The notes under the pieces are model-generated. The model made no database searches and had not been told where the DNA came from. It saw only the letters and a program-made list of their open reading frames with translations. Below are positions 1-64,000 of a stretch of DNA of 64,000 nt, piece after piece. A program made the position numbers and the translations under genes. Numbering within the stretch: position 1 is the first letter of the stretch; every line of letters starts with the position of its first letter. The stretch comes from an uncultured bacterium (lineage in GTDB: Bacteria; Muiribacteriota; Ozemobacteria; Ozemobacterales; Ozemobacteraceae), in assembly GCA_937949615.1 (NCBI GenBank), contig CALEDQ010000008.1, positions 243,586 to 307,585 on the forward strand. Reading direction: 5' to 3'.

Positions 1-2289
1 CTGCATGCTGAAAGGCTTGTGAAGACTGGCGGCAAAACCGTGTGAATGCGGGCTGACCATTGCCTGGTTTTCTGAATAGCCGCTCATGACAAAAGCCGGC
101 GCCAGCAGCCCGAGACGCCTTATCGCCGCCAAAGCTTCAACTCCTCCCATTCCTCCAGGTATGGTAAGATCGAAAAGCATCGCCGCAATCCGTTCCTGAT
201 CTATGATCCGATCTTTCAGCATAGTCAAGACCTCATCACCACTGGCAGCAGTTACGACCGTATAGCCAAATGATTCCAGAGTTTTAATCAGAACCTCTCT
301 GATAACCACCTCGTCATCCATTACGATGACAATTCCGTGCCCCCGGTGCTGCACCCCGTCTTCTGTTTTTTCGAGCAGCAGAGACTTTTCTGAAGCCGGC
401 AATATCACATGAAAGGTTGCTCCGGCACCCACTTCAGTATCGACATCGATGCAGCCCCCGTGGTTTCTGACAATCGAGTAGCTGGTAGCCAGCCCAAGCC
501 CATGACCACCCGGCCGGGTCGAAAAAAACGGGTCAAAAATCCGCTTGAGAATGCTGGCGGGAATCCCCGGCCCGCTGTCTTTGAAGGAAATCTGAATATA
601 CTGCCCGGAAATCAGCCCCGGGTGTTCGTTTTCAACAAAGCCGCGGTTGCGCAGCATCACTTTAAGACTGCCACCAGAAGCTTTCATCACCTGCACGGCA
701 TTGATGACAATATTTTCAACTACCTGCCCAAGCTGATTGCGATCAAAATACCCGGCCGCCAGGCCATCTTCGATCTCGAAGGAACACGAAACGTTTGAAC
801 CGCTCAGAGCAAACCTGACAGTATCTTCGATAAACGGCATAAAATGCTGTGCCTTACAGTCGGGGGCACCGCCTCTGGCAAAAGTAAGCAGCTGTTGCGT
901 CAGGTTTCTTGCGCGTCCCATGGTAGTAAGACAGGCACCGAGACATTTTCGTGTTTCAGACGACTGGTCGGTACAAAGTGCCAGCTCAAGAAAACCGTAG
1001 ATACCGCCGAGCAGATTGTTAAAATCATGAGCAATACCACCGGCGAGGACTCCGAGTGATTCAAGCTTGTCAGCCCGTTGAGCGCTTTCAATAAACTTTT
1101 TTCTCTCAGAAACGTCACGCACCACGGCGATAATACGCTCGTCGCCGCCCAGTCGCGAATGACTCAGAGCCACTTCGGTTGGAAACAGTTCGCCGGAAAA
1201 GCGCCGGCACAGCCATTCGAACTGTTTTTTTTCGCCCTTTATCAGCGCCTCGACATGAATCCTGGCCTCATTCTTAGTGTATGGCTGAAACCCTGCCGAC
1301 AATTCTTCCATGGAACAGTCCAGGATTGTTTCCTTGTCAGGGTAGCCATACATCTTAACTGCGGTATCGTTAACATCGAGAAGCCGAAAAGACAGGTCAT
1401 GAATAAAAATCGCTTCTGAAGTGGCATTGAATATTTCACGGTGCCGCTGCTCACTCTCATGCAGCCTCTGAACCTGACGAATATGCTCTGAAACATCGAC
1501 ATGAATTCCAACAATTATATCTGACAGACTACCATTTCTATCGGCAATAATTTTGCCGCGGGCCCAGATTGCGACATAACTGCCATCTTTGCGACGAAGC
1601 CTGAAGCGGCTGTCGTAAAGATCCGTTTTTTTTGCAGCCACGTGGCCAAAAAACTTCTTCGTCGCCGCGTCTTTGTCTTCCGGGTGCAGCAGATTGATCC
1701 AGCCCGAAAAAATGTCGAGGCGGCCATTTTCATAGAGATCTTCAGCAGAATAGCCAAGCATCGAAAAATACTCTTCGCTGCACCAGATAAGGTTGGTCTG
1801 ACTGTTGTATTCCCAGACTCCTGCTGTCAGAATCTGTATAATTGAACGATAACGCCCTTCGGATTTCTGCAGTTCATCCTGCACCCTACGACTCAGGGTA
1901 ACATCTTCACAGACGCCTTCCATGGCGATCAGCTGGCCATTTTCGCTTACCGGGCCGTAAATTATTCTAATCACTCGATCTTCGCCGGCAGGATGGTGGT
2001 AGAGCAGCTCAACACACTGGAATCTACCGGTGCTGGTGATCAGTTCGTCAGAAGCGTTGCCGGTATCCATCGACTCCTGTGAAAATTTGAGTTCCCGCCA
2101 GTTTCGGCCAACGAATTCCTCTGCTTCAAAGCCAAACACGGTTTTGAAACCAGGGCTCAAATAGGTGAAGACACCTTCCGGGGTATGTGAAAAAACACAG
2201 TGCGTCTGTGAAAGTCCTTCGACCAGACGGCGAAATTTATCTTCGCTCCGCTGCAGGTTCTCAATAGTTGTATTGGGTGAAAGATTCAT
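1..2289 (-). CDS. Hybrid sensor histidine kinase, partial (PAS-PAS-HisKA-HATPase_c-receiver). The C-terminus runs off the window start.
   Basis: My minus-strand translation starts at an ATG around 2287-2289 ('MNLSPNTTIENLQRSEDKFRRLV...'). It gives an H-box 'LAGGIAHDFNNLLGGIYGF', an ATPase G-box 'RPGGHGLGLATSYSIV', then a receiver ('VIVMDDEVVIREV...MLFDLTIPGGMGG...KPF'). No in-frame stop through position 1. It is not in the ORF track because it has no stop inside the window. The plus-strand ORFs listed here (409..798 and others) are antisense artefacts. Confidence 0.8.
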   Translation of the reverse strand, partial: MNLSPNTTIENLQRSEDKFRRLVEGLSQTHCVFSHTPEGVFTYLSPGFKTVFGFEAEEFVGRNWRELKFSQESMDTGNASDELITSTGRFQCVELLYHHPAGEDRVIRIIYGPVSENGQLIAMEGVCEDVTLSRRVQDELQKSEGRYRSIIQILTAGVWEYNSQTNLIWCSEEYFSMLGYSAEDLYENGRLDIFSGWINLLHPEDKDAATKKFFGHVAAKKTDLYDSRFRLRRKDGSYVAIWARGKIIADRNGSLSDIIVGIHVDVSEHIRQVQRLHESEQRHREIFNATSEAIFIHDLSFRLLDVNDTAVKMYGYPDKETILDCSMEELSAGFQPYTKNEARIHVEALIKGEKKQFEWLCRRFSGELFPTEVALSHSRLGGDERIIAVVRDVSERKKFIESAQRADKLESLGVLAGGIAHDFNNLLGGIYGFLELALCTDQSSETRKCLGACLTTMGRARNLTQQLLTFARGGAPDCKAQHFMPFIEDTVRFALSGSNVSCSFEIEDGLAAGYFDRNQLGQVVENIVINAVQVMKASGGSLKVMLRNRGFVENEHPGLISGQYIQISFKDSGPGIPASILKRIFDPFFSTRPGGHGLGLATSYSIVRNHGGCIDVDTEVGAGATFHVILPASEKSLLLEKTEDGVQHRGHGIVIVMDDEVVIREVLIKTLESFGYTVVTAASGDEVLTMLKDRIIDQERIAAMLFDLTIPGGMGGVEALAAIRRLGLLAPAFVMSGYSENQAMVSPHSHGFAASLHKPFSMQ

Positions 2290-2299
2290 TTTATTTATT

Positions 2300-3418
2300 T
2301 CAGGCGCCCTGCTGAATCATTTCATCGTTCTGATGCAACCGGTCACGAATGCAGGCCAGGTCAAAATGTATCTGTCTGAAAGCCTCGACAATTTCTGGGT
2401 CAAAATGTGAGCCGGAGCTTTCAAAAATAATATTACAGGCAGTTTCGTGCGAAAATGGCGGTTTATATGGTCGACGCGATCTAATCGCATCATAGACATC
2501 AGAAATTGCCATAATTCTGGCGCAAAGAGGTATCGCATAGCCAATCAGACCGTCGGGATAGCCACCACCGTTCCATTTTTCGTGATGCGACCGGGTAAGA
2601 GCGATACTCAGATTCAAAAAATCGTTATCAGGGTAACGGCCCCTGATACTTTCAAGAGTTTTGACGCCGATCATCACATGCGTTTTCATTATTTCAAACT
2701 CTTCAGCAGAAAGTTTTCCGGGCTTGAGAAGAATCTGGTCCTGAATACCGACCTTGCCAATATCATGCAGAGGGGCAGCAAAATAAAGATTGTTGATAAA
2801 CCGGTCATCGATCTGTGCCGCATACCTTGAGGTTTTGCGCAGCTGCTCGGCAATGGCACGGCAAAAATCCTGAGTTCTCTCGATATGCCCGCCGGTTGCA
2901 TGGTCGCGCGATTCTGCCAGATTTGCCAGAGCGGTGATCGTTGCAAGCTGTGCGTCAGAAATATCCTGAATTTTTTCCTGAACCAGATCTTCAAGATGCA
3001 GATTATGACGAATAAGCTGGCGCTGCATCGACTGCAGCCGCAGATGGGTTTTCACTCTGGCGAGCACCTCTTCTACTCTGAAGGGCTTGGTAACATAGTC
3101 AACCCCGCCGCTGGAAAAAGCGCGAACCTTCTCTTCTGCCTCGCTCAGCCCGCTGATAAAAATGACCGGCGTCGCTTCAAGACATTTTTCGGCTTTTAAC
3201 TGTTCGCAGAGTTCGAAACCATCCATTTCCGGCATAGTGATATCGAGAATAAAAAGATCGGGTGCGCTGCTCACTGCCTCTGCAAGAGCACGTCGACTGC
3301 TCGAAAATGGCAGCACCCGGTAACCGGCACCTTCGAGCATGAACTGAAGAAGCCGCAGGCTCTCAGGGGTGTCGTCAACAACCATTATTTCAGCATTTTC
3401 TCTCTCTGTCATAACCAA
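2300..3418 (-). CDS. Response regulator with receiver domain and HD-GYP phosphodiesterase domain (RpfG-like c-di-GMP hydrolase)
   Basis: N-terminal receiver ('MVVDDTPESLRLL...FILDITMPEMDGFEL...YVTKPF'). HD-GYP motifs 'PLHDIGKVGI' and 'HHEKWNGGGYPDG'. Its stop lies 10 nt upstream of the kinase start, so they form one operon. Confidence 0.9.
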   Translation of the reverse strand: MVMTERENAEIMVVDDTPESLRLLQFMLEGAGYRVLPFSSSRRALAEAVSSAPDLFILDITMPEMDGFELCEQLKAEKCLEATPVIFISGLSEAEEKVRAFSSGGVDYVTKPFRVEEVLARVKTHLRLQSMQRQLIRHNLHLEDLVQEKIQDISDAQLATITALANLAESRDHATGGHIERTQDFCRAIAEQLRKTSRYAAQIDDRFINNLYFAAPLHDIGKVGIQDQILLKPGKLSAEEFEIMKTHVMIGVKTLESIRGRYPDNDFLNLSIALTRSHHEKWNGGGYPDGLIGYAIPLCARIMAISDVYDAIRSRRPYKPPFSHETACNIIFESSGSHFDPEIVEAFRQIHFDLACIRDRLHQNDEMIQQGA

Positions 3419-3495
3419 CCGCCTCCAGAATTATACAGCTTTATAAATATCTGACCATGCCAACCAGCCGAGAGTGCAGCGAAAAGCTGCCCACC

Positions 3496-4848
3496 CTACC
3501 CGGCACCCGGAAAAATCTGCTCTTCATGCGCCATAATCTCATGCGTGAATCTCGCCAGATTCCGGGCATAGAAGTTATAGCCGAGATTCGCCGGAATCGC
3601 GACAGCCGGCAGACACCGCGACCCCGAAAGCCTTTTAAAAATCGAACGCAGCGAATAGGCATGCTGCCACGCATAGATCAGGCCACGCTGCAGATACTCC
3701 GGCGACATATTCTTCGGCCTGAACACCACATGCTCGGCGTCATAAAGCGACCAGTTGCGCTCGATTATGCGCCCCTGACTCTCAAGTTCAGCAAATACCT
3801 GAGTGCCGGGGAAAGGCGTCAGCACAGAGAACTGCGGCAGATCTATCTCGCAGTCGTAGACGAAGTCGACAGTGCGCTTGAAAACATCGCGGTCATCGGT
3901 ATCGAGGCCAAAAACGAAGCAGGCCTGCACCCCGATACCGTGGGCATGCAGCTTTTTGACGGCCTCTTTATATTGCCCGACCTTGTTGAAAGGCTTGCGA
4001 ACCTCATGCAGTGAATCCTGAGAAACCGACTCAAAGCCGATCAACAGGCCGCGGCAACCGCTCTCGGCCATGGTCGCAAGAAATTTCGCATCATGTGCCA
4101 CATCGATGGTGGCACAGCCAACCCACCATTTTTTCAACGGCTTCAGAGCCTTGAAAAATTCCAGCGAAAATTCGCGGTCACAGGTCATGCTCGGGTCGAG
4201 AAAACAAAGCTCCGGCCCGGCAAGGGTTTCGATTTCAGCCATGAGCTCAGCAACCGGCCGCGTAAAATAGCGGTTGTTCCAGGCGGTTGCCACCGCACAG
4301 AACGAACAGCGATGCGCGCAACCACGGGTTGCCTCGATTGAATTAACGGTAACGTATTTTTTCCGGTCGAAAATCGAACGGTCTGGAACCGGCCGGCGGC
4401 ACGAACCCCAGTCAAAATCAGCGCGCATGTGATAGAAAGGCTGCAGTCTGCCGGCCCTGAAATCGCGCAGAGCCTGCGGCCAGGTGTCTTCGGCCAGGCC
4501 GGTGATGACACAGTCGGCGTGCTGTTTTGCTTCATGCGGCATGAGTGTGGCATGAATGCCGCCAATGACGACCGGAATGCGATTCTGCCTGAAAAAATCG
4601 GCAATCGCATAGCCGCGCCGCGCCGTGCCGGTCATTGAGCTGATACCGACCAGATCGACGTCGAGGTGCGAGCGGGGGTCCCAGACTTCGGCACCCTCAT
4701 CGACAACCCTGACTTCGGCCTGCAGTTCAGGCGGAATCAGTGCGACAAGGGTTGCCAGAGTAAGCGGAGCATAGCGCAGCGAGCGCTTATATGAGCCGGA
4801 AACCGCCCGATGAATCGGGCCATGCGGCAGAACCAGCAAAATCTTCAT
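3496..4848 (-). CDS. Cobalamin (B12)-binding radical SAM protein (class B)
   Basis: N-terminal B12-binding-like region ('MKILLVLPHGP...'). Radical SAM cysteine triad 'CAHRCSFC'. ATG start confirmed in the text at 4846-4848. Confidence 0.85.
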   Translation of the reverse strand: MKILLVLPHGPIHRAVSGSYKRSLRYAPLTLATLVALIPPELQAEVRVVDEGAEVWDPRSHLDVDLVGISSMTGTARRGYAIADFFRQNRIPVVIGGIHATLMPHEAKQHADCVITGLAEDTWPQALRDFRAGRLQPFYHMRADFDWGSCRRPVPDRSIFDRKKYVTVNSIEATRGCAHRCSFCAVATAWNNRYFTRPVAELMAEIETLAGPELCFLDPSMTCDREFSLEFFKALKPLKKWWVGCATIDVAHDAKFLATMAESGCRGLLIGFESVSQDSLHEVRKPFNKVGQYKEAVKKLHAHGIGVQACFVFGLDTDDRDVFKRTVDFVYDCEIDLPQFSVLTPFPGTQVFAELESQGRIIERNWSLYDAEHVVFRPKNMSPEYLQRGLIYAWQHAYSLRSIFKRLSGSRCLPAVAIPANLGYNFYARNLARFTHEIMAHEEQIFPGAG

Positions 4849-5035
4849 TTAACAGGTCTCCAGCAGAGTACATCTGAACACTGCCTCTCAATCAGGTCTG
4901 CCTCACAAACAGAGATAACTATCTTTTTTTCAAGTATAATCCTGCCACAATGGAAATTCAAGGTTGAACTGACGACTCGATCTGTTGTAGTTTAAAAAAG
5001 TGCATGCTCGCAAATCTTTTTGAGGAGTACTATTT

Positions 5036-6151
5036 GTGAAATTCCGCACCCTGATCGCTCTGGCTGTCTGTTCCTGCACTTCAGGCCTCTGGGCCGAACC
5101 CTCTGCCCTGGTAAACGATCCGCGCGATCTGCGCCTGATCAACCTCAAAGAAGTCTCCAGCTTCCTTGAAGAAGACCTCGATCTCGGAAAAGGCATAACC
5201 GAAGTGATCGGTAAGCAGGTTATCGACCGCAAATTCCGCAAAGCCGGTATTCCCGACCCCGTTAAATCTCAGCTCAGCTACGCCATCGTTGCCCGTGAAA
5301 TGCCTGCCGAGCAGCTGAACATCTGCTTTATTCTCAAAGGCAATGTCGTGCCCGAAAAATTTCTTGAATTTGCCGGCAATCGCTACGATCGCTATTTCGA
5401 AACCCTCAAAAGCCAGAAACTGGTAAAAGACACTCCGGCACCGGCAGACAAAACCATCGCCGGCAAAAACGCCCGCGTTTTCCCATTCGCTTTCAGAAAT
5501 GCCGAAGCTGTTGTGACCTGGTTCCCCGGTCATACGGTCATTTCAACGGTTCCGGCTGGCGATTATTCGCTGATCAGCGAAACCATCAATGTTCTCGAAG
5601 GCAAAACCCCGGCTTCGAAGGCACAGCCAGATAAAATCGGCTTTATTTCAACATTCGTGCCGATCGACCAGGAAAGAAGCGAAATCCGCAACTTCGAAAA
5701 CCGCTACGATGGCTTTGCCGCAAAAACCCGCAAAAAATTCAAAAAGATTTTCAACCGTGATGCCTATCAGAACAGCGAAGCAATGGCAAAGGCCGAGCAG
5801 CAGCTCAAAAACGCCCTCGCCGACATCGCCCGCTTCTCTTACGATATCAACGCCCGCAAAGAGGGCGAAGGCTATGCCTATGAAGCCAGCATGATCTTCC
5901 GCTGCGCCAACCCCGAAAAGGCCACCGAACTCAAGGAAATGCTGCTCACCTGGCTCGCCTACACTTCTTCCAAATCGCTTTCAGAAGAAGATCTGGTTTC
6001 GATGCGCGCCAATCGCGTCGCCGCGACCGGCTCGACCTGCGTTTTCAATATCAGACTCGGCTCAAGCCAGGAAGAACAGTATCAGTTCTCTTCTCTGATA
6101 ATGAGCCTGATGATGCAGGACCGCCGCTTCAATTCTCTCTTCAAGGGCTGA
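5036..6151 (+). CDS. Secreted hypothetical protein with signal peptide
   Basis: GTG start 6 nt after 'GAGGAG'. N-terminus 'MKFRTLIALAVCSCTSGLWA'. No recognisable catalytic motif. Divergent from the B12-binding radical SAM gene. Confidence 0.6.
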   Translation: MKFRTLIALAVCSCTSGLWAEPSALVNDPRDLRLINLKEVSSFLEEDLDLGKGITEVIGKQVIDRKFRKAGIPDPVKSQLSYAIVAREMPAEQLNICFILKGNVVPEKFLEFAGNRYDRYFETLKSQKLVKDTPAPADKTIAGKNARVFPFAFRNAEAVVTWFPGHTVISTVPAGDYSLISETINVLEGKTPASKAQPDKIGFISTFVPIDQERSEIRNFENRYDGFAAKTRKKFKKIFNRDAYQNSEAMAKAEQQLKNALADIARFSYDINARKEGEGYAYEASMIFRCANPEKATELKEMLLTWLAYTSSKSLSEEDLVSMRANRVAATGSTCVFNIRLGSSQEEQYQFSSLIMSLMMQDRRFNSLFKG

Positions 6152-6156
6152 TCGTT

Positions 6157-8409
6157 TCAGCAATCAGAACGCTGCGGTTCAATCTGAGCCGCAGCGTTTT
6201 TCTTTTTGCGGCCGAACATCAGAATCAGCACCGGCAGCACCAGCAGGTCGCCGGCCAGGCCGATGACGACAACCAGAGTGCCGATCAGGCCAAAGTAAGT
6301 GAATGGCTTGAAGGTGCTGAGCATGAAGATGGCGTTGCCCAGCATCAATAGCAGCGATGATGAGCTCACCGGCACCGCCAGATCGCGAATGGCGGCCATG
6401 ACTTTGCGGGCCTGCGTCGGTTGACGGTTTTCCTGAAGAAAGGTCAGCAGATGCAGGGTGTCGTCGACGATCAGCCCGCTCATGACGCAGCCGACCACGG
6501 CAGTCGAAGGGTTGAGCGGCAGACCAAAATAACCCGCCGCCGCATAAGCCAGCAGAATCGGGTAAAAATTGACCAGCAATGCCACAAATGCCAGATACAG
6601 GCTTCTGAAGACGAGATAGAAAACCGCGATAATCATCAGAACCGCAGCCACAAACGACCAGGTGATGTTTTCGAGTATGCTTTTCTGCATCAGCGCGTTC
6701 AAATAGACATCACCGGTAACATCGACACTCAGAGAAGCCGGCAGGGTTGCAGCAGCCGCAGCCAGAATCTGGACGCGCAACGGCACAATACTGAAGTCAT
6801 CGGTCAGGCTTGTGTGAATCCGCAGCAGCGTCGTCGAAAAATCTGGTGCAATCAGCAGATCGGCAATGCCACGCTGCCCGAAAAAGTCGATCACCGCACG
6901 GCCGAGATCAGGGGTCGCCGGCAACACCGCCGCACCGGTGAACTGCTTATTGAACGCCAGCATCAGGTCGACGATCGAAAAAACCCGGTTGATGCCGGGT
7001 ATCGCCTCGACGCGTTTCTGAAATTCGGCAATCCCGGCGAGTCTTTCTGGTTCCATCAGATCGGGCGCCGAAATCATCACCTGAAAATGGCCCGGCCCAC
7101 AGAACCGGTTGCTGATAAAGGCATGCGCCTGCAGCAGCGGGTCAGCGGCCGAAAAATTGTCAGTCAGCGCATTGCGCGTCTCGATTTTTTGCAGCGCCGG
7201 CACGACCAGCAGCAGCGAAACTGCCGCAAACGCCAGCACCTTCCCCGGGTGCCTGAAGACGATATTGCGAACCAGACGCTGTAGCCAGCGCAACCTGCCC
7301 GGGTCTGAACCTCTAAGGCTGAATTTTGGCTGATAAAGCTTAAAGCAGGCGAAAATCAGGCCGAAAGTCACTATATAGGCAAAAAAGCAGGCCAGCGAGG
7401 TATAGAGCGAAAACAGTCTGATACTTGGCGATGGGCTTTGTGACAGCGACAGAAAGCCGATCAGCGTTGTCAGTGTATTGATCAGACAGGGCCCGATCAG
7501 ACGCCGGTAGTTCTGCTGATGCAGCTCAGCGTAATTCTGGTGCGCGTTTTTTCGTTCTCTGACGAAAAAACTGACAATGTAGATAATCTCGTTGAGCGAG
7601 ATGATCAGAGCGAACGGAATTATCGGCGAGGTGAACAGGTTGATTTTATTGCCGTTCATGAAATAGACGGCGAAGGTCAGCGATGTCGGGGCGGCGATTG
7701 CCAGCAGAATCAGCCCCAACACCAGCGGATCGGGGAACAGATACCAGGCGAGAACCGTGCAACAGATCAGGCCGAGCGTCAGAAAGCGCCGATTGTTTTC
7801 GACGATGAACTCGAAAAACCTTTCCTGAATATACGGAAACCCGAACACATGCAGCTTGACCCGCCCGCTCATATCGACCTGCAGCTCTTTGAGGTGGTTG
7901 TAGAGCGTATGCCGGTAATCTGGTGCGCGAATATCTGGCACAATCAATATCTGCAGCGATTTAAGGTCTTCAGAAACCAGATAACCGCGAAACAATCGGT
8001 CGTTCTGCAGCAGCTCAACCAGATTGCGGATACGAAAGTCCTTGAGATAGGCCGCAAACTCGTCGACCCGGCGAAACGGCCTGAGCACATCGAGAATCGA
8101 CAACACCTGCCGCACTTCAGGCCAGCTGTGAATGCGGTCGACAAGCTCCCAGGCGGTTAAAAGGGAATTGCGATCGATGCCGTCAATATCGAAAGCCAGC
8201 AGAATTGCCTGCTCATGCCCGAAATACCGCCGGTATTCGGCGCGGGTCGCAATTGCCTGCGGGTCAGAAATTCCCGCTTCGAAGTCTTCATCGACTTCGA
8301 CATGCGAAAAAGCGCCAAAACTCATGAGAAAGCTGGCAATAATGACCGCAATGACCGCACCCGGGTGCCCGGCGATAATTTTATAAATCAGACTGGTGAT
8401 TTTCTGCAT
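6157..8409 (-). CDS. MMPL/RND-superfamily exporter, 12 transmembrane helices with two large periplasmic loops (HpnN-like lipid-exporter type)
   Basis: 750 aa. Two blocks of hydrophobic helices are separated by soluble domains. Block 1 includes 'LGLICCTVLAWYLF...LILLAIAAPTSLTFAVYF', block 2 'FVAAVLMIIAVFYLVFRSLYLAFVALLVNFYPILLAYAAAGYFGLPLN'. Last gene of the minus-strand operon. ATG confirmed at 8407-8409. Confidence 0.8.
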   Translation of the reverse strand: MQKITSLIYKIIAGHPGAVIAVIIASFLMSFGAFSHVEVDEDFEAGISDPQAIATRAEYRRYFGHEQAILLAFDIDGIDRNSLLTAWELVDRIHSWPEVRQVLSILDVLRPFRRVDEFAAYLKDFRIRNLVELLQNDRLFRGYLVSEDLKSLQILIVPDIRAPDYRHTLYNHLKELQVDMSGRVKLHVFGFPYIQERFFEFIVENNRRFLTLGLICCTVLAWYLFPDPLVLGLILLAIAAPTSLTFAVYFMNGNKINLFTSPIIPFALIISLNEIIYIVSFFVRERKNAHQNYAELHQQNYRRLIGPCLINTLTTLIGFLSLSQSPSPSIRLFSLYTSLACFFAYIVTFGLIFACFKLYQPKFSLRGSDPGRLRWLQRLVRNIVFRHPGKVLAFAAVSLLLVVPALQKIETRNALTDNFSAADPLLQAHAFISNRFCGPGHFQVMISAPDLMEPERLAGIAEFQKRVEAIPGINRVFSIVDLMLAFNKQFTGAAVLPATPDLGRAVIDFFGQRGIADLLIAPDFSTTLLRIHTSLTDDFSIVPLRVQILAAAAATLPASLSVDVTGDVYLNALMQKSILENITWSFVAAVLMIIAVFYLVFRSLYLAFVALLVNFYPILLAYAAAGYFGLPLNPSTAVVGCVMSGLIVDDTLHLLTFLQENRQPTQARKVMAAIRDLAVPVSSSSLLLMLGNAIFMLSTFKPFTYFGLIGTLVVVIGLAGDLLVLPVLILMFGRKKKNAAAQIEPQRSDC
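6168..6207 (+). terminator. Rho-independent terminator for the 5036..6151 gene, embedded in the 3' coding end of the convergent MMPL gene
   Basis: Stem 'aacgctgcgg' / 'ccgcagcgtt' with an 11-nt loop, followed by 'ttttctttttg'. Confidence 0.6.
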
Positions 8410-8478
8410 TAACGCCCATTTTAAAACAGAACCCCGGCAGACTCCAGCGTTTTTCTGCCCGGCAACAAATAGCTGCAG

Positions 8479-10971
8479 TCAGCACTGACCGGCAGCGAGA
8501 GATTTGAGCAGCGTGGCGGCGCCTTTGGCGGTTTCGAGAAGTTCGAGGGCGAGATCCTTTTCAGCAGAATCTGCACCGGTCAGCCCGGCCCAGAGGGCAG
8601 CAGGTTCCTGAATGCCGGTGATACGGCAACCGGCTGTGAACAGCATTTTTCGTGCTTCGACTCCTGGCTTTTCAGCCTGCAGTATTCGCCAGACTTCACT
8701 CAGCGCGGCCAAATCAAGGCAGTTGAGCAGACTCTGCATTATTTCGGCGGCGTGCGGGTCACAGCCATCGGCTTTCAACCAGGCGCTGAGCGCAGCAGAG
8801 TTCAGCGCCACACCGTGTGCACCAGCAACACAGGCCGTAATCTTTGCCGGGCAATCGCATTGATCGTGCATTGCAAGCAATTCGAGAAGGGCAATCGCCG
8901 GCAGCCCCGGCAAAAACTGCAGCAGCTTCAGTAACAGCTCGACAAAAATCCGGTCACGCCTGACGCTTGTCAACGAGCTCACTTCTTGCCTGAGACCACA
9001 GGCACCGGCCAGCTGTTCAACCCGGGTCATCAGATCGGCCTGCAGAGCGGCAAGTGCCACTTCAGCGCGAACCCGGTCTTCTGGAAACCGCCGGCCACAT
9101 TCTTCCAGCCAGCCGGCCAGCTCGATCGAGCGCCACTTTTCGCAGCTTTTCATCGCCGCGGCTCTTACTCTGGCCTCTTTATCGAACAACAGCTGCCTGA
9201 GAAGGTCTGAAAAACACCTGTGCGGCAGCTCGCCCAGAACTGCCGCGGCACTGGCCCGACAACCGGCTTCGTCTGATTTTGCCATGGCCAGAAGATCGGC
9301 AAGAGCCGGGCGCAGACTCTCTTCGTCTTCTGCCAGTCTGATCAAAGCAAGAACCGAATTTGCCCTGACGCGATTGTCTGAATGCGACAGCAGCTGCTGC
9401 AGCCACGGAATTGCCCGCCCGCCCGACAATCGATAAGCAGATTCGACCGCATCGGCAATGACTCTCGGAGCATGCCGGCCGGATAAAAAACCGTTCAAAT
9501 CGGCTTCGAGCGAGTGATGACCGTTGCGCCCGGCAATTCTTATCAGCATCGACAATTCTTCGTCAGAGTTCACTCTTTTCAGCATGCCAGCGATGATACC
9601 GGCAGCGAATTCCTGATTGCGCCGGCTCATTCTGCCAAAAAGATACGGCCAGGTCTTCACCGGCTGCCCCGCAACCCGTGCCATTTCGGCTTCATAATCG
9701 AGAACTTCGAAGCCCTCACCGCCCGCGAATCCGATGTCGCGCTCTCTGCCGGCAAGGTTGGCCTGCAGAGCCTTCTGGTAGTCATTAGCGGCCCGACGCG
9801 CCAGCAGCAGATAAAAGCTGCCGGCCCCCAGCAGCAGCCAATAAAAAACCGCATCATCAGCCAAGCCGGCGACAGTTTTCAGCAGCAGCCCGGTCAGAAT
9901 AACCGTCGATGCGAAAATGATACCGTCAGAAAAAAATCTGAACTGATTTCTCAGGGCCTTCTCATAGAGGTTCAGAAAAAGATTGACGAGATTCTGATCG
10001 AAAGTTCTGATACTGAGCAGCAGCATGAACTGAAAAGCCACCAGCCCCTCGAATCCTGGATAAACAAGCATGGTTGCCGCCCCGGCCATCAGAATCGCCG
10101 GCGTCAGAAACAGCAGAGCCGTCGGCCGGAAGCGCTTCAGAAGCCATGGCAGCAGCAGTGACTGAGAAAACAGAGAAATCAGGCGCAGCGAGCTTTCAAA
10201 GGCCCCCGAAAATGAAGCCAGGTCACGTTCATCGACGAATTTTCGACTCAGAGCCGATGCAAACAGATAAGACGAAGAATAGCGGCTGAATGCAAGAACC
10301 ACCATTGAACCGACAATCAGCAGGCTCAATGGATGCCCGGCGGCCAGGCTCAGCGTTTTTTGCCAGCTTACTGTGTGTGTTTCATTTTTCTCTGGCTCAT
10401 CACCCTCTTTTCGTGGCAGAAGGGCTACACATAATGGCAGAAGCAGAAAAATCACGGCACAGGCATAATGACAGGCCGCGTATGAAAACAGCGAAAATAA
10501 GGCCGGCATAAGATAACCAAGCACGATACCACCCGAAAACATTACCCCGGCAATCACCCCGACCCACTGCCGCATCTCGCGAACGGTCAGCAGACTGTTG
10601 GCCGTATTCCAGAAAATTATGCCAAAATAGACGTCATACAACGAAACTGCCACATATACAGCCATTAACTCGAGTTTTCCGAGAACCGCATACTGGCTTC
10701 CGGCAGCACTGATAAGCAGAGCAAAAATCGGCGCCACGATATAACTGGCTCTGAGGCTGGTCTTTTGCCACCTGCGACTGCCCACCATCACCAGACCTGC
10801 GATAAGCGAAAAAACCGAAAGCCAGATGTAGTATTCGGGCAGTGCCGCACGACCAGCGATTTTAAGAAATGATGAAAAGCTCAGCAGCACAGCGAAGGTC
10901 GCCCCGAGTTTGTAGACAAAACCACAGAGGCTCAACAGCAGAATGCGCTTGTCGACAAAACTGTCAGCCAT
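8479..10971 (-). CDS. Fusion protein: N-terminal multi-helix transporter-like domain (MFS or ATP/ADP-translocase-like) plus C-terminal HEAT / PBS-lyase repeat domain
   Basis: About 440 aa of hydrophobic helices, then a soluble region with repeated 'xRVRAxAxxAL' units ('NRVRANSVLALIRLAEDE', 'EARVRAAAMKSCEK', 'DRVRAEVALAAL'). The likely real start is the ATG of 'MADSFVDK', inside the sequence 'aATGGCTGAcag'. That ATG overlaps the TGA stop of the upstream gene by 8 nt. The track start at 11007 is a non-ATG codon. Confidence 0.7.
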   Translation of the reverse strand: MADSFVDKRILLLSLCGFVYKLGATFAVLLSFSSFLKIAGRAALPEYYIWLSVFSLIAGLVMVGSRRWQKTSLRASYIVAPIFALLISAAGSQYAVLGKLELMAVYVAVSLYDVYFGIIFWNTANSLLTVREMRQWVGVIAGVMFSGGIVLGYLMPALFSLFSYAACHYACAVIFLLLPLCVALLPRKEGDEPEKNETHTVSWQKTLSLAAGHPLSLLIVGSMVVLAFSRYSSSYLFASALSRKFVDERDLASFSGAFESSLRLISLFSQSLLLPWLLKRFRPTALLFLTPAILMAGAATMLVYPGFEGLVAFQFMLLLSIRTFDQNLVNLFLNLYEKALRNQFRFFSDGIIFASTVILTGLLLKTVAGLADDAVFYWLLLGAGSFYLLLARRAANDYQKALQANLAGRERDIGFAGGEGFEVLDYEAEMARVAGQPVKTWPYLFGRMSRRNQEFAAGIIAGMLKRVNSDEELSMLIRIAGRNGHHSLEADLNGFLSGRHAPRVIADAVESAYRLSGGRAIPWLQQLLSHSDNRVRANSVLALIRLAEDEESLRPALADLLAMAKSDEAGCRASAAAVLGELPHRCFSDLLRQLLFDKEARVRAAAMKSCEKWRSIELAGWLEECGRRFPEDRVRAEVALAALQADLMTRVEQLAGACGLRQEVSSLTSVRRDRIFVELLLKLLQFLPGLPAIALLELLAMHDQCDCPAKITACVAGAHGVALNSAALSAWLKADGCDPHAAEIMQSLLNCLDLAALSEVWRILQAEKPGVEARKMLFTAGCRITGIQEPAALWAGLTGADSAEKDLALELLETAKGAATLLKSLAAGQC

Positions 10972-12067
10972 TCCAGAGGTCCGTCCAGGTGCGGTTGAGC
11001 ATGGCATCCCTGCGAATCTTGTCGTTCAACTCATTGAAGGCCTCAAGTGCTTCGCCGGCTTCTCCAGAAGCCTGGTGCCCGATGCGGTCAACTGCCCGCC
11101 CCTGCCGCAACTGTTTGAGACCGGCAATCAGAAGCTGCAGAGGCCTGATAAAGACCGCGGCGGCCCTGAGCCCGAAAAAAACTGCGAGGGCCGCAATTAT
11201 CAGCAGATAAAAAACAACACGGTTGCGCAGATGATCCAATAGACCGGTAACCGATGTTTCAGGCATGCCGACGCAGACTTCAAGGCCAGCTTCCTGAACC
11301 AGATGCAGCGAGAAAAGATAGCCGGCGGTGCGCATCGATTCAGCCAGAAAATGATTTTCGGCATCGATGCAGGTCGGTGGTATTGTTCCGGTCTGCACCA
11401 GTACACGGCCCTGATGATCGAGTAAAGCAATGCAGGCATCGGGAGCCGGTTTCATCGCTTCCATGCTTTCGCCGAGTCGCGAGGTCTGATCGAGAACCAT
11501 GCCGCAGCTGAGAATACCTTGCAGCTGGCCGCCAGCCTGCACCGGCAAAATGAAAGAACTCATCAGTCTTCCGGAATCGGATTTGAAAAAACGCGAAAAA
11601 ACCAGACTGCCCTGATCGCGGGCTTTCAGCAGATCCTGATAAAGATTGGCAGTGGCCGGGTTTTCACCGTATTTCATAAAATTCTCGCCGGCATACTGGC
11701 TGAGATCTCGATTATCGGCATAAGCAACCGCCACCAGCGGCCCCGACGGCGAAAAATAGTAGATATTATTGAACATGCTCGATGAAAACAGAGCAGCCGC
11801 AAGAAATTTCTGAATCGCCTGTGAATCGCCTGAATGAAGAATTTCATTGGCTGCAAGCCTCTGCATCGCCTCTCTGGCATCACGGGCGCGCTGATTCAGA
11901 CCGGCCCCGATCGCCGCAGCCACATTGTCGATGGCTGTCGATGCCTGCGCCAGAATCACCCGGCGGCTCTCATGGTAACTGAGCCAGCCGGAAACCATTA
12001 TTGCCACAACGCTGATAGCGACGAACAGAAAGGCGGTCTGATAATAAAGACTGAATCTGAATTTCAT
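10964..12067 (-). CDS. Membrane sensor with periplasmic Cache-like domain, second transmembrane helix and cytoplasmic HAMP domain; no output domain
   Basis: TM1 'FLFVAISVVAIMVSGWL', a periplasmic domain of about 250 aa, TM2 'VVFYLLIIAALAVFFGL', then HAMP-like 'IRPLQLLIAGLKQLRQGRAVDRIGHQASGEAGEALEAFNELNDKI', ending 'WNG*'. Probable start is the ATG of 'MKFRFSLYY', preceded by 'AGGTGA'. The track start at 12112 is upstream of that. Confidence 0.7.
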   Translation of the reverse strand: MKFRFSLYYQTAFLFVAISVVAIMVSGWLSYHESRRVILAQASTAIDNVAAAIGAGLNQRARDAREAMQRLAANEILHSGDSQAIQKFLAAALFSSSMFNNIYYFSPSGPLVAVAYADNRDLSQYAGENFMKYGENPATANLYQDLLKARDQGSLVFSRFFKSDSGRLMSSFILPVQAGGQLQGILSCGMVLDQTSRLGESMEAMKPAPDACIALLDHQGRVLVQTGTIPPTCIDAENHFLAESMRTAGYLFSLHLVQEAGLEVCVGMPETSVTGLLDHLRNRVVFYLLIIAALAVFFGLRAAAVFIRPLQLLIAGLKQLRQGRAVDRIGHQASGEAGEALEAFNELNDKIRRDAMLNRTWTDLWNG

Positions 12068-12071
12068 CGGA

Positions 12072-13205
12072 TCACCTACTGAAGCGACTGCAGAGCATGC
12101 CTTTGATGCCAAGCTGCCGCTCGATTATCAATGCTTCGAAATCGAAACCGTAACAGCTTTTGCCGTGCCGGCTGCACTGGTCACAGTTCTTGAAATGACT
12201 GACAACCGTTTTGCGAAAATCATCGAGAACCTGGCTTCTGCTCCAGATATCGACGATATCATCCTCGGGCAGTCGCCCCAGGCAGAGTTCTGGGTTCAGA
12301 TAGCTCGCATAATGATGTGGCCAGACCCGCCCGTCGGCTGTGAGACAAAGGGCAGTAAACCCCGCCGGTACCGGAATTTCGACCGGCGCCGGCCGCCTCT
12401 GGCTGCCGATCGCAGAGCAGGCCACCGGGTATGCCGGGTATTGCCGCTGCAGTGCTTTAACCCTGACAGCAAGTTCTTCAAGGGCATTTTCGTCGAGCAG
12501 CAGATGCTGCATGTTTCTCGCCCTGCCGATCAGGCGAATGTGAAAGATATTCATACCGGCGCTGCAGGTGGTTGCCCAGGCGAAAATCTCTTCGAGGCGG
12601 GCAAGATTCTGGCGGTGCGCCAGCAGATTGATACGCACCGGCACCCGGTTGGCGGCGAAAAGCTGCAGAGAGCGATGCACCGAGGCGAAAGCACCCGCCC
12701 CACGCAGGGCATCATGAACATCGGGCGGGCCGTCGACGCTCACGGTCACCTGATCGCAGGCAAGCGCGGCAAGCTTCGCGACAAAAACGTCGGGGTCGTC
12801 ATATACCCCGTTGGTCTGCAGCGAGACCACAAGACCGAGCCCGCGGGCATATTCGAGGATCTGAAGCAGGTCTGAACGAAGCGAAGGTTCGCCACCGGTG
12901 AATCTGACGTTGATAACGCCTGCAGCGGCCAGCTGGCGCAATACCGCAAAAACGGTTTCTGACGGCAGCTCTGAGGGATCAGCAGTTCGACAGCTGGCAA
13001 AACACTGCTGGCAATGAAGATTGCATCGCCTTGTCAGCTCGTAATAAACAGCTACCGGCGACGATATTATATCTCTACGCCCGTTTATAACAGCAGAAAC
13101 TGGTTTTGCCCCAGATGGACAGGCGGCGGTTTCAGAAAAAACCGTAGAAAAATTCTGTGAATCAAATATGGCGCTGCCAAAAAATTCCGGTCTGAAAAAC
13201 TTCAT
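12072..13205 (-). CDS. Radical SAM protein with C-terminal SPASM/twitch auxiliary Fe-S domain
   Basis: Radical SAM triad 'CNLHCQQC'. C-terminal cysteine cluster 'CLGRLPED...CDQCSRHGKSCYG'. ATG at 13203-13205 lies 2 nt after the stop of the upstream B12-binding radical SAM gene. Confidence 0.85.
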   Translation of the reverse strand: MKFFRPEFFGSAIFDSQNFSTVFSETAACPSGAKPVSAVINGRRDIISSPVAVYYELTRRCNLHCQQCFASCRTADPSELPSETVFAVLRQLAAAGVINVRFTGGEPSLRSDLLQILEYARGLGLVVSLQTNGVYDDPDVFVAKLAALACDQVTVSVDGPPDVHDALRGAGAFASVHRSLQLFAANRVPVRINLLAHRQNLARLEEIFAWATTCSAGMNIFHIRLIGRARNMQHLLLDENALEELAVRVKALQRQYPAYPVACSAIGSQRRPAPVEIPVPAGFTALCLTADGRVWPHHYASYLNPELCLGRLPEDDIVDIWSRSQVLDDFRKTVVSHFKNCDQCSRHGKSCYGFDFEALIIERQLGIKGMLCSRFSR

Positions 13206-13207
13206 GT

Positions 13208-14566
13208 TCAGTTTTCTCCGGCAGCAGCGGTTTTCAAGGCCTCCGCACTGGTTTCACTCATATTTTCTACTGCCGAATAGGCCGCTCTGACGATTTTCAC
13301 CATCTGATCATGCTTGAAAAAGACATTCACATCAGATGCTGGCACACTCGAATACCGTGCCAGCTTTGCATCGGCAAGGCGTTCTTCTGACGGAACACTG
13401 ATCGCCTGATGAATCTGCGACTGCCACAGATCGGCGCCGAACTGCTGTGAAAGCTGGGTTCCGGCATAGAGAACCACCGGAAAAAAAGTGCAGTCGCTCA
13501 TGCCAAGGCGCTTCAGTTCGATGGCAAAATTAACGGTCGCTGCCATTTCTTCAGGGGTTTCATCAGGAAACCCGAGCATGAAGAAACCGCGCGAGTAAAT
13601 GTGGCGTTGCCCGAGAAAGCCCACAGTGCTGCGCACCCGGTCAAGGTCGAGAAACTTTTGCAGCGCCTTCTGGCGCTCGCGGCTTGCAGTTTCAACGCCC
13701 ATCGAAACGAAATTACAGCCGGTTCTGGCCAGGTCATCGGCAATTTCAGCGGTAATGTGATCGGCACGCCCGATGCAGCTGTAAGTTACATCGAGCTTTG
13801 CAATACCGGCGAAAAAATCGGCAAGCCAGCGGCGGTCACTGAAGAACGAATCATCGAGAAAACCGATATTGATGCGGCCATAGCGCCCGGCATGAAACGC
13901 AACTTCGCGCAGCACGCGATCGACCGAATAGCGCCTGACTTTGCCCGGCCAGAGTTTTGGCGAGGCACAGTAGGTGCAGCGGCAGGCGCAGCCACGCGAA
14001 GTCGTCATAAATACCGAGCGCGGCACTTTGAGCTGATCCTGCAGAGCAAAGTAATCTGGCATCGAAACGAGCTGATAATCAAGAAATGGCAGAATATCGA
14101 GATTGGCAATTTCATTGCCGTTAATTGTCACTGTTGCTTCTTCGGCCGGGCGATCTGATCTGATCAGGTCTTCAAGTGCCGTTTCGCCTTCGCCGACAAT
14201 CGCAAAATCAACAAGATGCGCATCGATTATCCGGCCCGGCATTGCCGTCAGCAGGGGACCGCCGCCAATTGTTCGAATTTCGGGCACTTCAACCTTGAGA
14301 GCCCGGCACAACTTTGCTGCGGTAGCCTCGGTGCCCTGATAGAAGGGAATCCCAACCCATTTCGGGGCGACAGCCCTTATTTCTGCAAGCGTTTGTGGCA
14401 GGTCGAGCTGCTGCTGTGAGGCGTCGAGAATTCTGGTGCCGATTCCCTTAGAGTTCAGCCATGAAGCAAGATAAATCAGGTTGACCGGTGGCTTCAGATC
14501 GACCATTGCGCGCGTATCCCAGCTCAGGGGGAACGAAACGAGTATGACTTCACTCTGACTGTTCAT
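13208..14566 (-). CDS. Cobalamin (B12)-binding radical SAM protein (class B)
   Basis: B12-binding-like N-terminus ('VILVSFPLSWDT...LIYLASWLNSKG'). Radical SAM triad 'CACRCTYC'. The track start at 14584 is TTG. An ATG ('MNSQSE') at about 14566 sits 6 nt after 'GAAAGG' and is the more likely start. Confidence 0.85.
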   Translation of the reverse strand: MNSQSEVILVSFPLSWDTRAMVDLKPPVNLIYLASWLNSKGIGTRILDASQQQLDLPQTLAEIRAVAPKWVGIPFYQGTEATAAKLCRALKVEVPEIRTIGGGPLLTAMPGRIIDAHLVDFAIVGEGETALEDLIRSDRPAEEATVTINGNEIANLDILPFLDYQLVSMPDYFALQDQLKVPRSVFMTTSRGCACRCTYCASPKLWPGKVRRYSVDRVLREVAFHAGRYGRINIGFLDDSFFSDRRWLADFFAGIAKLDVTYSCIGRADHITAEIADDLARTGCNFVSMGVETASRERQKALQKFLDLDRVRSTVGFLGQRHIYSRGFFMLGFPDETPEEMAATVNFAIELKRLGMSDCTFFPVVLYAGTQLSQQFGADLWQSQIHQAISVPSEERLADAKLARYSSVPASDVNVFFKHDQMVKIVRAAYSAVENMSETSAEALKTAAAGEN

Positions 14567-15581
14567 CAAAAACCTTTCTGACAAAAGACTCAGGCGAAAT
14601 TTCGCGGGCGGTGACCGCCAGCAGGCTGCCGGAACCCTCGATATGCCTCAGACCGGCGACCATGTCGGCACAGCTTAAGCCAATCTGTTCAAGTCCGGCA
14701 AGATTTACCGGAAGTCCAAGACGCACACACATGGCACGAAACTTTTTCAACAGGTCGTATGAGCCGGTTTGCCCGGCAAATGCCCAGACATTCATCAGTG
14801 ACCCGGCGGCAACCAGTTCGCCATGAAATGGCTTTAATGCGTCATTGTAGAGATGGCTTTCCATTATCGCATAATAGAGTTTGTGCTCGCCGCCGGCGCT
14901 CAGCTCGGTATTGCCGCGCTTGATCACCATCAGCGAGCTGGCATGCGAGTAGCGGGCAAGACGGCGCATGGCCATGCGGTTGAAGCCATTAAAGCGGTTC
15001 AATACCCAGTCGATGGCATTGAAATAGAAAGCGGCGAGTTCTTCAATTTCAGAGCGACTGAAACTGCCGCTTTGAAAGCTGTAATCGATGGCAGCACTGA
15101 TGCCGGCAAAAAAGTCACCGAAACCGGCGCGTGCCGCCCGCAGAACCGTAGGGTTAACTGCGGTTTCAAGAAATTCATCGAGAATAAAAACCGTTTCAGG
15201 GGCCCGGGTTTTGCTGGCTCTGAATTTTCCCTCGTATTTGAGCACGCTGCGGTCAACACTGATGCATGAAGTCGACAGAAATGTCGGAATCAGCAAAAGC
15301 GGCCGGTCGGCAACATGAGCGCAGGCCCTTGCCACATCGAGAGCGGCACAGCCCCCCACCCCGACGTATCTGACGGCCTTGCCGCTTACGGCAATTATGG
15401 CCTCGATGTTGCGGGCGCAGTTCGAGTCGATGACACGCAGCAGCGGCAGCTTCTGCAGTCTTTCCTGCTGTGAATCATCGGTGATGAAAAATGTCTGACC
15501 GTCGTCGAGTGCCGCAGTGAGTTCGAGCAGCGACGACGCCGTAAAAACCAGCTCAGGCCTTTTCCATAGCGAATTCTGCAT
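14550..15581 (-). CDS. DHQS/Fe-ADH-superfamily enzyme: sugar-phosphate cyclase, glycerol-1-phosphate-dehydrogenase-like or iron-containing alcohol dehydrogenase
   Basis: Nucleotide-binding motif 'YVGVGGCAALDVARACAH' followed by 'LLLIPTFLSTSCISVDRSV'. Compare the dehydroquinate synthase pattern 'GGGvvgD...vPTTLLSQVDSSVGGK'. I take the ATG at 15581 ('MQNSLWKRPELVFTAS') as the start. The 42-codon track extension to 15707 is Cys/Trp-rich and unconvincing. Confidence 0.65.
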   Translation of the reverse strand: MQNSLWKRPELVFTASSLLELTAALDDGQTFFITDDSQQERLQKLPLLRVIDSNCARNIEAIIAVSGKAVRYVGVGGCAALDVARACAHVADRPLLLIPTFLSTSCISVDRSVLKYEGKFRASKTRAPETVFILDEFLETAVNPTVLRAARAGFGDFFAGISAAIDYSFQSGSFSRSEIEELAAFYFNAIDWVLNRFNGFNRMAMRRLARYSHASSLMVIKRGNTELSAGGEHKLYYAIMESHLYNDALKPFHGELVAAGSLMNVWAFAGQTGSYDLLKKFRAMCVRLGLPVNLAGLEQIGLSCADMVAGLRHIEGSGSLLAVTAREISPESFVRKVFDEQSE

Positions 15582-15733
15582 TGAAAATCCCGACAACCGA
15601 ACTTGATGAGCCGCCACAATTATACCTGTACAACCGCAAAAACCTAAGCCCCATCTGCAGATTTTCAATGGCAATCTTTGCAACAGTTTCTCGAAATTAT
15701 CGAACAACCTGCTTATGCCATAAAAACTCAGTT

Positions 15734-16468
15734 TTATCTGGTCGAATTTGCGGCAAGCACGCCGGCAAGCGCGTCGGCAACGTCGCCGGAGTAAACGCCG
15801 CCGTGGTAATTGATAATCTCGCTGATTTTGAGGCTTTGCATTTTTCGAATCGATGCGAGGGCAGCGTTCATATCGAGCGTGAACTGCGGGTTCGGCAATA
15901 TCATCCGGCCGTCCTCGACAGCAGTGGCATCACCGGCAACAAAGATTCCACGATCTTCGACGTAGAGTGAAATGTGCCCCGGGGTGTGGCCGGGCGTCGC
16001 AATGACTCTGACACTCTCGCTGAGACGCTCGCCGTCATCAACCAGCCGGTCGACCGGGCAGATGTCGATGGTCTTCAGATAAGCGGCAAAACGTTCACCA
16101 AAATCCCGCTCACTGCCAACAAGCGTCTTATTGTGTTCTTCAGCCTGCTGCAGTCGCAGCGAAACCTTTTTACCGGCAATATAATCTGCTTCTGAACGGC
16201 CGGCAACGATTCTGACCGCCGGGTGCATCATTTTCAGAGCCAGCAGAGAACCGACATGATCATGGTCGTGGTGCGAAACGACAATCATGGTCAGGTCTTT
16301 AACCGCCAGGCCATGTCTGGCCAGTTCCCTGGCAATATCCTCGGCCTGCCCCGGGTAACCGGCATCAAAAAGAATCCGCTCGTCATTGTCGATGAACAGA
16401 ACCGGGTTAACTTCTGACTTAAAGGCCCCAAAATCCTTAACAAGACGCAAAATATGATGTATAAACAT
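15734..16468 (-). CDS. MBL-fold metallo-hydrolase
   Basis: 'MIVVSHHDHDHVGS' (HxHxDH zinc motif) and 'ATPGHTPGH'. First gene of the minus-strand operon. ATG confirmed in the text. Confidence 0.85.
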   Translation of the reverse strand: MFIHHILRLVKDFGAFKSEVNPVLFIDNDERILFDAGYPGQAEDIARELARHGLAVKDLTMIVVSHHDHDHVGSLLALKMMHPAVRIVAGRSEADYIAGKKVSLRLQQAEEHNKTLVGSERDFGERFAAYLKTIDICPVDRLVDDGERLSESVRVIATPGHTPGHISLYVEDRGIFVAGDATAVEDGRMILPNPQFTLDMNAALASIRKMQSLKISEIINYHGGVYSGDVADALAGVLAANSTR

Positions 16469-16608
16469 GCCAATTTCCTTTCTTTGTCATGATTTTCTCA
16501 CAAACTGCTGTTACGACAAAGATAAAGATGATAAACAATTTGCCTGGTGGCATTTAACAGAATCAGGGTAAAATACCACGATAAAATCTTCACCCCGATA
16601 AGCTGAGT

Positions 16609-17178
16609 ATGACGACCATGAAAAAAATACCCGTGCCGGTTCTTCTGATTGCCCTGCTGCCGGTGATCACCGCCCTCTGGCTCAGATACAGCGGCAGAAA
16701 CTGGCTTGCCCCTGATGGCAGTCTGCGTCTCTGGTATGGGCTGGCAAACGGCTCCGGCACCTCACAGCACCTTCTCGACCCATACAGTTTCACGCATTTT
16801 CTGCACGGGTTTATTTTCTGCTGGCTGATAATGCTGGTCGGAAAAAGCCTGCCGTATCTCTGGCAGCTGACCCTGACTATCGCTGCCGAATCTGCCTGGG
16901 AAATAACCGAAAACTCAGAAACAATAATCAACCGTTACCGCGAAGCCACCGTCGCACTCGGCTATTTCGGCGACAGTATCATCAACTCGATGTCAGATAT
17001 TCTCTTCTGTGCACTCGGCTTTGTTGTCGCCGCCAGGCTCGGTTTTAAAAAAAGCCTGGCGGTCTTCGTCATCATCGAACTGCTGCTTCTGCTCTGGATC
17101 AGAGACAATCTGACGCTGAACATCATAATGCTCTTAAGACCGGTCGAAGCCATCAAAGCCTGGCAGGGCGCCATCTGA
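16609..17178 (+). CDS. Small integral membrane protein of unknown function (about 4 helices)
   Basis: 'MKKIPVPVLLIALLPVITALWL' plus three further hydrophobic segments. Divergent from the radical SAM operon. Confidence 0.55.
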   Translation: MTTMKKIPVPVLLIALLPVITALWLRYSGRNWLAPDGSLRLWYGLANGSGTSQHLLDPYSFTHFLHGFIFCWLIMLVGKSLPYLWQLTLTIAAESAWEITENSETIINRYREATVALGYFGDSIINSMSDILFCALGFVVAARLGFKKSLAVFVIIELLLLLWIRDNLTLNIIMLLRPVEAIKAWQGAI

Positions 17179-17242
17179 AACAGAGCCCCTGCAGAAAGCC
17201 GATCGCGCAGGCCCGGCAGGGGCGCTTCCGTTAACGCCGCGA

Positions 17243-18418
17243 TTGCTGTATATTTGTTGTGAAAAACCACTCAGGAGATTTCATATCAACAGCTCAATCA
17301 AAACCGGTCTGCTGCTTTTTTCGTTTGTTGCCTCAACCCTGCTGACCCCGGCAGTCTGCACCGCTCAGCGCGCCAGCAATCCAGACTTTCCGCAATATGA
17401 AAGTTCTGGTTATTCAGATTATCCTGAAATGACCGAGCCTGAACCGGGCGCCGATGAATCGACCAGCGTCTACGAATACCTCGATCGTGAAGGCGAATCT
17501 GGCAGTGAAGACTCAGAAAATTATTATGACGAGCCCAATTATGAATCTGCCGGCACCGGCGAATACGACGAAACCACAGATGTCAGCGAAGCTGCTGAGT
17601 CCGCTCCGCCACCGGCACGCCAGCTGCTCAAGCCCGGCGCCCCGATCGATATCGCCGAAAAAACCATTCGCGTCGGGCGTATCCCCTACCTCAGCGTTAA
17701 ACAGCTGATGGCCCAGGCGGTACCGCTGCTGCGCAATCTGCAGAAACGCACCGGCGCCAAAGAAGTCAGGCTGGTTTCGAGCGGCTCATATTCAGATATC
17801 ATCAGCGCCCTGGCCCGCGGAAAAATCGATTTCGCCTGGGTGGGCCCGACCGCCTATCTCAAACACCGCGACAAAGAGAACCTGATGGCGGTTGCCAAAG
17901 CAAAATTCGGCGACGAAACCGCCTACCGCGGCGTCTTTATCGCGCCGGCCAAAGGCAAAGTGCAGGGCCTCGAAGATCTCAGCGGAAACATCGTCGGCTT
18001 CGTCGACCCCGAATCGGCAAGCGGCTACATCTACCCCAACTACCTTCTGAAAACTCTGAAAATCAGACTGAACAAAAAGACCCGCGTCGCCTTTCTCAAA
18101 AACCACGACAATGTTCTGCTGGCGGTTTTAAAAGGCAAAATCGACGCCGGGGCCTGTCTCGAAAAGACCATTACCGCCTCGAAAATCAAAGATCTCGATA
18201 AAAGAATCATCGTTCTCGCAAAGACCGAAGAAATACCCTCTGACGTCATCGTCTGCCGTCAGGACTGCGCAGCGAATCTGCGCGAAAAATTTCAGGAAGC
18301 CCTCACCAGCATCAAACCAGGCGAACTGCCCGGCAGTCCGCTGACCTTTCTTGCCGCCAGCGACGATGAATTTGCACCTGTCGAAGCGGTGATGCGCTAT
18401 CTCAAGCTGCTACCCTGA
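17243..18418 (+). CDS. Phosphonate/phosphite-type ABC transporter substrate-binding protein (PhnD-like) with an acidic Tyr/Glu/Asp-rich N-terminal extension; no cognate ATPase or permease adjacent
   Basis: Signal-like segment 'LLLFSFVASTLLTPAVCTA'. Acidic tract 'YESSGYSDYPEMTEPEPGADESTSVYEYLDREGESGSEDSENYYDEPNYESAGTGEYDETTD'. PhnD-like core 'GRIPYLSVKQLM...DFAWVGPTAYLKH...YRGVFIA...GNIVGFVDPESASGYIYP'. The track start is TTG. Confidence 0.7.
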   Translation: MLYICCEKPLRRFHINSSIKTGLLLFSFVASTLLTPAVCTAQRASNPDFPQYESSGYSDYPEMTEPEPGADESTSVYEYLDREGESGSEDSENYYDEPNYESAGTGEYDETTDVSEAAESAPPPARQLLKPGAPIDIAEKTIRVGRIPYLSVKQLMAQAVPLLRNLQKRTGAKEVRLVSSGSYSDIISALARGKIDFAWVGPTAYLKHRDKENLMAVAKAKFGDETAYRGVFIAPAKGKVQGLEDLSGNIVGFVDPESASGYIYPNYLLKTLKIRLNKKTRVAFLKNHDNVLLAVLKGKIDAGACLEKTITASKIKDLDKRIIVLAKTEEIPSDVIVCRQDCAANLREKFQEALTSIKPGELPGSPLTFLAASDDEFAPVEAVMRYLKLLP

Positions 18419-18447
18419 ACAGAGGCGGCAACAGCTGGATTTTCTGC

Positions 18448-18486
18448 AAACAGCCCTGACAGTTCAGGGCTGTTTTGCTTTTTCGG
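18448..18486. terminator. Bidirectional rho-independent terminator between convergent genes
   Basis: Stem 'aaacagccctga' / 'tcagggctgttt' with loop 'cagt', then 'tgttttgcttttt'. The stop codon of the 18464..19444 gene lies in the right arm. Confidence 0.6.
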
Positions 18487-19444
18487 CCTGCAATAGCAGC
18501 AACCAGAAGGCAAAAAGCCCGATAAGGCCAGTAAAAATGTTGCTGAAAAGTATCCCCGGCATGGTGGCAAAAACCATGGCCACCACCGGCCCGACCGGCC
18601 GCTGATACTTGCGGAATTTAAAAACCATGACAATAAAAAAGATGAACAGGACAAAGCATAAAAGCTCCTGTATGGCAAAAATTCCCCGGAACATACTGTG
18701 ACTCATCATAGCCTGAACACCCATGCTGAGTGTCACGGCCAGATAAATTGTCTGCAGACCGGTCCACAGAGCTGCTCCAGCTGTCACACCGGCCCAGAAA
18801 TTCGTCTGCCAGTTACCGCTGCGCTTCAGAAACAGCACGGCGCCAGCCATCGCAATCAACATTTGCATCACTAAAACCGGCATCTGCCCATATGCGATGG
18901 TGAAGCGTCCCAGTGCCCGCAAAGCCGGGTTCATTCTGTCGAGGCTATAGGGATCGGGGTTGAAACCATCGATGGTTTTCTGCCAGAGTTTCTCATCGAT
19001 GCCGGACTTCTGGCACTTATCAATAAAATAAGCCCGCACCGATTCAGCTGTTACTTTGTCCTCATCGTCTTCAATAAAACCATGCTTCACACAATAGATG
19101 TCATATTTATGACTATCCTGGTGCGCAGCGCCAGCTAAAGCCCACGGCACGACAGCATACCTGCACCCGGGCAAAAGAAGCTTATGAGATTCAATGTCCT
19201 TGATCAGTGCCTGCTCAATCAGTGCCTCGAGCGGAATCTCGCCAGTCGACGGGTCAGCGCGCAGCTCTGGCGGGGGAAAACCGCTACCGCCACTTTTAAG
19301 AGCGTCCGTATATTTGGTCAATTCCTCTAGAATTTCCTGACAGCGCCGATATTCGGTCTTTGCACGCCTGGAAGCTTCTGCTGTCAGAGGAAGAAGAATC
19401 ACAATAAAACACAATAAAACCGTAAAAAGCTTTGACCTGTTCAT
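18464..19444 (-). CDS. Hypothetical membrane protein with N-terminal signal peptide and C-terminal transmembrane helices
   Basis: 'MNRSKLFTVLLCFIVILLPLTAEA'. C-terminal hydrophobic helices. Last gene of the GGDEF-TAXI-ankyrin operon. Confidence 0.55.
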   Translation of the reverse strand: MNRSKLFTVLLCFIVILLPLTAEASRRAKTEYRRCQEILEELTKYTDALKSGGSGFPPPELRADPSTGEIPLEALIEQALIKDIESHKLLLPGCRYAVVPWALAGAAHQDSHKYDIYCVKHGFIEDDEDKVTAESVRAYFIDKCQKSGIDEKLWQKTIDGFNPDPYSLDRMNPALRALGRFTIAYGQMPVLVMQMLIAMAGAVLFLKRSGNWQTNFWAGVTAGAALWTGLQTIYLAVTLSMGVQAMMSHSMFRGIFAIQELLCFVLFIFFIVMVFKFRKYQRPVGPVVAMVFATMPGILFSNIFTGLIGLFAFWLLLLQAEKAKQP

Positions 19445-19453
19445 TTTATCAAC

Positions 19454-20872
19454 TCATCTCTCTGTTTTTTCAGCAACAGAATTTTCGATTATCTTCAAAA
19501 GACGCAGGTAACGCATCTTTTCAGCAAAACTGCGCGGTGAATCGCCGGTTTTGTCTTTTATATCAGGATCGGCATGCCATTTCATAAGAGTTTCAACCAG
19601 CTCTGGCTCATTGAGTTCGACTGCGTAACGCAGAGGTGTCTTCCCATCGTTGTCTGGCTGATTGATTACCAGGGGAATAAATTCGGCATAATTATAATAA
19701 CGCGCCGAACTTTCGCTGACAAAACTACCCAGCATCAGATGAAGAAAGCTTTTGCCATTTTTATCAACAGCCGTGCATTCAATGCCGTTGGACTGCAGAA
19801 TTTTAAACACAGCCGGATCACGGGTAAACAAAGACAGATAAAACAGGTTTTCACCATTGTTTACAGGGACTCTGGCGCCAAGTTTGATTAGTTCCTGTAT
19901 CAGTTCGGAGACCGGCTCGAATCTGCTGCTCAATGCCGCGGCAATCAAAGATGTTCCATCTGCCTTGACCGGCTGGTTGAGATCGGCGCCGTAACTTGCC
20001 AGCATGTGCACATAAGGAAGTGATTTTTTGCCGTTACTGTGCAACCCGACAGCCAGGCCAAGCGCTGTTTGATCAGGGGTCTCAGACAGCCAGAGATTCG
20101 GGTCGGCCCCGGCTTTAAGAAGCATTTCGGTGATCTGCGGGCTGCCATAGCCTCGAATTGCCCACCACAGGGGGCGATAGCGGTAATTTCCTGCAGGTTT
20201 GTTCAGATCTGGCTTCTGCGTCAACAGCCATTCTACCAGAGCGTCCTGATGCTCATCGACGGCCCGGCACAGGGCAGTTTCGAGCGGATTTTCAGTAATT
20301 TCTCCTCTTATACCTTCAAGCAGAGGTGCAAAGCGGTCGGTTCTGCCATTTTTTGCAGCCCTGATAAGCGCATCCATGTAACTTCCGGCAATGAACGGCA
20401 ACGAGGCGGTCAATAATATGCCGACAAAAATTGTCAAAAATGCGGTTCGACCGGGGCTTAACTCCGTACCCTCTGCAGAAGAGGGTTTTGCCACAATTCT
20501 GTTGGCCCAGTATAAGAACCAGAGCCCGAACAGCAGCCAGTATGGCCCAAGAAAAGGCAGGTTTCCGACATAATCTCTTATCAATCCCGGGGTAATTCTG
20601 AGGACCAAAAGTGAGAGAACCATAACGAAAACCCAGAGAACATAAGCAGCCGGCAACCATTCTGCCTGTTGCTGTTTTGCCTTTTCAAGATTGAGAACGG
20701 CAACCGGAAGCCAGAACAATGCCAGCAGCACCCCGGTCAGGCGAACCCAGAAAAAAGAGATCTGGGCAAATTCGAGACAGGCAAACAGCGCGATTATTAT
20801 ACCGACGACCCGGGCCTGAAAAGGGAATCGCCAGCTTATTACCGGCACAGTTTCATCTGCATGATCATTCAT
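19454..20872 (-). CDS. Membrane-anchored ankyrin-repeat protein
   Basis: N-terminal hydrophobic helices (about 170 aa), then repeated ankyrin-like units: 'TALCRAVDEHQDALVEWLL', 'LWWAIRGYGSPQITEMLLKAGADPN', 'TALGLAVGL...', 'TPLRYAVELNEPELVETLMKWHADPD'. Its start overlaps the TAXI gene stop by 8 nt. Confidence 0.8.
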   Translation of the reverse strand: MNDHADETVPVISWRFPFQARVVGIIIALFACLEFAQISFFWVRLTGVLLALFWLPVAVLNLEKAKQQQAEWLPAAYVLWVFVMVLSLLVLRITPGLIRDYVGNLPFLGPYWLLFGLWFLYWANRIVAKPSSAEGTELSPGRTAFLTIFVGILLTASLPFIAGSYMDALIRAAKNGRTDRFAPLLEGIRGEITENPLETALCRAVDEHQDALVEWLLTQKPDLNKPAGNYRYRPLWWAIRGYGSPQITEMLLKAGADPNLWLSETPDQTALGLAVGLHSNGKKSLPYVHMLASYGADLNQPVKADGTSLIAAALSSRFEPVSELIQELIKLGARVPVNNGENLFYLSLFTRDPAVFKILQSNGIECTAVDKNGKSFLHLMLGSFVSESSARYYNYAEFIPLVINQPDNDGKTPLRYAVELNEPELVETLMKWHADPDIKDKTGDSPRSFAEKMRYLRLLKIIENSVAEKTER

Positions 20873-21866
20873 CTGTCTTTTTACCTGCCTTCAATCCTGA
20901 TTCTCTTATGAAACGGGCAGTGCCGGCATGTAGAAAACCTTCCGGAATGCCATTCAACATCGTTTCAGGTTTGATATCATGCGCCCGCTCGTGTATGGTC
21001 TTCAAATAGTCGAGCTCTGCGAACAACGTGCCGACGAGACGGTTGCCAAGCTCCTCTGAAAGCCTGGTAGTGGTAACGAGCATCGCCATCAACGCTGGAA
21101 CTTTGACTTCCTCGTTGACACCACCATAAGTCAGCGCCGGAATCTTAACACCGGAAAGATACGGCAGAGTTTCCGAAATGCTTGCCAGATCAGCATCTGA
21201 AAAATTCATGATGCGCACCGGCATGCGTCTGGCCAGCTCGTCAACCATCTTTGTCGGAATACCCGCAATGATGATCGCGGCATCACATTCGCCGCGTTCC
21301 ATGGCCTGTATCGATTCGTCGTAACCCAGATAAAGCGGTTGGTAATGCCCCTCTCTGACCCCAAGTGCTGACAACAGTTCGACCGAAGTCATCGCATTAC
21401 CGCTGCCACGGGCCCCGACCACAATACGTCTGCCACGCAACTGGCTGACGCTGGTAATCGTGGCCGAAGCCGGGGTCAGCACCTGCACGACTTCAGGGTA
21501 GAGAGCCAGCAGCACCCGTAGTTCGTTTACGGGCGCACCCGTGAACTGTCCGGTGCCGTTGATTGCGGCAAGAACCATATCGCTCTGGGCAATCGCCAGG
21601 TCGAGCTCGAGGTTCTGCAACAGATTGATGTTGTCGAGCGAGCCACGTGTCGAATGTGCCTGCACGCTCAGCTTTTCTGACCGCGTTGTCCAGGCATTCG
21701 CAAAGGCGTTACCAAGCGGAAAATAGGTGCCGGTCATCGAACCGGTGCCAAGAGCGAGAAAGTCGACGAGTCTGCTGACCTGCACCGTGGCATTTTCAGC
21801 GGCGGTGGCGCAGCAGATACTGATCAGAATAAAAAAGACTGCAACGATGATGTTTCTGCTTTTCAT
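20865..21866 (-). CDS. TAXI-family TRAP-type periplasmic solute receptor; no TRAP membrane subunits adjacent
   Basis: Signal peptide 'MKSRNIIVAVFFILISICCATAA'. TAXI-like core 'TGTYFPLGNAFANAW...LSVQAHSTRGSLDNINLL...RRIVVGARGSGN'. Its start overlaps the GGDEF gene stop by 4 nt. Confidence 0.75.
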   Translation of the reverse strand: MKSRNIIVAVFFILISICCATAAENATVQVSRLVDFLALGTGSMTGTYFPLGNAFANAWTTRSEKLSVQAHSTRGSLDNINLLQNLELDLAIAQSDMVLAAINGTGQFTGAPVNELRVLLALYPEVVQVLTPASATITSVSQLRGRRIVVGARGSGNAMTSVELLSALGVREGHYQPLYLGYDESIQAMERGECDAAIIIAGIPTKMVDELARRMPVRIMNFSDADLASISETLPYLSGVKIPALTYGGVNEEVKVPALMAMLVTTTRLSEELGNRLVGTLFAELDYLKTIHERAHDIKPETMLNGIPEGFLHAGTARFIRESGLKAGKKTDE

Positions 21867-24058
21867 TTTTCTGATACCACTCCCATCTGCTCTGAATAAA
21901 TCGATGACTGGTTGCGCCCCTTTTTCTTACATTCATAAAGGGCTGTATCGGCCTTGCGAATCAGCTCGAGCGCTTCGGTCGCGTGCAACGGGTATTCAGC
22001 GAGACCGATACTGATCGTGACCTTCAGCGGGCTGGTATGGCCGGTAAATTCGTGCGACTCGATTGCCTGCCGCAGGCGTTCGGCAACTACCAGACCGCCT
22101 CTGGCATCGGTTTCGGGCAGCAGAGCGATCATTTCTTCGCCGCCATAGCGGGCCGCCATGTCGATATCTTCGCGCAGATTGCCACGAAAGATTGCTGCAA
22201 CCTGTTTGAGCACTTCATCGCCGATCTGGTGCCCATAAGTATCGTTGAATTTTTTGAAATGGTCGATATCGAAGAACAGAATCGAAAATATCTTGCCGTA
22301 ACGGCGGGCACGCTTGATTTCTTCGTTCAGGCGGTTTTTGAAATGCCTTACCAGATTGAGTCCGGTCAATCCATCAGTGATCGCCAGCTTGAAAAGCTTG
22401 GTATTATCGAGCACCAGAGCCGCCTGATTCGCCATTGTCTGCAGCAGGTCGGTATCGGCACGACTGAAGCCCTGCCCATCCTTGCGGTTGACAATGTTGA
22501 TAACGCCAAAGGTCACGTTCTTAACCTTCAGTGGCACACACACAAGCTGATTCACACGGTTTTTCTCATTGGCATACTGCTTAAAATCCTGATGCGAATC
22601 GGGGTCGTTGATGGTCGCCATTTCGCCGCTCTGCAGCACTTTGCCGGCAATCCCTTCACCGACTCTGATATTGATATTGCGGGCAAAATCATGCACCGCA
22701 ACCGTCTGGCCGGCTTCGGCATCCCAGATGCGCACACGCTGCAATTCGAGAACTTCCTGATTTTCATCGATCAGCATCAATGAGCCACGGGTGGCGCAGG
22801 CAGCCTCGATAGCCTTGTCGATAATTACATCGAGCAGCTTTTCGAGATCGAGCCCGACTTCGACCATGGTGCGGCCAATCTTGTAAAGAACCCCGACTTC
22901 GAAAACCTTGCGATCGAGCTCGATATTCTTCTGTTCGATCGTGTCAGAGCGCAGTTTCAGTTCTTCGTAGGCAGCTTTCAGTTCGCGCATCTTATCTGCC
23001 AGGCTGTCGGCCATGAAGTTAAAATTGTTCGCCAGCTGCCCGACCTCATCGGTGTTGTTAACACTGATGCGCACATCATAACGGCCGGCGGCCAGTTCAT
23101 TTGTGCCTCTCGTAACCTGCAGAATCGGCAATGCAATGTTCTGCGAAATCATCAGCGCAATCACTACCGCGACCAGAATCGTGAAAAGAAGAATCCAGTA
23201 AAGATTACGCTGAAAAGCTTCGACCAGGGCATAGACTTCCTGCTGATCCTGCAGCAGTATCACTCGCCAGCCCAGCCCAACCACCGGCAGCATCGAGGCA
23301 AGAACCGGCTTTTTCAGACTTTCTGCAGTGGCAGAAAAAACACCGTTCGAAAAACTTCTGATCTGCTCGCCAAACAGATGCAAATCATTGTCATCAGAAG
23401 CCTCAGGCACCGACATGACCGGAGCACCACCGGCATCGATGAGAAAAGCCCGGGTACTGTTACCCACAAGATTTTCGCTGATGATACTGGTCAGCAGAAA
23501 ACGGTTCAGCTCGATCACCAGCAGGCCATAGGTGTCATTGCTGCGATCACTGAGAGCCATAACAAGCGCTGGACCGCCGCCGATTTTAGAATCGAGCAGA
23601 ACGTATTCACGACTTTTCGTTTCTGCCAGAATTCTCTCTGCATGAGGCAGCTCGCCGGCAATCGAAGCGACGGAACCACACAGCAGCCTGCCTGCAGAAT
23701 CGTAAACCCCGATCCTTTCTATGGCAAAGTAACGCCGGTCGTGCTCCTGCGCCAGTATCGCGAGCTTTGCAAGATCACGGTCAAGTGCCGGCTCACTGTT
23801 AACGAGCAGTTGCGCAATTTCCTGCTGATGGCTGACGAACCGCTTCAGATCGATCGCCGTTTTTCGTGCATGCGCCAGCGAATTGCTGACAATTACATTG
23901 AGAAGGCCATTTGAAGCATTCTGCAGCATCACATAGCTGATATAAATCAACGGCGTCAGTGTGATGATGAGAAAGCTCACGACAAGTTTGGTTTTGATAC
24001 TGTTTAAATAGGCGTGTACCCTGTTTATCAGGTTTTTCTCGCCATTCTGGTCCGGCAT
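21863..24058 (-). CDS. Sensor diguanylate cyclase: transmembrane / periplasmic sensor / HAMP / GAF / GGDEF, with a variant 'GGEEM' active-site motif
   Basis: Transmembrane helix 'LVVSFLIITLTPLIYISYVM'. HAMP 'ALPILQVTRGTNELAAGRYDVRISVNNTDEVGQLANNFNFMADSL'. GAF-like 'GSLMLIDENQEV...GEGIAGKVLQSGE'. GGDEF domain 'DGLTGLNLVRHF...ILFFDIDHFKKFNDTYGHQIGDEVL...ARYGGEEMIALLPETD'. Confidence 0.85.
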   Translation of the reverse strand: MPDQNGEKNLINRVHAYLNSIKTKLVVSFLIITLTPLIYISYVMLQNASNGLLNVIVSNSLAHARKTAIDLKRFVSHQQEIAQLLVNSEPALDRDLAKLAILAQEHDRRYFAIERIGVYDSAGRLLCGSVASIAGELPHAERILAETKSREYVLLDSKIGGGPALVMALSDRSNDTYGLLVIELNRFLLTSIISENLVGNSTRAFLIDAGGAPVMSVPEASDDNDLHLFGEQIRSFSNGVFSATAESLKKPVLASMLPVVGLGWRVILLQDQQEVYALVEAFQRNLYWILLFTILVAVVIALMISQNIALPILQVTRGTNELAAGRYDVRISVNNTDEVGQLANNFNFMADSLADKMRELKAAYEELKLRSDTIEQKNIELDRKVFEVGVLYKIGRTMVEVGLDLEKLLDVIIDKAIEAACATRGSLMLIDENQEVLELQRVRIWDAEAGQTVAVHDFARNINIRVGEGIAGKVLQSGEMATINDPDSHQDFKQYANEKNRVNQLVCVPLKVKNVTFGVINIVNRKDGQGFSRADTDLLQTMANQAALVLDNTKLFKLAITDGLTGLNLVRHFKNRLNEEIKRARRYGKIFSILFFDIDHFKKFNDTYGHQIGDEVLKQVAAIFRGNLREDIDMAARYGGEEMIALLPETDARGGLVVAERLRQAIESHEFTGHTSPLKVTISIGLAEYPLHATEALELIRKADTALYECKKKGRNQSSIYSEQMGVVSEK

Positions 24059-24183
24059 ATGGTTTTGTTCCTGACTTGCGACTTTGCAAAAATTTTTATC
24101 TGATTCAGGCAGTCTACATCAAGCCCTGAAACCATGCAACGCACAATCAGGGGAGCCGACGATAAAATGCACTCAGAGCGTCA

Positions 24184-24609
24184 TCAAACCATAGATTCAC
24201 GCAGCAGACGGATACCGATTTCGGTAAGCTCAACCATCTTCAGATCAGGAAGTGGCTCAAGTCGATGCCAGTCACAGCGATCAGTCGAGCCAGAAAGTTC
24301 GTGCCGCAGCTCTCCACCTATTATGTCGGCATGATAAATAATTCTGATCCCCTGAAAGTCTTCGTAGTCACGTTTAACCACAATCGAATCTATACCGGCA
24401 ACATTTTTCACCTTGATTTTCAAGCCCGTCTCTTCTTCGACCTCTCGAACTACAGCTTCTTCAGGGCTTTCGCCAAATTCAAGCCCGCCACCCGGAAGGG
24501 TCCAGCAGCCTTCCCATTCCGGCAGTTCCTTCGACAAACGGCAGAGCAGAACCCGCCCGTTGTCATGCAAAAGAGCATAAGCAGCGATTCTCAGCCTTTG
24601 CACCTTCAT
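24184..24609 (-). CDS. NUDIX hydrolase
   Basis: Nudix box 'GGGLEFGESPEEAVVREVEEETGL'. 141 aa. Confidence 0.85.
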   Translation of the reverse strand: MKVQRLRIAAYALLHDNGRVLLCRLSKELPEWEGCWTLPGGGLEFGESPEEAVVREVEEETGLKIKVKNVAGIDSIVVKRDYEDFQGIRIIYHADIIGGELRHELSGSTDRCDWHRLEPLPDLKMVELTEIGIRLLRESMV

Positions 24610-24763
24610 CCGGCCCTCCCTCTTTCTGTAACCCTGACAGTGTGTAGAGAAATATCACAGCGCAATTCAGAGCATATTGTCAGCATGATAACAGCCTGCA
24701 GCCATTGTAACAACAACGACTGAAAAAAACCTCACCGATTCATCAGCGGTTGCCACAGCAGAT

Positions 24764-25075
24764 ATGACTGCGACTATCCACCCTGCCGGCCTGCTGATGC
24801 CGGTTCTTGCCGGTGCAGTCACCCTGTTTTTCTGGCGCCTTATCGCAATCTTTCTAAGGCGCCGGTCTGCCATAAAATCAAGACGAACCGAATACCTGCA
24901 GCAACACCCGGAACCCCTTAAGGAAATACGCGACTGCATCATGCAGGGAAAATATGATGCGCGGATGGCTCCGGCAGAGCTCGAGCTGGTGGCGGGCATG
25001 AACATATTTTCAGATATAAAAAATCGAACCCTGATCTTCTTCATCGGCGATCTTCGTCGACAGCAGAAAAAATAA
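24764..25075 (+). CDS. Possible small membrane protein (hypothetical)
   Basis: One hydrophobic helix 'LLMPVLAGAVTLFFWRLIAIFL' then a basic segment. No homology-level evidence. A competing antisense ORF (24667..25086) is Cys/Arg-rich and looks spurious. Confidence 0.3.
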   Translation: MTATIHPAGLLMPVLAGAVTLFFWRLIAIFLRRRSAIKSRRTEYLQQHPEPLKEIRDCIMQGKYDARMAPAELELVAGMNIFSDIKNRTLIFFIGDLRRQQKK

Positions 25076-25187
25076 AACTTTCCCAACCAAGAAGAATTGC
25101 ACGACAGATTTTGATTGAACGGTTGGACAGGTCCTGCTAAAATATAAAAAAATAATATTCTGAAAGATCAGCACAGGATCAAGGACG

Positions 25188-27863
25188 ATGCTTTCCCCCG
25201 CTATAATCAGCCATCGGTGCCGACATAAGGCTTTTTGCACCTTCTTTCTTCTGTTGCTTGCCTTTAACTGCCTTATAACCTCAGCAGCTGCAGACTCTTC
25301 CGGGCTGCCGGTCATAAATATGCAGCTGAAATGGAAACATCAATTTCAGTTTGCCGGCTATTACGCAGCGGTCGAGAAGGGTTTTTATCGAGAAGAAGGC
25401 TTCGAAGTCAACCTCATCGAGGCCCCAGAGACAGGCGAACCAGCCATGGAAGTCATCAACGGCCGGGCTGAATTCGGCACAACCGGCCCTGACATACTGT
25501 TGCAGCGAGCCAAGGGGCACCCGGTCGTCGCGCTGGCAGTCTTTTTTCAGCATTCACCGATGGTTCTTCTCGCACGCAAAGAGTCGGGCATCAACAGTAT
25601 TCACGACCTGGCCGGCAAAAAAGTCATGATAGAGCACGCATCGGCTGAACTTGAGGCATATTTTCAGGTTGAACGCCTCACCCCGGATAAATACACACGT
25701 CTCGCCCACACCCACGCTCCCAATGATTTCATATCCGGAAGAGTAGACGCCATCTCGGCATACAGCAGCGACGAACCTTTTCTGATCAGCGAGACCGGCT
25801 GTGAGTATATAACACTGAGCCCAAGATCGGCAGGTATCGACTTTTATGGCGACCTGCTTTTTACAACGCAACAGCAGATAGATAACAATCCTGACCGGGT
25901 AAAGGCCTTTATCAGAGCCTCTAAACGCGGCTGGGAATACGCTCTGCATCACCCCGAAGAGATTATCGATCTGATTCTGGCAAAGTATTCAAAACGCCAC
26001 AGTCGTGAACATCTGCTTTTTGAGGCCCGCGAAACCCAGCGCCTGGTTTTTGCCGAAATCGTCGAAGTCGGCTACATGAATCCCGGTCGCTGGCGCTTTA
26101 TTGCCGATACCTATGCCTCACTCGGCATGATGCCCAAAGACTATTCTCTCAGCGATTTTCTCTACAATCCAGACCCAACCATCGATATGCGGCGAATATA
26201 CAATATCGCCATCACCCTGTTTGTTTTAATGATTCTGGGTTTCAACTTCGCGCTGTCGCACCTGGTCAAAAAACGCACCCAGCAGCTGTCAATCGCCAAG
26301 GAGAACGCCGAAGCCGCCAACCGTGCCAAGTCGCAGTTTCTTGCCAATATGAGCCATGAGCTGCGTACACCACTTAATGGCGTTATTGGCTTCACTGAAC
26401 TACTCGTCAGTTCGCCGCTCGACACCGTGCAGCGGCAATATGCTCAGAACGCCAACATTTCAGCCCACGCTCTGCTTGGTATCATCAACAACATTCTCGA
26501 CTTCTCGAAAATCGAGGCGGGCAGAATCGACCTCGAAACCATCAAAACCGACCTGATAAGGCTGATGGAACAGACAATTTCAATAGTCAGATGTCAAGCC
26601 GAAAAAAAAGGCCTCGAACTCCTGCTCAACATCCCCCCCGAAACACCCAGATTCATTTTTTCTGACCCGGTTCGACTGGGGCAGGTTCTCATCAATCTGC
26701 TGGGCAACGCCGCCAAATTCACCGAAAAAGGCGAAATTGAGCTGCGGGTTGAATTCAAGCCAGAAAACACCACCACCGGCTATTTTAACTTTTTTGTGCG
26801 CGATACCGGCCTCGGCATCGAAAAGCACGACCGCGAAAATATTTTCAAGGAATTTACCCAGGCAGACAGCTCGGCTACCCGCAAGTTCGGCGGCACCGGC
26901 CTTGGTCTGGCGATTTCCCGCACACTCATAGAAAAAATGGGTGGAAAAATCGATTTCATCTCTGAACCCGGTGTCGGAAGCATGTTCTTTTTCTCGCTGA
27001 AATGCCGCTTTGAGAATGGCGAGCCTCTGGCAACAAAAGACATCGAAGGAATCAAAAAAATTCTGCTGGTGGATGACAGCAAAGATAATCTGACAATACT
27101 GCATCGAACCCTGGAGCACTGGCAAATAAATGCTCAAACCTGCACCAGCGGTAAAGAGGCGCTCAATAAGCTTACGAGCGGCGAAACCTTCGATGTAATC
27201 ATCATCGATTACATGATGCCTGAAATGAATGGTATCGAAACCATCAGGCAGATACGGCAGAAATGTGCCAGAACCGGCAGCAGGCAACCATTCATTCTTC
27301 TTTACAGTTCAATCGACAATTCATTTGTTTCAGAAGAATGCAAAAATCTAAATGTCCAGCTTAAGCTGGTCAAGCCGGTCAGAGCCGATGACCTTTTTGC
27401 CTGCCTCTGTCAGATTTCTCAGAAGCCGATTGAGGTATCGCAGGTGGTCACTCGCCCGGAGTCTTTGACGAATGTCAAAAAATCCCCACATGTTCTGGTT
27501 GTTGAAGATGTGGCTATGAACCGCATTCTGGTCTGCGAGCTCGTAAAAAAACTCATCCCCGACTCGGTCGTGATCGAAGCCACAAATGGCCGCGAAGCCA
27601 TAGAGCGCTTTCAGCATGACAAATTCGACCTGATTTTCATGGATATCCAGATGCCGGTTCTCGATGGTTATTCGGCGAGCTGCGAAATCAGAAGAATCGA
27701 AGACACTTCAGCAGCGGCGAGAACTCCGATTGTCGCCCTTACAGCCAGCGCCGTCAAAGGTGAATACGAGAAATGCATTGCCGCCGGCATGGATGAATTT
27801 ATCACCAAACCAGTCGATCCGCATCACTTCACCAGAATTTTCCAGACTTATCTGAAAATGTAA
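25188..27863 (+). CDS. Hybrid sensor histidine kinase with periplasmic NMT1/SsuA-like solute-binding domain, HisKA, HATPase_c and two receiver domains
   Basis: ATG after 'AAGGA'. Signal/transmembrane N-terminus. Periplasmic substrate-binding-like domain ('LKWKHQFQFAGYYAAVEKGFY'). H-box 'MSHELRTPLNGVIGFTELL'. G-box 'GGTGLGLAISRTLIEKMGG'. Receivers 'ILLVDDSKDN...IIIDYMMPEMNG' and 'VLVVEDVAMN...IFMDIQMPVLDGY'. Confidence 0.9.
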   Translation: MLSPAIISHRCRHKAFCTFFLLLLAFNCLITSAAADSSGLPVINMQLKWKHQFQFAGYYAAVEKGFYREEGFEVNLIEAPETGEPAMEVINGRAEFGTTGPDILLQRAKGHPVVALAVFFQHSPMVLLARKESGINSIHDLAGKKVMIEHASAELEAYFQVERLTPDKYTRLAHTHAPNDFISGRVDAISAYSSDEPFLISETGCEYITLSPRSAGIDFYGDLLFTTQQQIDNNPDRVKAFIRASKRGWEYALHHPEEIIDLILAKYSKRHSREHLLFEARETQRLVFAEIVEVGYMNPGRWRFIADTYASLGMMPKDYSLSDFLYNPDPTIDMRRIYNIAITLFVLMILGFNFALSHLVKKRTQQLSIAKENAEAANRAKSQFLANMSHELRTPLNGVIGFTELLVSSPLDTVQRQYAQNANISAHALLGIINNILDFSKIEAGRIDLETIKTDLIRLMEQTISIVRCQAEKKGLELLLNIPPETPRFIFSDPVRLGQVLINLLGNAAKFTEKGEIELRVEFKPENTTTGYFNFFVRDTGLGIEKHDRENIFKEFTQADSSATRKFGGTGLGLAISRTLIEKMGGKIDFISEPGVGSMFFFSLKCRFENGEPLATKDIEGIKKILLVDDSKDNLTILHRTLEHWQINAQTCTSGKEALNKLTSGETFDVIIIDYMMPEMNGIETIRQIRQKCARTGSRQPFILLYSSIDNSFVSEECKNLNVQLKLVKPVRADDLFACLCQISQKPIEVSQVVTRPESLTNVKKSPHVLVVEDVAMNRILVCELVKKLIPDSVVIEATNGREAIERFQHDKFDLIFMDIQMPVLDGYSASCEIRRIEDTSAAARTPIVALTASAVKGEYEKCIAAGMDEFITKPVDPHHFTRIFQTYLKM

Positions 27864-27870
27864 CAGAGCA

Positions 27871-27914
27871 AAAAACCGCCCCGCAACTCAATTGTGCGGG
27901 GCGGTTTTGTTTTG
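27871..27914. terminator. Bidirectional rho-independent terminator
   Basis: 'aaaaaccgccccgca-actcaatt-gtgcggggcggttttgttttg': 10-bp GC stem flanked by an A-run and a T-run, between convergent genes. Confidence 0.75.
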
Positions 27915-27935
27915 CTTCAGATCTTATCGCAAGAA

Positions 27936-28319
27936 TCAGAGGCTGCCATGAACCTGCAGAAATTTGACTCTTTCGTTGAGAGAGATTTCTACCTGATAAC
28001 CAAGGTCTCTGTAAGTGCCCTGGCTGGCTTTGTATGATTCAACAACGGCGCGGGCGGCTTCGACTTCTTTGGCGGTTTCGATGCTGCTGATTTCGGTGGT
28101 GATGGTTTTCCAGGCTTCGCCAAGGCGTTTGTTCATTTCGCCAAACATCGGGTTGGTCCAGGGCTTGGGCATACCGGGGTGCATCAGATGATTGAGATAT
28201 TCACCGGCATAAGCTGCACTATCCATGGCCTTCGACAAATTGCTGGTATTCAGAGCAAAAACCGGCAGAGTCATGACCACGAGCAGAGCCACAAGCACGA
28301 GACGCATAATTTTATTCAT
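27936..28319 (-). CDS. Small secreted (periplasmic) hypothetical protein
   Basis: ATG of 'MNKIMRLVLVALLVVMTLPVFA' preceded by 'AGGAGA'. Mature part of about 105 aa, helical and Lys/Glu-rich. The track extends 17 codons further upstream. Confidence 0.55.
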   Translation of the reverse strand: MNKIMRLVLVALLVVMTLPVFALNTSNLSKAMDSAAYAGEYLNHLMHPGMPKPWTNPMFGEMNKRLGEAWKTITTEISSIETAKEVEAARAVVESYKASQGTYRDLGYQVEISLNERVKFLQVHGSL

Positions 28320-28379
28320 TTTCTTTCTCCTGATGTTTTTAGTTGGTGACCGCAGTAAAGCAAAAGCCATGCCAACCCC

Positions 28380-28600
28380 ATAACACGCATCAGATAAAGC
28401 TTTTTTCGATTGTACCCCGCGACTATGTTAAAAATTTAACAAGCCGGCCGCCGAAAACCCGGCAACCGCATTTGCTTCAATTCTACTTTGCAGAAATAAA
28501 TAGATAATATTAAAATAAACTTGCGCTTTTATAGATTTTTGTTTAATATATCTATAAATAAACCGATATTATTATTATAAATCTAAAAGGAGCCATAATT
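28380..28600 (+). promoter_or_regulatory. Strongly AT-rich intergenic promoter region with repeated 'AAATAAA(C)' motifs upstream of the regulator gene
   Basis: About 25-30% GC against about 55% background. 'gaaataaatagataatattaaaataaac...ctataaataaaccgatattattattataaatctaaaaggagcc' ends in the ribosome-binding site 'aaaaggag' before the ATG at 28601. Confidence 0.5.
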
Positions 28601-29356
28601 ATGAAAACCCGCGACGACCTGTTCGACCTGCCGGTCGAAATTCTCAAACAGGGCTTCAACGATCACACAAACCACCTCGAATGCCTGGCCTGCGGTCGTG
28701 AAATCGAAAAAGGGCTGATCTATCGCGATGGCGAAACCCTCTACGAAGCGCACCGCTTCATGCAGCTGCACATCAGCCGCTCACATGGCTCGGTCTTCGA
28801 ATTTCTGCTGGGGCTCGACAAAAAAAGCACCGGCCTGTCTGAGCATCAGACAGAACTGCTGACCCGCTTCTACAAAGGTCTTTCCGACCAGCAGATTCAA
28901 CAGGAAATGCAGATAGGCAGCATTTCAACCATACGTAACCACCGTTTTTCACTAAAAGAAAAAGAAAGGCAGGCTAAAATGTTTCTAACCCTGATGACGC
29001 TCCTGCGCGAGCGCGAAAACGAAAAACCCCGCTACATTCAACCGCACGAAACCGCGACCATGGTCGATGACCGCTATAAAGTGACCGAAGAAGAAAGCGA
29101 AAAACTGCTGAAAAAGTATTTTCCCGATGGTTTGAACGGCCCCCTCAAAACCTTCGTGCTGAAAGAAAAATGCAAACTCGTCGTGCTGCGCCACATCGCA
29201 CAGCGCTTCGAGCACAACCGCATCTATAACGAAAAAGAAGTGAACGCCATTCTTCAGGAAGTCTACAGCGACTACGTGACCATCCGTCGCTACCTGATCG
29301 AATACGGTTTTATGGACCGCAAACCCGACTGCAGCGCTTACTGGCGCAAAAGCTGA
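28601..29356 (+). CDS. Putative transcriptional regulator: central LuxR/sigma-70-region-4-like helix-turn-helix plus C-terminal DUF2087-like domain
   Basis: 'LSEHQTELLTRFYKGLSDQQIQQEMQIGSISTIRNHRF' is helix-turn-helix-like. C-terminal 'FVLKEKCKLVVLRHIAQRFEHNRIYNEKEVNAILQEVYSDYVTIRRYLIEYGFMDR'. Good ribosome-binding site. Family assignment from memory only. Confidence 0.55.
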   Translation: MKTRDDLFDLPVEILKQGFNDHTNHLECLACGREIEKGLIYRDGETLYEAHRFMQLHISRSHGSVFEFLLGLDKKSTGLSEHQTELLTRFYKGLSDQQIQQEMQIGSISTIRNHRFSLKEKERQAKMFLTLMTLLRERENEKPRYIQPHETATMVDDRYKVTEEESEKLLKKYFPDGLNGPLKTFVLKEKCKLVVLRHIAQRFEHNRIYNEKEVNAILQEVYSDYVTIRRYLIEYGFMDRKPDCSAYWRKS

Positions 29357-29380
29357 CCAGACAATCGCCGACAGTCTGCA

Positions 29381-29418
29381 AAACAGCCTGGCCGGAAAAC
29401 CGGCCAGGCTTTCTTTTC
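29381..29418. terminator. Rho-independent terminator overlapping the stop of the convergent 4Fe-4S membrane protein gene
   Basis: Stem 'agcctggccgg' / 'ccggccaggct' with loop 'aaaa', then 'ttcttttc'. Confidence 0.65.
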
Positions 29419-30388
29419 AGATGCGGGCGACGGCAAGAAATACAGCGTGCAGTGAGATTATCAAAACGATGAACACGGCCCGCGCCTTTTCTTTATCGAG
29501 CAACGGCAGACGGTAACCGATCTGGCCGCTGTGGCAAGCCGAAACGCAGTCGCCACAGAGTGTACACGACCACCCGACCTGCCGTTTCAGAATATTATCG
29601 CGTTCGAGAGCCGAATAACGGCAGACACGCCGGCACTGCATACATGCTGTACAGCCGGCATCAATACGCATGCGCCAGGGTGAAAGGCGACCCAGCCAGT
29701 TGCCGACCAGGCCCACCGGGCAGAATGCCGTACAATGTGCCATCAGACCAAGCCGCCGTGAAGCTGCCAGCATGACCCCGACCCCGGCCAGGCCGAATAC
29801 GGCTGCCAGAAGAAGTGCCGCCTGCCAGCCAACCGCAAAATAGCGCAGCAGAGCGGCACAGGCGATAACCAGTAATAAAATGCCGTGGCGCACCAGCGAC
29901 CAGCGGCCGGGCAATTGGGCCGGTTCTTTTTGAACACGGCTGCAGAAGTCATCCCAGGCACCGATATAGCAGAGATGACTGCACCAGGCCGTACCGACCA
30001 GCAATGCCGTTATCGTAAACAGAATCGTCATGAAAAAGTCGCTACCGCGATAGATCGGCCCGGCAACGATCAGCGCCGGCACCGGCAGGTGCAGTTTGCC
30101 GGTCATCAGCAACCGCTCGATACCGGCAAGCCCTAAAAACAGCTGCAGAAAAAAGACCAGCGAGAACAGCAGCCAGATGCGGGGCCTGAGCCGCCGCGCT
30201 GTCATTGGATCGGCCATCCGCCAGGCAAGCAGACCTGCATAAATAGACATGACCACAATCTGCACCCAGCCGGCGCCTGGATAAAAGCGTTCGGCCAGCA
30301 GCAGTGGCAGTCTCGGAAAAACCTGCACAGGCACCAGCAGCAGCGCAGTGAGCACAGAGGCGGACAGTCCGCTCAGCCGGGGGTTCAT
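29417..30388 (-). CDS. Integral membrane ferredoxin-type protein with two 4Fe-4S cysteine clusters (NapH/MauN-like)
   Basis: Multiple transmembrane helices, then 'CTACMQCRRVC' and 'CTLCGDCVSAC'. Its ATG overlaps the stop of the FNT gene (ATGA). Confidence 0.7.
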   Translation of the reverse strand: MNPRLSGLSASVLTALLLVPVQVFPRLPLLLAERFYPGAGWVQIVVMSIYAGLLAWRMADPMTARRLRPRIWLLFSLVFFLQLFLGLAGIERLLMTGKLHLPVPALIVAGPIYRGSDFFMTILFTITALLVGTAWCSHLCYIGAWDDFCSRVQKEPAQLPGRWSLVRHGILLLVIACAALLRYFAVGWQAALLLAAVFGLAGVGVMLAASRRLGLMAHCTAFCPVGLVGNWLGRLSPWRMRIDAGCTACMQCRRVCRYSALERDNILKRQVGWSCTLCGDCVSACHSGQIGYRLPLLDKEKARAVFIVLIISLHAVFLAVARI

Positions 30389-31164
30389 GCGGCGGCAGGT
30401 TCTGCCTGTTGCCTTCCGGCCAGATAGTAGCCACCGCCAAGCACAAGAGCGCCGCCGAGCAGATTGCCCAGGCCAACCACACCCAGATTATAAAAATACC
30501 CGGCCATGGTGACTTCAGGGCCCGGAGCCGCCAGCAGACCAATGGTCAGCACCGTCATATTGGCGATACTATGCTCAAAACCGCTGGTGATAAAAGCAAA
30601 CAGACACCACCAGATCATGATCAGCTTCGCCGTTTCTTCTTTGAGTTTCAGGCTGCAGAGAACCGCCAGACAGACGAGAACATTACACAGAAACCCCTGA
30701 AAAAACAGATTCATAAAGGGCGCCGACATTTTAGCCGCCGAAACGGTTCCGGCAAAAGCCCCGGTCGAACCGGCAGCACGGCCGCCCAGATAAAACAATA
30801 CCGAAACGAGAAGGGCGCCAGCCCAGTTGCCGAACCACGACCAGACCCAGATACGCAGACTGTCGCTCCAGGGCACTTTACCGTCGAGACTGGCCGCGGT
30901 CATGATCATGTTATTGCCGGTAAACAATTCTGAACCAGCCATGATTACCAGGCTAAGGGCAATACCGAAACTGACACCCATCAGGGTTTTCGTCAGCGGA
31001 TCAGTGCCCATCTGCCCGCCAATGGTAAGAATCAGAATGATACCGAGTCCGACATAGAGACCTGCCAGCATCGAAACGATAAAATATCTGAGTCGGCTGC
31101 CGTTGAGCAGCTGAACTTTGGCTAGGGCCATTGCTACCATCTTCTGAAGGGTTTCCTGGTACAT
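30385..31164 (-). CDS. FNT-family channel (formate/nitrite transporter family); positioned like the hydrosulfide-channel (HSC) type next to asrABC
   Basis: FNT hallmark 'ITSGFEHSIANMTVL'. 6 transmembrane helices, 259 aa. Immediately downstream of asrC. Confidence 0.8.
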   Translation of the reverse strand: MYQETLQKMVAMALAKVQLLNGSRLRYFIVSMLAGLYVGLGIILILTIGGQMGTDPLTKTLMGVSFGIALSLVIMAGSELFTGNNMIMTAASLDGKVPWSDSLRIWVWSWFGNWAGALLVSVLFYLGGRAAGSTGAFAGTVSAAKMSAPFMNLFFQGFLCNVLVCLAVLCSLKLKEETAKLIMIWWCLFAFITSGFEHSIANMTVLTIGLLAAPGPEVTMAGYFYNLGVVGLGNLLGGALVLGGGYYLAGRQQAEPAAA

Positions 31165-31205
31165 GCGACTCCTTATTATTTTTTATTTTTTTTTACGATC
31201 CGGTT

Positions 31206-32210
31206 CTATTTTGGCGTTTTCAGATTTGCGTCGTTGAGCGTGTTGTAGCCCGGCCACTGAATCGTCTTTGCCATGCGGGCTTCCGGGTTCAGAACCACGC
31301 CCTGCAGCACCTCATCGCGAAAAACGTTGAAACCGGTTCGATCAACGATGTAGCCGATGTGTTCCTTCGGCAGGCAGCGCAGAATGTAGCGGTCGACATA
31401 GGCCATGGTATTGGCGATGACCTTCGTCACCACTTCTTCGTTTACCCGGTCGAGAAACGGCATCGCCAGACGCGGGTTCTTCTTGCCGGTGCGTCCCATG
31501 ACCAGCAGCCGGTAATATTTGCCGGGTTTGCGGGTCCAGGCTGAGATCGGGCATGCGAGCACACACTCGCCGCAGCCGATACAGCGCCGCTCATCGCGCA
31601 CCACTTTGCTGCCGTTCATGTCGAGAGCACCGGTAACCTTGCGCTGGCATGCTTTCACACATGCTTCGCAGCCAATGCACTGGTCATAATCGTATTCCGG
31701 AATACAGATGGCGATAATGCCGAAATCCTGCATGTGCGCCTTGATACAGTCATTCGGGCAGCCGGTAATTGCAATCTTGGTATGAAAATCGTGCGGGTAG
31801 ACAACCGCTTCGATGCGCTGCGCCAGCCCCGTCGTATCGGTGTTGGCAAACGGACAGGTGCGGTTGCCGATGCAGGCCGAAATGTTGCGCATGCCGGCGG
31901 CCGGGTACCCTGCTGCCGGATTGTCGATCTTAACTCCATGTTCGAGTTCGAGCTCTTCGATCAGAGGCCTGAGAGCCGCGTTAACTTCGGCCATTTTCGC
32001 GAACGGGATATTCGGAATCTCAAAGCCCTGGCGGGTCGTGATATGCAGATTGCCATCACCGAACTGCTCGGCGATTTTTGCAATCCGGGCAATCTGTGAG
32101 GCATTGAGATGCCCACCCGGCACCCTGATTCTGATCGCCGTATAATTGCGGCGCTTGGTTATTCTGAAGGCGTTTTTGGTAACGGTTTTTCTGTTCAGAT
32201 CGAGTGACAT
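31206..32210 (-). CDS. asrC: Anaerobic sulfite reductase subunit C (siroheme / Fe-S catalytic subunit with ferredoxin insert)
   Basis: 'CIGNRTCPF', 'ITGCPNDCIKA', ferredoxin insert 'CIGCEACVKAC...CIGCGECVLACP'. 334 aa. Ribosome-binding site 'GAGAGG'. Confidence 0.8.
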   Translation of the reverse strand: MSLDLNRKTVTKNAFRITKRRNYTAIRIRVPGGHLNASQIARIAKIAEQFGDGNLHITTRQGFEIPNIPFAKMAEVNAALRPLIEELELEHGVKIDNPAAGYPAAGMRNISACIGNRTCPFANTDTTGLAQRIEAVVYPHDFHTKIAITGCPNDCIKAHMQDFGIIAICIPEYDYDQCIGCEACVKACQRKVTGALDMNGSKVVRDERRCIGCGECVLACPISAWTRKPGKYYRLLVMGRTGKKNPRLAMPFLDRVNEEVVTKVIANTMAYVDRYILRCLPKEHIGYIVDRTGFNVFRDEVLQGVVLNPEARMAKTIQWPGYNTLNDANLKTPK

Positions 32211-32220
32211 GGTTTACCTC

Positions 32221-33015
32221 TCAGTCGATAAGTGTCGAAGCGTGCGACAGATTCATTACCGGACCATCGACGCAGATGTAGGTCGAATCGATCTTGCAAT
32301 GCCCGCATTTACCAAGTCCGCATGACATCAGGCGCTCGAACGAAACCCAGACATTGTCGACCGGTACACCCAGCAGTCTGAATTCGGCAGTCGCAAACTT
32401 CATCATCACCGGTGGCCCGACAACGATAACCTGATAGTCATCAGGAAGGTCGAGCTTCAACCGGCGAATATGCTCGGTTACCAGGCCGGTATCACCGTTC
32501 CAGCCTTCCTGGGGCTTGTCGATCGTCAGGGTCATATCGCATTTCTGCTTCCAGGACTGAATATCTTCGGTAAACAATATGCTTTCTTTAGATTTGAAGC
32601 CGGTAATCAGCTTCAACGATTTAACCGGCAGCGTGCCGGCAACGATCTGGCTGACCAGCGGCCGCACCGGTGCCGCGCCCGAGCCACCTGCAACGATGAT
32701 CAGGTTACTGTTAGCGAGCTTTTCGACCGGAAACCCATGCCCGTAAGGCCCGCGAATAAACAAATTCTCGCCGACCCTGAGGCTCTGAATCGCCCCGGTC
32801 AGACGCCCGACCGCGCGAATTGTGAACTGCAGCCAGTTTTTGCCATAATTGCTGATTGAGATCGGTGCTTCACCAATCTTCGGCAGCGATATCTGAAAAA
32901 ACTGCCCGGGCACCATGTCGAGACTCGCATCGACCGTCATTGTGAATTCAACGTCGCTTTCACTGACGATCTTCGTAATTTTCACCGGAAAAGGCTGATA
33001 TGGATTTCCGCTCAT
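32221..33015 (-). CDS. asrB: Anaerobic sulfite reductase subunit B (flavin/NAD-binding with C-terminal 2Fe-2S)
   Basis: Ferredoxin-reductase-like 'GPYGHGFP...IIVAGGSGAAPVRPL' and C-terminal 'CGLGKCGHCKIDSTYICVDGP'. Start taken at the 'MSGNPYQPF' ATG, which overlaps the asrA stop (ATGA). The track extends 34 codons upstream. Confidence 0.8.
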   Translation of the reverse strand: MSGNPYQPFPVKITKIVSESDVEFTMTVDASLDMVPGQFFQISLPKIGEAPISISNYGKNWLQFTIRAVGRLTGAIQSLRVGENLFIRGPYGHGFPVEKLANSNLIIVAGGSGAAPVRPLVSQIVAGTLPVKSLKLITGFKSKESILFTEDIQSWKQKCDMTLTIDKPQEGWNGDTGLVTEHIRRLKLDLPDDYQVIVVGPPVMMKFATAEFRLLGVPVDNVWVSFERLMSCGLGKCGHCKIDSTYICVDGPVMNLSHASTLID

Positions 33016-34037
33016 TTGTCGCTGCCCCCTTTGAGAGTTCGGCTGAGCTTGTTGATGCAACTCGAAAACGAGATATATTCGGGGCAGACGTCGTCGCAGC
33101 GACCGCAGCCGACGCACATGTCGAACCCGAAGCGCTTTCTGAAATCATAAATCTTGTGAAAAGCCTTGAAACGCATGCGTTCGCCCTTGTTCTTGCGAAA
33201 CGAATGCCCGCCGGCCATGTCAGAGAAACCATCGAGGTGGCAGCCATCCCAGACGCGCCGCCGTTCACCACACTGCCGGCTGTCGGCATAAAAAAGATCG
33301 ACGGTGCTGAAGCAGCTGCAGGTCACGCACGAGGTGTTGCAGCGCCCGCAGGCAATACAGCGGCTGTCGTATTCTTCCCACATCTTGTGGTTGAACATTT
33401 CGGCCGGCATTGTCTCGACGGTCGGCAACTCGACCTGTTTGTCATTCTCGCTGACAAACTCCGGGGAAAAGCTGCCGGCGCGGCCCTTCTGCCCGAACAG
33501 ACCTTCGTAGCGCTGATCTTTAATCTGCGCCGCGACCCGGTCGCCGGCAAAGCGCAGCGCCACTTCGTAATTGTCGGTAGTATTCGATTTCATACTGACA
33601 CAGAAGCAGTTTTCGAATGATTCACGACATTCGATCATAAAGAAATGCAGACGCTGGCGCCGCCGCTGGTAATATGGGTCAGCCTGCCCGCCATTTTCGA
33701 GAAACATTTTGTCGAGACGGGCAATGCCGTTGATGTCGCATGGCCGCAGCAATACGATGATTTCGCCATTCTCTTTAAGCTGCGGCTGGCTGAATTCGTG
33801 ATCGTTAAAATGAAAAATCGTTTCATCAGCCGGGAAAACCAGCGATTTTGGCGACAAGCTGCTCTTTTCGGCCAGTTCAAGCTCGTCTAACGAGGCCAGC
33901 GGCGCATATCTGACCAGGTCGGTATCAGAGAAACGCCCGCGGCCAACGAATCTCTTCGGACCATAAATCTGATAAGTCTTCTGCAGTTCGGCAAAAACGG
34001 CGGCAAATTCTTCGCGCGAATAATCGTATGCTGACAT
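33012..34037 (-). CDS. asrA: Anaerobic sulfite reductase subunit A (Fe-S)
   Basis: 341 aa with cysteine clusters 'CIACGRCNTSCVTCSCF' and 'CVGCGRCDDVCP'. Ribosome-binding site 'AAGGGAG'. Precedes asrB and asrC in order. Confidence 0.8.
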   Translation of the reverse strand: MSAYDYSREEFAAVFAELQKTYQIYGPKRFVGRGRFSDTDLVRYAPLASLDELELAEKSSLSPKSLVFPADETIFHFNDHEFSQPQLKENGEIIVLLRPCDINGIARLDKMFLENGGQADPYYQRRRQRLHFFMIECRESFENCFCVSMKSNTTDNYEVALRFAGDRVAAQIKDQRYEGLFGQKGRAGSFSPEFVSENDKQVELPTVETMPAEMFNHKMWEEYDSRCIACGRCNTSCVTCSCFSTVDLFYADSRQCGERRRVWDGCHLDGFSDMAGGHSFRKNKGERMRFKAFHKIYDFRKRFGFDMCVGCGRCDDVCPEYISFSSCINKLSRTLKGGSDK

Positions 34038-34048
34038 CTGCTGCTCCC

Positions 34049-34533
34049 TTAACGGTTTCTGGCGCGCCAGGCGGCCATAGCATCGCTGAGTGCTCTGAAA
34101 TGGCCTACTTCTTCACCGATCAGGCGGTCAAGATCAGGAACCGCTTTTTCACTGAGAAGACTGTATTTGACCGATGTGTAGAAAAATACCGAATTTTTCT
34201 CGATCAGCATCGCTTTTTCAAGTATTTCCGGGTAGGTGTCGCCATCTTCGATCTGGCATTCAGTCGAAATGATGCGGTCTGAGGTCAAGGCCTGCAGATA
34301 GGCATCTGACTCTTCATCAGACTCTGGCTGCCTTTCATCAGAGCTCTTTTCGAATTCGGCAAGAATATCGCTGAAATGCTTCGCATGCCCTGCTTCCATT
34401 TCGGCCAGCTGCGTCAACAAATGCATTTCGCTGCCCGATGCCAGTTTGGCAGCATCAGCATAGAACCTGGCGCCGCGCATTTCGAGCTTGACTGCCGCCA
34501 TCAACACATCAAAGGTATTAAGTTTAATCTGCA
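34049..34533 (-). CDS. Ferritin-like / rubrerythrin-like diiron protein (no rubredoxin domain)
   Basis: ExxH pairs 'EMEAGHAKHF' and 'IGEEVGHFRAL'. Start at the 'MQIKLNTFDVL' ATG after 'GGGGGGAGAGA'. The track ORF extends 128 codons upstream with no domain content and overlaps the next gene's promoter on the other strand. Confidence 0.65.
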
Positions 34534-34661
34534 TTCTCTCCCCCCCGTTGTGAATCTCTTCACTATTATGACACTCTTTTAGTAGTCTTTCAAGAATTAA
34601 ATTAAAAAAACTATTTTTGCAGAGTTGCAGTATAATTTGCATATTCAGAAGGAGAAACTCC

Positions 34662-35639
34662 ATGAAAAAACTTGCAGTAATGTTTCTAATAGCGTTTTTG
34701 GGCACCTGCTTTTCTCTTCTGGCGGCCACCCCGTTCACAGAAGACGCTGTAAAACCAGATGATTCAACCAATGTCGCCACCGGCGACAAAAACACAAAAG
34801 TTGATGACAAATTTCCGGTTGCCGGTACAATCGAAGCCGGCAGTCGCCTGCGCCTGCGCTCATGGCCATGGGGCGTCGTTCTTGGCCTCTTCGAACCCGG
34901 CAGTTCGGTAACCGTCACCGGCGTTTCGGGCGAATTTTACCAGGTCGAAATCAATGGGCAGAAGGGCTATATGCACAAGAACTACATCTCGATCCCCGGT
35001 GCCCCTGCCTCCCAGGAAGAACCATACTACCCGGGCGACACCCGCAATGGCGGGCACCTGTCAATGACAGAAGGCAAAACTGCTTCTGAAGAAGGTGAAA
35101 AGAATAAATCCAGCTCCAGTTCAAGCAGTTCTTCGAGCTCGAGCTCAGCCAATGACACTGGCGCCATCTCGACCTACAAGGGCGGCAAGCTTTCACCCGA
35201 AGAATTCTCAAGAATCTTCGGCCCGGTCGCCCGCGAAAATATGCGCAGAACCGGCGTGCCCGCTTCCGTAACCCTGGCTCAGGCAGCCCTCGAAACCGGC
35301 TGGGGCTCTTCGAGCATCGGCGACGCGAAAAACATGTTCGGCATCAAGGGTACCGGCCCTGCTGGCTCGATCAGAGTTTCGACCCAGGAATTCGTTAACG
35401 GCAGCATGATCACCATTCAGGACAATTTCCGCAAATATCACAGCTGGCAGGAATCATTCGACGACCACGCCAAGCTGCTGCAGAACTCACGCTATGGCTA
35501 CGCGCTGCAGTACAAGAACAACCCCGACCGCTATGCCCAGGAAATCCACAAAGCCGGCTACGCAACCGACCCGAACTACGCTTCAAAACTGATCAGCATC
35601 ATGAAAGCCAACAACTTCTACCAGTGGGACGTTAAATAA
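34662..35639 (+). CDS. Secreted peptidoglycan hydrolase: SH3b-like domain, poly-Ser linker, C-terminal glucosaminidase (FlgJ-type muramidase) domain
   Basis: 'AGGAGA' ribosome-binding site. Signal peptide 'MKKLAVMFLIAFLGTCFSLLA'. 'SGEFYQVEINGQKGYMHKNYI' is SH3-like. S13 run 'SSSSSSSSSSSSS'. Glucosaminidase motifs 'TLAQAALETGWGSS...NMFGIKG'. Confidence 0.8.
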   Translation: MKKLAVMFLIAFLGTCFSLLAATPFTEDAVKPDDSTNVATGDKNTKVDDKFPVAGTIEAGSRLRLRSWPWGVVLGLFEPGSSVTVTGVSGEFYQVEINGQKGYMHKNYISIPGAPASQEEPYYPGDTRNGGHLSMTEGKTASEEGEKNKSSSSSSSSSSSSSANDTGAISTYKGGKLSPEEFSRIFGPVARENMRRTGVPASVTLAQAALETGWGSSSIGDAKNMFGIKGTGPAGSIRVSTQEFVNGSMITIQDNFRKYHSWQESFDDHAKLLQNSRYGYALQYKNNPDRYAQEIHKAGYATDPNYASKLISIMKANNFYQWDVK

Positions 35640-35651
35640 CGAGGTAAATCA

Positions 35652-36371
35652 ATGAAACGCATACTTCTCTCTTCTCTGTTCGCAGCAGCTCTGATGTATA
35701 CCATACCGGTGTTTGCCGACCTTGAAGTGCCTGGCGAAGCCAACCCGGTTCTTTCTGAAAACTCGATCGTTCTCAACAAAGCCAAATTCAGCGTGATCAA
35801 GCGCATCGACCAGGGAACCGTCACCCTGAAAGTGCTCGGCGTCGACGGCAAAGAAATGTGGGCCTCGCTGCCCCTCGGCGAACAGGAAAAACTGTTCATC
35901 ATCGACGGCGCTGCCAGCCCGCTCACTGTCAAAGACCTGACCGGTGACGGCGTGCCAGAAATCATCACTGCGGCCATGACCGGCCCCGAAACCAGCGCTC
36001 TCTACGTATTCAAATACGATGCCGCAGGCAAAAAGTTCGTCGGCATGAATTTTAAATACGAAAAAGAACAGCTGAGCCGTGATTTCATGGTTTCAGACAT
36101 GTATCAGAAAAATGGCGAAGATATCGTCTTCATGCCCGAAAACCAGGTTCGCGCCCTCGGCAAAATCTTCAATGAAGACGCAGGCCCGACCGCCGGCTTC
36201 TACTTCTTCAAGCTGACCGGCGACGAATTCGTCTGCTCCGAAATCATCCCGGTTCCGACCGATGCCCCGGCCGACGCGCAATCTGAAGACGCTGGCGCTG
36301 GCGCTACCGCCTCCGCCACGACCGAAACCCCGGCACCGGCCGCCACTGACGCGCCAGCAGCCGGTAACTGA
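35652..36371 (+). CDS. Secreted hypothetical protein with Ala/Thr/Pro-rich C-terminal tail
   Basis: Signal peptide 'MKRILLSSLFAAALMYTIPVFA'. Ribosome-binding site 'GAGGT'. Tail 'APADAQSEDAGAGATASATTETPAPAATDAPAAGN'. Confidence 0.55.
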   Translation: MKRILLSSLFAAALMYTIPVFADLEVPGEANPVLSENSIVLNKAKFSVIKRIDQGTVTLKVLGVDGKEMWASLPLGEQEKLFIIDGAASPLTVKDLTGDGVPEIITAAMTGPETSALYVFKYDAAGKKFVGMNFKYEKEQLSRDFMVSDMYQKNGEDIVFMPENQVRALGKIFNEDAGPTAGFYFFKLTGDEFVCSEIIPVPTDAPADAQSEDAGAGATASATTETPAPAATDAPAAGN

Positions 36372-36440
36372 TAAAAAGCGGCCCGCCTTTAAATAAAGAC
36401 CGGGCAAACCGCGGATTATAGACCTGTTGTAAAAGTAAAA

Positions 36441-36485
36441 TAAAAGCCCCCGACCGGGTCGAACCGGCCGGGGGCTTTCTTTTAT
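36441..36485. terminator. Bidirectional rho-independent terminator
   Basis: 'aaaagcccccgaccgg-gtcgaa-ccggccgggggctttcttttatt' between convergent genes. Confidence 0.75.
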
Positions 36486-36502
36486 TGCGTTCGCTTCAGG
36501 AT

Positions 36503-37153
36503 TTATTCAGGAATCGCTACAACAATGCCGTTCTGTTCGACGATTTTAAAACCGGCAACAGTTTCGGCTGAGTATTTGCCGTTTTCGCCGCTGACTTTAA
36601 CGGCCCAGCGATAGCGGTGATCTTTTTTCAGGTAGCCTTCATCGAAACCGATATGGCCATTGATGGTGGCAACTCTTTCCCAGATGGTTTTCTGTTCGGT
36701 GAGGTCGAAAAGAGTGACGGCGGCATAGCGGCTGTCGGTTTTCCAGGTGAAAATCGGCTTCAGAGTGGCGCCGACTTCAGCAAGGGCAAGAGCGGTCGGA
36801 GCTTCTGGCTTCTGAGCAGAAGGCACGTCAGCGATCTTCAGTTCAACTTTGAGGTTGCCGGCCATCGGCACTTCGGGGTGTTTCGGCAGTCTGACCTTAA
36901 CGTAATAGAAGGTCGGAGTCAGCATTTCGCTTTCGATAACCAGTTTGCCCATACGCAGATCGAGGTTGCGGGCGACAAAAATCTTGCCCTGCATGGCGGC
37001 GGTTTCCGGCAGGTCAATGCGGTGTTCCCAGCTCTGGGCAACTTCACCAACCTTCAGCTGGTGAAAAAAGTTCTGCTCGATGGTCTGAGCCTGAGCTGCA
37101 AAAGCAACCAGAGACATGAAAAGAACCGCGATCAACAAATTAATTTTTCGCAT
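36503..37153 (-). CDS. Secreted hypothetical protein
   Basis: Start at 'MRKINLLIAVLFMSLVAFAAQA' (signal peptide). The track extends 19 codons upstream. No recognisable motifs. Confidence 0.5.
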   Translation of the reverse strand: MRKINLLIAVLFMSLVAFAAQAQTIEQNFFHQLKVGEVAQSWEHRIDLPETAAMQGKIFVARNLDLRMGKLVIESEMLTPTFYYVKVRLPKHPEVPMAGNLKVELKIADVPSAQKPEAPTALALAEVGATLKPIFTWKTDSRYAAVTLFDLTEQKTIWERVATINGHIGFDEGYLKKDHRYRWAVKVSGENGKYSAETVAGFKIVEQNGIVVAIPE

Positions 37154-37309
37154 TGAAAGCCCCCTCTTGTATAAAAAACTACCATGTAAGTTTACGTCTG
37201 CCCGCTGCACCCCAGAAAGGTATTTTTAATGCATATCTCCGGCAATGGTAAGTGCCGGGCAACAAAAATTCAGCTCCCGGCAAAGGTTACATTTTTTATG
37301 TAACGCCGT

Positions 37310-38740
37310 CTATTCGATCTCGGGGCGCATGCTGACGTCAGCGGGTTTTTCCTGAAGATATTCGGAGGGGCTGCCAGGCAGAGCAAAGTTGAGAATTATT
37401 GCTGTCAGGCCACCAGAAATGATGCCAGAGCTCAGCATGCCATGCAAAGACTGCGGCAGAGCTTTTATCAGTGCCGGTTCAAAGCTTACGCCCAGGCCGG
37501 CAGCCATCGACACTGCCAGAATCAGCGTGCCGCGCCGGTCAATATGCTGCGTGGCGATGATTCTGATACCCGATGCAGCAACGGTGCCGAACATGAGAAA
37601 AGTAGCACCGCCAAGAACCGGTGCCGGCATCAGAGTGGCCAGTCCTGAAAAATAAGGAATCAGGCCAAGAATCGTAAGAAAGCCGGCGACAAAATAACCG
37701 ACATAGCGGCTGGCAACCCCGGTCAGCTGAATAATGCCGTTGTTCTGGCTGAAAGTCGTATTCGGAAAAGTATTGAACACCGATGCCAGCAGCGAATTGA
37801 AGCCGTCAGCAAAAACTCCGCCGGTAACCCGCTCAAAATAAACATCGCCTTCGAGCGGTTCACCAGAAACAAGAGATGTTGCCGTAATATCACCGATGGT
37901 TTCGACCAGAGTCACCAGATACAGCAGTGCAATGCCGAGAAAAACCGAAATATCAAAATTGAAGCCATATTTAAAAGGAACCGGAATCATTACCCAGCTG
38001 GAAACCGGCATGGCACCAAAGTTGACACCGCCCCCGAGGGCAGCGATGGCATAGCCGAAAACCAGGCCGACAAAAATCGAACTCATGCGAATCCAGCGGT
38101 TGTTAAGGCTGTTGAAAATCAGAATCGTCACGATGACAATTACAGCAAGCAACAGATTGTTCTGCACCACCGAAGCCGGAACATTACCGTTCAGAAAGCC
38201 GTCGATGACTGGCTGACCACCGGCACAACTCTTTACTGCCGAGCTGATCAGGGTCATACCGATAAGTGTCACGACAATACCACAAACCAGAGGCGTGATA
38301 AGAAGGCGCAGGGGTTTGATAAACCGGCTGCAGATCATTTCAATGAATGAGCCAACGAAACACAACCCAAACAGCAGCGGCAACGCCGACTCTGGCGAAT
38401 TGCCGGCACCGATATGGCTTTTCCCGGCGGCGATGAGAACGCCGATAAATGCGAAGCTTGTACCTTGAATGCTCAGCAGGCCTGAGCCGACAAAACCGAT
38501 TTTTTTGACCTGAATGAAGGTCGCAACCCCTGAAACCAGCAGCGACATGCTGACAATGTAACTGGTGTCAGCAGCATTAATACCAAGCACGCTGCAGATA
38601 ATCAGTGCCGGCGTCATTATCGACACGACAATCGCCATCAGATGCTGCAGAGCGGCAAAAATGGCCTCCCCGAGCGGCGGTCTGTCGTGCAGACCATAAA
38701 TAAGACTTGCCTTGATCGCTTCACGGTTCTGACTGCTCAT
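37310..38740 (-). CDS. NCS2-family nucleobase (xanthine/uracil-type) permease
   Basis: 476 aa, about 13 transmembrane helices. Typical NCS2 composition: 'GLQHLMAIVVSIMTPALI', 'IQGTSFAFIG', 'TLVETIGDITAT', 'FSQNNGIIQLTGVASRYVG'. Confidence 0.8.
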   Translation of the reverse strand: MSSQNREAIKASLIYGLHDRPPLGEAIFAALQHLMAIVVSIMTPALIICSVLGINAADTSYIVSMSLLVSGVATFIQVKKIGFVGSGLLSIQGTSFAFIGVLIAAGKSHIGAGNSPESALPLLFGLCFVGSFIEMICSRFIKPLRLLITPLVCGIVVTLIGMTLISSAVKSCAGGQPVIDGFLNGNVPASVVQNNLLLAVIVIVTILIFNSLNNRWIRMSSIFVGLVFGYAIAALGGGVNFGAMPVSSWVMIPVPFKYGFNFDISVFLGIALLYLVTLVETIGDITATSLVSGEPLEGDVYFERVTGGVFADGFNSLLASVFNTFPNTTFSQNNGIIQLTGVASRYVGYFVAGFLTILGLIPYFSGLATLMPAPVLGGATFLMFGTVAASGIRIIATQHIDRRGTLILAVSMAAGLGVSFEPALIKALPQSLHGMLSSGIISGGLTAIILNFALPGSPSEYLQEKPADVSMRPEIE

Positions 38741-38867
38741 GTTTTTTCCTGTTTATTTTGGATTCTCTCAAGCAACGAAAGATTTTACCATGCCCCAAGG
38801 CGCCGGCCGCAGAAATCTTCCAGATTGTGCCATGATTCTTATCATGTTTCTGGCATCGGGGCGACCG

Positions 38868-40013
38868 TCACGTCTCCTGCCCGGGAAGTGCAGGAGGAAA
38901 CTGACCGCCGGCGCCAGGCAAGCGAAGAAGCAGACGGGTTCTCTCTTCGCCAAGAGTTTCCATAGTAAGAGTGCCGTGCATAGTCCGGGTCATCAAAGAC
39001 GCAGAGTAAGCGCCCAGCCCGGTACCGCCTTTCTTGCCCATGGTAACGTATTTCTGGAAAAAGCTGTCACGGATTTTTTCTGGCACCACACCGTGATTCT
39101 CGATGACAATTTCTGCCCATGAACAGGCCCGCAGTTCAAGCCGAACCGGCTTTCCCGCAGGCGTGGCTTCCCAGGCATTCTTCAGAAGGTTCCCAAGCAG
39201 AGTGTAAATAAGCCCCTCTTCCCCTGTCACCATGAAATTGGCTGACTCCTCCGGGCTATTTCCATCGCAGCTCAGCTCGAGAGTCGAAGCCCGCGTCGAC
39301 GCGAGTGGCTCCATATCGCGAGTCAAAGTCCGAACGATAGCGAGAAGATCGACCTGGGCCGGCTTGAGGCGGTAGGTTCCCATCTCCATTTTGAGAAGGT
39401 CGAGAGATTGATTGATCATGGTCAGAAGCCGGTAGCCGGAACTTCGAATAAGAAGCAGGCATTCCTTCTGGTCCTCGGTCAGATTAGTCGCCGAAAGCAT
39501 AAGGCATGGAAATTCTATGATCGGCGTCAGAGGCCCCTTCAGGTCGTGACGGGTGATTCGTTCCACTTCTTCGCGCAACCGCAGATAGTCACGCAGCTGA
39601 TCATTCTGCGCCTCAAGTTCTGCCTGGGCACGACGCATGGCCAGATGGGCCTGCACGCGGGCTCGCACCAGAGCGGGGCTGAAAGGTTTGGTGACATAGT
39701 CGACCGCACCCACATCGAAGCCTCTGATTTCGTCACCCTCCTGGTCGCGGGCGGTCGCGAAAATAACGGTGATCGAAGCCAGGCTCGGGTCAGCCTTGAG
39801 TCGACGACAAACCTCATAACCATTCAGGTCAGGCATTTCGATGTCGAGCAGAATAAGATCGATGGGACCGGCCTTGGCCATTTCCAGAGCCCGCTCCCCG
39901 CTGGTAGCCACTTTCAAAGTAGCCAGACCATCGAGAATGTTGCCCAGAAGATCGATGTTGCGGGGTTGGTCGTCGACAAGCAGAACGACCGGCTTCTTGG
40001 CTGCTGTTGTCAT
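38868..40013 (-). CDS. Response-regulator / histidine-kinase fusion (N-terminal receiver, then HisKA-like and HATPase_c)
   Basis: 'VVLLVDDQPRNIDLL...LILLDIEMPDLNGYEV...YVTKPF' (receiver). 'ITRHDLKGPLTPII' (H-box-like). 'LGNLLKNAWEAT...GGTGLGAYSASLM' (ATPase). Start taken at the 'MTTAAKK' ATG. The track starts at a GTG 8 codons upstream. Confidence 0.8.
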   Translation of the reverse strand: MTTAAKKPVVLLVDDQPRNIDLLGNILDGLATLKVATSGERALEMAKAGPIDLILLDIEMPDLNGYEVCRRLKADPSLASITVIFATARDQEGDEIRGFDVGAVDYVTKPFSPALVRARVQAHLAMRRAQAELEAQNDQLRDYLRLREEVERITRHDLKGPLTPIIEFPCLMLSATNLTEDQKECLLLIRSSGYRLLTMINQSLDLLKMEMGTYRLKPAQVDLLAIVRTLTRDMEPLASTRASTLELSCDGNSPEESANFMVTGEEGLIYTLLGNLLKNAWEATPAGKPVRLELRACSWAEIVIENHGVVPEKIRDSFFQKYVTMGKKGGTGLGAYSASLMTRTMHGTLTMETLGEERTRLLLRLPGAGGQFPPALPGQET

Positions 40014-40033
40014 AAAAGATCTCTCCTGTTGTC

Positions 40034-43000
40034 TCACTTCATATGGGTTGTCGGCGGGGGTAGCATCGCGATAATACGGTCGAGCAGGGCGACAGCCTCT
40101 TCGAACCGATAGGCACCGATCACCTGCTCCAGCTCATGAGTCAGCCCGGAAAAGGCCAGCAACGCCGGTTCCATGGTTTGTAACAGAGTGGTTGCCTTGA
40201 AGTCGCTTTCCAGCAGAGCCTGCCGCAGCTCGGCCAGTGCCTCCCGATCTACAGATGCAGAAGATGGAAAGGCGGGTGCGGCTTCCGGCAAAGCAACAGC
40301 CAGGCAGCGTTCCAGGGAAAGTGCTGTCGTATCGAGTGCGTCGCGCAGTCTGGTCAGGCTGATGTCTGCCTGTTCAGAGCTCTCCCGGCGGCAGCACATT
40401 TCAAGATCAGCCGCGGCAACAGCCAACAGGGTAAGACCGAGATTGCCGGCCACCCCTTTCATGGCATGAGCCCGAGCCCGGGCTTCTGTCCACTTCCTTG
40501 CCGACAGCCACTGTTCAAAAAGCTTTATCACCCCATCGTGGTCATGTTTAAACTGTTCCAGCAGATGGCGCCAGCGGCGGCAACGGCCGCCACAGCGTGC
40601 CACGCCACCGACAGCGTCAAGGCCGGGAAGCTCCAGCCATTCCGCCGGGATTGCTTCATCGGCTGGAGTGGCGGTCGAAAGCATCGCCGACTTCACGTCA
40701 ACTTCAGATGCAGGTTCAGAGGAACTCCGCCTGCTCCAGTGAGCCAGACAACTGTAGAGATCAGTCGGATTGATCGGCTTCGCCACGTGGGCTACCATAC
40801 CGGCTTCCTGTGCCAGAGTGCGATCATCCACCGACACATCCGCAGTCATCGCAACGATGGGAAGTTCCGGGTGCTTTCCTTCAGCAATGATACGCCGGGT
40901 GGCCTCATAACCATCCATGACCGGCATCTGCACGTCCATCAGTACAATGTCATACCGGGCCTGATTGACCGCAGCCACAGCCGCAACCCCGTCTGCCACA
41001 ACGGTAACAATCGCCCCCACGTCAGAAAGAAGATCCTGGGCCAGCTCCTGATTGATCGGGTTATCCTCGGCCAGCAGCACCTGCAGCCCCTGCAGCTTCG
41101 GCCGCCATTCTGCGGCGATCTTGACCAGACTGGTCGTCGTCTTGCGGCGAACACCTGGCCGGCCGAATATTTTCATTATGGCGTCAAACCAGTCAGATGC
41201 CGTTACCGGGTGCACAACCCGCGCTCGAATCCCGAGCTCGTGCATTCGTTTTTCTTCAGAATCGCAACCGGTGGAGCTGACAAAAATTACTGGCGGAAGA
41301 TGCTGCCCGCTCGCCATTAATGCCTCAGCAAAACCGAGGCCGTCACCGTCAAGTAACTCCGCGAGAACCAGCAGATCAAAAGAGGCATTTTCAGAACTTT
41401 GCCTCAGCAACTCTCTGGCATGGGCACCATCTACCGCCTCCTCCACCTGAAAACCTAACCCTTTGAAGGTATCCCGCATTGATTTTAGAACGACTTCTCG
41501 ACTGGCAAGCAGCAGAGCACGACCGCGCGGCAGATTCTCTGGAAGCTGCAAAACACGTTCGCGCCAGCTTCCGACCGGGAACCAAAGCTGAAACGTGAAC
41601 TCTGTGCCGTGCGACAACCGCGACGAAACCTCCAGCTCCCCTCCCATCAGGCGCACAAGATTATGGGAGATGGCCAGACCAAGCCCCGAGCCGCCGAATC
41701 GTCGGGTAGTGCCCGAATCGGCCTGAGAAAACGGCTGAAACAGTCGCTTCTGCTGGTCGGGGGTCATGCCGATGCCGGTGTCGGATACAGCAAAACCAAG
41801 CCGGACCAGATCGTTTTCCTCTCCGAGAAGAATAACGCTGAGAACGACATGGCCGGCCGAAGTGAATTTGATGGCATTCGAAAGCAGATTGGTCAAAACC
41901 TGCGTCAGACGCAGAGAATCGCCGACCAGGGGATAAGGCAGACCAGGATGTATATCGAAAAACAGACTGATACCTTTATCACGGGCCACCTGTCTGAACA
42001 GACTTGCCAGATTATCGAGCATCTCACCTGGGTGAAACTCGGCCACCTCTATTTCCAGACGCCCCTCTTCTATCCTGGAAAAATCAAGAATATCGTTTAT
42101 GAGCCCCAGAAGCAGTTTGCCGGAGGAATGCAGTCTTTCGACGAGTAAACGCTGCCGCTCGTTGAGTGAGGTGTTGGCCAGCAGATAGATCATACCAAGC
42201 ACAGCGTTCATCGGGGTGCGAATCTCGTGACTCATGCTGGCCAAAAACATGCTCTTGGCCCTGGTCGCGACCTCGGCTGCGTCTTTGGCTTCTGCCAGCG
42301 CCGTTTCAACCCGCTGCCGCAGAACGATCGACCAGAGATCGTTGCCGATAAGCTGCAATTGTTCGACGTCAGATTGATCATAAGGCGTCGCCTTGTTGCC
42401 CACACCAATCACGAGGCGAACCTTGCCGCCATCGATCACCGGAGCTCCAATGTGGCGGATAAGAGGAATATGTTCACCGGGAACACCCTTTCGGTCGGCG
42501 AGATTCTGGTAATCGTTGTGGATAACCGGGCGTCGAAGCAGAATTGCGTCACCCCACACACCTGCGGCCGACATCGCATAATGGCCATCGGCGCTGGCGG
42601 AACATTTTTTCAGCGTCTCCGATGACCAGGCTCGCAGAGAAATCGTTTCCTGATCTTCATCGATGAAATGCAGACAACCAATCTCGCTGCCGGTCAACCT
42701 GACCGCCTCGTCGACACCCATTTTCAGAAGCTGCTCCTCGTCGAGTTCGTGCAATTTCTGACTCATGGCGAGCATCGCCGACAGACGCTGGTCGCTGAGA
42801 GACAATCGCCGATTGGCATTCTCGAGGTCGAAAGTGCGTTGTCGCACAAGCTCTTCAAGGCGCTGCCGATGCCCCTCCAGTTCCTTCTCGTCGTTGCGCA
42901 TCCTGGTGATATCGCGCCCGACCCCCAGAACACCGATAAGACGGCCATCACCGCTGTAGATCGGGGTCTTGATCGTCTGTAAAAGTTCGCGATGGCCATC

Positions 43001-45316
43001 AGAGGCAAAGGTGATTTCCTCTTCGTTAATAGTAAAACCGCCATTGGCAATGGCCGCCTGATCTTTGGCCCTGAAAAACTCGGCCAGTGAAGCCGGAACG
43101 AAGTCAAAGTCGGTGCGCCCAACGATCTCAGACTCACTTGCGCCAAGAAACTGTTCAAAACGTCGGTTACAGGTCAGAAAAACTCCGTTGACGTCTTTCA
43201 GCCATACCAGATCAGGGAGAGTAAGCAGGAGGGTGCGCAGTCGGGCCTCACTCTCCTGCAAAGCCGCTTCAGCGATTTTCCGCCTGGTGATATCCTGAGC
43301 GAGGCCGATAATGCGTTCCGGCTGCCCATCGTCAGTATAGTGAATGGTGCCATGATCTTCAATCCAGATTGTTTTTCCCTGAAAAACAATCCGGTACTGG
43401 CAGAAATACGGAGTCCTGGTGGCCAGAGCCTTCTGAATGGCCGCATCGCTGAGCCCCCGGTCTTCTTCGTGCCTGATCGACTCCAGCCATTCGATTGACG
43501 GCTCGATCGAGGGCAGGCCAAATATCGAATAGATCTCGGGCGACCAATACAGGCGGTTGCCTGAAAATTCAAATTCCCAGACACCCATTCTGGCGGCACT
43601 CGTCGCCAGCCGCAGACGCTGTTCACTGTCTTCCAGCCGTTGCCGGGTCTTTTTGCGTTCACTTATATCGCTCCAGAGAGCCAGAATATACCGATGGCCT
43701 TCGACTTCTATCGTTCGCCCGCGAATTTCGACGTCTACGATGCTGCCATCCTTGCGACGAAGTCGACTTTCGAATACTCTCCCCTGATTTTCAGGGGTCG
43801 AATAAATCCTCTGGTAGATGTCCTCTTCTGTCATATCAATATGAGTATCAGGCAACCTGAGCCGGGCGTATTCCTCACGGGTGTAGCCGAGAAGGCTGCA
43901 GGCAGCGTCGTTGAACTCAAAAATCCGCAGAGTTTTCAGATCCGTCATTTCGATAGCGTCACCAGCCCGGCTGAAGATGGCACTCAACACGGCCTCTCGA
44001 TGGCGCAGAGCTTTTTCAGCCTGTTTGCGGCTCGTCAGATCGAGTGCAAATAACACCACTGAACCAGCACTGTCGTCGAGGCGGCCGCCCCCGATCAGAA
44101 TAGGCACTTGATGGCCGGCCCGATGGCGATATGCCTTCTCATAAGGTATGCAGAAGCCATTCTGCTTAATCTCATCGATCGCCGCCAGGTCGAGTTCACT
44201 GTATTCCGGGGGCGTGATCTCACCCCAGCAGATATTTCCAGACTCCAGGTCAGCCCGGGAATACCCGATAAGTGTCAGATAGGCATCGTTGGCTTCAGTA
44301 ATGCCACCGACAAAATTCCAGACTGCCATAGGAACCATATCGTTCGTAAAGATGCGGCGAAAACGCTCCTCACTTCGCTGCAGCGTTGCACGCTGTTCAA
44401 GAAGAGAGGCGTAGGCCTGTTGTAGATCACGTGTGCGGGCCGCAACCTGACGCCTCAGCATAAATATCCAGAAAAGTGCGATCAGACCGATTCCGGCCAT
44501 GGCGGCTAAGATCGTGGCAAAATCATGTATATAACTGTCCAGATCTGGCAGGGGCAGGCCGAACCATTTTTCCTCAAGTCCCTTCAATTCGACCTTGTCG
44601 ATAGCTGCCATACCGCGTTTCACCAATTCGAGGGTCTCCGGGTGACCCCTGGGAACACCGCGACGGAATTGACCGGTATAAAGGCGAAAGGACCGGCGAA
44701 AATCGCTCTGCAACCCGAGCTTATTCAGATAGAAACCGGCCGGAATTTCGTCGACACAGAAAATTTTGATTTCTTCCCGCTGCGCGGCATCGAAAAGCTC
44801 GGCATAATTTGCAAACGAAGCATGGTGGGTAATACCGCGCTGATAAAGCATTTCACGGCAGGCATCCCCTTCCTCGACGCCGATGCGAAACCCTTTCAGG
44901 GTGTCCACTCCGGTGATGCCGCTGATGGACTTATGGGTGTAGACGCTGACAGGCAGGTCAGCATAGGGGTCAGTGAAATCGTAGAGAGGCTCACGCGCCG
45001 GTGTCTTGAAAATCATGTCGATGACATCAGCCTCGCCGGCCAGCACCTGTTTTTGCGCCTCATCCCACCGGGTGGCGGTCAGGATTACCGGAACGCCGGT
45101 CTTGCTTTCCCAAAGTTTCCAGTAGTCGACGAGGTAACCGATGACCGCGCCTTCATCGTTGCGGTACAAAAAAGGGGGAAAATTGTCGTCGGTAATGACC
45201 CGGAGTTGAGCGGGCTGACCTGCCACAGCGATAGCTGGCAGCATGGCAGACAGCCAGATCACCATAATGGTTGCCAGGAATCCAGAATGATATTTGCATG
45301 CTCGCCCGAAATTCAT
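40034..45316 (-). CDS. Giant (1760 aa) multidomain hybrid sensor histidine kinase
   Basis: Periplasmic solute-binding-protein-like domain ('LRVITDDNFPPFLYRNDEGAVIGYLVDYWKLW'). Several PAS/PAC units. GAF-like region. H-box 'MSHEIRTPMNAVLGMIYLL'. G-box 'GGSGLGLAISHNLVRLMGG'. Two receiver domains ('VLLAEDNPINQ...IVLMDVQMPVMDGYE'). C-terminal Hpt-like 'AHAMKGVAGNLG'. Confidence 0.9.
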   Translation of the reverse strand: MNFGRACKYHSGFLATIMVIWLSAMLPAIAVAGQPAQLRVITDDNFPPFLYRNDEGAVIGYLVDYWKLWESKTGVPVILTATRWDEAQKQVLAGEADVIDMIFKTPAREPLYDFTDPYADLPVSVYTHKSISGITGVDTLKGFRIGVEEGDACREMLYQRGITHHASFANYAELFDAAQREEIKIFCVDEIPAGFYLNKLGLQSDFRRSFRLYTGQFRRGVPRGHPETLELVKRGMAAIDKVELKGLEEKWFGLPLPDLDSYIHDFATILAAMAGIGLIALFWIFMLRRQVAARTRDLQQAYASLLEQRATLQRSEERFRRIFTNDMVPMAVWNFVGGITEANDAYLTLIGYSRADLESGNICWGEITPPEYSELDLAAIDEIKQNGFCIPYEKAYRHRAGHQVPILIGGGRLDDSAGSVVLFALDLTSRKQAEKALRHREAVLSAIFSRAGDAIEMTDLKTLRIFEFNDAACSLLGYTREEYARLRLPDTHIDMTEEDIYQRIYSTPENQGRVFESRLRRKDGSIVDVEIRGRTIEVEGHRYILALWSDISERKKTRQRLEDSEQRLRLATSAARMGVWEFEFSGNRLYWSPEIYSIFGLPSIEPSIEWLESIRHEEDRGLSDAAIQKALATRTPYFCQYRIVFQGKTIWIEDHGTIHYTDDGQPERIIGLAQDITRRKIAEAALQESEARLRTLLLTLPDLVWLKDVNGVFLTCNRRFEQFLGASESEIVGRTDFDFVPASLAEFFRAKDQAAIANGGFTINEEEITFASDGHRELLQTIKTPIYSGDGRLIGVLGVGRDITRMRNDEKELEGHRQRLEELVRQRTFDLENANRRLSLSDQRLSAMLAMSQKLHELDEEQLLKMGVDEAVRLTGSEIGCLHFIDEDQETISLRAWSSETLKKCSASADGHYAMSAAGVWGDAILLRRPVIHNDYQNLADRKGVPGEHIPLIRHIGAPVIDGGKVRLVIGVGNKATPYDQSDVEQLQLIGNDLWSIVLRQRVETALAEAKDAAEVATRAKSMFLASMSHEIRTPMNAVLGMIYLLANTSLNERQRLLVERLHSSGKLLLGLINDILDFSRIEEGRLEIEVAEFHPGEMLDNLASLFRQVARDKGISLFFDIHPGLPYPLVGDSLRLTQVLTNLLSNAIKFTSAGHVVLSVILLGEENDLVRLGFAVSDTGIGMTPDQQKRLFQPFSQADSGTTRRFGGSGLGLAISHNLVRLMGGELEVSSRLSHGTEFTFQLWFPVGSWRERVLQLPENLPRGRALLLASREVVLKSMRDTFKGLGFQVEEAVDGAHARELLRQSSENASFDLLVLAELLDGDGLGFAEALMASGQHLPPVIFVSSTGCDSEEKRMHELGIRARVVHPVTASDWFDAIMKIFGRPGVRRKTTTSLVKIAAEWRPKLQGLQVLLAEDNPINQELAQDLLSDVGAIVTVVADGVAAVAAVNQARYDIVLMDVQMPVMDGYEATRRIIAEGKHPELPIVAMTADVSVDDRTLAQEAGMVAHVAKPINPTDLYSCLAHWSRRSSSEPASEVDVKSAMLSTATPADEAIPAEWLELPGLDAVGGVARCGGRCRRWRHLLEQFKHDHDGVIKLFEQWLSARKWTEARARAHAMKGVAGNLGLTLLAVAAADLEMCCRRESSEQADISLTRLRDALDTTALSLERCLAVALPEAAPAFPSSASVDREALAELRQALLESDFKATTLLQTMEPALLAFSGLTHELEQVIGAYRFEEAVALLDRIIAMLPPPTTHMK

Positions 45317-45775
45317 ATTGAAGCGGTCTCCTCTGCTGGAAACGACACCAACTTTCGCCTGAGTAAAGAGCGATCACCCTCGAAAGATCCGTCATTCAGT
45401 TCAGGATGGATTTCTACCCATCTCTAATTAAGATTTATCGCACTCTTGTTTTTCTGTCAAAAACTTTAGCTCCCACAGAAACAGGAATAAGCAGTCGGTC
45501 ACCACAGTTTCTGTTTTTGAACGCATCTCCCGTTAAATTCCTCATTGATTTTTTTGTTTTCCCACCGTCTTCATATTGCCACGGAAATAGAAAAAATGTA
45601 AGAGTTTATACCAGATTTTAACTCAACATCGCTCTTTATTCTCACACAAGTCGCGATTTGTCTTGATTCAGGCAACCACGTCATCTCGAAACATGCTCCA
45701 ATACAGACAACCAGGAAACGACAGTTTAAAATCGCCGGGGCTGTTGTTTAAACCCTTAAAAAGCTGCTGCATGAC

Positions 45776-45806
45776 TTGACAAAAAAAAAAATCGCGGTTA
45801 TGATTC
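45776..45806 (+). promoter_or_regulatory. Candidate sigma-70 promoter for the RRM-protein gene (about 120-nt leader)
   Basis: 'TTGACA' at 45776-45781, 17-18 nt of spacer ('aaaaaaaaaaatcgcgg'), then 'TTATGAT'. The leader contains the hairpin 'caaaccag-c-ctggtttg'. Confidence 0.4.
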
Positions 45807-45924
45807 ATTTGTTCTGCAAACCAGCCTGGTTTGTGGCTGTAAACCGGTTTCTCTGGTGGTTTTTCCGGTCTGCGGCCCGTTCGCGAAATCACCCCGGACA
45901 TCACGCCTTTAAGGATTTTTCTGA

Positions 45925-46326
45925 ATGAACATTTACGTTGGTAACCTGCCCTACAGTGCAACCGAAGAACAGCTCAAAAACATGTTTGGTCAGTACGGTG
46001 AAGTAACGAGCGCAAGCATTATCAAAGATCGCGACACCGGCAGATCAAAAGGTTTCGGGTTTGTTGAAATGCCTGACAATTCAGCCGCCGAAGCAGCCAT
46101 CCAGGCCCTGAACGAAGCAGACATGAACGGTCGCAACCTCAAAATCAACCAGGCTCGCCCCAAAGAAGCCCGCAGCGACAGCAGACCCCGCGGTGGCGAT
46201 CGCGGCGGATATCGCAGCGACAGAGGCGATAGAGGCGACAGAGGTGGTCGCGGCGGTTACAACGATCGCGATGATTATGATGATAAGGGCGACCGCGGCT
46301 ATCGCGGCGGCAGAGATCGCTATTAA
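45925..46326 (+). CDS. RNA-binding protein with one RRM domain and an Arg/Gly/Asp-rich (RGG-like) C-terminal tail
   Basis: RNP2 'IYVGNL', RNP1 'KGFGFVEM'. Tail 'RGGDRGGYRSDRGDRGDRGGRGGYNDRDDYDDKGDRGYRGGRDRY'. Confidence 0.85.
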   Translation: MNIYVGNLPYSATEEQLKNMFGQYGEVTSASIIKDRDTGRSKGFGFVEMPDNSAAEAAIQALNEADMNGRNLKINQARPKEARSDSRPRGGDRGGYRSDRGDRGDRGGRGGYNDRDDYDDKGDRGYRGGRDRY

Positions 46327-46341
46327 TCCAGATTTAACTGG

Positions 46342-46376
46342 CCGCCCCGCCTTAAGGCAGGGCGGTTTTTTATTTT
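46342..46376 (+). terminator. Rho-independent terminator of the RRM gene
   Basis: 'gccgccccgcc-ttaa-ggcagggcgg' followed by 'ttttttatttt'. Confidence 0.7.
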
Positions 46377-46833
46377 AGCGCTTTAGCGAATAAACCATTT
46401 CGCGGTGCACAATACCGGCCTCGACAAATTCGTCGCCAAAAGCAATGAAGCCCATTGCTGCATACCATGATTCAACCTGCTTCTGAGCATGAATAAGTAC
46501 CTGCCGGCAGCCGGCGATATTCTCCGCCTGCCGCAGCAGTTCAGCCACGATCAGATTGCCAAGACCGCGGCCGCGAAATTCCTTTAAAACAGCAACCCGG
46601 CCAAGCCGCATGGTCGAACGACTCTGCGGGTCATGGAAAATGCGCCCGGTACCTGCCGGCCTGTCGTCAACCCGCAACAGTACATGCGTGGAAACAGCGT
46701 CAAATTCATCGCGCTCGAGCTCGACCGGGACCCTCTGCTCTTCGACAAAAACCGCTGTGCGAATCTGCATTGCCTGCACAAACTCTGGCGCCTGGCCAGA
46801 AAAACTCACAACGGTCATTGCAAACTGCTTCAT
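46375..46833 (-). CDS. GNAT-family N-acetyltransferase
   Basis: 'RLGRVAVLKEFRGRGLGNLIVAELLRQAENIAGCRQVLIHAQ' is the acetyl-CoA-binding motif A (R/Q-x-x-G-x-G/A). Confidence 0.8.
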   Translation of the reverse strand: MKQFAMTVVSFSGQAPEFVQAMQIRTAVFVEEQRVPVELERDEFDAVSTHVLLRVDDRPAGTGRIFHDPQSRSTMRLGRVAVLKEFRGRGLGNLIVAELLRQAENIAGCRQVLIHAQKQVESWYAAMGFIAFGDEFVEAGIVHREMVYSLKR

Positions 46834-46865
46834 TTTCAGCCTCCATTGTCAGCTACAGCAGCTTA

Positions 46866-48263
46866 TCAGTCACGGGCATCCTCATGCACAGCCGGCTCCA
46901 TGGTAAAACCGGTGAAACCGTAAATCATCGAAACAATCGGATTTATCAGATTCAGAAAGGCATAGGGCAGATAAGCAAACGGATGAATGCCAAGTGCCGT
47001 TGCCATGAATGCCCCGCAGGTGTTCCATGGAACCAGCGGTGAGGTGAGAGTCCCGAAATCTTCAAGGCAACGCGACAGGTTCTTCGGTGCCAGTCCCTTT
47101 TCTGCAAAGGCATCTTTATAAATGCGCCCTGGTATGACAATCGAAAGATACTGATCGCCGGCGGCCAGATTACAGAAAACACAGGTGAAAAAAGTCGCGA
47201 CCACCATTGAGCCGGTAGAACGGGCATAGGTTAAAATTCTCAGGGCGATAGAGTGCAGCATGCCAGAGCTTTCCATTACCCCGCCAAGAGAAAGGGCGAT
47301 CATGATCAGCGAAATCGTGCCCATCATGCTTTCGAGCCCACCGCGGGTAAGCAGCTTGTCAACAGCCTCGACCCCGGTTTCTGAGACGAAACCGGAATGT
47401 GCCGCCTTGATGATTGCCGCCATACCGGCATTTTGAAAGACAGCCGCGAACAGGCCACCGAGCACCACTCCGCCGAACAACCCCGGCAAAGCAGGTGTGC
47501 GCATTACCACCATTCCGATAACCAGAACTGGTGGAATCAGCAGCCAGATATTGATCGTGAAGTTTTTAGACAGTGTGTCGAGAATCGTGTTGATGCCAGC
47601 AGCATCAAGTTCCTTACCCGCGAAGCTCATACCCATGATCGCATAGATCACACATGCAATCAGCATGCTCGGGCCGGTTGTCCAGGCCATATGCCTGACA
47701 TGATCGAAAAGCTTCGCACCGGCCATTGCCGGCGCCAGATTGGTAGTGTCTGACAGCGGTGACATCTTGTCGCCGAAATAAGCGCCAGAAATGATGGCAC
47801 CCGCCACCATGTTAACCGGTATGCCAAGACCGGAACCAACGCCGATCAGAGCGATGCCGACGGTGGCGGCAGTGGTCCATGAACTGCCGGTGGCGAGCGA
47901 AACTATGGCGCAGATAACACAGGTTGCCACCAGAAAAATACCTGGCGAAATGATCTTCAGGCCATAATAAATCATCGCCGGCACAATGCCTGCCAGCACC
48001 CAGACGCCAATGATACAGCCAATGATCATCAGAATCAGAATCGACTGCATGCCCATGCCAATCGTGGTCAGAATGCCCTTTTCGACTTCTGACCAGGAAA
48101 ACCCTGACCGGATGGCAACAATCGCAGCGAAAGCCGCAGTAAGAAGAATCGGAATATGCGGCGAAGCACCCAAATACATCAGGCCGCCAACCAGCGAAAT
48201 GATAAGAAAAATGATGACCGCCAGGGCCCGTGAAAAAGACATTCTGCCCCTACCCTGTTCCAT
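46866..48263 (-). CDS. NhaC-family Na+/H+ antiporter
   Basis: About 460 aa, 11-12 transmembrane helices, NhaC-like blocks 'GSSWTTAATVGIALIGVG' and 'FGDKMSPLSDTTNLAPA'. Same strand as, and immediately upstream of, the GNAT gene. Confidence 0.8.
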   Translation of the reverse strand: MEQGRGRMSFSRALAVIIFLIISLVGGLMYLGASPHIPILLTAAFAAIVAIRSGFSWSEVEKGILTTIGMGMQSILILMIIGCIIGVWVLAGIVPAMIYYGLKIISPGIFLVATCVICAIVSLATGSSWTTAATVGIALIGVGSGLGIPVNMVAGAIISGAYFGDKMSPLSDTTNLAPAMAGAKLFDHVRHMAWTTGPSMLIACVIYAIMGMSFAGKELDAAGINTILDTLSKNFTINIWLLIPPVLVIGMVVMRTPALPGLFGGVVLGGLFAAVFQNAGMAAIIKAAHSGFVSETGVEAVDKLLTRGGLESMMGTISLIMIALSLGGVMESSGMLHSIALRILTYARSTGSMVVATFFTCVFCNLAAGDQYLSIVIPGRIYKDAFAEKGLAPKNLSRCLEDFGTLTSPLVPWNTCGAFMATALGIHPFAYLPYAFLNLINPIVSMIYGFTGFTMEPAVHEDARD

Positions 48264-48616
48264 TGAAGTCTCCCTGAACTCAAGTATTTAATTTTACCCT
48301 GTAATGATAAATGCGCAGCTTCTGTTAACCAACATTTTTCTTCTTTTTGTATCTGCGATCAACGCAACAATGACTCAGACAGGTTTTTAATCACCCCGCA
48401 TCAGAGGCAATACAATGAATAAACCCACATATTCACCCGGTATTTTGACATATGCGTTGAAAAAAAGCGTTCGGCAGAATTTTCGAGATAATTAAAAAGC
48501 AACAATTCAACCATGGCGCAATAAAGATTCTGGTTCACGAATTCCTCACCTGAAGCCCGAACTCCGTAGTTTATTTTCGGCGCTGTTGACATTTCTATGT
48601 TTTTCGGCTAAAACGG

Positions 48617-48632
48617 ACTGACTAGTCAGTCT
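48617..48632. promoter_or_regulatory. Perfect 16-bp palindrome, candidate TetR operator, about 25 bp upstream of the tetR-family start
   Basis: 'GACTGACTAGTCAGTC' read directly from the text, flanked by T-runs, in the divergent nhaC/tetR intergenic region. Confidence 0.6.
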
Positions 48633-48657
48633 CGTATTTTTTTGAAAGATTTATCAT

Positions 48658-49233
48658 ATGGCACGCAAACCGACCAAACAAGACCTGCTGCTCGAAGCCG
48701 GCCTCGACATCTTCTACGAAAAAGGCTTCGACCGCGCCACGATCGACGATATCGTCAGTCGCGCCAACTGCGGCAAAGGCACATTTTATCGTTACTTTAC
48801 CAGCAAAGAAGCCCTTTTTGACGCTCTCGAAAACCGTTTTCGCGACTATCTTCTTACCGAACTCGAAACCTGCTGCCCCTACACCATGCCCCCAGCTGAA
48901 TTCATGCAGGCAGCCATGCAGATCACGATCAGGATTTTCAAACAACACCAGCGCCTCGGCCTGGTTAAGTTTGCCCGCGACCAGCAGACCGGCGACCGCG
49001 CCGAAAATTGCCACCCAAAACACCTTCCAAGCATCGTATACCTGCACAAATACCTGCAGCAACAGATCGAAAAGGGTAAAATCAAACCTTTCAAGCCAGA
49101 AACAATAACTTCTACCCTTTTTGGCGCCGCCCATTTCTATCTTTTCCGCGACTACAAACTCGGCCTGCCTGTCACCAGTCAGGAACTCGAAGAAACCGTC
49201 GAAATCATTCTCAAGGGAGTACTGCCACAATGA
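48658..49233 (+). CDS. TetR/AcrR-family transcriptional regulator
   Basis: N-terminal helix-turn-helix 'LLEAGLDIFYEKGFDRATIDDIVSRANCGKGTFYRYFTSKEALF'. Confidence 0.9.
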   Translation: MARKPTKQDLLLEAGLDIFYEKGFDRATIDDIVSRANCGKGTFYRYFTSKEALFDALENRFRDYLLTELETCCPYTMPPAEFMQAAMQITIRIFKQHQRLGLVKFARDQQTGDRAENCHPKHLPSIVYLHKYLQQQIEKGKIKPFKPETITSTLFGAAHFYLFRDYKLGLPVTSQELEETVEIILKGVLPQ

Positions 49234-50588
49234 TTCACCGCAAACTGATTCCCGCCCTCATGCTTTTCTGTCTGCCCATGACCACTGGCTGGTCAGCCAA
49301 CCTTTCAGAGCTGGCTCAGACAGCGCTTTCGCGCAACCTCAGTCTGCAGATTTCCGATCTGGAAATCGAGCAAAGTTCTATTGAAGAAAAAAAGGCATTC
49401 AACGCAATGGTTCCTGACGTTAATTTCAACGTCAGCAAAACCCACAAGGATTTTAAGGACGATTATCAGAAAAAAAGTCCGACCAGTATCGATAACATGC
49501 TTAGTTACTCGCTCAAATTGACTCAGAGCTATCCTGGCCTCGGCCGAATCCCGATGATTCAGCGTGAAATCACCGCCCTGAGATCAGATATTAAGAAAAC
49601 CTACAAGGAAAACCAGAAAATCAAGGTGCTGCGCGATCTGACCCGCATCTACTTCAAGATGGTACGCGACCAGGAACTGATGAAAATTCACGAAACCGAT
49701 CTGATTCTCATTGGCGAACTGATGAAAGTTGCCAAACTCAATGAAGAACTCGGGCTGGTACTGCACAACGACATTCTCAGAATCGAAGTTGAGCAGTTGA
49801 ATTCTAATTCAGAGCTGGTCAAAGCCCGCAACAGTTTTGGCGACCTGAAATACGATCTCGCCGCCGTTCTCGACATTCACAACCCAGAAGAAATCAAGCT
49901 CGACCTGGCAAAGGGCCTCAGATTCGCGCCGGCCAGCCATACCACCGAAAGCCTGCTTCCCGACCTCTTCAAGATCGATAATGACATCAATCTCGCCCGC
50001 ACCGATCTGCAGATTCTCAACAAAACGGTAAGATCGGCCCGCAGCGCCAATCTGCCAACCCTGACCATCGATGCATCATACAACCACGGCCGCAAACTCG
50101 GCCCGATCGAAGGCACCCGTGACTTTGCCACCACCTTCATTCTCAGCACGCCCGTCTATAATGGCAATGACATTGAAAATGCCGTCAGACTGGCACAGAA
50201 GTCAGAAGAAATAGCGAAACTGCGCATAGAAGACCTTTCCAATACCAAGAAAGCCCTGCTTGAAAAGGCAGTCGCCGACTACAACGAAGCCCTTTCCCGC
50301 ATCAGCTTCGCCGAAAAAATGGTTGAACAGAGTATTGAAAACATGCGCATCGTGTTTACCCGCTATCAGGAAGGGGCCTCGTCGATCGTCGAGCTCATCG
50401 ATGCTCAGCGCCTGCTGACCAACTCGTCGCAGACCGCGATCAAAGCCTTTTATGACGAACGCGAGCGCCTTGCCGAAATTCTGCTGCTGCTGCACCGGTT
50501 TGACGAACTGTTCAATCTCGACCAGAACGCCTCGGTTCTCAACACCGACTTTCTCATGCAAACTCTGAAACTTGGAGAAAACAAATGA
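49230..50588 (+). CDS. TolC-family outer-membrane efflux protein
   Basis: Signal peptide, 452 aa, duplicated helical coiled-coil repeats typical of outer-membrane efflux proteins. Overlaps the tetR stop (ATGA) and the next gene's start. Confidence 0.8.
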   Translation: MIHRKLIPALMLFCLPMTTGWSANLSELAQTALSRNLSLQISDLEIEQSSIEEKKAFNAMVPDVNFNVSKTHKDFKDDYQKKSPTSIDNMLSYSLKLTQSYPGLGRIPMIQREITALRSDIKKTYKENQKIKVLRDLTRIYFKMVRDQELMKIHETDLILIGELMKVAKLNEELGLVLHNDILRIEVEQLNSNSELVKARNSFGDLKYDLAAVLDIHNPEEIKLDLAKGLRFAPASHTTESLLPDLFKIDNDINLARTDLQILNKTVRSARSANLPTLTIDASYNHGRKLGPIEGTRDFATTFILSTPVYNGNDIENAVRLAQKSEEIAKLRIEDLSNTKKALLEKAVADYNEALSRISFAEKMVEQSIENMRIVFTRYQEGASSIVELIDAQRLLTNSSQTAIKAFYDERERLAEILLLLHRFDELFNLDQNASVLNTDFLMQTLKLGENK

Positions 50589-51661
50589 AGCCTCGAATCA
50601 TCGCCTGCCTTTTCTCTCTGCTGCTGTCTTCTGTTGCTGTTTTCGGACAAACCAGTGTTGTAACCGTCAAACCACAGTCAGGAACAATCAGAAAACTCCT
50701 GCAATTCACCGGTGAAACAAGACCCGTCGTCGAAGCCTACGCCGCCGCCGACGTCAATGGCCCCGTTTCGCAGATCATGGTCGAAGACGGGCAGAAAGTC
50801 GCGCTTAACCAACCCCTCGGCAAAATCGACGAGATTCGCTTCGCCATTACCCTGCGCCAGATGGAAGCGGCGCTCGAACGTGCCAAACAGCAGCTGCAGG
50901 ATGACGAAAAAGATTACGAACGCAACAAAACCCTGTTCGACAGCAAGGCGATCACCCAGAAGAGCCTCGACGCCGCCCTTACCAACTACATCAAAGGTAA
51001 AACAACGGCAAAGCAGGCGCAGGCCGATTATGACAAGGCAAAACTCGATCTCGACCGCTGTGTCATCAGATCACCAATCGCAGGCTATTTCGTCGACCGC
51101 TCGATCGAACTCGGCCAGGCGATGGCCCGCGGCCAGAACATGGGTAAAGTCATCGATCTCGATGATATCTACGTCGATGCCCGCATACCTGAATCTGAAA
51201 TCAGAAATATCAGAAAAGATCAGAAATGTCTTATCGAAGACAAATATGAAGGTATCGTCGAGCATATCGATCTCTACGCCGACAATTCACGCTCCTTCAA
51301 AGTGCGCATAAGAGTGAAAAACCCCGATCTGTTTTTCCGGGGCAATATGTTTGTCAAAGGGCACATTACCCTCGAACAGTTCGACAATGCACCACTCTTT
51401 CCGTCACAGGCCATTCGTAATTTCCGTGGCGACCTCTACGTCTTTACCGTCAAAGACGGCAAAGCAGTGCGCAACAAAATCAATCTGATCGCTCAGGAAG
51501 GCGAATCGAGCTATGCCGACCCGATGGGTCTCGACAGCGAAATCATCACCGTTGGTCAGGACAGCCTCGACAACGGCAGTGAAGTCATTGTCAGAAACAA
51601 TGGAAATGGCAACGACAATGGTCACCAGAAACCAGTCGACGGCGATGCCGCAAACAAGTGA
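50585..51661 (+). CDS. RND efflux periplasmic adaptor (membrane fusion protein, HlyD-like)
   Basis: Signal/lipo N-terminus 'MKPRIIACLFSLLLSSVAVFG'. Biotinyl-lipoyl-like 'GPVSQIMVEDGQKV...QPLGKID', a coiled coil, and beta-barrel 'IRSPIAGYFVDRSIELGQ'. Confidence 0.85.
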   Translation: MKPRIIACLFSLLLSSVAVFGQTSVVTVKPQSGTIRKLLQFTGETRPVVEAYAAADVNGPVSQIMVEDGQKVALNQPLGKIDEIRFAITLRQMEAALERAKQQLQDDEKDYERNKTLFDSKAITQKSLDAALTNYIKGKTTAKQAQADYDKAKLDLDRCVIRSPIAGYFVDRSIELGQAMARGQNMGKVIDLDDIYVDARIPESEIRNIRKDQKCLIEDKYEGIVEHIDLYADNSRSFKVRIRVKNPDLFFRGNMFVKGHITLEQFDNAPLFPSQAIRNFRGDLYVFTVKDGKAVRNKINLIAQEGESSYADPMGLDSEIITVGQDSLDNGSEVIVRNNGNGNDNGHQKPVDGDAANK

Positions 51662-51676
51662 ACCTGAAAGAGTAAT

Positions 51677-54600
51677 ATGAGCATACCAAGAACATCAATC
51701 AATCGCCCCATCTCGGTTACCATGCTGATGCTTGGCATGGCACTGATCGGCTTCGGTGCCTTTCTCACCTTCAACGTCGCGCTTTTCCCCAATATCGATA
51801 TTCCGGTCGCTTTCGTACAGGCCCCCTACCCCGGCGTCGATCCTGCCGAAATTGAAACCATCGTCACTAAAAAGATCGAAGACGAAATCAACTCGGTCGA
51901 AAATATCGATAAAATCGAATCCTACTCCGCCGAAGGTTATTCGCAGACGGTAATCAACTTTAAATTCGGCACCGATCTCGATCTGGCCGCCGTCGACCTG
52001 CGCGCCAAAGTTGACCAGGCAAAGCGCAACCTGCCCCGCGACATGGAACAGGTAACGGTTTCGAAGGTTGACATCAACGCCTTTCCGGTTCTGAATATTG
52101 CGCTTGGCGGCAACTACGATCTCGTCGAACTGCGCCGCATCGCTGACCGCGAAATAAAACCGGCTTTTCAGCAGATCAGCGGCGTCGCCAACGTCGAAGT
52201 CAAGGGCGGTCTGCAGCGCGAAATCAGGGTCAAAATCAGCCCTGAACGCATGCTCGCTTATGAACTGACCATCGATGACGTAATCACTGCCGTCAGCAAA
52301 GACAATCAGAATACGCCGCTTGGCAATATCAACGAAGGTTCTTTCAGATACCTGCTGCGCTCGGAAGGGCAGGTCTAAAACCCGCAGCAGCTTGGCAACA
52401 TAATTATCAAAGAAATCAACCGCCGGCCGATCTATCTGTCAGAAATAGCCACGATCGATGATCAATACAAAGAAATAGAATCAACTTCGCGCATCAACGG
52501 GCAGCCTTCGGTTACCCTCGAAATCAAAAAAACTGCCGACGCCAACCCGGTTCTCATATCTGATGCTGCTCAGGCGTTGATTCCAAAGCTTGAAGAAAAA
52601 TACAAGGGCCGCCTGACCATCATCGTCGGTAACGATCAGACCGGCTTCATCAGAGACACCATTCAGATGGTTAAAGATAATGCTCTGGTGGGCGGGCTTC
52701 TGGCAATCATTGTTCTCTTCATCTTTCTGCAGAACTATCGATCGACTTTCATCATCGGAACCAGTATCCCGCTGGCCATCATTTCAACCTTCGGCTTCCT
52801 GTCGTTCCATGAAGACATTTCGCTCAACCTGATGACTCTCGGGGGGCTCGCCCTGGGCATCGGCATGATGGTCGACAACGCCATCGTCGTCATGGAAAAC
52901 ATCTATCGTTTCTATGCCGAAAACCCGCAGGGCGATCGCATAGAACTGGCAACCAAAGCCTCAGAAGAAGTTTTTATGCCGGTTCTCGCTTCGACCGCCA
53001 CCACAGTTGCGGTTTTTCTTCCGATCGGCTTTGTGCCGGCAGTGGTTGGTGAGATCTTCTTCAACATGTCACTGGCAATTATCTATTCGCTGCTGGCATC
53101 GCTTCTGGTAGCAATCACCTTTCTGCCAATGCTCTGCTCAAGATTTCTCGTGCTCGATGGCCTTTTCATTGAAACGATCATCGTGAGAATGTACAAAGCT
53201 CTGGCTCAGTGGGCGCAGAAGCATCCGCTCAAATCGATTACCGCTTTTATCAGTCTGTTCTCCCTGCCGGCTATCGGCTTCTATTCTGGTCTGAAAAATC
53301 CGGCAGTTATCAGTCTGCTCGAAAAAACACCACTGGCCGGGCACGCCTTCAGTCCAGGCTTTGACAGTCTTTTCGCTTCAGCTGCAATTATTCTGACCAT
53401 TCTGCTGCTGCCTCTTGTAATCGCCGCTCTTTTCAAGGCATTCAACTTTCTCACTGCGAAAATCCTTTTTCCGATCATTGACGGCCTGATTATGAATGTT
53501 CTTCGCGGCCTGTATCTGCAGGTTCTCAAAGCGCTGCTGAAACACTGGTATCTGCGCCTGGCATACTGCGCGGCAATCTTTGCCCTGTTTCTCATGGCAA
53601 TCTTCAACCAGCCGGCGATGAGCTTTTTCCCTGACATGGACCGCGGCGAAATGACCATCGAGTTTGAAACCCCTGAAGGCACCAGTGTCGAAAAAACCGA
53701 CGAAATCACGAAACAGATAGAGTCGGCTCTTCTGCAGATACCCGAAATCAGCAAAGTCATCACCAACTCGGCCGTCGGTAAAGGCACCCTGGCGGTCAAA
53801 CTGACCCCCAAAAAAGAGCGCACCAAAGCGACAAAAGATATTATCGACCTGGTTCGCCCGCAGGTCGACATTATCCCCGGCATCCGCACCATCGACTACA
53901 AAGAGCCCAAAATGGGCAAACCTTCGCGCGGCAAATCGATTCAGATCGAAGTCATGGGCGACGACTTCGAAGTTATCGAAGAGATCTGCCTGCAGGTCTA
54001 CGAGCGAATAAAAGACATTCCCGGTCTTAAAGATCTCGACAACGGCATCAAAACAGGGCGCCCCGAATTCAGACTGGTTTTTGACCGCGAAAAGATCCGA
54101 GATATGGGCCTCAGTCTCGTTAAGATCGCCGAAATGGCCCGCAGCCATGTTTACGGCACCCTCGCCGGCAAATACCGCGAGAACAACGACGAATTCGACA
54201 TTCGCGTCGAAGCTGCCGACCTTTCGAAAGATAAGATCGCCAAGCTCAAAGACCTCGAAATCTCACTCGAAAAGGGAAAATTCATCAAACTCGGTCAGGT
54301 GGCGAAGTTTCTGCCTGCCACCGGTTACAGCGTCATTGAGCGCAAAAATATTGCGCGCCGTCTCATCGTGCAGGCCAACCCCGATGAACGCCCTATCGGT
54401 GCAATTACCAACGATATCAATGAAAAGATCAAAGATATCAAAATGCCTCCGGGTTACGTTATCAACTTCGGCGGCGAAAACGAAGAAATGGTCAAGGCCT
54501 TCAAATATCTTGCCGTTGCCCTGCTCGCCTCGGTTCTTCTCGTTTACATGATCATGGCTTCGCAGTTTGAATCTCTGCTCTACCCGTTCCTGATCATGTT

Positions 54601-55030
54601 CACGATTCCACTGTCATATATCGGCGTTGTGGCTGGTCTGCAGATCATGGGTTTTGCCTTCAGCGTCACCGCAATGATCGGCATCATCATGCTCGCCGGG
54701 ATCGCCGTTAACAACGGCATCATCCTTATCGAGTTCATTCTGCAGCGCCGGCGCGAGCTGAACGAAAGCGATTTCGATGCCGCCATGGCCGCCGGCAGCC
54801 TGAGATTCAGACCGATTCTGATGACAATGATGACGACTCTTCTCGGGATGTTTCCTCTGGCAATGGGCATTGGCGCTGGTGCAGACTTCTACCAGCCGCT
54901 GGCAATATCCGTTTCAGGCGGCCTGCTGGTCTCGACAATGATTACCCTGACGTTCGTTCCGACCATCTTTATCATGGCCGAAAATATTATCAGCTTCATC
55001 AAATCATTCATGGCTGATTTTACCAGATAA
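51677..55030 (+). pseudogene. RND efflux permease (AcrB/HAE1-like) interrupted by a single in-frame TAA at 52376..52378
   Basis: Track ORFs 51677..52378 and 52577..55030 are in the same frame. My translation of 52379..52576 has no further stop and is conserved RND sequence ('...LRSEGQV*NPQQLGNIIIKEINRRPIYLSEIATIDDQ...'). The second ORF's 'M' is a TTG. Uninterrupted it would be about 1117 aa. Confidence 0.65.
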
Positions 55031-55052
55031 TCCACAGGCAGATTTACAGCTG

Positions 55053-55086
55053 AAGCGGGGGTTGCACAACCCCCGCTTTTGTTGTA
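55053..55086 (+). terminator. Rho-independent terminator after the RND permease gene
   Basis: 'aagcgggggttg-caca-acccccgctt' then 'ttgttgt'. It overlaps the track's upstream extension of the next ORF. Confidence 0.65.
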
Positions 55087-55127
55087 CACTGTCTGCCCAC
55101 AGATTAGAGAAACCAAAAAGGATGACT

Positions 55128-56378
55128 ATGAAATCACAGCAGAATAAGTTTGACGTATCGATCAATTCAGAAATCGGCGAACTCGAAGGTGTTATTCTGC
55201 ACACACCCGGCCTCGAAATTGAAAACATGACCCCCGGCAATGCCGAGCGCGCACTTTACAGCGATGTTCTCAACCTCTCGGTCGCGTCACTCGAATATGA
55301 CCAGCTGCGTATAGTTCTCGAAAAACATACAAATGTTTTTCAGGTCAGAAAGCTTCTTGAACAGGTTCTTCACAATTCCAAGGTCAGAGCCAGTCTGATC
55401 GAACGCATCTGCCGCAACGAAAACGCCCTCGAAATCATGCCCGAACTGCAGGCCATGAAAGAAAAAGAACTTTGCCGCTGCCTGCTCGAAGGCGTTCTGA
55501 TGAAAAAAGACAACCTTTCACGCTTTCTCAGCAACGAACGCTACTCGCTGCGACCTCTGCACAACTTCTTCTTCACCCGCGACCTCTCAGTCGTCATCAA
55601 TGACTGGGTAATGATTGCCCGCATGGCAAACAAAGTCAGAAGCCGCGAAGCCATGATCATGGAAGCAATTTTCGATTACCATCCGATGTTTTCGGTTAAA
55701 ACCCTCAATATGCAGGCCGTCGAAACTGCTCACATAGAAGGCGGAGACGTGCTCGTAGCCAGAGATGACATTCTGATTATCGGTATCGGCGCCAGAAGCA
55801 CACCTGAAGCCGTCGATCTGCTGGTCGAACATTTCAAAGCTCTTAAAAAACCTCAGCATATACTCGTTCAGGAACTTCCTCTGATACCTGAATCTTTTAT
55901 TCATCTCGACATGGTCTTTACTCTGCTCGATCATGACACCTGCATGATTTACGAACCGGTCATCATGCAGCCGAACCGCTATAAAACAGTATTGATCAGC
56001 ATCGATAATGGCCAGGTCAAAATCTCGGAAGAACGCAACCTGCTGACTGCACTGGACCGGCTCGGCATGCCGATGATTCCGATTCTCTGTGGCGGAACCT
56101 CCGACTCATGGATTCAGGAACGCGAACAGTGGCACAGCGGCGCCAACTTCTTCGCCATGGGCCCCGGCCGCATCATCGGCTATCGTCGGAATATCAACAC
56201 GATCGAAGAACTTGATCGCAAAGGCTTTGCTATTATCGATGCCACCGACGTCGTAGAAAACAAGGTCGATCTCAATCGTTACGGCCGTTGCGTCATCACC
56301 ATCGACGGTTCAGAGCTGGCGCGCGGCGGCGGTGGCTGCCGCTGCATGACCATGCCCATCCGCCGCAAACCGGTTTAA
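55128..56378 (+). CDS. Arginine deiminase-family (amidinotransferase-superfamily) enzyme
   Basis: N-terminal 'SEIGELEGVILHTPGLE'. C-terminal catalytic-Cys motif 'GGGGCRCMTMPIRR'. About 416 aa. Start chosen at the ATG 6 nt after 'AAAAAGG'. No ornithine carbamoyltransferase or carbamate kinase gene nearby. Confidence 0.7.
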   Translation: MKSQQNKFDVSINSEIGELEGVILHTPGLEIENMTPGNAERALYSDVLNLSVASLEYDQLRIVLEKHTNVFQVRKLLEQVLHNSKVRASLIERICRNENALEIMPELQAMKEKELCRCLLEGVLMKKDNLSRFLSNERYSLRPLHNFFFTRDLSVVINDWVMIARMANKVRSREAMIMEAIFDYHPMFSVKTLNMQAVETAHIEGGDVLVARDDILIIGIGARSTPEAVDLLVEHFKALKKPQHILVQELPLIPESFIHLDMVFTLLDHDTCMIYEPVIMQPNRYKTVLISIDNGQVKISEERNLLTALDRLGMPMIPILCGGTSDSWIQEREQWHSGANFFAMGPGRIIGYRRNINTIEELDRKGFAIIDATDVVENKVDLNRYGRCVITIDGSELARGGGGCRCMTMPIRRKPV

Positions 56379-56443
56379 CCTGAAGTTTTCAAAGTCTGAT
56401 TGGCAAACAGTCTCTGACATGAGATAATGATCAGAGAGGTTAT

Positions 56444-59254
56444 ATGCAGAGTCAGCAGACAACCAGCAGCCTGACCGAAAAACTCACGCTGTTTTTCATG
56501 ATCGCTGCCATATTTGCGACAGTTTTATGGGGTCTCGAATCATGGTTCGAAACCCGCATTAATTCATACCAAAACGACCTGCAGACCCGGCGCCGGCAAC
56601 TGACAGAAAGTATTGCCGCTGTCACCGAACCAGAACTTTTCATCACCCGCAGTATCCTGCCGGTGCTGCGCCAGGTAAGCGAAAATCCGCAAATCGACCT
56701 CGATAAGCTGCGGTCACAACACCTGCAGAAAAACCACCTCGACATGACCATGTATCAGTTCGATGCCCGAGGCGAACTGACCAGAACCGCTCCGACCCGT
56801 GCTCCCAATCTGTGGTTGATGCGCAACCTGTTCACCAGCCTGCGCGAAACCGATATCCGCAAGGTTTCGCAGGCCCGCAAAGGCCTCGACAAAAAACTCG
56901 AATTCGCTTTCGGCTTCGGCAAAGATCTCAACTCGATTCGCGAAAACCCCGAAACCATAATCAACACGGCCTCTGGCGACAAAGAGGGCATGCTCGCCTG
57001 GACCAGTCGCCCGAACGGTGGCCTGATCATCACCTGCCAGGAAGCCCCCAAAGCCCGCGACATCTTTCGCTTGCGGCCAGAGATTCCTTCATCAGACTCG
57101 ACCCTTGTCAAAACCGGCATCCTGGCAACCGTCAACAATGGTCTCACATTGGCCGGACAGGCACACGCCTTTCTGGCTCGGGCCGGCCTCGATACCGGAC
57201 AATATGCCGGCCAGCAATGGTTTTTTGTCAGCACTCGCAGCGCCCGCAAGGTTTTTGCCGCCTTCCGGACACTGCCATGCCCGTTCACCCGCGCTCTACA
57301 CCTGATCAGACTGGTAATCGCCGCAGCCGCCCTCGCGATCATGCTCTTTTTTGCCATTGCCGGCACCAGCATGGCTGTCAGCCTGAAAAAACTGGTTATC
57401 ACCATGTTTTTCGCCTCGTCGTTGATACCGCTCAGTGGTATTGCCTCAACGACCCTCGACAACCTCGATGTTTTCACACAGATTCACAACAACAAAACCA
57501 GAGCCGCCAAAGAAGAGACTCTGAGCAACATGGTACAAAACTTCAACAAACACCTGGCCTCAAGTTCTGCAACCCTGGTTCGCCTCACCGAAAACCCGGG
57601 CAACGGCGGCAAAGACCCGTCGACTCTGCAGATGAACCGTGCAATCACCGCCATTTTTCCAGAAGCGCGCGTCACCCTGCGCAACTCCGCCGGCGATCTG
57701 ATCTTTTCCAACAGCCCCGATTTTTCATCAGGCCGCGAAACGGTTTTCAAATCACTGTCACGCCGCCTGGTCGAACGCTACATCCCCGAAAGACTCGATG
57801 AACACAAATACAACGGCAACCCGTTTTCCGATTCCATGGTTCGCAAAGATGACATGGGTTTCGGTACCCTGCTGAACTACCCGAATCGACTGCAGTTCGT
57901 CAGAACCGGCAATTCCGAAATGCTGCTGTTTTACCGGCTGCTGCCGGCTGCAAAAGGCCCCGCCGCCATTGCCCAGATCGAATTGTCGACCAGCGCCACC
58001 GTAAAACGCTACCTCAAAATCGTCGGCCGCCAGCCGATCACCGTCGACAACAATGCCATGACGATCTCAGCCTTCTACCCCAAAGGCTTCCGCTGGTCAC
58101 TGCCCCCATCTGCCCAGCACCAGAAAAGAATCCTGCAGATTGCCGAAGCCGCCCATGTAACCGGCAAAGCTCAGTTCAGAAGATTGACCGGCGATGTCGA
58201 CGGCTTTGCCTTATGTATCCCCGCTTCCGAACTGGCGGGAAACTGCCTCGTAGCCTTCAGTTCAGCCCAGCCACTCGACGAAGCACTTGCCCGCATGAAA
58301 ATCCGTATTCTGACAGGCACCGTCATTGCCCTGATTCTCCTGATCTCTGTGGCAACCTGGATTTCCCGGCAGCTGATCAGCCCGCTCAGCGACCTGGAAT
58401 CCGGTATCAAAGCTCTGGCTGCCCGCAATTTCGAAACCCGTCTCAGTGTCCCCCCCGGCAAAGATGAGCTCTCGCAACTGTTTCACGCCTTTAACGACAT
58501 GATGGCCGAAAGCTACGACATGCAGATCGCTCACAGCGTCCAGGAAGGCCTGGTGCCCAGCGAATTCCCGGAAATCGCTGACTACAGCATTTTTGGCATG
58601 CTGCAGTCAGCATCCGATCTCGGCGGCGACTGCCTCGACTGCTTTCTTCTTCCCAATGGCCATCTGCTGTTCCTCGTCGGCGATCTGACCGGTCATGGTG
58701 TCGGATCGGCCCTGATGATGGCTTTTGCCCGCGCCGTCACCTTTCACTGGAGCCAGAAAGGCAACCTCACCCCCGCCAGCCTCGTCGATCAGATCGACAA
58801 CATGCTGCGCGAAAACCGCACCGAACGTATGTTCATGGGCATCATCTGCGGCGTGCTCAACCCCGAAAGCCACGAAATCGAACTGGTAACCAAAGGGCAC
58901 ATCTACCCGTTAAAAGTTTCGGCTGACGGCAAATGCGCCTGGAAAGGCCAGCCGGCCTACCCACTCGGCATTGCCCGCCAGACTGCAGCCACCTCGTTCA
59001 GATTCACCATGAATCCTGGCGATGGACTGCTGTGCATGACCGATGGCTTTCTCGAAGCCTACAACCGCCAGCTGCGCACCATAGGTTTCGATGGCATCGA
59101 AGAATGGGCGGCCGCAACCGCCGGCAACGATGCCCGAGGCTGGGTGCAGGCCCTTGAAACCAGATTTAAAACCTGGTGTGATAACCGGCAGTCCGACGAC
59201 ATTTCGATCTTTGCCCTGAAACGCCAGGCGGAGGCAGATAAGCATGTCAGCTGA
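56444..59254 (+). CDS. Membrane-anchored signalling protein: large N-terminal sensor region, HAMP domain, C-terminal PP2C-type (SpoIIE/RsbU-like) serine phosphatase
   Basis: Transmembrane helices 'LFFMIAAIFATVLWGL' and 'AAALAIMLFFAIAGT'. HAMP 'ISPLSDLESGIKALAARNFETRLSVPPGKDELSQLFHAFNDMM'. PP2C motifs 'DLGGDCLDCF', 'LVGDLTGHGVGSA', 'GDGLLCMTDG'. Confidence 0.8.
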   Translation: MQSQQTTSSLTEKLTLFFMIAAIFATVLWGLESWFETRINSYQNDLQTRRRQLTESIAAVTEPELFITRSILPVLRQVSENPQIDLDKLRSQHLQKNHLDMTMYQFDARGELTRTAPTRAPNLWLMRNLFTSLRETDIRKVSQARKGLDKKLEFAFGFGKDLNSIRENPETIINTASGDKEGMLAWTSRPNGGLIITCQEAPKARDIFRLRPEIPSSDSTLVKTGILATVNNGLTLAGQAHAFLARAGLDTGQYAGQQWFFVSTRSARKVFAAFRTLPCPFTRALHLIRLVIAAAALAIMLFFAIAGTSMAVSLKKLVITMFFASSLIPLSGIASTTLDNLDVFTQIHNNKTRAAKEETLSNMVQNFNKHLASSSATLVRLTENPGNGGKDPSTLQMNRAITAIFPEARVTLRNSAGDLIFSNSPDFSSGRETVFKSLSRRLVERYIPERLDEHKYNGNPFSDSMVRKDDMGFGTLLNYPNRLQFVRTGNSEMLLFYRLLPAAKGPAAIAQIELSTSATVKRYLKIVGRQPITVDNNAMTISAFYPKGFRWSLPPSAQHQKRILQIAEAAHVTGKAQFRRLTGDVDGFALCIPASELAGNCLVAFSSAQPLDEALARMKIRILTGTVIALILLISVATWISRQLISPLSDLESGIKALAARNFETRLSVPPGKDELSQLFHAFNDMMAESYDMQIAHSVQEGLVPSEFPEIADYSIFGMLQSASDLGGDCLDCFLLPNGHLLFLVGDLTGHGVGSALMMAFARAVTFHWSQKGNLTPASLVDQIDNMLRENRTERMFMGIICGVLNPESHEIELVTKGHIYPLKVSADGKCAWKGQPAYPLGIARQTAATSFRFTMNPGDGLLCMTDGFLEAYNRQLRTIGFDGIEEWAAATAGNDARGWVQALETRFKTWCDNRQSDDISIFALKRQAEADKHVS

Positions 59255-62114
59255 TAAACGACGCCTTTCTGCATCTTTTGGCCGGCTCGGCCTCATCTTT
59301 GCCGGTATTCTTCTGCTGTTCGTCTCATTGACCGCATCGCAGACCGCCGAAAAGCTGCAGCGCGAACATGAAAGACAGTTGCTGAAAACCCTCGAATACA
59401 GCCTTGATCCGTTGATTGCCGCCACCTCTGATGAATCGTACATTTTCAACCGGATTACTTCTCTCGTAGAAGCCGCAAGAAGCGGCGGCATCGATGGCTC
59501 CGGACTTGCTGAAGCCGTCAAAACAGCCTCCGATACTTTCAGCGTGTCTGTAAAAGCCTTTTTTTACAGAAACATGCAGCTGCAAAGATCTTTCAACGCC
59601 TCATCGACTGAACTGCCGTTGTTTGAAAGTCTTATGGCTGACCTTAACCAGACCGAAACAGCCTTTGAAGAAGCACAGCGGCGTGTACATCAGTCACTGC
59701 TCGACAATTTCGGTTCCGGTCATCGGTTAGAATTGATGAGCGCCTCCCGGGGTACACAGAAACGTTATAAATTCCGCGAGGCAGATCAGTTCTACTATTG
59801 GAACAGCTGGCCAGACGGGCTCGGAGTTTTTATAATCGTCACCGGCTTTCCCGATTTTCTTGAGCGATTCGCAAAAATCGAAACCGACCGCAGAATCTTC
59901 GGCGCCGGCACCCCTTCAGACGGCCGCTATTCTCCACCGGCCGGCGTTACTGCAGACCAGACCGCGGCCGCCCATATCAAAGCCAAACTCAATGGCCAGA
60001 ATCATACCGAAGCCTTCGACCGCATCTGGCTGTTCCAGGAAGACGAAACCGGCAGCTTCTGGTGCCGCGTCATGTCATTGTCTGAGGCAGCACACAGCCG
60101 CCCGGTATGGGCCGACTGGCTTTTACTGTTGTCAGAAGCCCTGCTGCTCGTTTCTGTCGTTTTCTATCTGACCGCCATTGCCGGTCTCAAACCCGGTGCC
60201 TCGGTTGCTGCATGGCTTGATTCGCTGTCGATTCGTTACCGTCTCATGGGTCTCTTCTCCATGGCCTCGGTTTTTCCCGTGCTGCTGTCAGTTCTGATCG
60301 GTGCAACTTCGCTCGCCGACCGGCGCGAGGTCATAGAAAACAGCGTGATTGCCGAATCAATCTCTGCCATAGAACCGCTAGAAAAGATGTACAACATCCG
60401 CATCGCTCAATCAGAGGCTCTCGGGCGTGACATCCGCCAGGCACTCCTCACAGAGCCACCCTCCGAAGAAATGTTCCAACGCTACCTTAAAAAGCATTCG
60501 CTGCCCAGATTTCTTGCCCGTCTTGAGGTCAGAGACGGTGACGGCCAGACAATCTTTTCGACCGATGACCGCCAGGTGCATGGCGTTGCCGAAGCCATGG
60601 ATATTCTCAGCCGCATGACAATCAAACTGCACTCGCCTCACAGGATGAGCCCGGCTGCCGCCACCAGGGTTTCGCCCGCCGAAATCGTCAGCGAATCGGT
60701 CATGTCGACAGACGAAATCGGTATGGCGACCATCATGCGCCTGCGCGGCCGCCAGTGGCACTTCCACATGGGCACCTTTCCCACCACCTGGTTCTGGGAT
60801 GTTTACCCTGAGATAGCCAGCGGGCCGGGCTTCATGTGCCAGACCAATCAGCTCCTCGAAATCTACCTCAAACAGGTCGAAGAAACCCTTGGCCAGGCCC
60901 GTGTCAGCAGCGACACCCTACAGCTGGCAACCGAATTGAACTACCATTTCAGCAGCTTTAGAATCTTTCCGAACTACAGCTTTCTTCCCGAAAATAAACT
61001 GCTGAAGGCCGCCATAACCAGTTTTCGCACCAACCGGGTGCTGTTTCGTGAAATTGAAGCCGCCGGGCAGAAATGGTGGCTGACCTGCAAACCCGAAAAA
61101 AATATCAACTCGCACGTTTTTATGCACCTGATCTCGCAACCGGCACGACTGCAGGCTCTGGAACCTTTCAAATGGCGCCTGCTGGCCGGCGGTATTTTTG
61201 CCCTGATCATCTCTCTGCTTGGCGCCATGCTGATTACCAGGCTGATAATTCTGCCGGTCGGTGACTTGAATTCTGGTATAACCGCGATCAGAGAGCGCCG
61301 CCAGGATTTTCGCATTCCTTTCCGCCGCGATGACGAATTTGGTGCGCTGGCAAACGCTTTCAACAAGGTTATCGGCGAGCTTAAAGAGCTTGAATACGGC
61401 CGCATCGTCCAGGAAAGCCTGCTTCCACGTGCTGCAATCGTTCCAGAAGGCTATGACATCGCATTCTTCAACACTTCGGCAACCGACCTGGCCGGTGACT
61501 ACCACGACTGCGTCAGACTCAACGACGGCCGCCTGGCAATGGTTCTCGGCGACGTCACCGGCCACGGCATATCAGCAGCACTGGCGATGGCGATGGCCAA
61601 AGCCACGGTGAATTACGCCGCCGCTGACGGCAAATTGTTCCCGGTCGGAGTTATGGATATGCTGAACGCCCTGTTTAACCGTGAGCTCAAACCGCGGCAC
61701 AAATTCATGACTCTGGTTACCATCGTTCTCGACCCTGCCAGCGGCAAAATCGAGGTCGATAACGCCGGCCAGTCATACCCGAGGTTTTACAAAGCCGCCG
61801 AAGACTGCTCAGAAGAAATCGAGCTGCCAACCATGCCGCTCGGCGCCATGAAAAAACGCCGCAGTAAAATCGAAACCCGTGTAATGCGATCCGGTGATGC
61901 CATGATACTGTATTCTGACGGCATCATCGAATGCAGCGACGCCACCGGCGACATGTACGGCTACAATCGCTTCAGCGACAGTTTCGAACGACTGATGCGT
62001 GCGAAAACCCCGGCAGACAAAGCTCTGCGCGAAATGATGTGTGAGCTCGACACTTTCAGAGTCCCCGGCCCATACCCCGACGACGTCACTCTGGTAATCA
62101 TTCGAAAACTCTGA
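59244..62114 (+). CDS. Paralogous membrane HAMP-PP2C (SpoIIE/RsbU-like) phosphatase, overlapping the previous gene by 11 nt
   Basis: Same architecture: HAMP 'ILPVGDLNSGITAIRERRQDFRIPFRRDDEFGALANAFNKVIGEL'; PP2C 'DLAGDYHDCV', 'VLGDVTGHGISAALAMAMA', 'GDAMILYSDG'. Confidence 0.8.
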   Translation: MSADKRRLSASFGRLGLIFAGILLLFVSLTASQTAEKLQREHERQLLKTLEYSLDPLIAATSDESYIFNRITSLVEAARSGGIDGSGLAEAVKTASDTFSVSVKAFFYRNMQLQRSFNASSTELPLFESLMADLNQTETAFEEAQRRVHQSLLDNFGSGHRLELMSASRGTQKRYKFREADQFYYWNSWPDGLGVFIIVTGFPDFLERFAKIETDRRIFGAGTPSDGRYSPPAGVTADQTAAAHIKAKLNGQNHTEAFDRIWLFQEDETGSFWCRVMSLSEAAHSRPVWADWLLLLSEALLLVSVVFYLTAIAGLKPGASVAAWLDSLSIRYRLMGLFSMASVFPVLLSVLIGATSLADRREVIENSVIAESISAIEPLEKMYNIRIAQSEALGRDIRQALLTEPPSEEMFQRYLKKHSLPRFLARLEVRDGDGQTIFSTDDRQVHGVAEAMDILSRMTIKLHSPHRMSPAAATRVSPAEIVSESVMSTDEIGMATIMRLRGRQWHFHMGTFPTTWFWDVYPEIASGPGFMCQTNQLLEIYLKQVEETLGQARVSSDTLQLATELNYHFSSFRIFPNYSFLPENKLLKAAITSFRTNRVLFREIEAAGQKWWLTCKPEKNINSHVFMHLISQPARLQALEPFKWRLLAGGIFALIISLLGAMLITRLIILPVGDLNSGITAIRERRQDFRIPFRRDDEFGALANAFNKVIGELKELEYGRIVQESLLPRAAIVPEGYDIAFFNTSATDLAGDYHDCVRLNDGRLAMVLGDVTGHGISAALAMAMAKATVNYAAADGKLFPVGVMDMLNALFNRELKPRHKFMTLVTIVLDPASGKIEVDNAGQSYPRFYKAAEDCSEEIELPTMPLGAMKKRRSKIETRVMRSGDAMILYSDGIIECSDATGDMYGYNRFSDSFERLMRAKTPADKALREMMCELDTFRVPGPYPDDVTLVIIRKL

Positions 62115-62317
62115 CCCTCTTTAATTTGAATCAGTAGTTTTCTCGTCATTCGCGTGTAGACGAAAATCTTGTCTGCCCTGACGTTTAATGGCGCCTGCCT
62201 GTTACCCCACATTATGTGGCAAGGACCATCCAGCATGCAGGTAATCTGCCATGGCCGGCATCTTGTCAAACTTCACCAGGCCGCTGAAAACTTTATCATC
62301 AAGAATCAGGCATAAGA

Positions 62318-62348
62318 AAAGGGCCCGGAAAACCGGGCCCCAATTTTC
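62318..62348. terminator. Bidirectional rho-independent terminator
   Basis: 'gggcccgg-aaaa-ccgggccc' is a perfect 8-bp GC stem, preceded by 'aagaaaa' and followed by 'caattttc'. It sits between convergent genes. Confidence 0.7.
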
Positions 62349-62375
62349 AACTTAACGCTTAGAGATTTACGGAAA

Positions 62376-64000
62376 TTACTTCTTGGTGCGGAGAGAATCG
62401 TATTCCTTTTTGGCTGCGTTCATCGCTTCGGCAACCTTGAGAGCGTCATCCTGGCGACCCTGGCGCAGCATTTCGTTATAGAGTTTGTAAAGTTCCTGAT
62501 ACTTGCTGTAGGCAAGCGCAACTTCTGATTCATAATCACCAACGACTTCGCCACTGATGGTAACAGTATCGTTCTGGCTGGCAGTCGGGGCGGGAGTAGA
62601 TTCGTCGCCACCGATGGTAATCACACCACCGCCAACCGGTACGCCAGCGCCGGTGGGCATTGCGATTTCGGGCATATTGGCCGGGCCATCTTTGCGGAAC
62701 ATACCGGCGATTTTCTGAGCGGCCCAGTTACCGAGGTAACCACCGACCATACCACCGACAATTGTGCCCACGGGGCCGAGGAACGAACCAAGAGCGGCAC
62801 CGGCGGTAGAACCAATAGCCTGACCGGTTACGCCAACCCAGTCAATTCTCTTGAAAGCTTCGCGGATCGAGAATTTGCCATTCTTCAGGTCGCCGGCGAC
62901 ATAAGCACCGACTGAAGAACCGACGATTGAACCGAACGAAGGAGCAAGGGCGCTGAGAACACCACCGACAACCGGTACTGCGCTCAGGAACGGAACAAAG
63001 AATGAACCTGCAGCTGCACCGAGAACGGCACCACCGACGCCACCGGCGAATTCGGCGCTGCATACGGTCTTGAGAGCTTTCTTCATGCTGGGCTTTTCAC
63101 CGCGCATGATCTGGGTAGCCAGGTCAACACCAACGGTGATACCAGCGGTGATAAGAATGTTCTTGGCACTGAAGCCTGACTTGAGGCTGTCTTTAACATT
63201 CTGAATACCCTGGTTGGTCATACCCTTACCGGTTTCGTAACCGGCTCTGAATTTGTCACCGACAGTCGCCTTGTTGCCAGAAGCCTGAGCGGCGTCATCA
63301 GCAACCGAACCGGCACCGGCAGCACCGGCCTGAGCAACGTCATCAGCTGTTGAACCAGCGGCAGCCACATCGTCAGCGGTTGAGCCGGCGGCGGCAACAT
63401 CGTCAGCGGTAGAACCGGCAGCTGCAACGTCGTCAGCAGTTGAACCGGCGGCCTGAGAACTCTGTGAGCTCTGAGAAGAAGAACCTGACTGAGCAACGTC
63501 ATCAGCAACTGAACCACCGGCGGGCGGGTCCATCAGACCGCGCTTGATAGCTTCTTCGTGTGAAATGAAGCGGCCGGTCTGCGGATCTCTGGGGTGTCTT
63601 GCGGCATCCCAGGTTGTTTTGGTGGTTGAAGTTTCAGAAGTGGTGGTAGTGGTAGTCTTGCTGGTTGAAACATTTGAAGACTGACCGGCGGCGGCCACGT
63701 CATCAGCAACGGTGCCGGCACTTACGGCATTACCCTGTGAAGACGAAACCGGAGCATTCGTATTGCCGCTGGTAGAAGTAGAACCAGCCTGAGCAACGTC
63801 ATCTGCTACCGAACCGGCTGATACGTTTGAACTGCTCTGAGAGTTAGAAACGGTTGAACCTGAGCTCTGAGTCGAGCCGGCAGCCACGTCGTCCGCCAAA
63901 GAACCGGCGGCAGCAACGTCATCTGCAGTTGAGCCGGCAGCCGCATTGGTGCTGCTCTGAGAATTTGAACTGGTTGAGCCTGAGCTCTGATTTGAACTGC
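62376..64000 (-). CDS. Large repetitive Ala/Asp/Val/Ser-rich protein with tandem 'AAGSTADDVA' repeats and a Gly-rich hydrophobic (glycine-zipper-like) C-terminal region; N-terminus beyond the window end
   Basis: The track 'M' at 63899 is a TTG (Leu) inside an open frame that continues to 64000 with more 'ADDVA' units. C-terminal 'GGVGGAVLGAAAGSFFVPFLSAVPVVGGVLSALAPSFGSIVGSSVGAYVAG...GTIVGGMVGGYLGN' and a coiled-coil-like end. Confidence 0.55.
   Translation of the reverse strand, partial: SSNQSSGSTSSNSQSSTNAAAGSTADDVAAAGSLADDVAAGSTQSSGSTVSNSQSSSNVSAGSVADDVAQAGSTSTSGNTNAPVSSSQGNAVSAGTVADDVAAAGQSSNVSTSKTTTTTTSETSTTKTTWDAARHPRDPQTGRFISHEEAIKRGLMDPPAGGSVADDVAQSGSSSQSSQSSQAAGSTADDVAAAGSTADDVAAAGSTADDVAAAGSTADDVAQAGAAGAGSVADDAAQASGNKATVGDKFRAGYETGKGMTNQGIQNVKDSLKSGFSAKNILITAGITVGVDLATQIMRGEKPSMKKALKTVCSAEFAGGVGGAVLGAAAGSFFVPFLSAVPVVGGVLSALAPSFGSIVGSSVGAYVAGDLKNGKFSIREAFKRIDWVGVTGQAIGSTAGAALGSFLGPVGTIVGGMVGGYLGNWAAQKIAGMFRKDGPANMPEIAMPTGAGVPVGGGVITIGGDESTPAPTASQNDTVTISGEVVGDYESEVALAYSKYQELYKLYNEMLRQGRQDDALKVAEAMNAAKKEYDSLRTKK
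63290..63950 (-). repeat. In-frame tandem and dispersed approximately 30-nt repeats encoding 'A(A/Q)AGS(T/V)ADDVA'
   Basis: Four perfect-phase 30-nt units at about 63335-63454 ('gcaacgtcatcagctgttgaaccagcggca', 'gccacatcgtcagcggttgagccggcggcg', 'gcaacatcgtcagcggtagaaccggcagct', 'gcaacgtcgtcagcagttgaaccggcggcc'). At least six degenerate copies lie between 63290 and 63950, and the pattern continues past 64000. Confidence 0.8.

Follow-up and report, generated by a model that had tools for sequence, protein, structure and literature searches.

A rare five-gene cassette that combines two radical SAM enzymes, a dehydrogenase, and a sensor-transporter pair in uncultured bacteria

We identified five genes that recur as a group across several phyla of uncultured bacteria and correspond to no pathway described to date. 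They lie on the minus strand of the window analyzed here (the whole stretch of 64,000 nucleotides) and encode a dehydrogenase resembling glycerol (GlyDH) and glycerol-1-phosphate (G1PDH) dehydrogenases, a B12-binding radical SAM enzyme, a second radical SAM enzyme, a dCache-HAMP sensor, and an MFS-HEAT membrane protein. No description of this cassette was found in family libraries or in the literature, and all five proteins score below every curated equivalog threshold; their chemical roles are therefore extrapolated from superfamily membership. The cassette probably makes or converts a small molecule that both membrane proteins move and sense. We give a probability of about 0.4 to the more specific reading of a radical SAM conversion of a small polar metabolite with a dedicated sensor-transporter pair.

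All seven minus-strand genes of a preliminary description were recovered (Table 1), and genes called independently on metagenome contigs of identical sequence had the same product lengths. Pfam thresholds were passed for Lactamase_B, Radical_SAM with B12-binding, Radical_SAM with SPASM, HEAT_2, and MMPL; the domain content held overall, except for the first half of the label "DHQS/Fe-ADH-like", as that protein is GlyDH/G1PDH-like. The tight spacing claimed for the junctions holds at five of the six. The stop of the dehydrogenase gene indeed falls inside the start of the B12-binding radical SAM gene (17-nt overlap), and the TGA-AC-ATG junction described at 13205/13208 (13210-13203) leaves 2 nt before the second radical SAM gene. 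A gap of 4 nt precedes the sensor gene, which overlaps the MFS-HEAT gene by the 8 nt noted earlier (ATGGCTGA at 10971-10964), and the MMPL gene follows after 69 nt. The sixth junction, between the MBL-fold hydrolase and dehydrogenase genes, measures 26 nt only with a TTG start at 15707. Alignment and gene calls place the dehydrogenase start of all orthologs at the ATG at 15581, giving 152 nt, and this junction is therefore loose.

Table 1 Features of the cassette and its surroundings in the window
Feature	Position	Strand	Remarks
MMPL/HAE3-like transporter (RND superfamily), 750 aa	6157..8409	-	Lineage-specific accessory gene; Pfam MMPL, TIGR00921 HAE3
MFS-HEAT, 830 aa (core gene 5)	8479..10971	-	Pfam HEAT_2, MFS_1
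dCache-HAMP, 367 aa (core gene 4)	10964..12067	-	dCache_1 match, HAMP-region matches
Second radical SAM enzyme, 377 aa (core gene 3)	12072..13205	-	Pfam Radical_SAM + SPASM
B12-binding radical SAM enzyme, 452 aa (core gene 2)	13208..14566	-	Pfam B12-binding + Radical_SAM
GlyDH/G1PDH-like Fe-ADH-fold dehydrogenase, NAD(P)-dependent, metal, 343 aa (core gene 1)	14550..15581	-	
MBL-fold hydrolase, 244 aa	15734..16468	-	Accessory gene; Pfam Lactamase_B
Intergenic region upstream of core, 152 nt	15582..15733	-	
GC-rich hairpin, 16 bp	6166..6200	.	At convergent gene ends; terminator-like scan

The intergenic region is, by inference, the likely candidate site for the core operon's own promoter; no Rfam riboswitch and no consensus sigma-70 site was called in it. 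Locus L014, which lacks the MBL gene, keeps homology to the window from position 15686 downstream. At the other end, the hairpin is a likely candidate terminator closing the transcription unit, and a 371-aa gene of unknown kind on the plus strand (5036-6151) converges on the MMPL gene there.

The conserved unit comprises five genes, not the seven originally proposed. This set was found in at least six lineages (that of the window, L007/8, L009/10, L025, L029/30, and L109), arranged in five distinct orders and orientations, with amino-acid identities of 26% to 70%, and the co-occurrence is the same with the dehydrogenase or the B12 enzyme as search seed. Profile searches placed the proteins in no described pathway and matched no curated family or system; the neighborhood, called unrecognized at the outset, is co-conserved in its five-gene core, while the MBL and MMPL genes drop out. 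The MBL gene is absent from L014, which is otherwise ~90% identical to the window in DNA up to a break in homology at 15686, as well as from L007, L009, L025, L030, and L109. The MMPL gene (139 against a cutoff of 352 for TIGR00921) is present only in Riflebacteria/Ozemobacteraceae loci (L012-L014, L028, and L031) and is missing from the five core-carrying lineages other than that of the window. Both are lineage-specific additions, neither being conserved with the core. In a decaying lineage (L013, L028, and L031), a 782-nt deletion takes out the junction of the two radical SAM genes, and the dehydrogenase of L013 is broken into two ORFs that lie in different frames. Identity of MFS-HEAT drops to 59% in this lineage; MMPL (95%) and the flanking genes stay 95-97% identical. 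This pattern fits core genes that depend on each other and an independent MMPL.

In each of the six lineages, the called sensor gene shares exactly 8 nt with the called MFS-HEAT gene. An Eremiobacterota variant differs in that its sensor gene overlaps a B12-radical SAM gene from the same subfamily. The cassette is rare and prone to loss, and sample names place its hosts in anaerobic digester and sludge metagenomes. PADLOC assembled no anti-phage defense system; the only similarity it reported, to pVip and PDC-M51A, was of a generic radical SAM kind. Histidine-kinase or RR-HD-GYP genes adjoin the cassette in three lineages, and no signaling genes lie near it in two (L007 and L030). This genome is very rich in such genes, at least six of which fall within the window, and their adjacency is therefore weak evidence.

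The B12-binding enzyme carries its CxxxCxxC triad at C193/C197/C200, and the cysteine triads of both radical SAM enzymes are invariant in ortholog alignments. Around 85 proteins match it at E < 1e-80, followed by a gap down to 1e-35; judged by sequence, it is a member of a distinct subfamily. It reaches no NCBIfam equivalog, its best matches being TIGR04072 (96.7 against a cutoff of 360) and HpnJ (86.7 against 577.6), and it also matches the RiPP enzymes ApyD and TIGR03975. Its nearest solved structure is AprD4 (4e-12).

The second radical SAM enzyme has a conserved WPHHY motif, an N-terminal extension of about 50 aa, and a reduced SPASM domain, in which C341, C344, C351, and C372 are the only invariant C-terminal cysteines. 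By sequence, these four would be enough for one auxiliary cluster, a single set as in Twitch enzymes. No RRE/PqqD-like domain was detected in it with Pfam or NCBIfam. StsB, MftC (114 against 265), and PqqE (112 against 381) are its best NCBIfam matches, each below cutoff; in the PDB it matches PqqE (7e-21), SkfB (6e-20), and, weakly and over the radical SAM core only, GDGT-MAS (3e-9). BtrN is not among its PDB matches at E <= 0.001. It should be noted that PqqE, SkfB, MftC, and StsB modify peptides, not small molecules, which counts against the small-molecule reading.

The dehydrogenase passes the Fe-ADH_2 cutoff of Pfam marginally (29.4 against 28) and bears the signature motifs GVGGCAALDVARA and STSCISVD. 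Both its sequence and its predicted fold place it nearest to the glycerol and glycerol-1-phosphate dehydrogenases. Across orthologs, neither the putative metal ligands (D156, H233, and H253) nor the NAD-motif residues vary; given these residues and the cysteine triads, the dehydrogenase and both radical SAM enzymes are likely active. A word-indexed search of 5.8 billion proteins returned only 10 matches. More distant relatives come from DPANN archaea, a Methanosarcinales archaeon, Patescibacteria, and others, where their neighbors are NadE-like PP-loop, DUF1152, NUDIX, and TrmB genes and not lipid genes.

The sensor consists of a transmembrane segment (11-29), a dCache domain, a second transmembrane segment (289-307), and a HAMP domain, and ends about 10 residues later in a conserved W-x3-W tail. 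The dCache_1 match of the window protein is below threshold (30.2 against 45) and is supported by the orthologs; the HAMP domain was detected via histidine-kinase models and in orthologs. Across seven aligned lineages (the six core carriers and L027), the Cache-domain motif and the tail persist at 26% overall identity, and no output or transmitter domain (HisKA/HATPase, MA, or GGDEF) follows HAMP in any of them, in agreement with the initial observation. Any output must be delivered in trans.

MFS-HEAT combines an NTT-like MFS membrane domain (about 1-405) with a cytoplasmic HEAT-repeat domain (about 425-830). HEAT_2 is above its Pfam cutoff (43.5 against 27.7), while MFS_1 is below it in the window protein (30.9 against 33.4) and is supported by orthologs. 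Pfam TLC does not match the window protein even at E <= 1. An exhaustive search found 748 relatives, the distant ones matching TLC and some also cNMP-binding domains. The TLC-positive relatives align over both domains (phmmer E 1e-16 to 1e-17), with TLC above cutoff and HEAT_2 also matched, and those scanned share 21-27% identity with the window protein. The AF2 model (pLDDT 82) has an all-helical repeat domain over 425-830, and its best Foldseek matches in the PDB are the ATP/ADP translocators AtNTT1 and Chlamydia NTT1 (E 1e-6, TM 0.66-0.68); the matches also include the lipid transporter SPNS2. Together, sequence and model suggest that MFS-HEAT is a divergent relative of the NTT-HEAT family. 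In the available text of Major et al. 2017 (PMC5381601), this family combines a TLC/NTT nucleotide-transporter domain with HEAT repeats and sometimes cNMP-binding domains, and has no characterized member; the comparison therefore transfers no function.

Several described pathways were considered and rejected. Assignment of core gene 1 as a sugar-phosphate cyclase (DHQS/DOIS/EEVS) was not supported, as it is closest to GlyDH/G1PDH by sequence and predicted fold. Archaeal ether and tetraether lipid synthesis (G1PDH, GGGPS, DGGGPS, and Tes/GDGT-MAS) does not fit the score of 39 against 413 for the G1PDH profile NF002022, and no prenyltransferase was found in the module or in orthologous loci. Nor does the TIGR04072 score fit a ladderane-type B12-radical SAM enzyme. 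Membership in the PQQ, mycofactocin, or sactipeptide systems was rejected on the missed equivalog cutoffs, the missing RRE, the four SPASM cysteines, and the lack of a conserved precursor among ORFs of 18-110 aa from six lineages. The cluster had been described as non-hopanoid, and this stands: HpnJ falls far short, as does HpnN (30.8 against 751.85), and none of the 27 window ORFs scanned contains a squalene-hopene cyclase domain.

Beyond the domain identities, the residues expected for activity, the co-conservation, and the gene-level coupling, we infer a substrate class, a direction of transport, and a target of the sensor. The three cytoplasmic enzymes would act on one small polar hydroxylated metabolite, such as a polyol, a sugar, or perhaps a nucleotide-linked compound. 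The dehydrogenase would interconvert a secondary alcohol and a ketone, using NAD(P) and a metal; the B12-domain enzyme would catalyze either methylation by a radical mechanism or a diol dehydration or rearrangement like that of AprD4; and the second radical SAM enzyme, with its single auxiliary cluster, would perform an oxidation or bond-forming step. The sensor and MFS-HEAT may be produced in a fixed ratio via the 8-nt gene overlap, the NTT-like protein moving the substrate or product across the membrane and the dCache-HAMP protein binding the compound outside the cell. The conserved C-terminal tail of the sensor could then act on MFS-HEAT or on the B12 enzyme and, in some lineages, perhaps on the neighboring histidine-kinase/HD-GYP genes.

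Modification and export of a membrane lipid is an unlikely alternative to this metabolite conversion. The G1PDH-like enzyme would supply or modify a glycerol(-phosphate) head group, the radical SAM enzymes would methylate, cross-link, or cyclize lipid chains as do HpnJ/HpnP/HpnR, ladderane-type B12-radical SAM enzymes, or GDGT-MAS/Tes, and MMPL/HAE3 would export the product. Such a role is consistent with the lipid-biosynthesis families TIGR04072 and HpnJ at the top of the B12 enzyme's NCBIfam matches, G1PDH among the closest relatives and folds of the dehydrogenase, the weak GDGT-MAS match, the HAE3/MMPL transporter downstream in the window, and the two membrane proteins among the five core proteins. 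However, every lipid-family match is far under its cutoff, and MMPL is missing from most core lineages and kept where the radical SAM genes are destroyed. No prenyl-, acyl-, or glycosyltransferase, squalene-hopene cyclase, or acyl carrier protein was found in the module or the scanned window ORFs; the distant dehydrogenase relatives adjoin other kinds of genes; and the transporter fold is nearest to nucleotide translocators, despite the SPNS2 match. The G1PDH homology raised in the preliminary description was right, while the lipid inference drawn from it is weak.

We also give little credence to a peptide- or protein-derived product, in which the radical SAM enzymes would modify a ribosomal peptide or a cassette protein, perhaps yielding a redox cofactor for the Fe-ADH-fold dehydrogenase by analogy with PQQ and mycofactocin. 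The maturases matched by the second radical SAM enzyme and the RiPP enzymes matched by the B12 enzyme point in this direction, and mycofactocin systems are associated with dehydrogenases, Fe-ADH-family members included. Against it, ORFs of 18-110 aa from six lineages, compared all-against-all, yielded only shadows inside large genes and no small ORF conserved between lineages outside them, although a fast-evolving precursor could escape this search. This agrees with the earlier statement that no precursor-peptide ORF is present and, with no peptidase or peptide ABC exporter found either, that the cluster is not a canonical RiPP cluster. No RRE/PqqD-like domain is present, the N-terminal extension spans about 50 aa, four of seven SPASM cysteines are conserved, and the MftC and PqqE scores fall short.

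Similarly doubtful is a role in taking up an external nutrient and converting it anaerobically. The dCache domain would recognize this nutrient, MFS-HEAT would import it, and the enzymes would dehydrate and reduce it, in a manner resembling the glycerol dehydratase/1,3-propanediol oxidoreductase pathway or the AprD4/AprD3 pair. The pairing of sensor and importer-like proteins with a dehydrogenase, the AprD4-type diol dehydratase as nearest solved relative of the B12 enzyme, and the anaerobic habitats argue for it. Radical SAM enzymes, however, are costly for bulk catabolism, as they use SAM stoichiometrically; the core has no conserved neighbor encoding a kinase, an aldolase, or another downstream catabolic step; and the cassette is rare and easily lost. 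For the main reading of a metabolite conversion, the same SAM-consuming chemistry does not separate biosynthesis from signaling.

Finally, the 2-deoxystreptamine-like aminocyclitol pathway first suggested (DHQS-like cyclase, BtrN-type dehydrogenase, GenK-type B12 C-methyltransferase, MBL, and MMPL) is very improbable and largely refuted by the GlyDH/G1PDH-like dehydrogenase and the lack of a BtrN match at E <= 0.001 for the second radical SAM enzyme, although that enzyme conserves one auxiliary-cluster cysteine set as Twitch enzymes do; no aminotransferase or glycosyltransferase was found in the seven genes, their flanks, or orthologous loci.

Among known systems, the apramycin radical SAM diol dehydratase AprD4 and its NAD(P)H reductase AprD3 likewise pair a B12-like-domain radical SAM enzyme with a nicotinamide-dependent oxidoreductase. 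The AprD4 family of NCBIfam matches core gene 2 at 1.3e-16, but with a score of 60.5 against a cutoff of 500; the cassette has no aminoglycoside context, and AprD3 belongs to a different fold family from the cassette dehydrogenase. The SPASM peptide maturases PqqE, MftC, SkfB, and StsB match core gene 3 best, in its radical SAM core as well as its C-terminal domain, but this protein keeps four C-terminal cysteines instead of seven, in a cassette with no RRE partner and no precursor peptide found. HpnJ, a B12-radical SAM enzyme and the first or second sub-cutoff NCBIfam match of the cassette B12 enzymes, and the RND exporter HpnN belong to the same superfamilies as the B12 enzyme and MMPL, but the RND gene here is not conserved with the core. 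MFS-HEAT resembles NTT-HEAT proteins in its N-terminal 12-helix MFS/NTT-like membrane domain followed by PBS-lyase-type HEAT repeats; it differs in being locked to dCache-HAMP and two radical SAM genes, a setting that the available text of PMC5381601 does not mention. The sensor shares its topology with the dCache-HAMP modules of histidine kinases, chemoreceptors, and diguanylate cyclases, of which a full dCache-HAMP-GAF-GGDEF protein is encoded in the window (21863-24058), but stops after HAMP with its W-x3-W tail. Compared with GldA and EgsA/AraM of the Fe-ADH superfamily, whose equivalog or subfamily profiles it matches far below cutoff, at 39 bits (NF002022, cutoff 413) and 35 bits (cutoff 336), core gene 1 forms its own rare clade, marked by the motifs STSCISVD and CAALDVARA.

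Five genes in the window recur together in six lineages, and this co-conservation is solid. They encode a dehydrogenase of the Fe-ADH fold, a B12-binding radical SAM enzyme (B12-rSAM), a second radical SAM enzyme with a reduced SPASM domain, a dCache-HAMP sensor and an MFS-HEAT protein. The preliminary description had proposed an operon of seven genes, adding an MBL-fold hydrolase gene upstream and an RND-superfamily MMPL (HAE3-like) transporter gene downstream; judged by locus comparison, these two are accessory to the core. ORF calls confirmed all seven genes on the minus strand within 6157-16468. Gene calls on identical metagenome contigs gave products of 244 (MBL), 343 (dehydrogenase), 452 (B12-rSAM), 377 (second radical SAM), 367 (dCache-HAMP), 830 (MFS-HEAT) and 750 aa (MMPL), and orthologue alignments agree with these starts. 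Five of the six junctions agree with that description; the MBL/dehydrogenase junction is tight only from an upstream TTG and is not counted as such, since no orthologue backs that start. The domain assignments were upheld in outline by Pfam and NCBIfam profile searches, in which none of the seven proteins reached an NCBIfam equivalog cut-off. A PADLOC scan for defence systems gave generic radical SAM matches only.

GC content across the operon was unremarkable and the composition of the window was without anomaly. No tRNA was found in the window, and no Rfam family (riboswitch or leader RNA) was detected at the gathering threshold window-wide or at E <= 1 over 15500-16700. Promoter and terminator scans gave counts near chance, so no argument on operon boundaries was rested on them; the exception was a 16-bp hairpin at the common 3' ends of the MMPL gene and a convergent gene for a 371-aa protein.

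Coordinates and arrangements of features in the window and in loci of other genomes and metagenomes (L numbers)
Feature	Position or locus	Strand	Details
MBL to dehydrogenase junction		-	152-nt gap, orthologue-backed starts
Dehydrogenase/B12-rSAM junction		-	17-nt overlap
B12-rSAM to second radical SAM junction		-	2-nt gap, TGA-AC-ATG
Second radical SAM to dCache-HAMP junction		-	4-nt gap
dCache-HAMP/MFS-HEAT junction		-	8-nt overlap, ATGGCTGA
MFS-HEAT to MMPL junction		-	69-nt gap
Hairpin, 16 bp	6166-6200
371-aa protein	5036-6151	+
Second B12-binding radical SAM	3496-4848	-	unrelated to core one; best matches HpnJ, BchE
RR-HD-GYP	2300-3418	-	after second B12-binding radical SAM
PAS hybrid histidine kinase	upstream of 2300	-	beyond RR-HD-GYP
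1760-aa hybrid kinase	40034-45316
Core, all five co-directional	window, L007
Core, histidine kinase and dehydrogenase convergent with other four	L009
Core, dehydrogenase convergent at 3' end	L025
Core, B12-rSAM, second radical SAM and dehydrogenase convergent with dCache-HAMP and MFS-HEAT	L030, L109
Deletion-bearing loci	L013:10945-12730, L028:59-1844, L031:2-1181		sister Ozemobacteraceae lineage
MBL/Apyc1-like and cNMP-binding fusion, 717 aa	L025:4854-7007	-
Variant	L027 (Eremiobacterota)		dCache-HAMP overlapping B12-rSAM, then second B12-type radical SAM
Variant	L110		B12-type radical SAM, dehydrogenase, MFS-HEAT, B12-rSAM
Variant	L026		MFS, B12-rSAM, radical SAM, B12-rSAM
Variant	L032		B12-rSAM, radical SAM, luciferase-like enzyme, OYE, ABC exporter
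Distant dehydrogenase loci	L015-L024, e.g. L015:9158-12813, L019:9980-12383, L023:5680-8984

A word-indexed search of 5.8 billion proteins seeded with the dehydrogenase returned only 10 relatives. Two of them (55% and 37% identity) adjoin genes of the other four core types, the MFS/HEAT protein being ~830 aa long; MBL and MMPL genes are absent from both loci. An independent search seeded with the B12-rSAM gave ~85 proteins at E < 1e-80 followed by a gap to 1e-35, scores by which this subfamily is sharply bounded. All five genes were found for members at least 46% identical on sufficiently long contigs, namely L025 (a 5.18-Mb contig), L029/L030 and L109, while L108 (Wallbacteria) carries three of the five on a 14-kb contig from which the sensor/MFS-HEAT pair is missing. 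The distribution of the cassette is narrow. Among the six lineages the core genes occur in five arrangements at 26-70% identity, and the dCache-HAMP and MFS-HEAT gene calls share the 8-nt overlap in all six. That five genes are kept together despite rearrangement at this divergence is strong evidence, from comparative genomics, for a functional linkage. A B12-rSAM-seeded metagenome scan retrieved mostly out-group B12-rSAMs (25-33% identity) without any partner gene, and thus helped to delimit the subfamily while adding few new cassettes. At five loci (L038, L044, L060, L061 and L095) such out-group paralogues are clustered, with about four to nine per locus, and two of these loci also contain SPASM-type radical SAM genes.

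The closest genome loci are L014, annotated as Candidatus Riflebacteria, with a dehydrogenase 94% identical to that of the window, and L013 (Candidatus Ozemobacteraceae); identical genes are present on contigs of several metagenome assemblies. From 15686 to 6001 the window and L014 share ~90% DNA identity, but L014 lacks the MBL gene, and there a DUF2585 gene abuts the dehydrogenase gene. The MBL gene is likewise missing from the other core-bearing lineages, and the MMPL gene and the convergent gene for the 371-aa secreted protein are confined to Riflebacteria/Ozemobacteraceae loci. The latter protein has a signal-peptide-like N-terminus, is 95-97% conserved alongside MMPL and has no match in Pfam, NCBIfam or PADLOC.

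Three independent assemblies (L013, L028 and L031) have in common a 782-nt deletion, corresponding to window 12622-13403, whose span takes in the 3' end of the B12-rSAM gene and, in the second radical SAM gene, the 5' end with its CxxxCxxC motif; the remnants are in different frames. Gene calls that are truncated or chimeric (P0005, P0008) were found repeatedly in many assemblies, and a frameshift in L013 also splits the dehydrogenase between two frames. In this lineage the MFS-HEAT protein is 59% identical to that of the window, with window 8457-10503 lacking a nucleotide-level match, and MMPL, the 371-aa protein and the second, unrelated B12-binding radical SAM enzyme are still 95-97% identical. 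Decay of the radical SAM genes and divergence of MFS-HEAT beside a conserved MMPL and flanks fit core genes that depend on one another and an MMPL that works independently. The divergence of MFS-HEAT may instead stem from allelic replacement of that segment.

Signalling genes lie nearby in three lineages. In L009 the dehydrogenase gene shares an overlap with a histidine kinase gene; RR-HD-GYP, RR-HisKA and hybrid kinase genes precede the sensor/MFS-HEAT pair on the same strand in L109. Downstream of MMPL in the window lie the second B12-binding radical SAM, RR-HD-GYP and hybrid kinase genes, a set kept beside the cassette in the Riflebacteria lineage and similar in its RR-HD-GYP/kinase part to that adjoining the L109 sensor. 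This adjacency is suggestive only, as signalling genes abound in the window (at least six proteins). Away from the cassette the window also encodes several very large hybrid kinases. Upstream of the cassette, 16609-24058 encodes a divergent DUF2585 membrane protein, two phosphonate-binding/NMT1-type periplasmic binding proteins, an ankyrin-repeat protein and a dCache-HAMP-GAF-GGDEF diguanylate cyclase.

The core sensor has the layout TM-dCache-TM-HAMP and ends ~10 residues past HAMP in every aligned lineage, with a conserved W-x3-W tail at its C-terminus. Its Cache domain contains a strongly conserved motif block, against an overall identity of ~26%. For its partner, an exhaustive search with HMMER yielded 748 relatives (18 below 1e-30); farther relatives aligned across both domains match Pfam TLC (the ATP/ADP transporter family) and HEAT_2, and some also cNMP_binding. 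The AF2 model (pLDDT 82) best matched the plant and chlamydial NTT1 translocators, then generic MFS transporters. The window protein gave no match to Pfam TLC even at E <= 1, so its link to nucleotide transporters comes from its relatives and predicted fold, which make it a probable, divergent relative of the NTT-HEAT fusion proteins, a family described in the survey of Major et al. 2017 (PMC5381601) as monophyletic, widespread and uncharacterised. A 717-aa fusion of MBL/Apyc1-like and cNMP-binding domains, unrelated to the window MBL, is encoded 3 kb upstream of the L025 cassette; this fusion and the cNMP-binding domains of distant NTT-HEAT relatives may together point to a link with cyclic nucleotides.

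From domain identities, co-conservation, gene coupling and motifs that are invariant, as activity would require, we propose as the best-supported model (probability about 40%) that the three enzymes would convert a small polar hydroxylated metabolite, which the translationally coupled dCache-HAMP/MFS-HEAT pair would transport and sense, with the conserved tail of the sensor passing on its output in trans. Here we infer the substrate class, the direction of transport and the target of the sensor. A bolder and rather unlikely reading is that the output-less sensor and the NTT-like protein form a ligand-gated membrane complex directly supplying or controlling the radical SAM pair, so that the system would both make and perceive a new diffusible polyol- or nucleotide-type signal tailored by radical SAM chemistry. 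If true, the NTT-HEAT family would gain its first functional context, and a radical SAM enzyme or transporter would for the first time be the output of a HAMP sensor. A rival reading, the uptake of a nutrient followed by its conversion, we consider quite improbable.

The core B12-rSAM carries the canonical cluster motif, and its best matches, all sub-threshold, are lipid-type B12-rSAMs, HpnJ, P-methyltransferases, ApyD and AprD4. Lipid modification would agree with several of these, although we give it as little weight as nutrient uptake; tests for membership in hopanoid, archaeal-lipid and ladderane systems failed, as did those for PQQ, mycofactocin and RiPP systems. The second radical SAM enzyme is nearest to PqqE and SkfB in PDB and to StsB, MftC and PqqE in NCBIfam, relatives that would suit a peptide- or protein-derived product, an equally doubtful proposal. 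No RRE was found in this enzyme, and the absence of a precursor-peptide ORF held in a comparison of 18-110-aa ORFs from the six lineages, where only frame shadows of large genes were conserved. The enzyme has a conserved WPHHY motif, and only four of its C-terminal cysteines are invariant across the six lineages, enough for one auxiliary cluster, where a full SPASM domain has two. Other B12-rSAMs of this core subfamily (35-45% identity) sit in four related but different gene sets, in which the recurring theme is a B12 enzyme together with a further radical SAM enzyme and a membrane partner.

When compared with solved structures, the dehydrogenase family profile matched glycerol dehydrogenases (1.6e-12 and weaker), G1PDH (1.5e-8) and DHQS (only 0.23). 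In the orthologue alignment neither the glycine-rich NAD motif nor any of the Asp/His/His metal positions (D156, H233, H253) varies, so this is probably an active polyol-type dehydrogenase. The 2-deoxystreptamine-like logic initially suggested, for which the cassette failed the membership tests, is very improbable given this DHQS score. At 31-41% identity the clade extends to a Methanosarcinales archaeon, several DPANN archaea, Patescibacteria, Elusimicrobiota, a Ferruginibacter and a Deltaproteobacteria MAG, at loci without radical SAM partners. A NadE-like PP-loop enzyme (once fused to NUDIX) and DUF1152 adjoin the distant dehydrogenase in five to six of 10 loci, and a TrmB regulator in four of 10; the NadE-like/DUF1152 context is a second uncharacterised neighbourhood, and a literature search found no paper mentioning DUF1152.

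If the five genes cooperate as proposed, they would constitute a so far undescribed pathway of radical SAM enzymes in candidate phyla without a cultured model (Riflebacteria/Ozemobacteraceae, Wallbacteria and, as a variant, Eremiobacterota). The cassette would give a testable biochemical context to the NTT-HEAT family, found in cyanobacteria, Chlamydiae and oomycetes with no member characterised, and a context to a new GlyDH/G1PDH-like dehydrogenase clade reaching DPANN archaea and Patescibacteria. With three enzymes and two membrane proteins, it would also be a compact system for asking how an output-less HAMP sensor relays its signal. Our search of the accessible literature found no description of the cassette, the NTT-HEAT survey being the sole relevant paper. 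It is a radical-SAM tailoring cluster built from known superfamilies; what is unusual is the obligate pairing of its enzymes with a HAMP sensor that lacks an output domain and with an NTT-HEAT-like protein.

Follow-up and report, generated by a model that had tools for sequence, protein, structure and literature searches.

A dCache-HAMP receptor that ends at its HAMP, encoded in overlap with an NTT-like/HEAT membrane protein: a candidate two-protein ligand-controlled transporter

Canonical dCache-HAMP sensors (KinD of B. subtilis, Mlp24 and Mlp37 of Vibrio, PctA, PctB and PctC of Pseudomonas, DctB) continue from their HAMP domain into a kinase or MCP. The DNA analyzed here, a 64,000-nucleotide stretch from an uncultured bacterium (GCA_937949615.1 CALEDQ010000008.1:243586-307585; hereafter the window), encodes a receptor that shares their ectodomain fold and their TM-dCache-TM-HAMP input half but whose family stops about 1-45 residues after the HAMP. 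Is such a protein a broken sensor and, if it is whole, on what does its HAMP act? The first-pass annotation of the locus had preferred direct action on the neighboring transporter-HEAT protein, with a truncated sensor as the alternative.

The sensor gene, defined by ORF analysis and sequence reading, runs from window position 12067 to 10964 on the minus strand and encodes 367 aa. Its features are:

10964..12067, minus strand: gene for the output-less dCache-HAMP receptor (ATG at 12067, TGA at 10964-10966; homologues have the same start and end)
11978..12046, minus strand: TM1, residues ~8-30 (hydropathy peak 11-29; start of the long AF2 helix 7-72)
11219..11977, minus strand: periplasmic dCache ectodomain, residues ~31-283 (sub-threshold Pfam match, Foldseek, family profile against the PDB)
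11150..11218, minus strand: TM2, residues ~284-306 (hydropathy peak 289-307; AF2 helix 270-321)
10997..11149, minus strand: HAMP, residues ~307-357 (AS1 from P309, connector G323, AS2 SGEAGEALEAFNELNDKI)
10967..10996, minus strand: Trp tail NRTWTDLWNG (W-x3-W), the final residues (W361 conservation, W-x3-W count, AF2)
10964..10971, minus strand: 8-nt stop/start overlap ATGGCTGA (sensor ...W N G stop; partner M A D...)

The start at ATG 12067 (MKFRFSLYY...) is common to all homologues; a longer ORF from TTG 12112 overlaps the upstream gene, lacks support and was rejected. ORF, hydropathy, AF2 and Foldseek analyses agree with the layout first proposed, namely TM1, a ~250-aa periplasmic domain, TM2, HAMP and a terminal 'WNG', the 10-residue tail being followed directly by the stop, and the reported absence of kinase, GGDEF and MCP domains was likewise borne out. 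The stop-in-start junction read earlier as 'aATGGCTGAc' is exactly that found: the sensor ends TGG AAT GGC TGA, and the partner, ATG GCT GAC, begins at 10971. This overlap argues for translational coupling, but the further claim that the two proteins are made stoichiometrically does not necessarily follow.

In the AF2 model of the sensor (pLDDT 80.7), two alpha/beta modules follow a long N-terminal helix. TM2 and AS1 then share one helix (270-321), which a connector joins to the AS2 helix (336-356), and the chain closes with a short helix predicted at residues 361-366. The long N-terminal helix and two tandem PAS-like modules between two TM helices constitute a dCache structure, and Foldseek matched the model to the ligand-binding domains of KinD, Mlp24/37, PctC and DctB (E 1e-9 to 1e-7), as well as to full-length MCP models. 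Comparison of the family profile with the PDB returned KinD at E=4.9e-9. The Pfam dCache_1 match (PF02743) in the sensor itself is below the gathering score of 45 (30.4 bits, E=3.7e-7), and several homologues carry a precomputed PF02743 match. The HAMP is evident as a helix-connector-helix of ~50 residues after TM2, bearing P309 in AS1, G323 in the connector and E336 in AS2; across 48 family members G323 and E336 are invariant and P309 is conserved. Pfam HAMP (PF00672) gave no match to the window sensor even at E<=10 but is found in relatives (43 bits in L023, precomputed matches in others), NCBIfam histidine-kinase models align their HAMP regions to residues ~280-353, and the family profile matches the HAMP domains of Tsr (E=2.4e-8) and HtrII. 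Both domain names given at annotation thus stand, dCache by fold and profile and HAMP by residues, profile and relatives, but neither at Pfam thresholds. Beyond the HAMP, the family tail follows the motif L.K.R.IE.(I/L)W...W, and W361 is nearly invariant among the 48 members.

Output-less HAMP proteins are unusual (bioRxiv 10.64898/2026.05.25.727664), a point in favor of a decayed or truncated sensor, or of a sequencing frameshift that conceals a downstream output domain. The relatives argue otherwise. Eight close homologues are 362-384 aa long, and the 23 copies in the fetched loci (362-395 aa) all end 1-45 residues after the HAMP. In a search for distant relatives among 1.84 billion representatives, nearly all of the best ~60 clusters were 350-420 aa and aligned with the sensor end to end; no orthologue with a fused output domain occurred among them, and relatives bearing output domains appeared only from E~1e-11 onward. 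The C-terminal tail is conserved, the DNA past the stop is occupied by the partner gene, in another frame and conserved end to end, and Pfam and NCBIfam searches found no kinase, GGDEF or MCP remnant in the sensor. The sensor is a complete protein, not a truncation, and we consider the decay or frameshift alternative, refuted by the uniform length and end of the relatives, the conserved tail and the conserved downstream gene, vanishingly improbable. The homologue check proposed at annotation also showed that the relatives, themselves output-less, lie mostly beside transporter-HEAT genes.

What, then, is the product of the overlapping gene? Its features are:

8479..10971, minus strand: partner gene, 830 aa, NTT-like MFS domain plus HEAT solenoid (homologues, Pfam HEAT_2 and MFS_1, AF2)
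9751..10971, minus strand: partner residues 1-407, a 12-helix (6+6) MFS-fold membrane domain (Foldseek, profile, hydropathy, AF2)
8482..9696, minus strand: partner residues 426-830, a cytoplasmic HEAT/PBS-lyase-like alpha-solenoid (HEAT_2, profile, AF2)

A start at 11007 was rejected in favor of ATG 10971, homologues being 826-832 aa long and beginning MAD, MAE or MPE. The AF2 model (pLDDT 82.1) arranges the twelve TM helices as six plus six, in residues 4-183 and 203-407, the hydropathy plot resolving 11 segments within residues 1-391, and MFS_1 matches the N-terminal half at 33.5 bits against a cut-off of 33.4. Foldseek ranked the translocator AtNTT1 (9j3j, E=4.4e-8) first for the membrane domain and also matched C. 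pneumoniae NTT1, NorA, MelB, YajR and VMAT; the partner profile against the PDB retrieved AtNTT1 (E=1.2e-6) and C. pneumoniae NTT1 (E=0.0099) and no other significant carrier. The closest solved relatives of the MFS domain are the NTT ATP/ADP translocators, and the homology is remote. The C-terminal half consists of all-helical repeats in the AF2 model, with HEAT_2 (PF13646) at 43.7 bits, HEAT (PF02985) at 24 bits and profile matches to alphaRep, MTH187, CpcE and YibA. The earlier label 'MFS-HEAT fusion' holds for both fold and repeats, but NTT-like/HEAT is the better description in view of the AtNTT1 matches. Pfam TLC/NTT (PF03219) had no match at E<=1 in five partner proteins and MFS_1 is borderline; a 'transceptor' that does not transport is a further possibility for the partner.

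Around the pair lies a run of minus-strand genes:

14550..15707, minus strand: Fe-ADH_2 / glycerol(-1-phosphate) dehydrogenase-like gene, with which the conserved cassette opens
13208..14584, minus strand: B12-binding radical SAM enzyme gene (Pfam B12-binding and Radical_SAM)
12072..13205, minus strand: radical SAM/SPASM enzyme gene, with 4 nt between its end and the sensor ATG (Pfam, NCBIfam)
6157..8409, minus strand: MMPL/HAE3-type RND transporter gene, which follows the partner after a 69-nt gap and is the final gene ahead of the terminator
6166..6200, plus strand: strong hairpin with a 16-bp stem, between convergent genes, likely the end of the operon

The dehydrogenase-like gene is conserved in four loci (L001, L003, L005, L006) and has a counterpart near the pair in Wallbacteria; the MMPL gene is conserved in three of the four (L003, L005, L006), and the SPASM gene, with PDB relatives PqqE, SkfB and GDGT-MAS, is conserved upstream of cassette-type sensors. 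The B12-binding enzyme is AprD4-like, its nearest NCBIfam models, TIGR04072 and HpnJ, both scoring below cut-off; its true start probably lies downstream of TTG 14584.

Comparison across genomes places the sensor and partner genes side by side at 13 distinct loci, with identities falling as low as about 16-30%. These loci belong to Riflebacteria, where the pair has two paralogous types, to Wallbacteria and to unassigned metagenome contigs; the sensor family as a whole spans Riflebacteria, Wallbacteria and Cloacimonadota. The loci were sorted into a Riflebacteria cassette type, a distant Riflebacteria type (~16-20% identity), L109, L111, Wallbacteria L112, L113 and L114. The sensor gene lies almost always directly upstream of the partner gene, often overlapping it, and in every partner the alignment to the partner HMM covers most or all of the model (E 1e-139 to 6e-42). 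The W-N-x-stop/ATG 8-nt overlap is conserved across phyla at about 28-30% identity, the TGGAATGNNTGA junction being kept in Riflebacteria, L111 and Wallbacteria L112. Adjacency, gene order and overlap codon design persist as the other neighbors change. Sensor identity and partner identity are correlated (Spearman 0.76, 45 pairs, uncorrected for shared phylogeny), and the W-x3-W tail is present in 13 of 13 sensors with an NTT-like/HEAT partner versus 7 of 15 other paralogues (Fisher test, likewise uncorrected for phylogeny).

Among the subgroups examined, all those that are not standalone have the partner next to the sensor. In a third variant (L016, L021, L022) the gene after the sensor encodes a membrane protein that is HEAT-first and TM-last. 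This variant supports HEAT as the common denominator of the sensor's partners; its sensors lack the Trp tail, which consequently cannot be a universal HEAT-binding element. For eight Riflebacteria sensor paralogues with enough flanking DNA, no HEAT protein was found within about 2.4-10 kb downstream, indicating that the HAMP-only design does not strictly need an adjacent partner.

Sensor/transporter partnerships are familiar from DcuS-DctA and UhpB-UhpC. In these systems, as in BceS-BceAB and sensory rhodopsin II-HtrII, a HAMP-bearing transducer works in one complex with a membrane transporter or a 7-TM protein, but the HAMP protein of all these systems keeps its kinase or MCP output and the transporter senses, whereas here neither protein has an enzymatic output. 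The closest parallel in design is CHH, an output-less Cache_heme-HAMP receptor with an operon-encoded Ser/Thr kinase that binds it through helical modules clasping the HAMP (Deshpande, Xu, Dunleavy, Zhulin, Crane; bioRxiv 10.64898/2026.05.25.727664). Like the window sensor, CHH has a periplasmic Cache fold, a TM region, a cytoplasmic HAMP as last domain and no enzymatic output of its own; in both, output in trans falls to a neighboring gene's product contacting the HAMP through alpha-helical modules, a contact shown for CHH and proposed here. Unlike CHH, the window sensor is a double Cache with an extra conserved Trp tail and without the CXXCH haem c motif (its four Cys lie in SCG, ACI, TCI and VCV), and the two share no sequence-level link. 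The CHH partner is a soluble kinase, the present one a polytopic NTT-like carrier with HEAT repeats; no Ser/Thr kinase partner is encoded in the window operon, and a Pkinase gene was found, 1 kb further on, in L113 only. CHH belongs to Proteobacteria, the present family to Riflebacteria, Wallbacteria and Cloacimonadota.

The partner itself resembles the NTT-HEAT and NTT-HEAT-cNBD fusions, of uncharacterised function, which often carry or neighbor a cNMP-binding sensor domain (Major, Embley, Williams 2017, PMC5381601). In each case an NTT-related carrier is followed by HEAT repeats (PF13646/PF02985), with a sensor module attached or adjacent, an arrangement that fits HEAT as an adaptor between sensor module and carrier. 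The partner differs in lacking a Pfam TLC match, its NTT kinship being confined to profile (E=1.2e-6) and fold, and the sensor differs in being a separate, upstream-encoded transmembrane dCache-HAMP protein rather than a downstream cytoplasmic cNMP-binding domain.

The best reading of these features, which we hold to be somewhat probable, is that the sensor, as a terminal-HAMP receptor, acts on the HEAT-bearing transporter in trans. The dCache domains of a sensor dimer would sense a periplasmic ligand, and TM2 would relay the signal into the HAMP four-helix bundle. The sensor having no enzymatic output of its own, that role would pass to the second membrane protein, made by coupled translation from the same mRNA, with its NTT-like MFS carrier and large cytoplasmic HEAT solenoid. 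The HAMP bundle and Trp tail may dock on the HEAT solenoid, on the cytoplasmic face of the carrier, or on both, such that ligand occupancy of the dCache domain would switch carrier activity, yielding a two-polypeptide ligand-gated transporter. Comparative genomics strongly supports the action on the neighboring protein preferred at annotation; that the two proteins touch, which way the signal runs, that transport is gated, and what ligand and substrate are involved, we infer. Adjacency of the pair would also fit co-regulation in which the proteins make no contact.

With no classical output on either protein, the architecture leaves direction unfixed: the HAMP might read out the transport or cytoplasmic state of the NTT-like/HEAT protein, with the dCache domain as the output, capturing for example a PhnD-like periplasmic protein much as the LapD HAMP controls LapG binding. 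A precedent is BceAB-BceS, where the transporter reportedly controls the sensor's HAMP-like conformation. LapD shares with the window sensor the order TM, periplasmic domain, TM, HAMP, and its HAMP couples cytoplasmic and periplasmic events, but LapD has GGDEF-EAL input domains, and the ectodomain's very weak LapD_MoxY_N match in Pfam (E=0.078) is not significant. In L023, L024 and L109 the gene immediately following the pair encodes a PhnD-like periplasmic binding protein, and another such gene lies near the pair in the window (17243-18418); such genes are nevertheless absent from most pair loci, and the binding protein is equally explicable as a ligand-presenting helper for outside-in sensing. 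As the ectodomain is a standard ligand-binding dCache fold, nearest to small-molecule sensors, reverse signaling seems to us unlikely, if arguable.

Tight translational coupling and co-diversification would also be expected of obligate subunits, and an output-less dCache-HAMP protein might be an anchored structural part of the transporter that concentrates or hands over periplasmic substrate without switching. This is distinctly unlikely: the canonical HAMP Pro/Gly/Glu signature is kept family-wide at about 20% identity, which is hard to reconcile with a passive anchor, standalone sensor paralogues exist, and no MFS or NTT carrier is known to need a periplasmic receptor subunit. Those standalone paralogues would rather suit a sensor that signals to an unlinked partner, for instance by heterodimerizing with a HAMP kinase, cyclase or PP2C phosphatase, its HEAT adjacency reflecting co-expression. 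HAMP proteins of these three kinds are abundant in the genome, and the window itself encodes HAMP-GAF-GGDEF and two HAMP-SpoIIE proteins. However, the persistence of adjacency, order and overlap design across phyla, despite changing neighbors, makes the linkage much stronger than co-expression would require, and we judge this explanation improbable.

For the preferred reading, in which the receptor acts in trans on the HEAT-bearing transporter, the gene neighborhood suggests a role. The pair sits among glycerol/G1P-dehydrogenase-like, two radical SAM and MMPL exporter genes and therefore probably controls whether a substrate, a cofactor or a product of that pathway is taken up or released. Together, these results suggest that the pair is a hitherto undescribed two-protein ligand-controlled transporter.

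The first-pass annotation had described a membrane sensor that runs from one transmembrane segment through a periplasmic domain to a second segment and a HAMP domain and then stops, its stop codon overlapping the next start. This was structurally right: sequence, hydropathy, AlphaFold2 (AF2), Foldseek and profile searches recovered the layout, the HAMP, the C-terminus and the 8-nt overlap. The genes concerned are:

12072-15707, minus strand: cassette triad encoding a glycerol/G1P-dehydrogenase-like enzyme, a B12-binding radical SAM enzyme and a radical SAM/SPASM enzyme
ATG 12067 to TGA 10964-10966, minus strand: sensor, 367 aa (ORF list and raw sequence)
10971..8479, minus strand: partner, 830 aa; homologues of 826-832 aa, starting at the overlapped ATG

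The mechanically called sensor ORF begins at TTG 12112; its homologues all open with MKF(R/S)FSLY, corresponding to ATG 12067, which lies 4 nt beyond the stop codon of the preceding radical SAM gene. Hydropathy places two membrane segments at residues 11-29 and 289-307. In the AF2 model, built from nine input sequences (mean pLDDT 80.7), the chain opens as a long helix and passes through two alpha/beta modules into a long TM2/AS1 helix; a connector then leads to the AS2 helix, and a short helix ends the protein. Searched against the PDB with Foldseek, the model matches the dCache ligand-binding domains of KinD, Mlp24/37, PctC, DctB and TlpQ as well as full-length chemoreceptor models. The Pfam dCache_1 match is significant yet sub-threshold (30.4 bits against a gathering score of 45), and the residue spacing gives no obvious match to the amino-acid-binding dCache motif. 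The Pfam HAMP model does not match the window sensor and PF00672 is present in relatives; residues ~280-353 align with the HAMP regions of kinase models, and the family profile matches the Tsr and HtrII HAMPs. The C-terminus, NRTWTDLWNG (the Trp tail), comprises the 10 residues past AS2, and its last codons, TGG AAT GGC TGA, hold the ATG (10971) of the partner gene. These results show that the receptor is complete, its dCache of the ligand-binding type and its HAMP canonical, and that it lacks an output domain.

A truncated sensor had been offered as an alternative. A word-indexed homologue search returned eight clusters, each of 362-384 aa, and scanning a single genome for each species gave 18 loci. 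Nearly all of these are assigned to Candidatus Riflebacteria or Ozemobacteraceae, and one is 95% identical to the window. The fetched loci contain 23 sensor copies; all 23 measure 362-395 aa and end 1-45 residues past HAMP. Searched exhaustively with a profile, 1.84 billion representatives yielded 993 matches, and the best ~60 clusters are nearly all 350-420 aa and align end to end. Distant relatives share the post-HAMP motif L-x-K-x-R-x-I-E-x-(I/L)-W-x3-W, with W361 (window numbering) nearly invariant in a 48-sequence alignment of 30% mean identity. Truncation is ruled out by these uniform lengths and ends, by the conserved Trp motif, and by the entry of proteins with kinase or other outputs into the representative search only at weaker matches, from about E=1e-11.

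The relatives carry only the database name 'cache and HAMP domain-containing protein', and they occur, among others, in Wallbacteria, Cloacimonadota and a 'Deltaproteobacteria' MAG. A second word-indexed round with the whole family returned Riflebacteria members only; the distant members came from the representative search and direct context look-ups. In a metagenome scan with a sensor subgroup, whose patterns were generic for HAMP, all 80 loci encoded ordinary output-bearing proteins (kinases, cyclases and similar) and none a new family member, and no sensor-partner fusion (Rosetta-stone protein) occurred among the top 150 representatives. Two sensor-family contigs are labelled Candidatus Methylomirabilis (L016, DYKG01000001.1) and Erysipelotrichia (L008, SABV01000227.1); their neighbours and sequences are Riflebacteria-like, so they may be mis-binned contigs or horizontal transfers.

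The partner was modelled from nine input sequences (pLDDT 82.1): residues 4-407 form a membrane domain of 6+6 helices, and a disordered linker joins it to a solenoid made entirely of helices (426-827). Pfam matches are HEAT_2 and a borderline MFS_1. In a fold search the top solved structure was NTT1, the ATP/ADP translocator of Arabidopsis (E=4.4e-8); NTT1 of C. pneumoniae likewise ranked above generic MFS carriers, and AtNTT1 was the sole significant carrier match of a 12-sequence partner profile (E=1.2e-6). For the C-terminal half the profile matches are alphaRep, PBS-lyase-type HEAT proteins, MTH187, CpcE and YibA. Given the NTT1 fold and profile matches and the HEAT solenoid, the partner is a remote relative of the NTT-HEAT architecture of Major et al. 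2017; it resembles that architecture yet has no Pfam TLC match, the likeness lying at the profile and fold level. PADLOC matched neither sensor nor partner to a defence system.

Context look-ups found the sensor directly followed by a partner homologue at every tabulated locus group:

Sensor-partner junctions (L numbers are fetched loci from other genomes or contigs)
Riflebacteria cassette-type loci: pair at 47-95% identity, 8-nt overlap
Distant Riflebacteria type: ~16-20% identity, partner of 925 aa in L023 and L024 and cut off by the contig end in L025 and L026, 2-nt gap or 4-nt overlap
L109: pair, 4-nt gap
L111 (5.2-Mb contig): pair, 8-nt overlap
L112 (Wallbacteria): pair, 8-nt overlap
L113: pair, 37-nt gap
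L114: pair, 13-nt overlap

An HMM built for the window-type partner aligns with every tabulated partner over most or all of the model (E 1e-139 to 6e-42). The overlap design, Trp-Asn-x-stop over ATG-NNT-GA, is common to Riflebacteria, L111 and Wallbacteria at ~28-30% sensor identity. Pairwise identities of sensor and partner correlate (Spearman 0.76, 45 pairs), part of the correlation being shared species history. The surrounding neighbourhood varies: L111, L113 and L114 have neither the cassette nor a PhnD-like gene, and in Wallbacteria the three cassette gene types are convergent to the pair in a changed order. The homologue check that the first-pass annotation had suggested thus found output-less sensors next to MFS-HEAT-type genes in Riflebacteria, L109 and L111-L114. 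Its interpretation is partly borne out: the link between sensor and transporter-HEAT protein extends from a single adjacency to many distant loci, some with a conserved overlap, and the gating it proposed stays a prediction. Judged from sequence, the pairing is strongly supported, and the two genes are the conserved unit.

In Riflebacteria the cassette runs dehydrogenase-like enzyme, B12-binding radical SAM, radical SAM/SPASM, then the pair. The first enzyme is closest to glycerol/G1P dehydrogenases (GldA/G1PDH), the second resembles AprD4, TIGR04072 and HpnJ, and PqqE, SkfB and GDGT-MAS are the nearest characterised relatives of the third. A pVip identity for the radical SAM enzymes was dropped, the PADLOC matches reflecting generic core similarity. 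An MMPL/HAE3 exporter gene comes next in the operon, and beyond it, at 6166-6200, lies a strong terminator. The pathway may plausibly make a lipid- or cyclitol-type product. Rfam found no riboswitch or other RNA family in the whole window, and promoter-scan signals were not above shuffles. The triad lies beside the pair in L001 and L003-L006, and a rearranged Wallbacteria copy lies on the opposite strand (L112:11630-15250). Other genes around the operon are:

15734-16468, minus strand: metallo-beta-lactamase-fold gene heading the cassette; present in L006 and missing from the same place in the 95%-identical relative L005, hence a variable accessory gene
5036-6151, plus strand: 371-aa ORF, no Pfam match
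3496-4848, minus strand: second B12-binding radical SAM gene
2300-3418, minus strand: response-regulator/HD-GYP gene

L003, L005 and L006 all conserve the genes of 2300-6151, on the 3' side of MMPL. Genes for periplasmic binding proteins, and for sensors coupled to them or with inputs of that type, in the window and the fetched loci are:

L023:11974-12846 and L109:4135-5019: PhnD-like genes (PF12974) directly following the pair, in two distant subfamilies
17243-18418, plus strand: PhnD-like gene near the cassette, with a long acidic low-complexity N-terminal region
20865-24058, minus strand: HAMP-GAF-GGDEF membrane protein, its gene end overlapping an NMT1_3/PhnD-like gene start by 4 nt
25188-27863: NMT1-HK-RR protein
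40034-45316, minus strand: 1760-aa hybrid histidine kinase with extracellular SBP_bac_3, several PAS, GAF, HisKA/HATPase, receiver and Hpt

The GGDEF protein is the window's second transmembrane signalling protein coupled with a periplasmic binding protein, and the last two entries show that binding-protein-type inputs are common among this genome's sensors.

A third Riflebacteria sensor paralogue (41-45% identity) sits outside the cassette. Re-screening every ORF at its loci with the partner HMM divided them into classes of 3, 4 and 8. In the first, a second gene starts 49-56 nt behind the sensor gene; its 540-aa product begins with HEAT repeats (HEAT_2, 51 bits) and ends in a multi-TM domain, an architecture inverted relative to the window partner:

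L016:11169-12797, L021:5524-7146 and L022:3474-5096: HEAT-first proteins of ~540 aa

At four loci the downstream DNA is too short for judging the neighbour, and at eight the neighbours are unrelated. A HEAT-bearing membrane protein is the sensor's recurrent neighbour in two architectures, which suggests that the conserved relationship is the one between HAMP and HEAT. The W-x3-W tail occurs in 13/13 sensors whose partner is NTT-like/HEAT, in 0/3 followed by a HEAT-first protein and in 4/8 truly standalone ones (partnered against all others, Fisher p=0.0025, uncorrected for phylogeny), and so tracks the NTT-like partner specifically; the tail may contact the carrier domain or membrane interface, not HEAT. 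Also in the window, at 56444-62114 (plus strand), two genes in tandem overlap each other; each encodes a membrane protein of ~940 aa that combines HAMP with a SpoIIE/PP2C phosphatase domain. In L011, L017, L018 and L019 a homologous tandem pair is found a few kb away from the standalone sensor paralogue.

HAMP domains are in-line signal relays. The sensor is translationally coupled with an NTT-like/HEAT membrane protein, as the overlap indicates, and co-inherited with it deeply across loci. With moderate confidence we propose that the HAMP, together with its tail, docks onto the partner on the cytoplasmic side, at HEAT or at the carrier face, and that a ligand bound at dCache would then switch carrier activity; the cNMP-binding domain of NTT-HEAT-cNBD proteins would be the cytoplasmic counterpart of the sensor. 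In a bolder version, which we think less likely than not, a dCache-HAMP dimer would clamp the HEAT solenoid of the NTT-like transporter, and an extracellular ligand would thereby turn the transport of a nucleotide-like metabolite on or off. Allosteric gating of the carrier would then be the sole output of the HAMP, and HEAT a general adaptor on which sensor modules dock, HAMP here and cNBD in NTT-HEAT-cNBD. Reverse or inside-out signalling by the pair we consider unlikely, and a sensor that is a passive receptor subunit of the transporter more doubtful still. Signalling to an unlinked partner can be set beside the eight loci with unrelated neighbours on one side and the pairing at every tabulated locus group on the other; we regard it as the least probable of these readings.

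For a terminal HAMP acting in trans there is a precedent. Trans signalling by HAMP-terminated receptors, with a kinase as the recipient, was demonstrated only in 2026: the output-less Cache_heme-HAMP (CHH) receptor binds its operon-encoded Ser/Thr kinase at nanomolar affinity, helical modules of the kinase clasp the HAMP, and ligand alters the outcome (bioRxiv 10.64898/2026.05.25.727664). The window pair would work likewise, but two defining features of the CHH family, CXXCH and the kinase partner, are missing from it. NTT-HEAT proteins are widespread, uncharacterised and often fused to or trailed by a cNMP-binding domain (PMC5381601). Within the collection of papers searched, none joins HAMP, HEAT and Cache, and just three name NTT-HEAT, none of them with a Cache-HAMP partner.

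If the proposal is true, this sensor family, which spans several poorly known phyla, would represent a second, different trans solution for a terminal HAMP, with a transporter as output. The pair yields a concrete, testable hypothesis for the role of the HEAT domain in NTT-HEAT-type proteins, whose conservation extends from cyanobacteria to Chlamydia and oomycetes and none of which has been characterised; a HAMP-gated carrier would be the first functional handle on them, the chlamydial one included. Once found, the sensor's ligand could reveal the pathway of the radical-SAM/dehydrogenase/MMPL operon of Riflebacteria.

Follow-up and report, generated by a model that had tools for sequence, protein, structure and literature searches.

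What is a TAXI-family solute-binding protein doing directly behind a gene for a GGDEF-domain cyclase? TAXI proteins have so far been known solely as partners of secondary transporters. The locus studied here lies in a 64-kb stretch of a Candidatus Riflebacteria genome (Ozemobacteraceae), hereafter the window, in which four minus-strand genes and their junctions were verified by ORF calling:

21863-24058, minus strand: cyclase gene (ORF, 731 aa)
20865-21866, minus strand: TAXI gene (ORF, 333 aa), for a secreted TAXI-family solute-binding protein (PF16868, 2e-69; TIGR02122, 8e-75)
19454-20872, minus strand: ankyrin membrane protein gene (Ank; ORF, 472 aa), for a polytopic membrane protein with C-terminal ankyrin repeats (Ank_2, 1.2e-20)
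18464-19444, minus strand: fourth gene (G4; ORF, 326 aa), for a signal peptide, a domain of about 160 aa and then about five transmembrane (TM) helices
21863-21866, minus strand: ATGA stop/start overlap of the cyclase and TAXI genes
24059-24183, minus strand: upstream intergenic region (125 nt), presumed promoter and 5' UTR
18448-18475, no strand assigned: hairpin with a 12-bp stem between the convergent G4 and PhnD-like genes, closing the operon

Two separable gene pairs

The first-pass annotation had described overlapping junctions, and both the 4-nt overlap (ATGA) at 21863-21866 and the 8-nt TAXI/Ank overlap at 20865-20872 are present. The gap that it placed between Ank and G4 also exists, but it is 9 nt long (19445-19453) and not 10. 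The hairpin is likely a bidirectional terminator. At the other end, the 125-nt intergenic region sets the operon off from a NUDIX gene; it has no Rfam match, and no consensus sigma-70 site is listed for it.

The TAXI gene directly follows the cyclase gene at 19 of 19 genome loci and at further loci from Logan, ENA and JGI assemblies, and a cyclase orthologue is present at every related locus. Across adjacent loci TAXI identity ranges from 43 to 93% (43-47% in the most distant), and the same four overlapping nucleotides recur in all 32 junctions tested. The flanking genes vary by lineage, so that the pair is the conserved unit, although the conservation partly reflects common ancestry, as the loci all belong to a single phylum-level group and are mostly from metagenome-assembled genomes. 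The coupling of TAXI to cyclase proposed earlier is thus borne out. Of the TAXI, ankyrin and GGDEF neighbourhood whose conservation was to be checked, the TAXI and GGDEF part is conserved and the three-way combination is not.

Ank has about five TM helices within residues 1-165 (hydropathy) and ankyrin repeats at residues 170-470, with Ank_2 (74.3 bits, cutoff 27.3) and Ank (56 bits, cutoff 21.1) both above threshold. G4 has no Pfam, NCBIfam, PADLOC or PDB match, and its AF2 model is unusable (pLDDT 50); its domain of about 160 aa carries four conserved cysteines and the motifs APWA and YCxxHGF. G4 is so rare (13 homologues among 5.8e9 proteins; 12 clusters among 1.84e9 representatives) that it is probably missing from most genomes that have the cyclase-TAXI pair. 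Ank lies directly upstream of G4 in every locus, and these two genes are never split. An FG-GAP-like gene (52% identity) follows TAXI at four loci (L010, L012, L013 and L029) and precedes Ank-G4 at another (L004).

Ank-G4 stands behind cyclase-TAXI only in the close clade of the window. A further eleven loci whose sequence runs on for about 1.5 kb or more past TAXI have different content there and no Ank-G4. Three other lineages (L004, L036/L037 and L038) carry Ank-G4 without cyclase-TAXI; its neighbours there are unrelated, DeaD, serine dehydratase and Tex among them. The operon therefore splits into two separable pairs, cyclase plus TAXI and Ank plus G4, and the ankyrin protein is no obligate member of the cyclase module. 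These distributions weigh against the earlier view that all four genes form one system with Ank and G4 as effector or scaffold of the cyclase, as does the failure of profile searches to detect a c-di-GMP-binding domain in Ank or G4. Such a system would fit the 8-nt TAXI/Ank overlap and the tight Ank/G4 spacing, which are kept across the clade, and the FG-GAP-like gene near either pair suggests an older, larger neighbourhood; overall we consider it unlikely. The FG-GAP-like neighbour and the 8-nt overlap nevertheless hint that the two modules are possibly not functionally independent. We regard Ank-G4 as a probable separate membrane pair that in this clade would now be co-transcribed with cyclase-TAXI, with G4 probably presenting a disulfide-bonded domain on the periplasmic side and the repeats of Ank probably lying in the cytoplasm.

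A TAXI protein without a nearby permease

The TAXI protein scores far above curated cutoffs (TIGR02122, 251.6 bits against 84.35; PF16868, NMT1_3, 234.9 against 27) and matches TAXI structures in the PDB (1US4, 2e-43; 8S4J, 2e-36). It belongs to a subfamily sharply set apart from the remaining TAXIs (E-values of at most 1e-66 within, against at least 1e-45 outside). By eye, a Sec-type signal peptide is present in all 30 members inspected (the window protein and 29 relatives), that of the window protein being hydrophobic, N-terminal and with an AxA-type site. Five pocket residues (Y48, S76, Q94, E125 and G156) show no variation across 30 sequences and are equivalent to Y45, S75, Q93, E125 and G156 of the glutamate-binding TAXI VcGluP (PMC11574862), so the residues that bind an alpha-amino acid are retained.

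As the first-pass annotation had noted, this TAXI has no TRAP permease partner in its neighbourhood. Searches covered 64 kb of the source genome and about 10 kb to either side of the other loci: phmmer queries with two DctQM proteins from genuine TAXI systems found no DctQM in the window or in 31 loci, Pfam scans found none among the large ORFs of the window, the gene calls for four loci (L040-L043) list none, and at the loci inspected no permease was seen within about 10 kb. The next-nearest TAXIs, used as controls (L030 and L031, 31-33% identity), adjoin DctM proteins of 737 and 691 aa.

The TAXI protein could still be an ordinary or dual-use transporter subunit with a DctQM or GltS-type partner elsewhere, its place behind the cyclase then reflecting only shared regulation or, as for MBP with Tar, a side role in signalling. 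HMM annotation labels these proteins 'TAXI family TRAP transporter solute-binding subunit', the pocket is similar to those of transport TAXIs, and orphan TRAP solute-binding proteins are documented (PMC12344293). However, the lack of a permease in the 64 kb and in the other neighbourhoods searched, and the invariant ATGA coupling, count against this. Where a dual-use binding protein also serves a chemoreceptor, its gene usually accompanies that of the transporter and not that of the receptor (PMC8050422). Genes for binding proteins acting on kinases typically sit with signalling genes (PMC8050422). A transport role thus appears quite improbable.

We instead favour, with a probability of about 0.6 and judging from sequence, an operon of two independent two-gene modules in which cyclase and TAXI would form a binding-protein-dependent c-di-GMP sensor and TAXI would not be a transporter subunit. 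Because it always lies directly behind the cyclase gene with overlapping codons, and because no transporter gene occurs within about 10 kb, TAXI is in these Riflebacteria most likely the ligand sensor of the cyclase, as far as sequence and gene context can tell. The exported protein would hold a small ligand, probably an alpha-amino acid, in its Venus-flytrap cleft and dock on the periplasmic domain of the cyclase. The signal would then pass from TM2 through HAMP, a helical linker and GAF to GGDEF and alter c-di-GMP synthesis.

Sensor and output domains of the cyclase

The domain order of the cyclase is TM1, periplasmic double-Cache (dCache), TM2, HAMP, GAF and GGDEF:

23204-23929, minus strand: dCache sensor domain, about residues 44-285 (AF2 and Foldseek)
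22997-23149, minus strand: HAMP domain, residues 304-354 (PF00672, 5.8e-12)
22406-22852, minus strand: GAF domain, residues 403-551 (PF13185, GAF_2, 3.1e-20; PF01590, 2.6e-15)
21908-22384, minus strand: GGDEF domain, residues 559-717 (PF00990, 3.3e-45; TIGR00254, 1e-51)
22130-22144, minus strand: active-site motif GGEEM, residues 639-643, the same in 22 of 22 orthologues

The HAMP-GAF-GGDEF assignment made earlier was right as far as it went, and missed the dCache between the two TM helices. Pfam dCache_1 (PF02743) stays below its gathering score here (19.6 bits, cutoff 45). The AF2 model of the region (mean pLDDT 78) predicts a long stalk helix and two PAS-like modules between the TM helices, as in a dCache fold. 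Foldseek gave 153 PDB matches at E of at most 1e-3; the best lie at 1e-11 to 1e-8 with many dCache ligand-binding domains among them, and those ligand-binding domains that appear in the top list are all of this type (Mlp37, DctB, PctA and rpHK1S-Z16). HAMP is the most conserved part of the cyclase (86% mean pairwise identity), and the membrane-distal dCache module the least (40%, 6 of 90 positions invariant).

The dCache may sense the ligand itself, with TAXI as an accessory that, for example, buffers the ligand or inhibits constitutively. The predicted fold is clear and most characterized dCache domains bind small molecules directly, which counts against TAXI-dependent sensing; in the NspS-MbaA model, moreover, the ligand changes the association of binding protein and receptor and does not simply activate the receptor (PMC8050422). 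Yet the usual pocket lies in the distal module, which is the poorly conserved one and has no RxWY-type amino-acid motif visible by eye, whereas the TAXI pocket is invariant. We give direct sensing little credence. The weakly conserved distal module would make a weakly conserved docking surface too, a point against docking of TAXI on the dCache.

The GGDEF domain scores well above its profile cutoff (PF00990, 154.2 bits, cutoff 23.8; PDB matches down to 1.7e-39). Its motif RYGGEEM (residues 637-643) agrees with GG[D/E]EF at four of five positions, Met replacing Phe, and GGEEM is kept in all 22 orthologues over an identity range of 55-99%. In alignment with 3IGN and WspR, the residues for Mg, guanine and phosphate are retained (DIDHFKKFNDTYGH..GD and KKKGRN), the conserved types being DxD..., N, D, K and R. 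The optional RxxD inhibitory site is absent at the I-site position (EDID in the window, D-x-x-D in distant orthologues), so product feedback there is not expected. Doubt over the activity of a GGEEM site, raised in the first-pass annotation, was reasonable, but the invariant Met and the intact catalytic residues argue against a decayed site. That the protein is instead a dead GGDEF serving as a GTP- or c-di-GMP-binding receptor or scaffold is very unlikely: Phe is to our knowledge near-universal at this position and no paper on GGEEM turned up in the literature searched, but Met is a conservative hydrophobic replacement, and degenerate GGDEF domains usually lack several of the residues that here align with active cyclases. 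The natural variant would offer a handle on the role of the last residue of the motif.

Comparison with known systems

By analogy, the best reading of the pair is a c-di-GMP sensor dependent on a TAXI-family solute-binding protein, comparable to NspS-MbaA, ScrB-ScrC and ArtI-STM1987. In NspS-MbaA of Vibrio cholerae and ScrB-ScrC of V. parahaemolyticus, the gene for a periplasmic binding protein adjoins that of a transmembrane c-di-GMP enzyme with a dCache-like periplasmic domain and lies among signalling and not transport genes (PMC8050422). Here, too, the binding-protein gene adjoins the receptor gene, conserved across species. A term search of that review found no TAXI-family (NMT1) binding protein, the sole match to 'taxi' being 'taxis'. 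The Vibrio proteins belong to SBP_bac_8 and SBP_bac_3 and their receptors are GGDEF-EAL enzymes, whereas ours is a TAXI protein (PF16868) with a HAMP-GAF-GGDEF receptor that has no EAL.

ArtI is an ABC-transporter binding protein encoded with its own transporter, unlike the window TAXI, whose gene partners that of the cyclase and has no transporter gene close by. The likeness lies in its Salmonella partner STM1987, a dCache_1-GGDEF cyclase whose response requires this periplasmic amino-acid-binding protein (PMC8846402). SBP-fold domains also serve periplasmic sensing within c-di-GMP and two-component proteins such as RmcA (PMC8846402); here the binding protein is separate and secreted, and the receptor retains its own dCache. 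The window also encodes hybrid kinases fused to NMT1 and SBP_bac_3 domains.

If our reading is right, TAXI joins the binding-protein families known to feed signalling receptors, and the two genes would suit study of how such a protein drives a dCache-HAMP-GAF-GGDEF relay. The gain is incremental, because binding-protein-dependent c-di-GMP sensing is already established and the organisms are uncultured. The database label 'TRAP transporter solute-binding subunit' would then be a systematic mis-annotation. More speculatively, and with doubt, one TAXI subfamily in Riflebacteria may have been exapted as a dedicated co-receptor of this cyclase, with cyclase-TAXI, the secreted FG-GAP-like protein, Ank and G4 as parts of one lineage-specific, c-di-GMP-controlled envelope system of which genomes keep different pieces adjacent.

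The TAXI-TRAP systems (VcGluP-VcGluQM; TtGluBP, PDB 1US4) share the fold, the family and the glutamate contacts Y45, S75, Q93 and E125 with the window TAXI (PMC11574862), and differ in having a fused DctQM gene alongside. Positions of the side-chain pocket are altered here (Y200 to I/V/L, D157 to N, H123 to Y/F). The TAXI-GltS system of Bordetella pertussis (BP0403) is the precedent for a TAXI protein outside TRAP that is translationally coupled to another membrane partner (PMC12344293). That partner is a secondary transporter and ours a signalling enzyme, which would make this the second case of a TAXI protein working outside TRAP transporters.

Operon layout and the conserved cyclase-TAXI pair

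ORF calling places four minus-strand genes at 18464-24058, exactly where the first-pass annotation had them:

21863-24058, minus strand, protein 1, cyclase, 731 aa
20865-21866, minus strand, protein 2, TAXI solute-binding protein (SBP), 333 aa
19454-20872, minus strand, protein 3, membrane protein with ankyrin repeats (Ank-TM), 472 aa
18464-19444, minus strand, protein 4, G4, 326 aa

The 4-nt (ATGA) and 8-nt overlaps described there also stand, but the last gap measures 9 nt (19445-19453) and not 10. A spacer of 125 nt parts the cyclase gene from an upstream NUDIX gene, which was rejected as a member of the unit because it is kept in the close clade only. A hairpin with a 12-bp stem (18448-18475) lies between G4 and a convergent PhnD-like gene; with this exception, the promoter and terminator scan gave counts close to the shuffle expectation, and it revealed no convincing internal terminator in the operon region. 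An Rfam scan of 17000-25300 matched no RNA families, and thus no riboswitch is recognized in that interval.

The PhnD-like gene (17243-18418, plus strand), which converges on G4 and has the hairpin in common with it, encodes a second orphan SBP (Phosphonate-bd, 1e-48), in which an N-terminal hydrophobic segment is followed by a long acidic region of low complexity. ABC transporter genes are absent nearby, and the gene lies beside the operon in the close clade only.

A TAXI-subfamily alignment scan gave 19 genome loci with TAXI identities of 46-93%. Conservation of the proposed TAXI, ankyrin and GGDEF neighbourhood holds for the first and last of these, since a whole-cyclase orthologue lies immediately 5' of the TAXI gene on the same strand at 19/19 loci, but the Ank-TM and G4 genes are joined to them in the close clade only. 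Further loci from ENA, JGI and Logan have the identical cyclase-TAXI order. Translational coupling of the two genes is invariant, the cyclase stop and TAXI start overlapping as ATGA at 32/32 junctions (some duplicate contigs counted). The flanks vary between lineages (examples are SbcCD/BLUF cyclase, NAPRTase/ABC-F, CheR/DUF1963, SH3/LysM and Na_Ca_ex/NTPase), and therefore the conserved unit is the cyclase-TAXI pair itself.

Related loci are mostly labelled Candidatus Riflebacteria, Ozemobacteraceae or Rifleibacterium, with a few MAGs labelled otherwise. The MAGs of some pair-bearing loci (L019, L021 and L024) bear the label Erysipelotrichia or Candidatus Avigastranaerophilus instead of Riflebacteria, which may reflect mis-binning or horizontal transfer. 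In the 46-47% identity clade (L021-L024, L028, L040 and L041), contigs from independent assemblies all stop ~30-800 bp past the TAXI stop codon, suggesting a repeat or mobile element downstream of TAXI that breaks assemblies.

A predicted SBP-dependent c-di-GMP sensor

The best-supported reading of the pair is an SBP-dependent c-di-GMP sensor. The secreted TAXI protein would bind ligand in its pocket and dock onto the dCache domain of the cyclase, and HAMP and GAF would pass the signal on to GGDEF; the docking, the class of ligand and whether output rises or falls are the parts that we infer.

Protein 2 belongs to the TAXI family of SBPs (TIGR02122, 8e-75), carries a Sec-type signal peptide and clearly matches the solved TAXIs 1US4 (2e-43) and 8S4J (2e-36). 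Databases label the cyclase-linked proteins as 'TAXI family TRAP transporter solute-binding subunit', and a rival explanation is that the TAXI protein has a transporter partner encoded at a distance. TAXI homologues fall into two blocks, one cyclase-linked (E<=1e-66, at least 43% identity) and the rest (E>=1e-45, at most 35%); the two TAXIs looked at from the second block each adjoin a fused DctM-family permease (737 and 691 aa). The absence of a TRAP permease, claimed at the outset, was borne out: phmmer with these two permeases found no homologues in the 64-kb window or 31 loci, Pfam scans found no permease among the large ORFs of the window, and a DctQM permease was not among the called genes of four homologous loci (L040-L043). 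At the loci examined, a permease is absent near the cyclase-linked TAXI.

Ligand contacts of the glutamate-binding TAXI SBP VcGluP (PMC11574862) were carried via a HMMER alignment onto a 30-sequence subfamily alignment. Positions kept in 30/30 are Y48 (VcGluP Y45), S76 (S75), Q94 (Q93), E125, G156, G202 and T47; in VcGluP the contacts kept bind the alpha-amino and alpha-carboxyl groups of the ligand, and Y45 and Q93 are the two key determinants (PMC11574862). The changes are Y200 to I/V/L, D157 to N and H123 to Y/F, at residues that in VcGluP order water around the glutamate side chain (PMC11574862). This pattern points to a pocket kept intact by selection that would accept an alpha-amino-acid-like ligand, with a preferred side chain that may be other than that of glutamate.

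Profile scans of the cyclase (Pfam/NCBIfam) identified GGDEF (3e-45), GAF (3e-20) and HAMP (6e-12) domains and a below-threshold match to dCache_1, and hydropathy places TM helices at ~25-43 and 286-304. The homologue search for the N-terminus yielded only six fragments, which left AF2 with a shallow alignment; its model of residues 1-309 (pLDDT 78) has a long helix and then a pair of PAS-like modules. A Foldseek search of the PDB returned 153 matches at E<=1e-3, and all ligand-binding domains among the top matches listed are dCache (Mlp37, DctB, PctA and others). As modelled, the periplasmic domain has the dCache fold.

A second rival is that this dCache domain senses directly, with the TAXI protein as an accessory. 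The ligand pocket of dCache domains is usually in the membrane-distal PAS-like module. In the cyclase that module is the least conserved region (40%; 6/90 positions invariant), HAMP (86%) and GGDEF (79% mean pairwise identity) being the most conserved. The variable distal module agrees with ligand specificity residing in TAXI, but the evidence is weak, since a surface used for docking ought to be constrained too.

A third rival, a dead cyclase, goes with the doubt first cast on activity by the active-site variant GGEEM (aa 639-643). Met does replace the usual Phe, but the site has no exception across 22 non-identical orthologues (55-99% identity), and the equivalents of the residues that bind Mg, guanine and phosphate align with those of the reference cyclases 3IGN and WspR. 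Judged by alignment the catalytic residues are intact, and GGEEM is probably a functional variant with predicted cyclase activity retained. At the I-site the sequence is EDID or D-x-x-D in place of RxxD. A literature search found no papers mentioning GGEEM.

The Ank-TM and G4 genes and the wider window

An Ank-TM homologue lies directly 5' of G4 at every G4 locus recovered. This pair stands behind cyclase-TAXI in the close clade only (L001-L003, L005-L009, L032-L035 and L039). Three other lineages have it without cyclase-TAXI beside it: behind an FG-GAP-like gene (L004, 40% identity), flanked by DeaD helicase and an AAA_14/DUF4143 gene (L036/L037, 60%), and flanked by serine dehydratase and Tex (L038, 43%). 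It is absent behind TAXI in eleven cyclase-TAXI loci that have at least ~1.5 kb of sequence there. Thus the four-gene operon is two conserved pairs set side by side in one lineage, with a true four-gene system as a fourth rival reading.

A gene for a secreted FG-GAP-like protein (264-289 aa), absent from the window, directly follows TAXI in L010, L012/L029 and L013 (about 11000-11850), and a homologue 52% identical to that of L029 directly precedes Ank-G4 in L004 (4679-5548). The shared gene could be left over from a larger neighbourhood in an ancestor, which softens the separation into two pairs.

Protein 3 has ~five TM helices and then ankyrin repeats, predicted to be on the cytoplasmic side; PADLOC gave no more than generic ankyrin similarity. 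G4 has no family match in Pfam, NCBIfam, PADLOC or the PDB, the best hit of its profile against PDB sequences (E=0.64) being no real match. It is scarce (13 homologues among 5.8 billion proteins; 12 clusters among 1.84 billion representatives), and its AF2 model from a 13-sequence alignment (pLDDT 50.5) is unusable for fold comparison. Conserved cysteines (C35, C94, C118 and C144), APWA and YCxxHGF motifs, and loops that follow the positive-inside rule suggest that G4 combines a disulfide-bonded periplasmic domain with ~five TM helices. A PilZ-like RxxxR in the conserved G4 loop FRKYQRP was dropped, since distant members lack it and it seems to be no more than positive-inside charge.

Two hybrid histidine kinases with an N-terminally fused SBP-fold sensor are encoded at 25188-27863 (plus strand) and 40034-45316 (minus strand). 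One is NMT1-type; the other (1760 aa) has SBP_bac_3, several PAS, GAF, HisKA/HATPase, REC and Hpt. With the TAXI and PhnD-like proteins, this makes four SBP-type sensors in 64 kb. The response regulator encoded at 2300-3418 (minus strand), ~16 kb from the cyclase, carries an HD_5 (HD-GYP-type) domain and is a possible c-di-GMP phosphodiesterase. A conserved cluster at 6157-15707 (minus strand), syntenic in the homologous loci L001 and L005, encodes MMPL, an 842-aa MFS-HEAT fusion, a dCache_1-like protein, three radical-SAM or B12-binding proteins and a Fe-ADH-like protein. Tandem large membrane proteins (936 and 956 aa) with HAMP and SpoIIE (PP2C phosphatase) are encoded at 56444-62114 (plus strand). 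At 29417-34037 (minus strand), an FNT-family channel gene adjoins genes for NIR_SIR/4Fe-4S proteins resembling anaerobic sulfite reductase (asr-like), with a rubrerythrin-domain protein beyond.

Comparison with known SBP-driven systems

Until now TAXI proteins have been linked with TRAP permeases, GltS being a recent addition (PMC12344293). A literature search found no papers with both 'TAXI family' and 'GGDEF', and a term search of an SBP review (PMC8050422) found no TAXI-family (NMT1) SBP. SBP-driven c-di-GMP enzymes are already known, and the cyclase-TAXI pair, a predicted variant of this kind, is well supported by comparative genomics. NspS-MbaA and ScrB-ScrC are such systems with dCache-like receptors (PMC8050422), and the dCache_1 cyclase STM1987 needs ArtI (PMC8846402). 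As is proposed for the cyclase-TAXI pair, all three are SBP-driven, but their SBP is not a TAXI protein.
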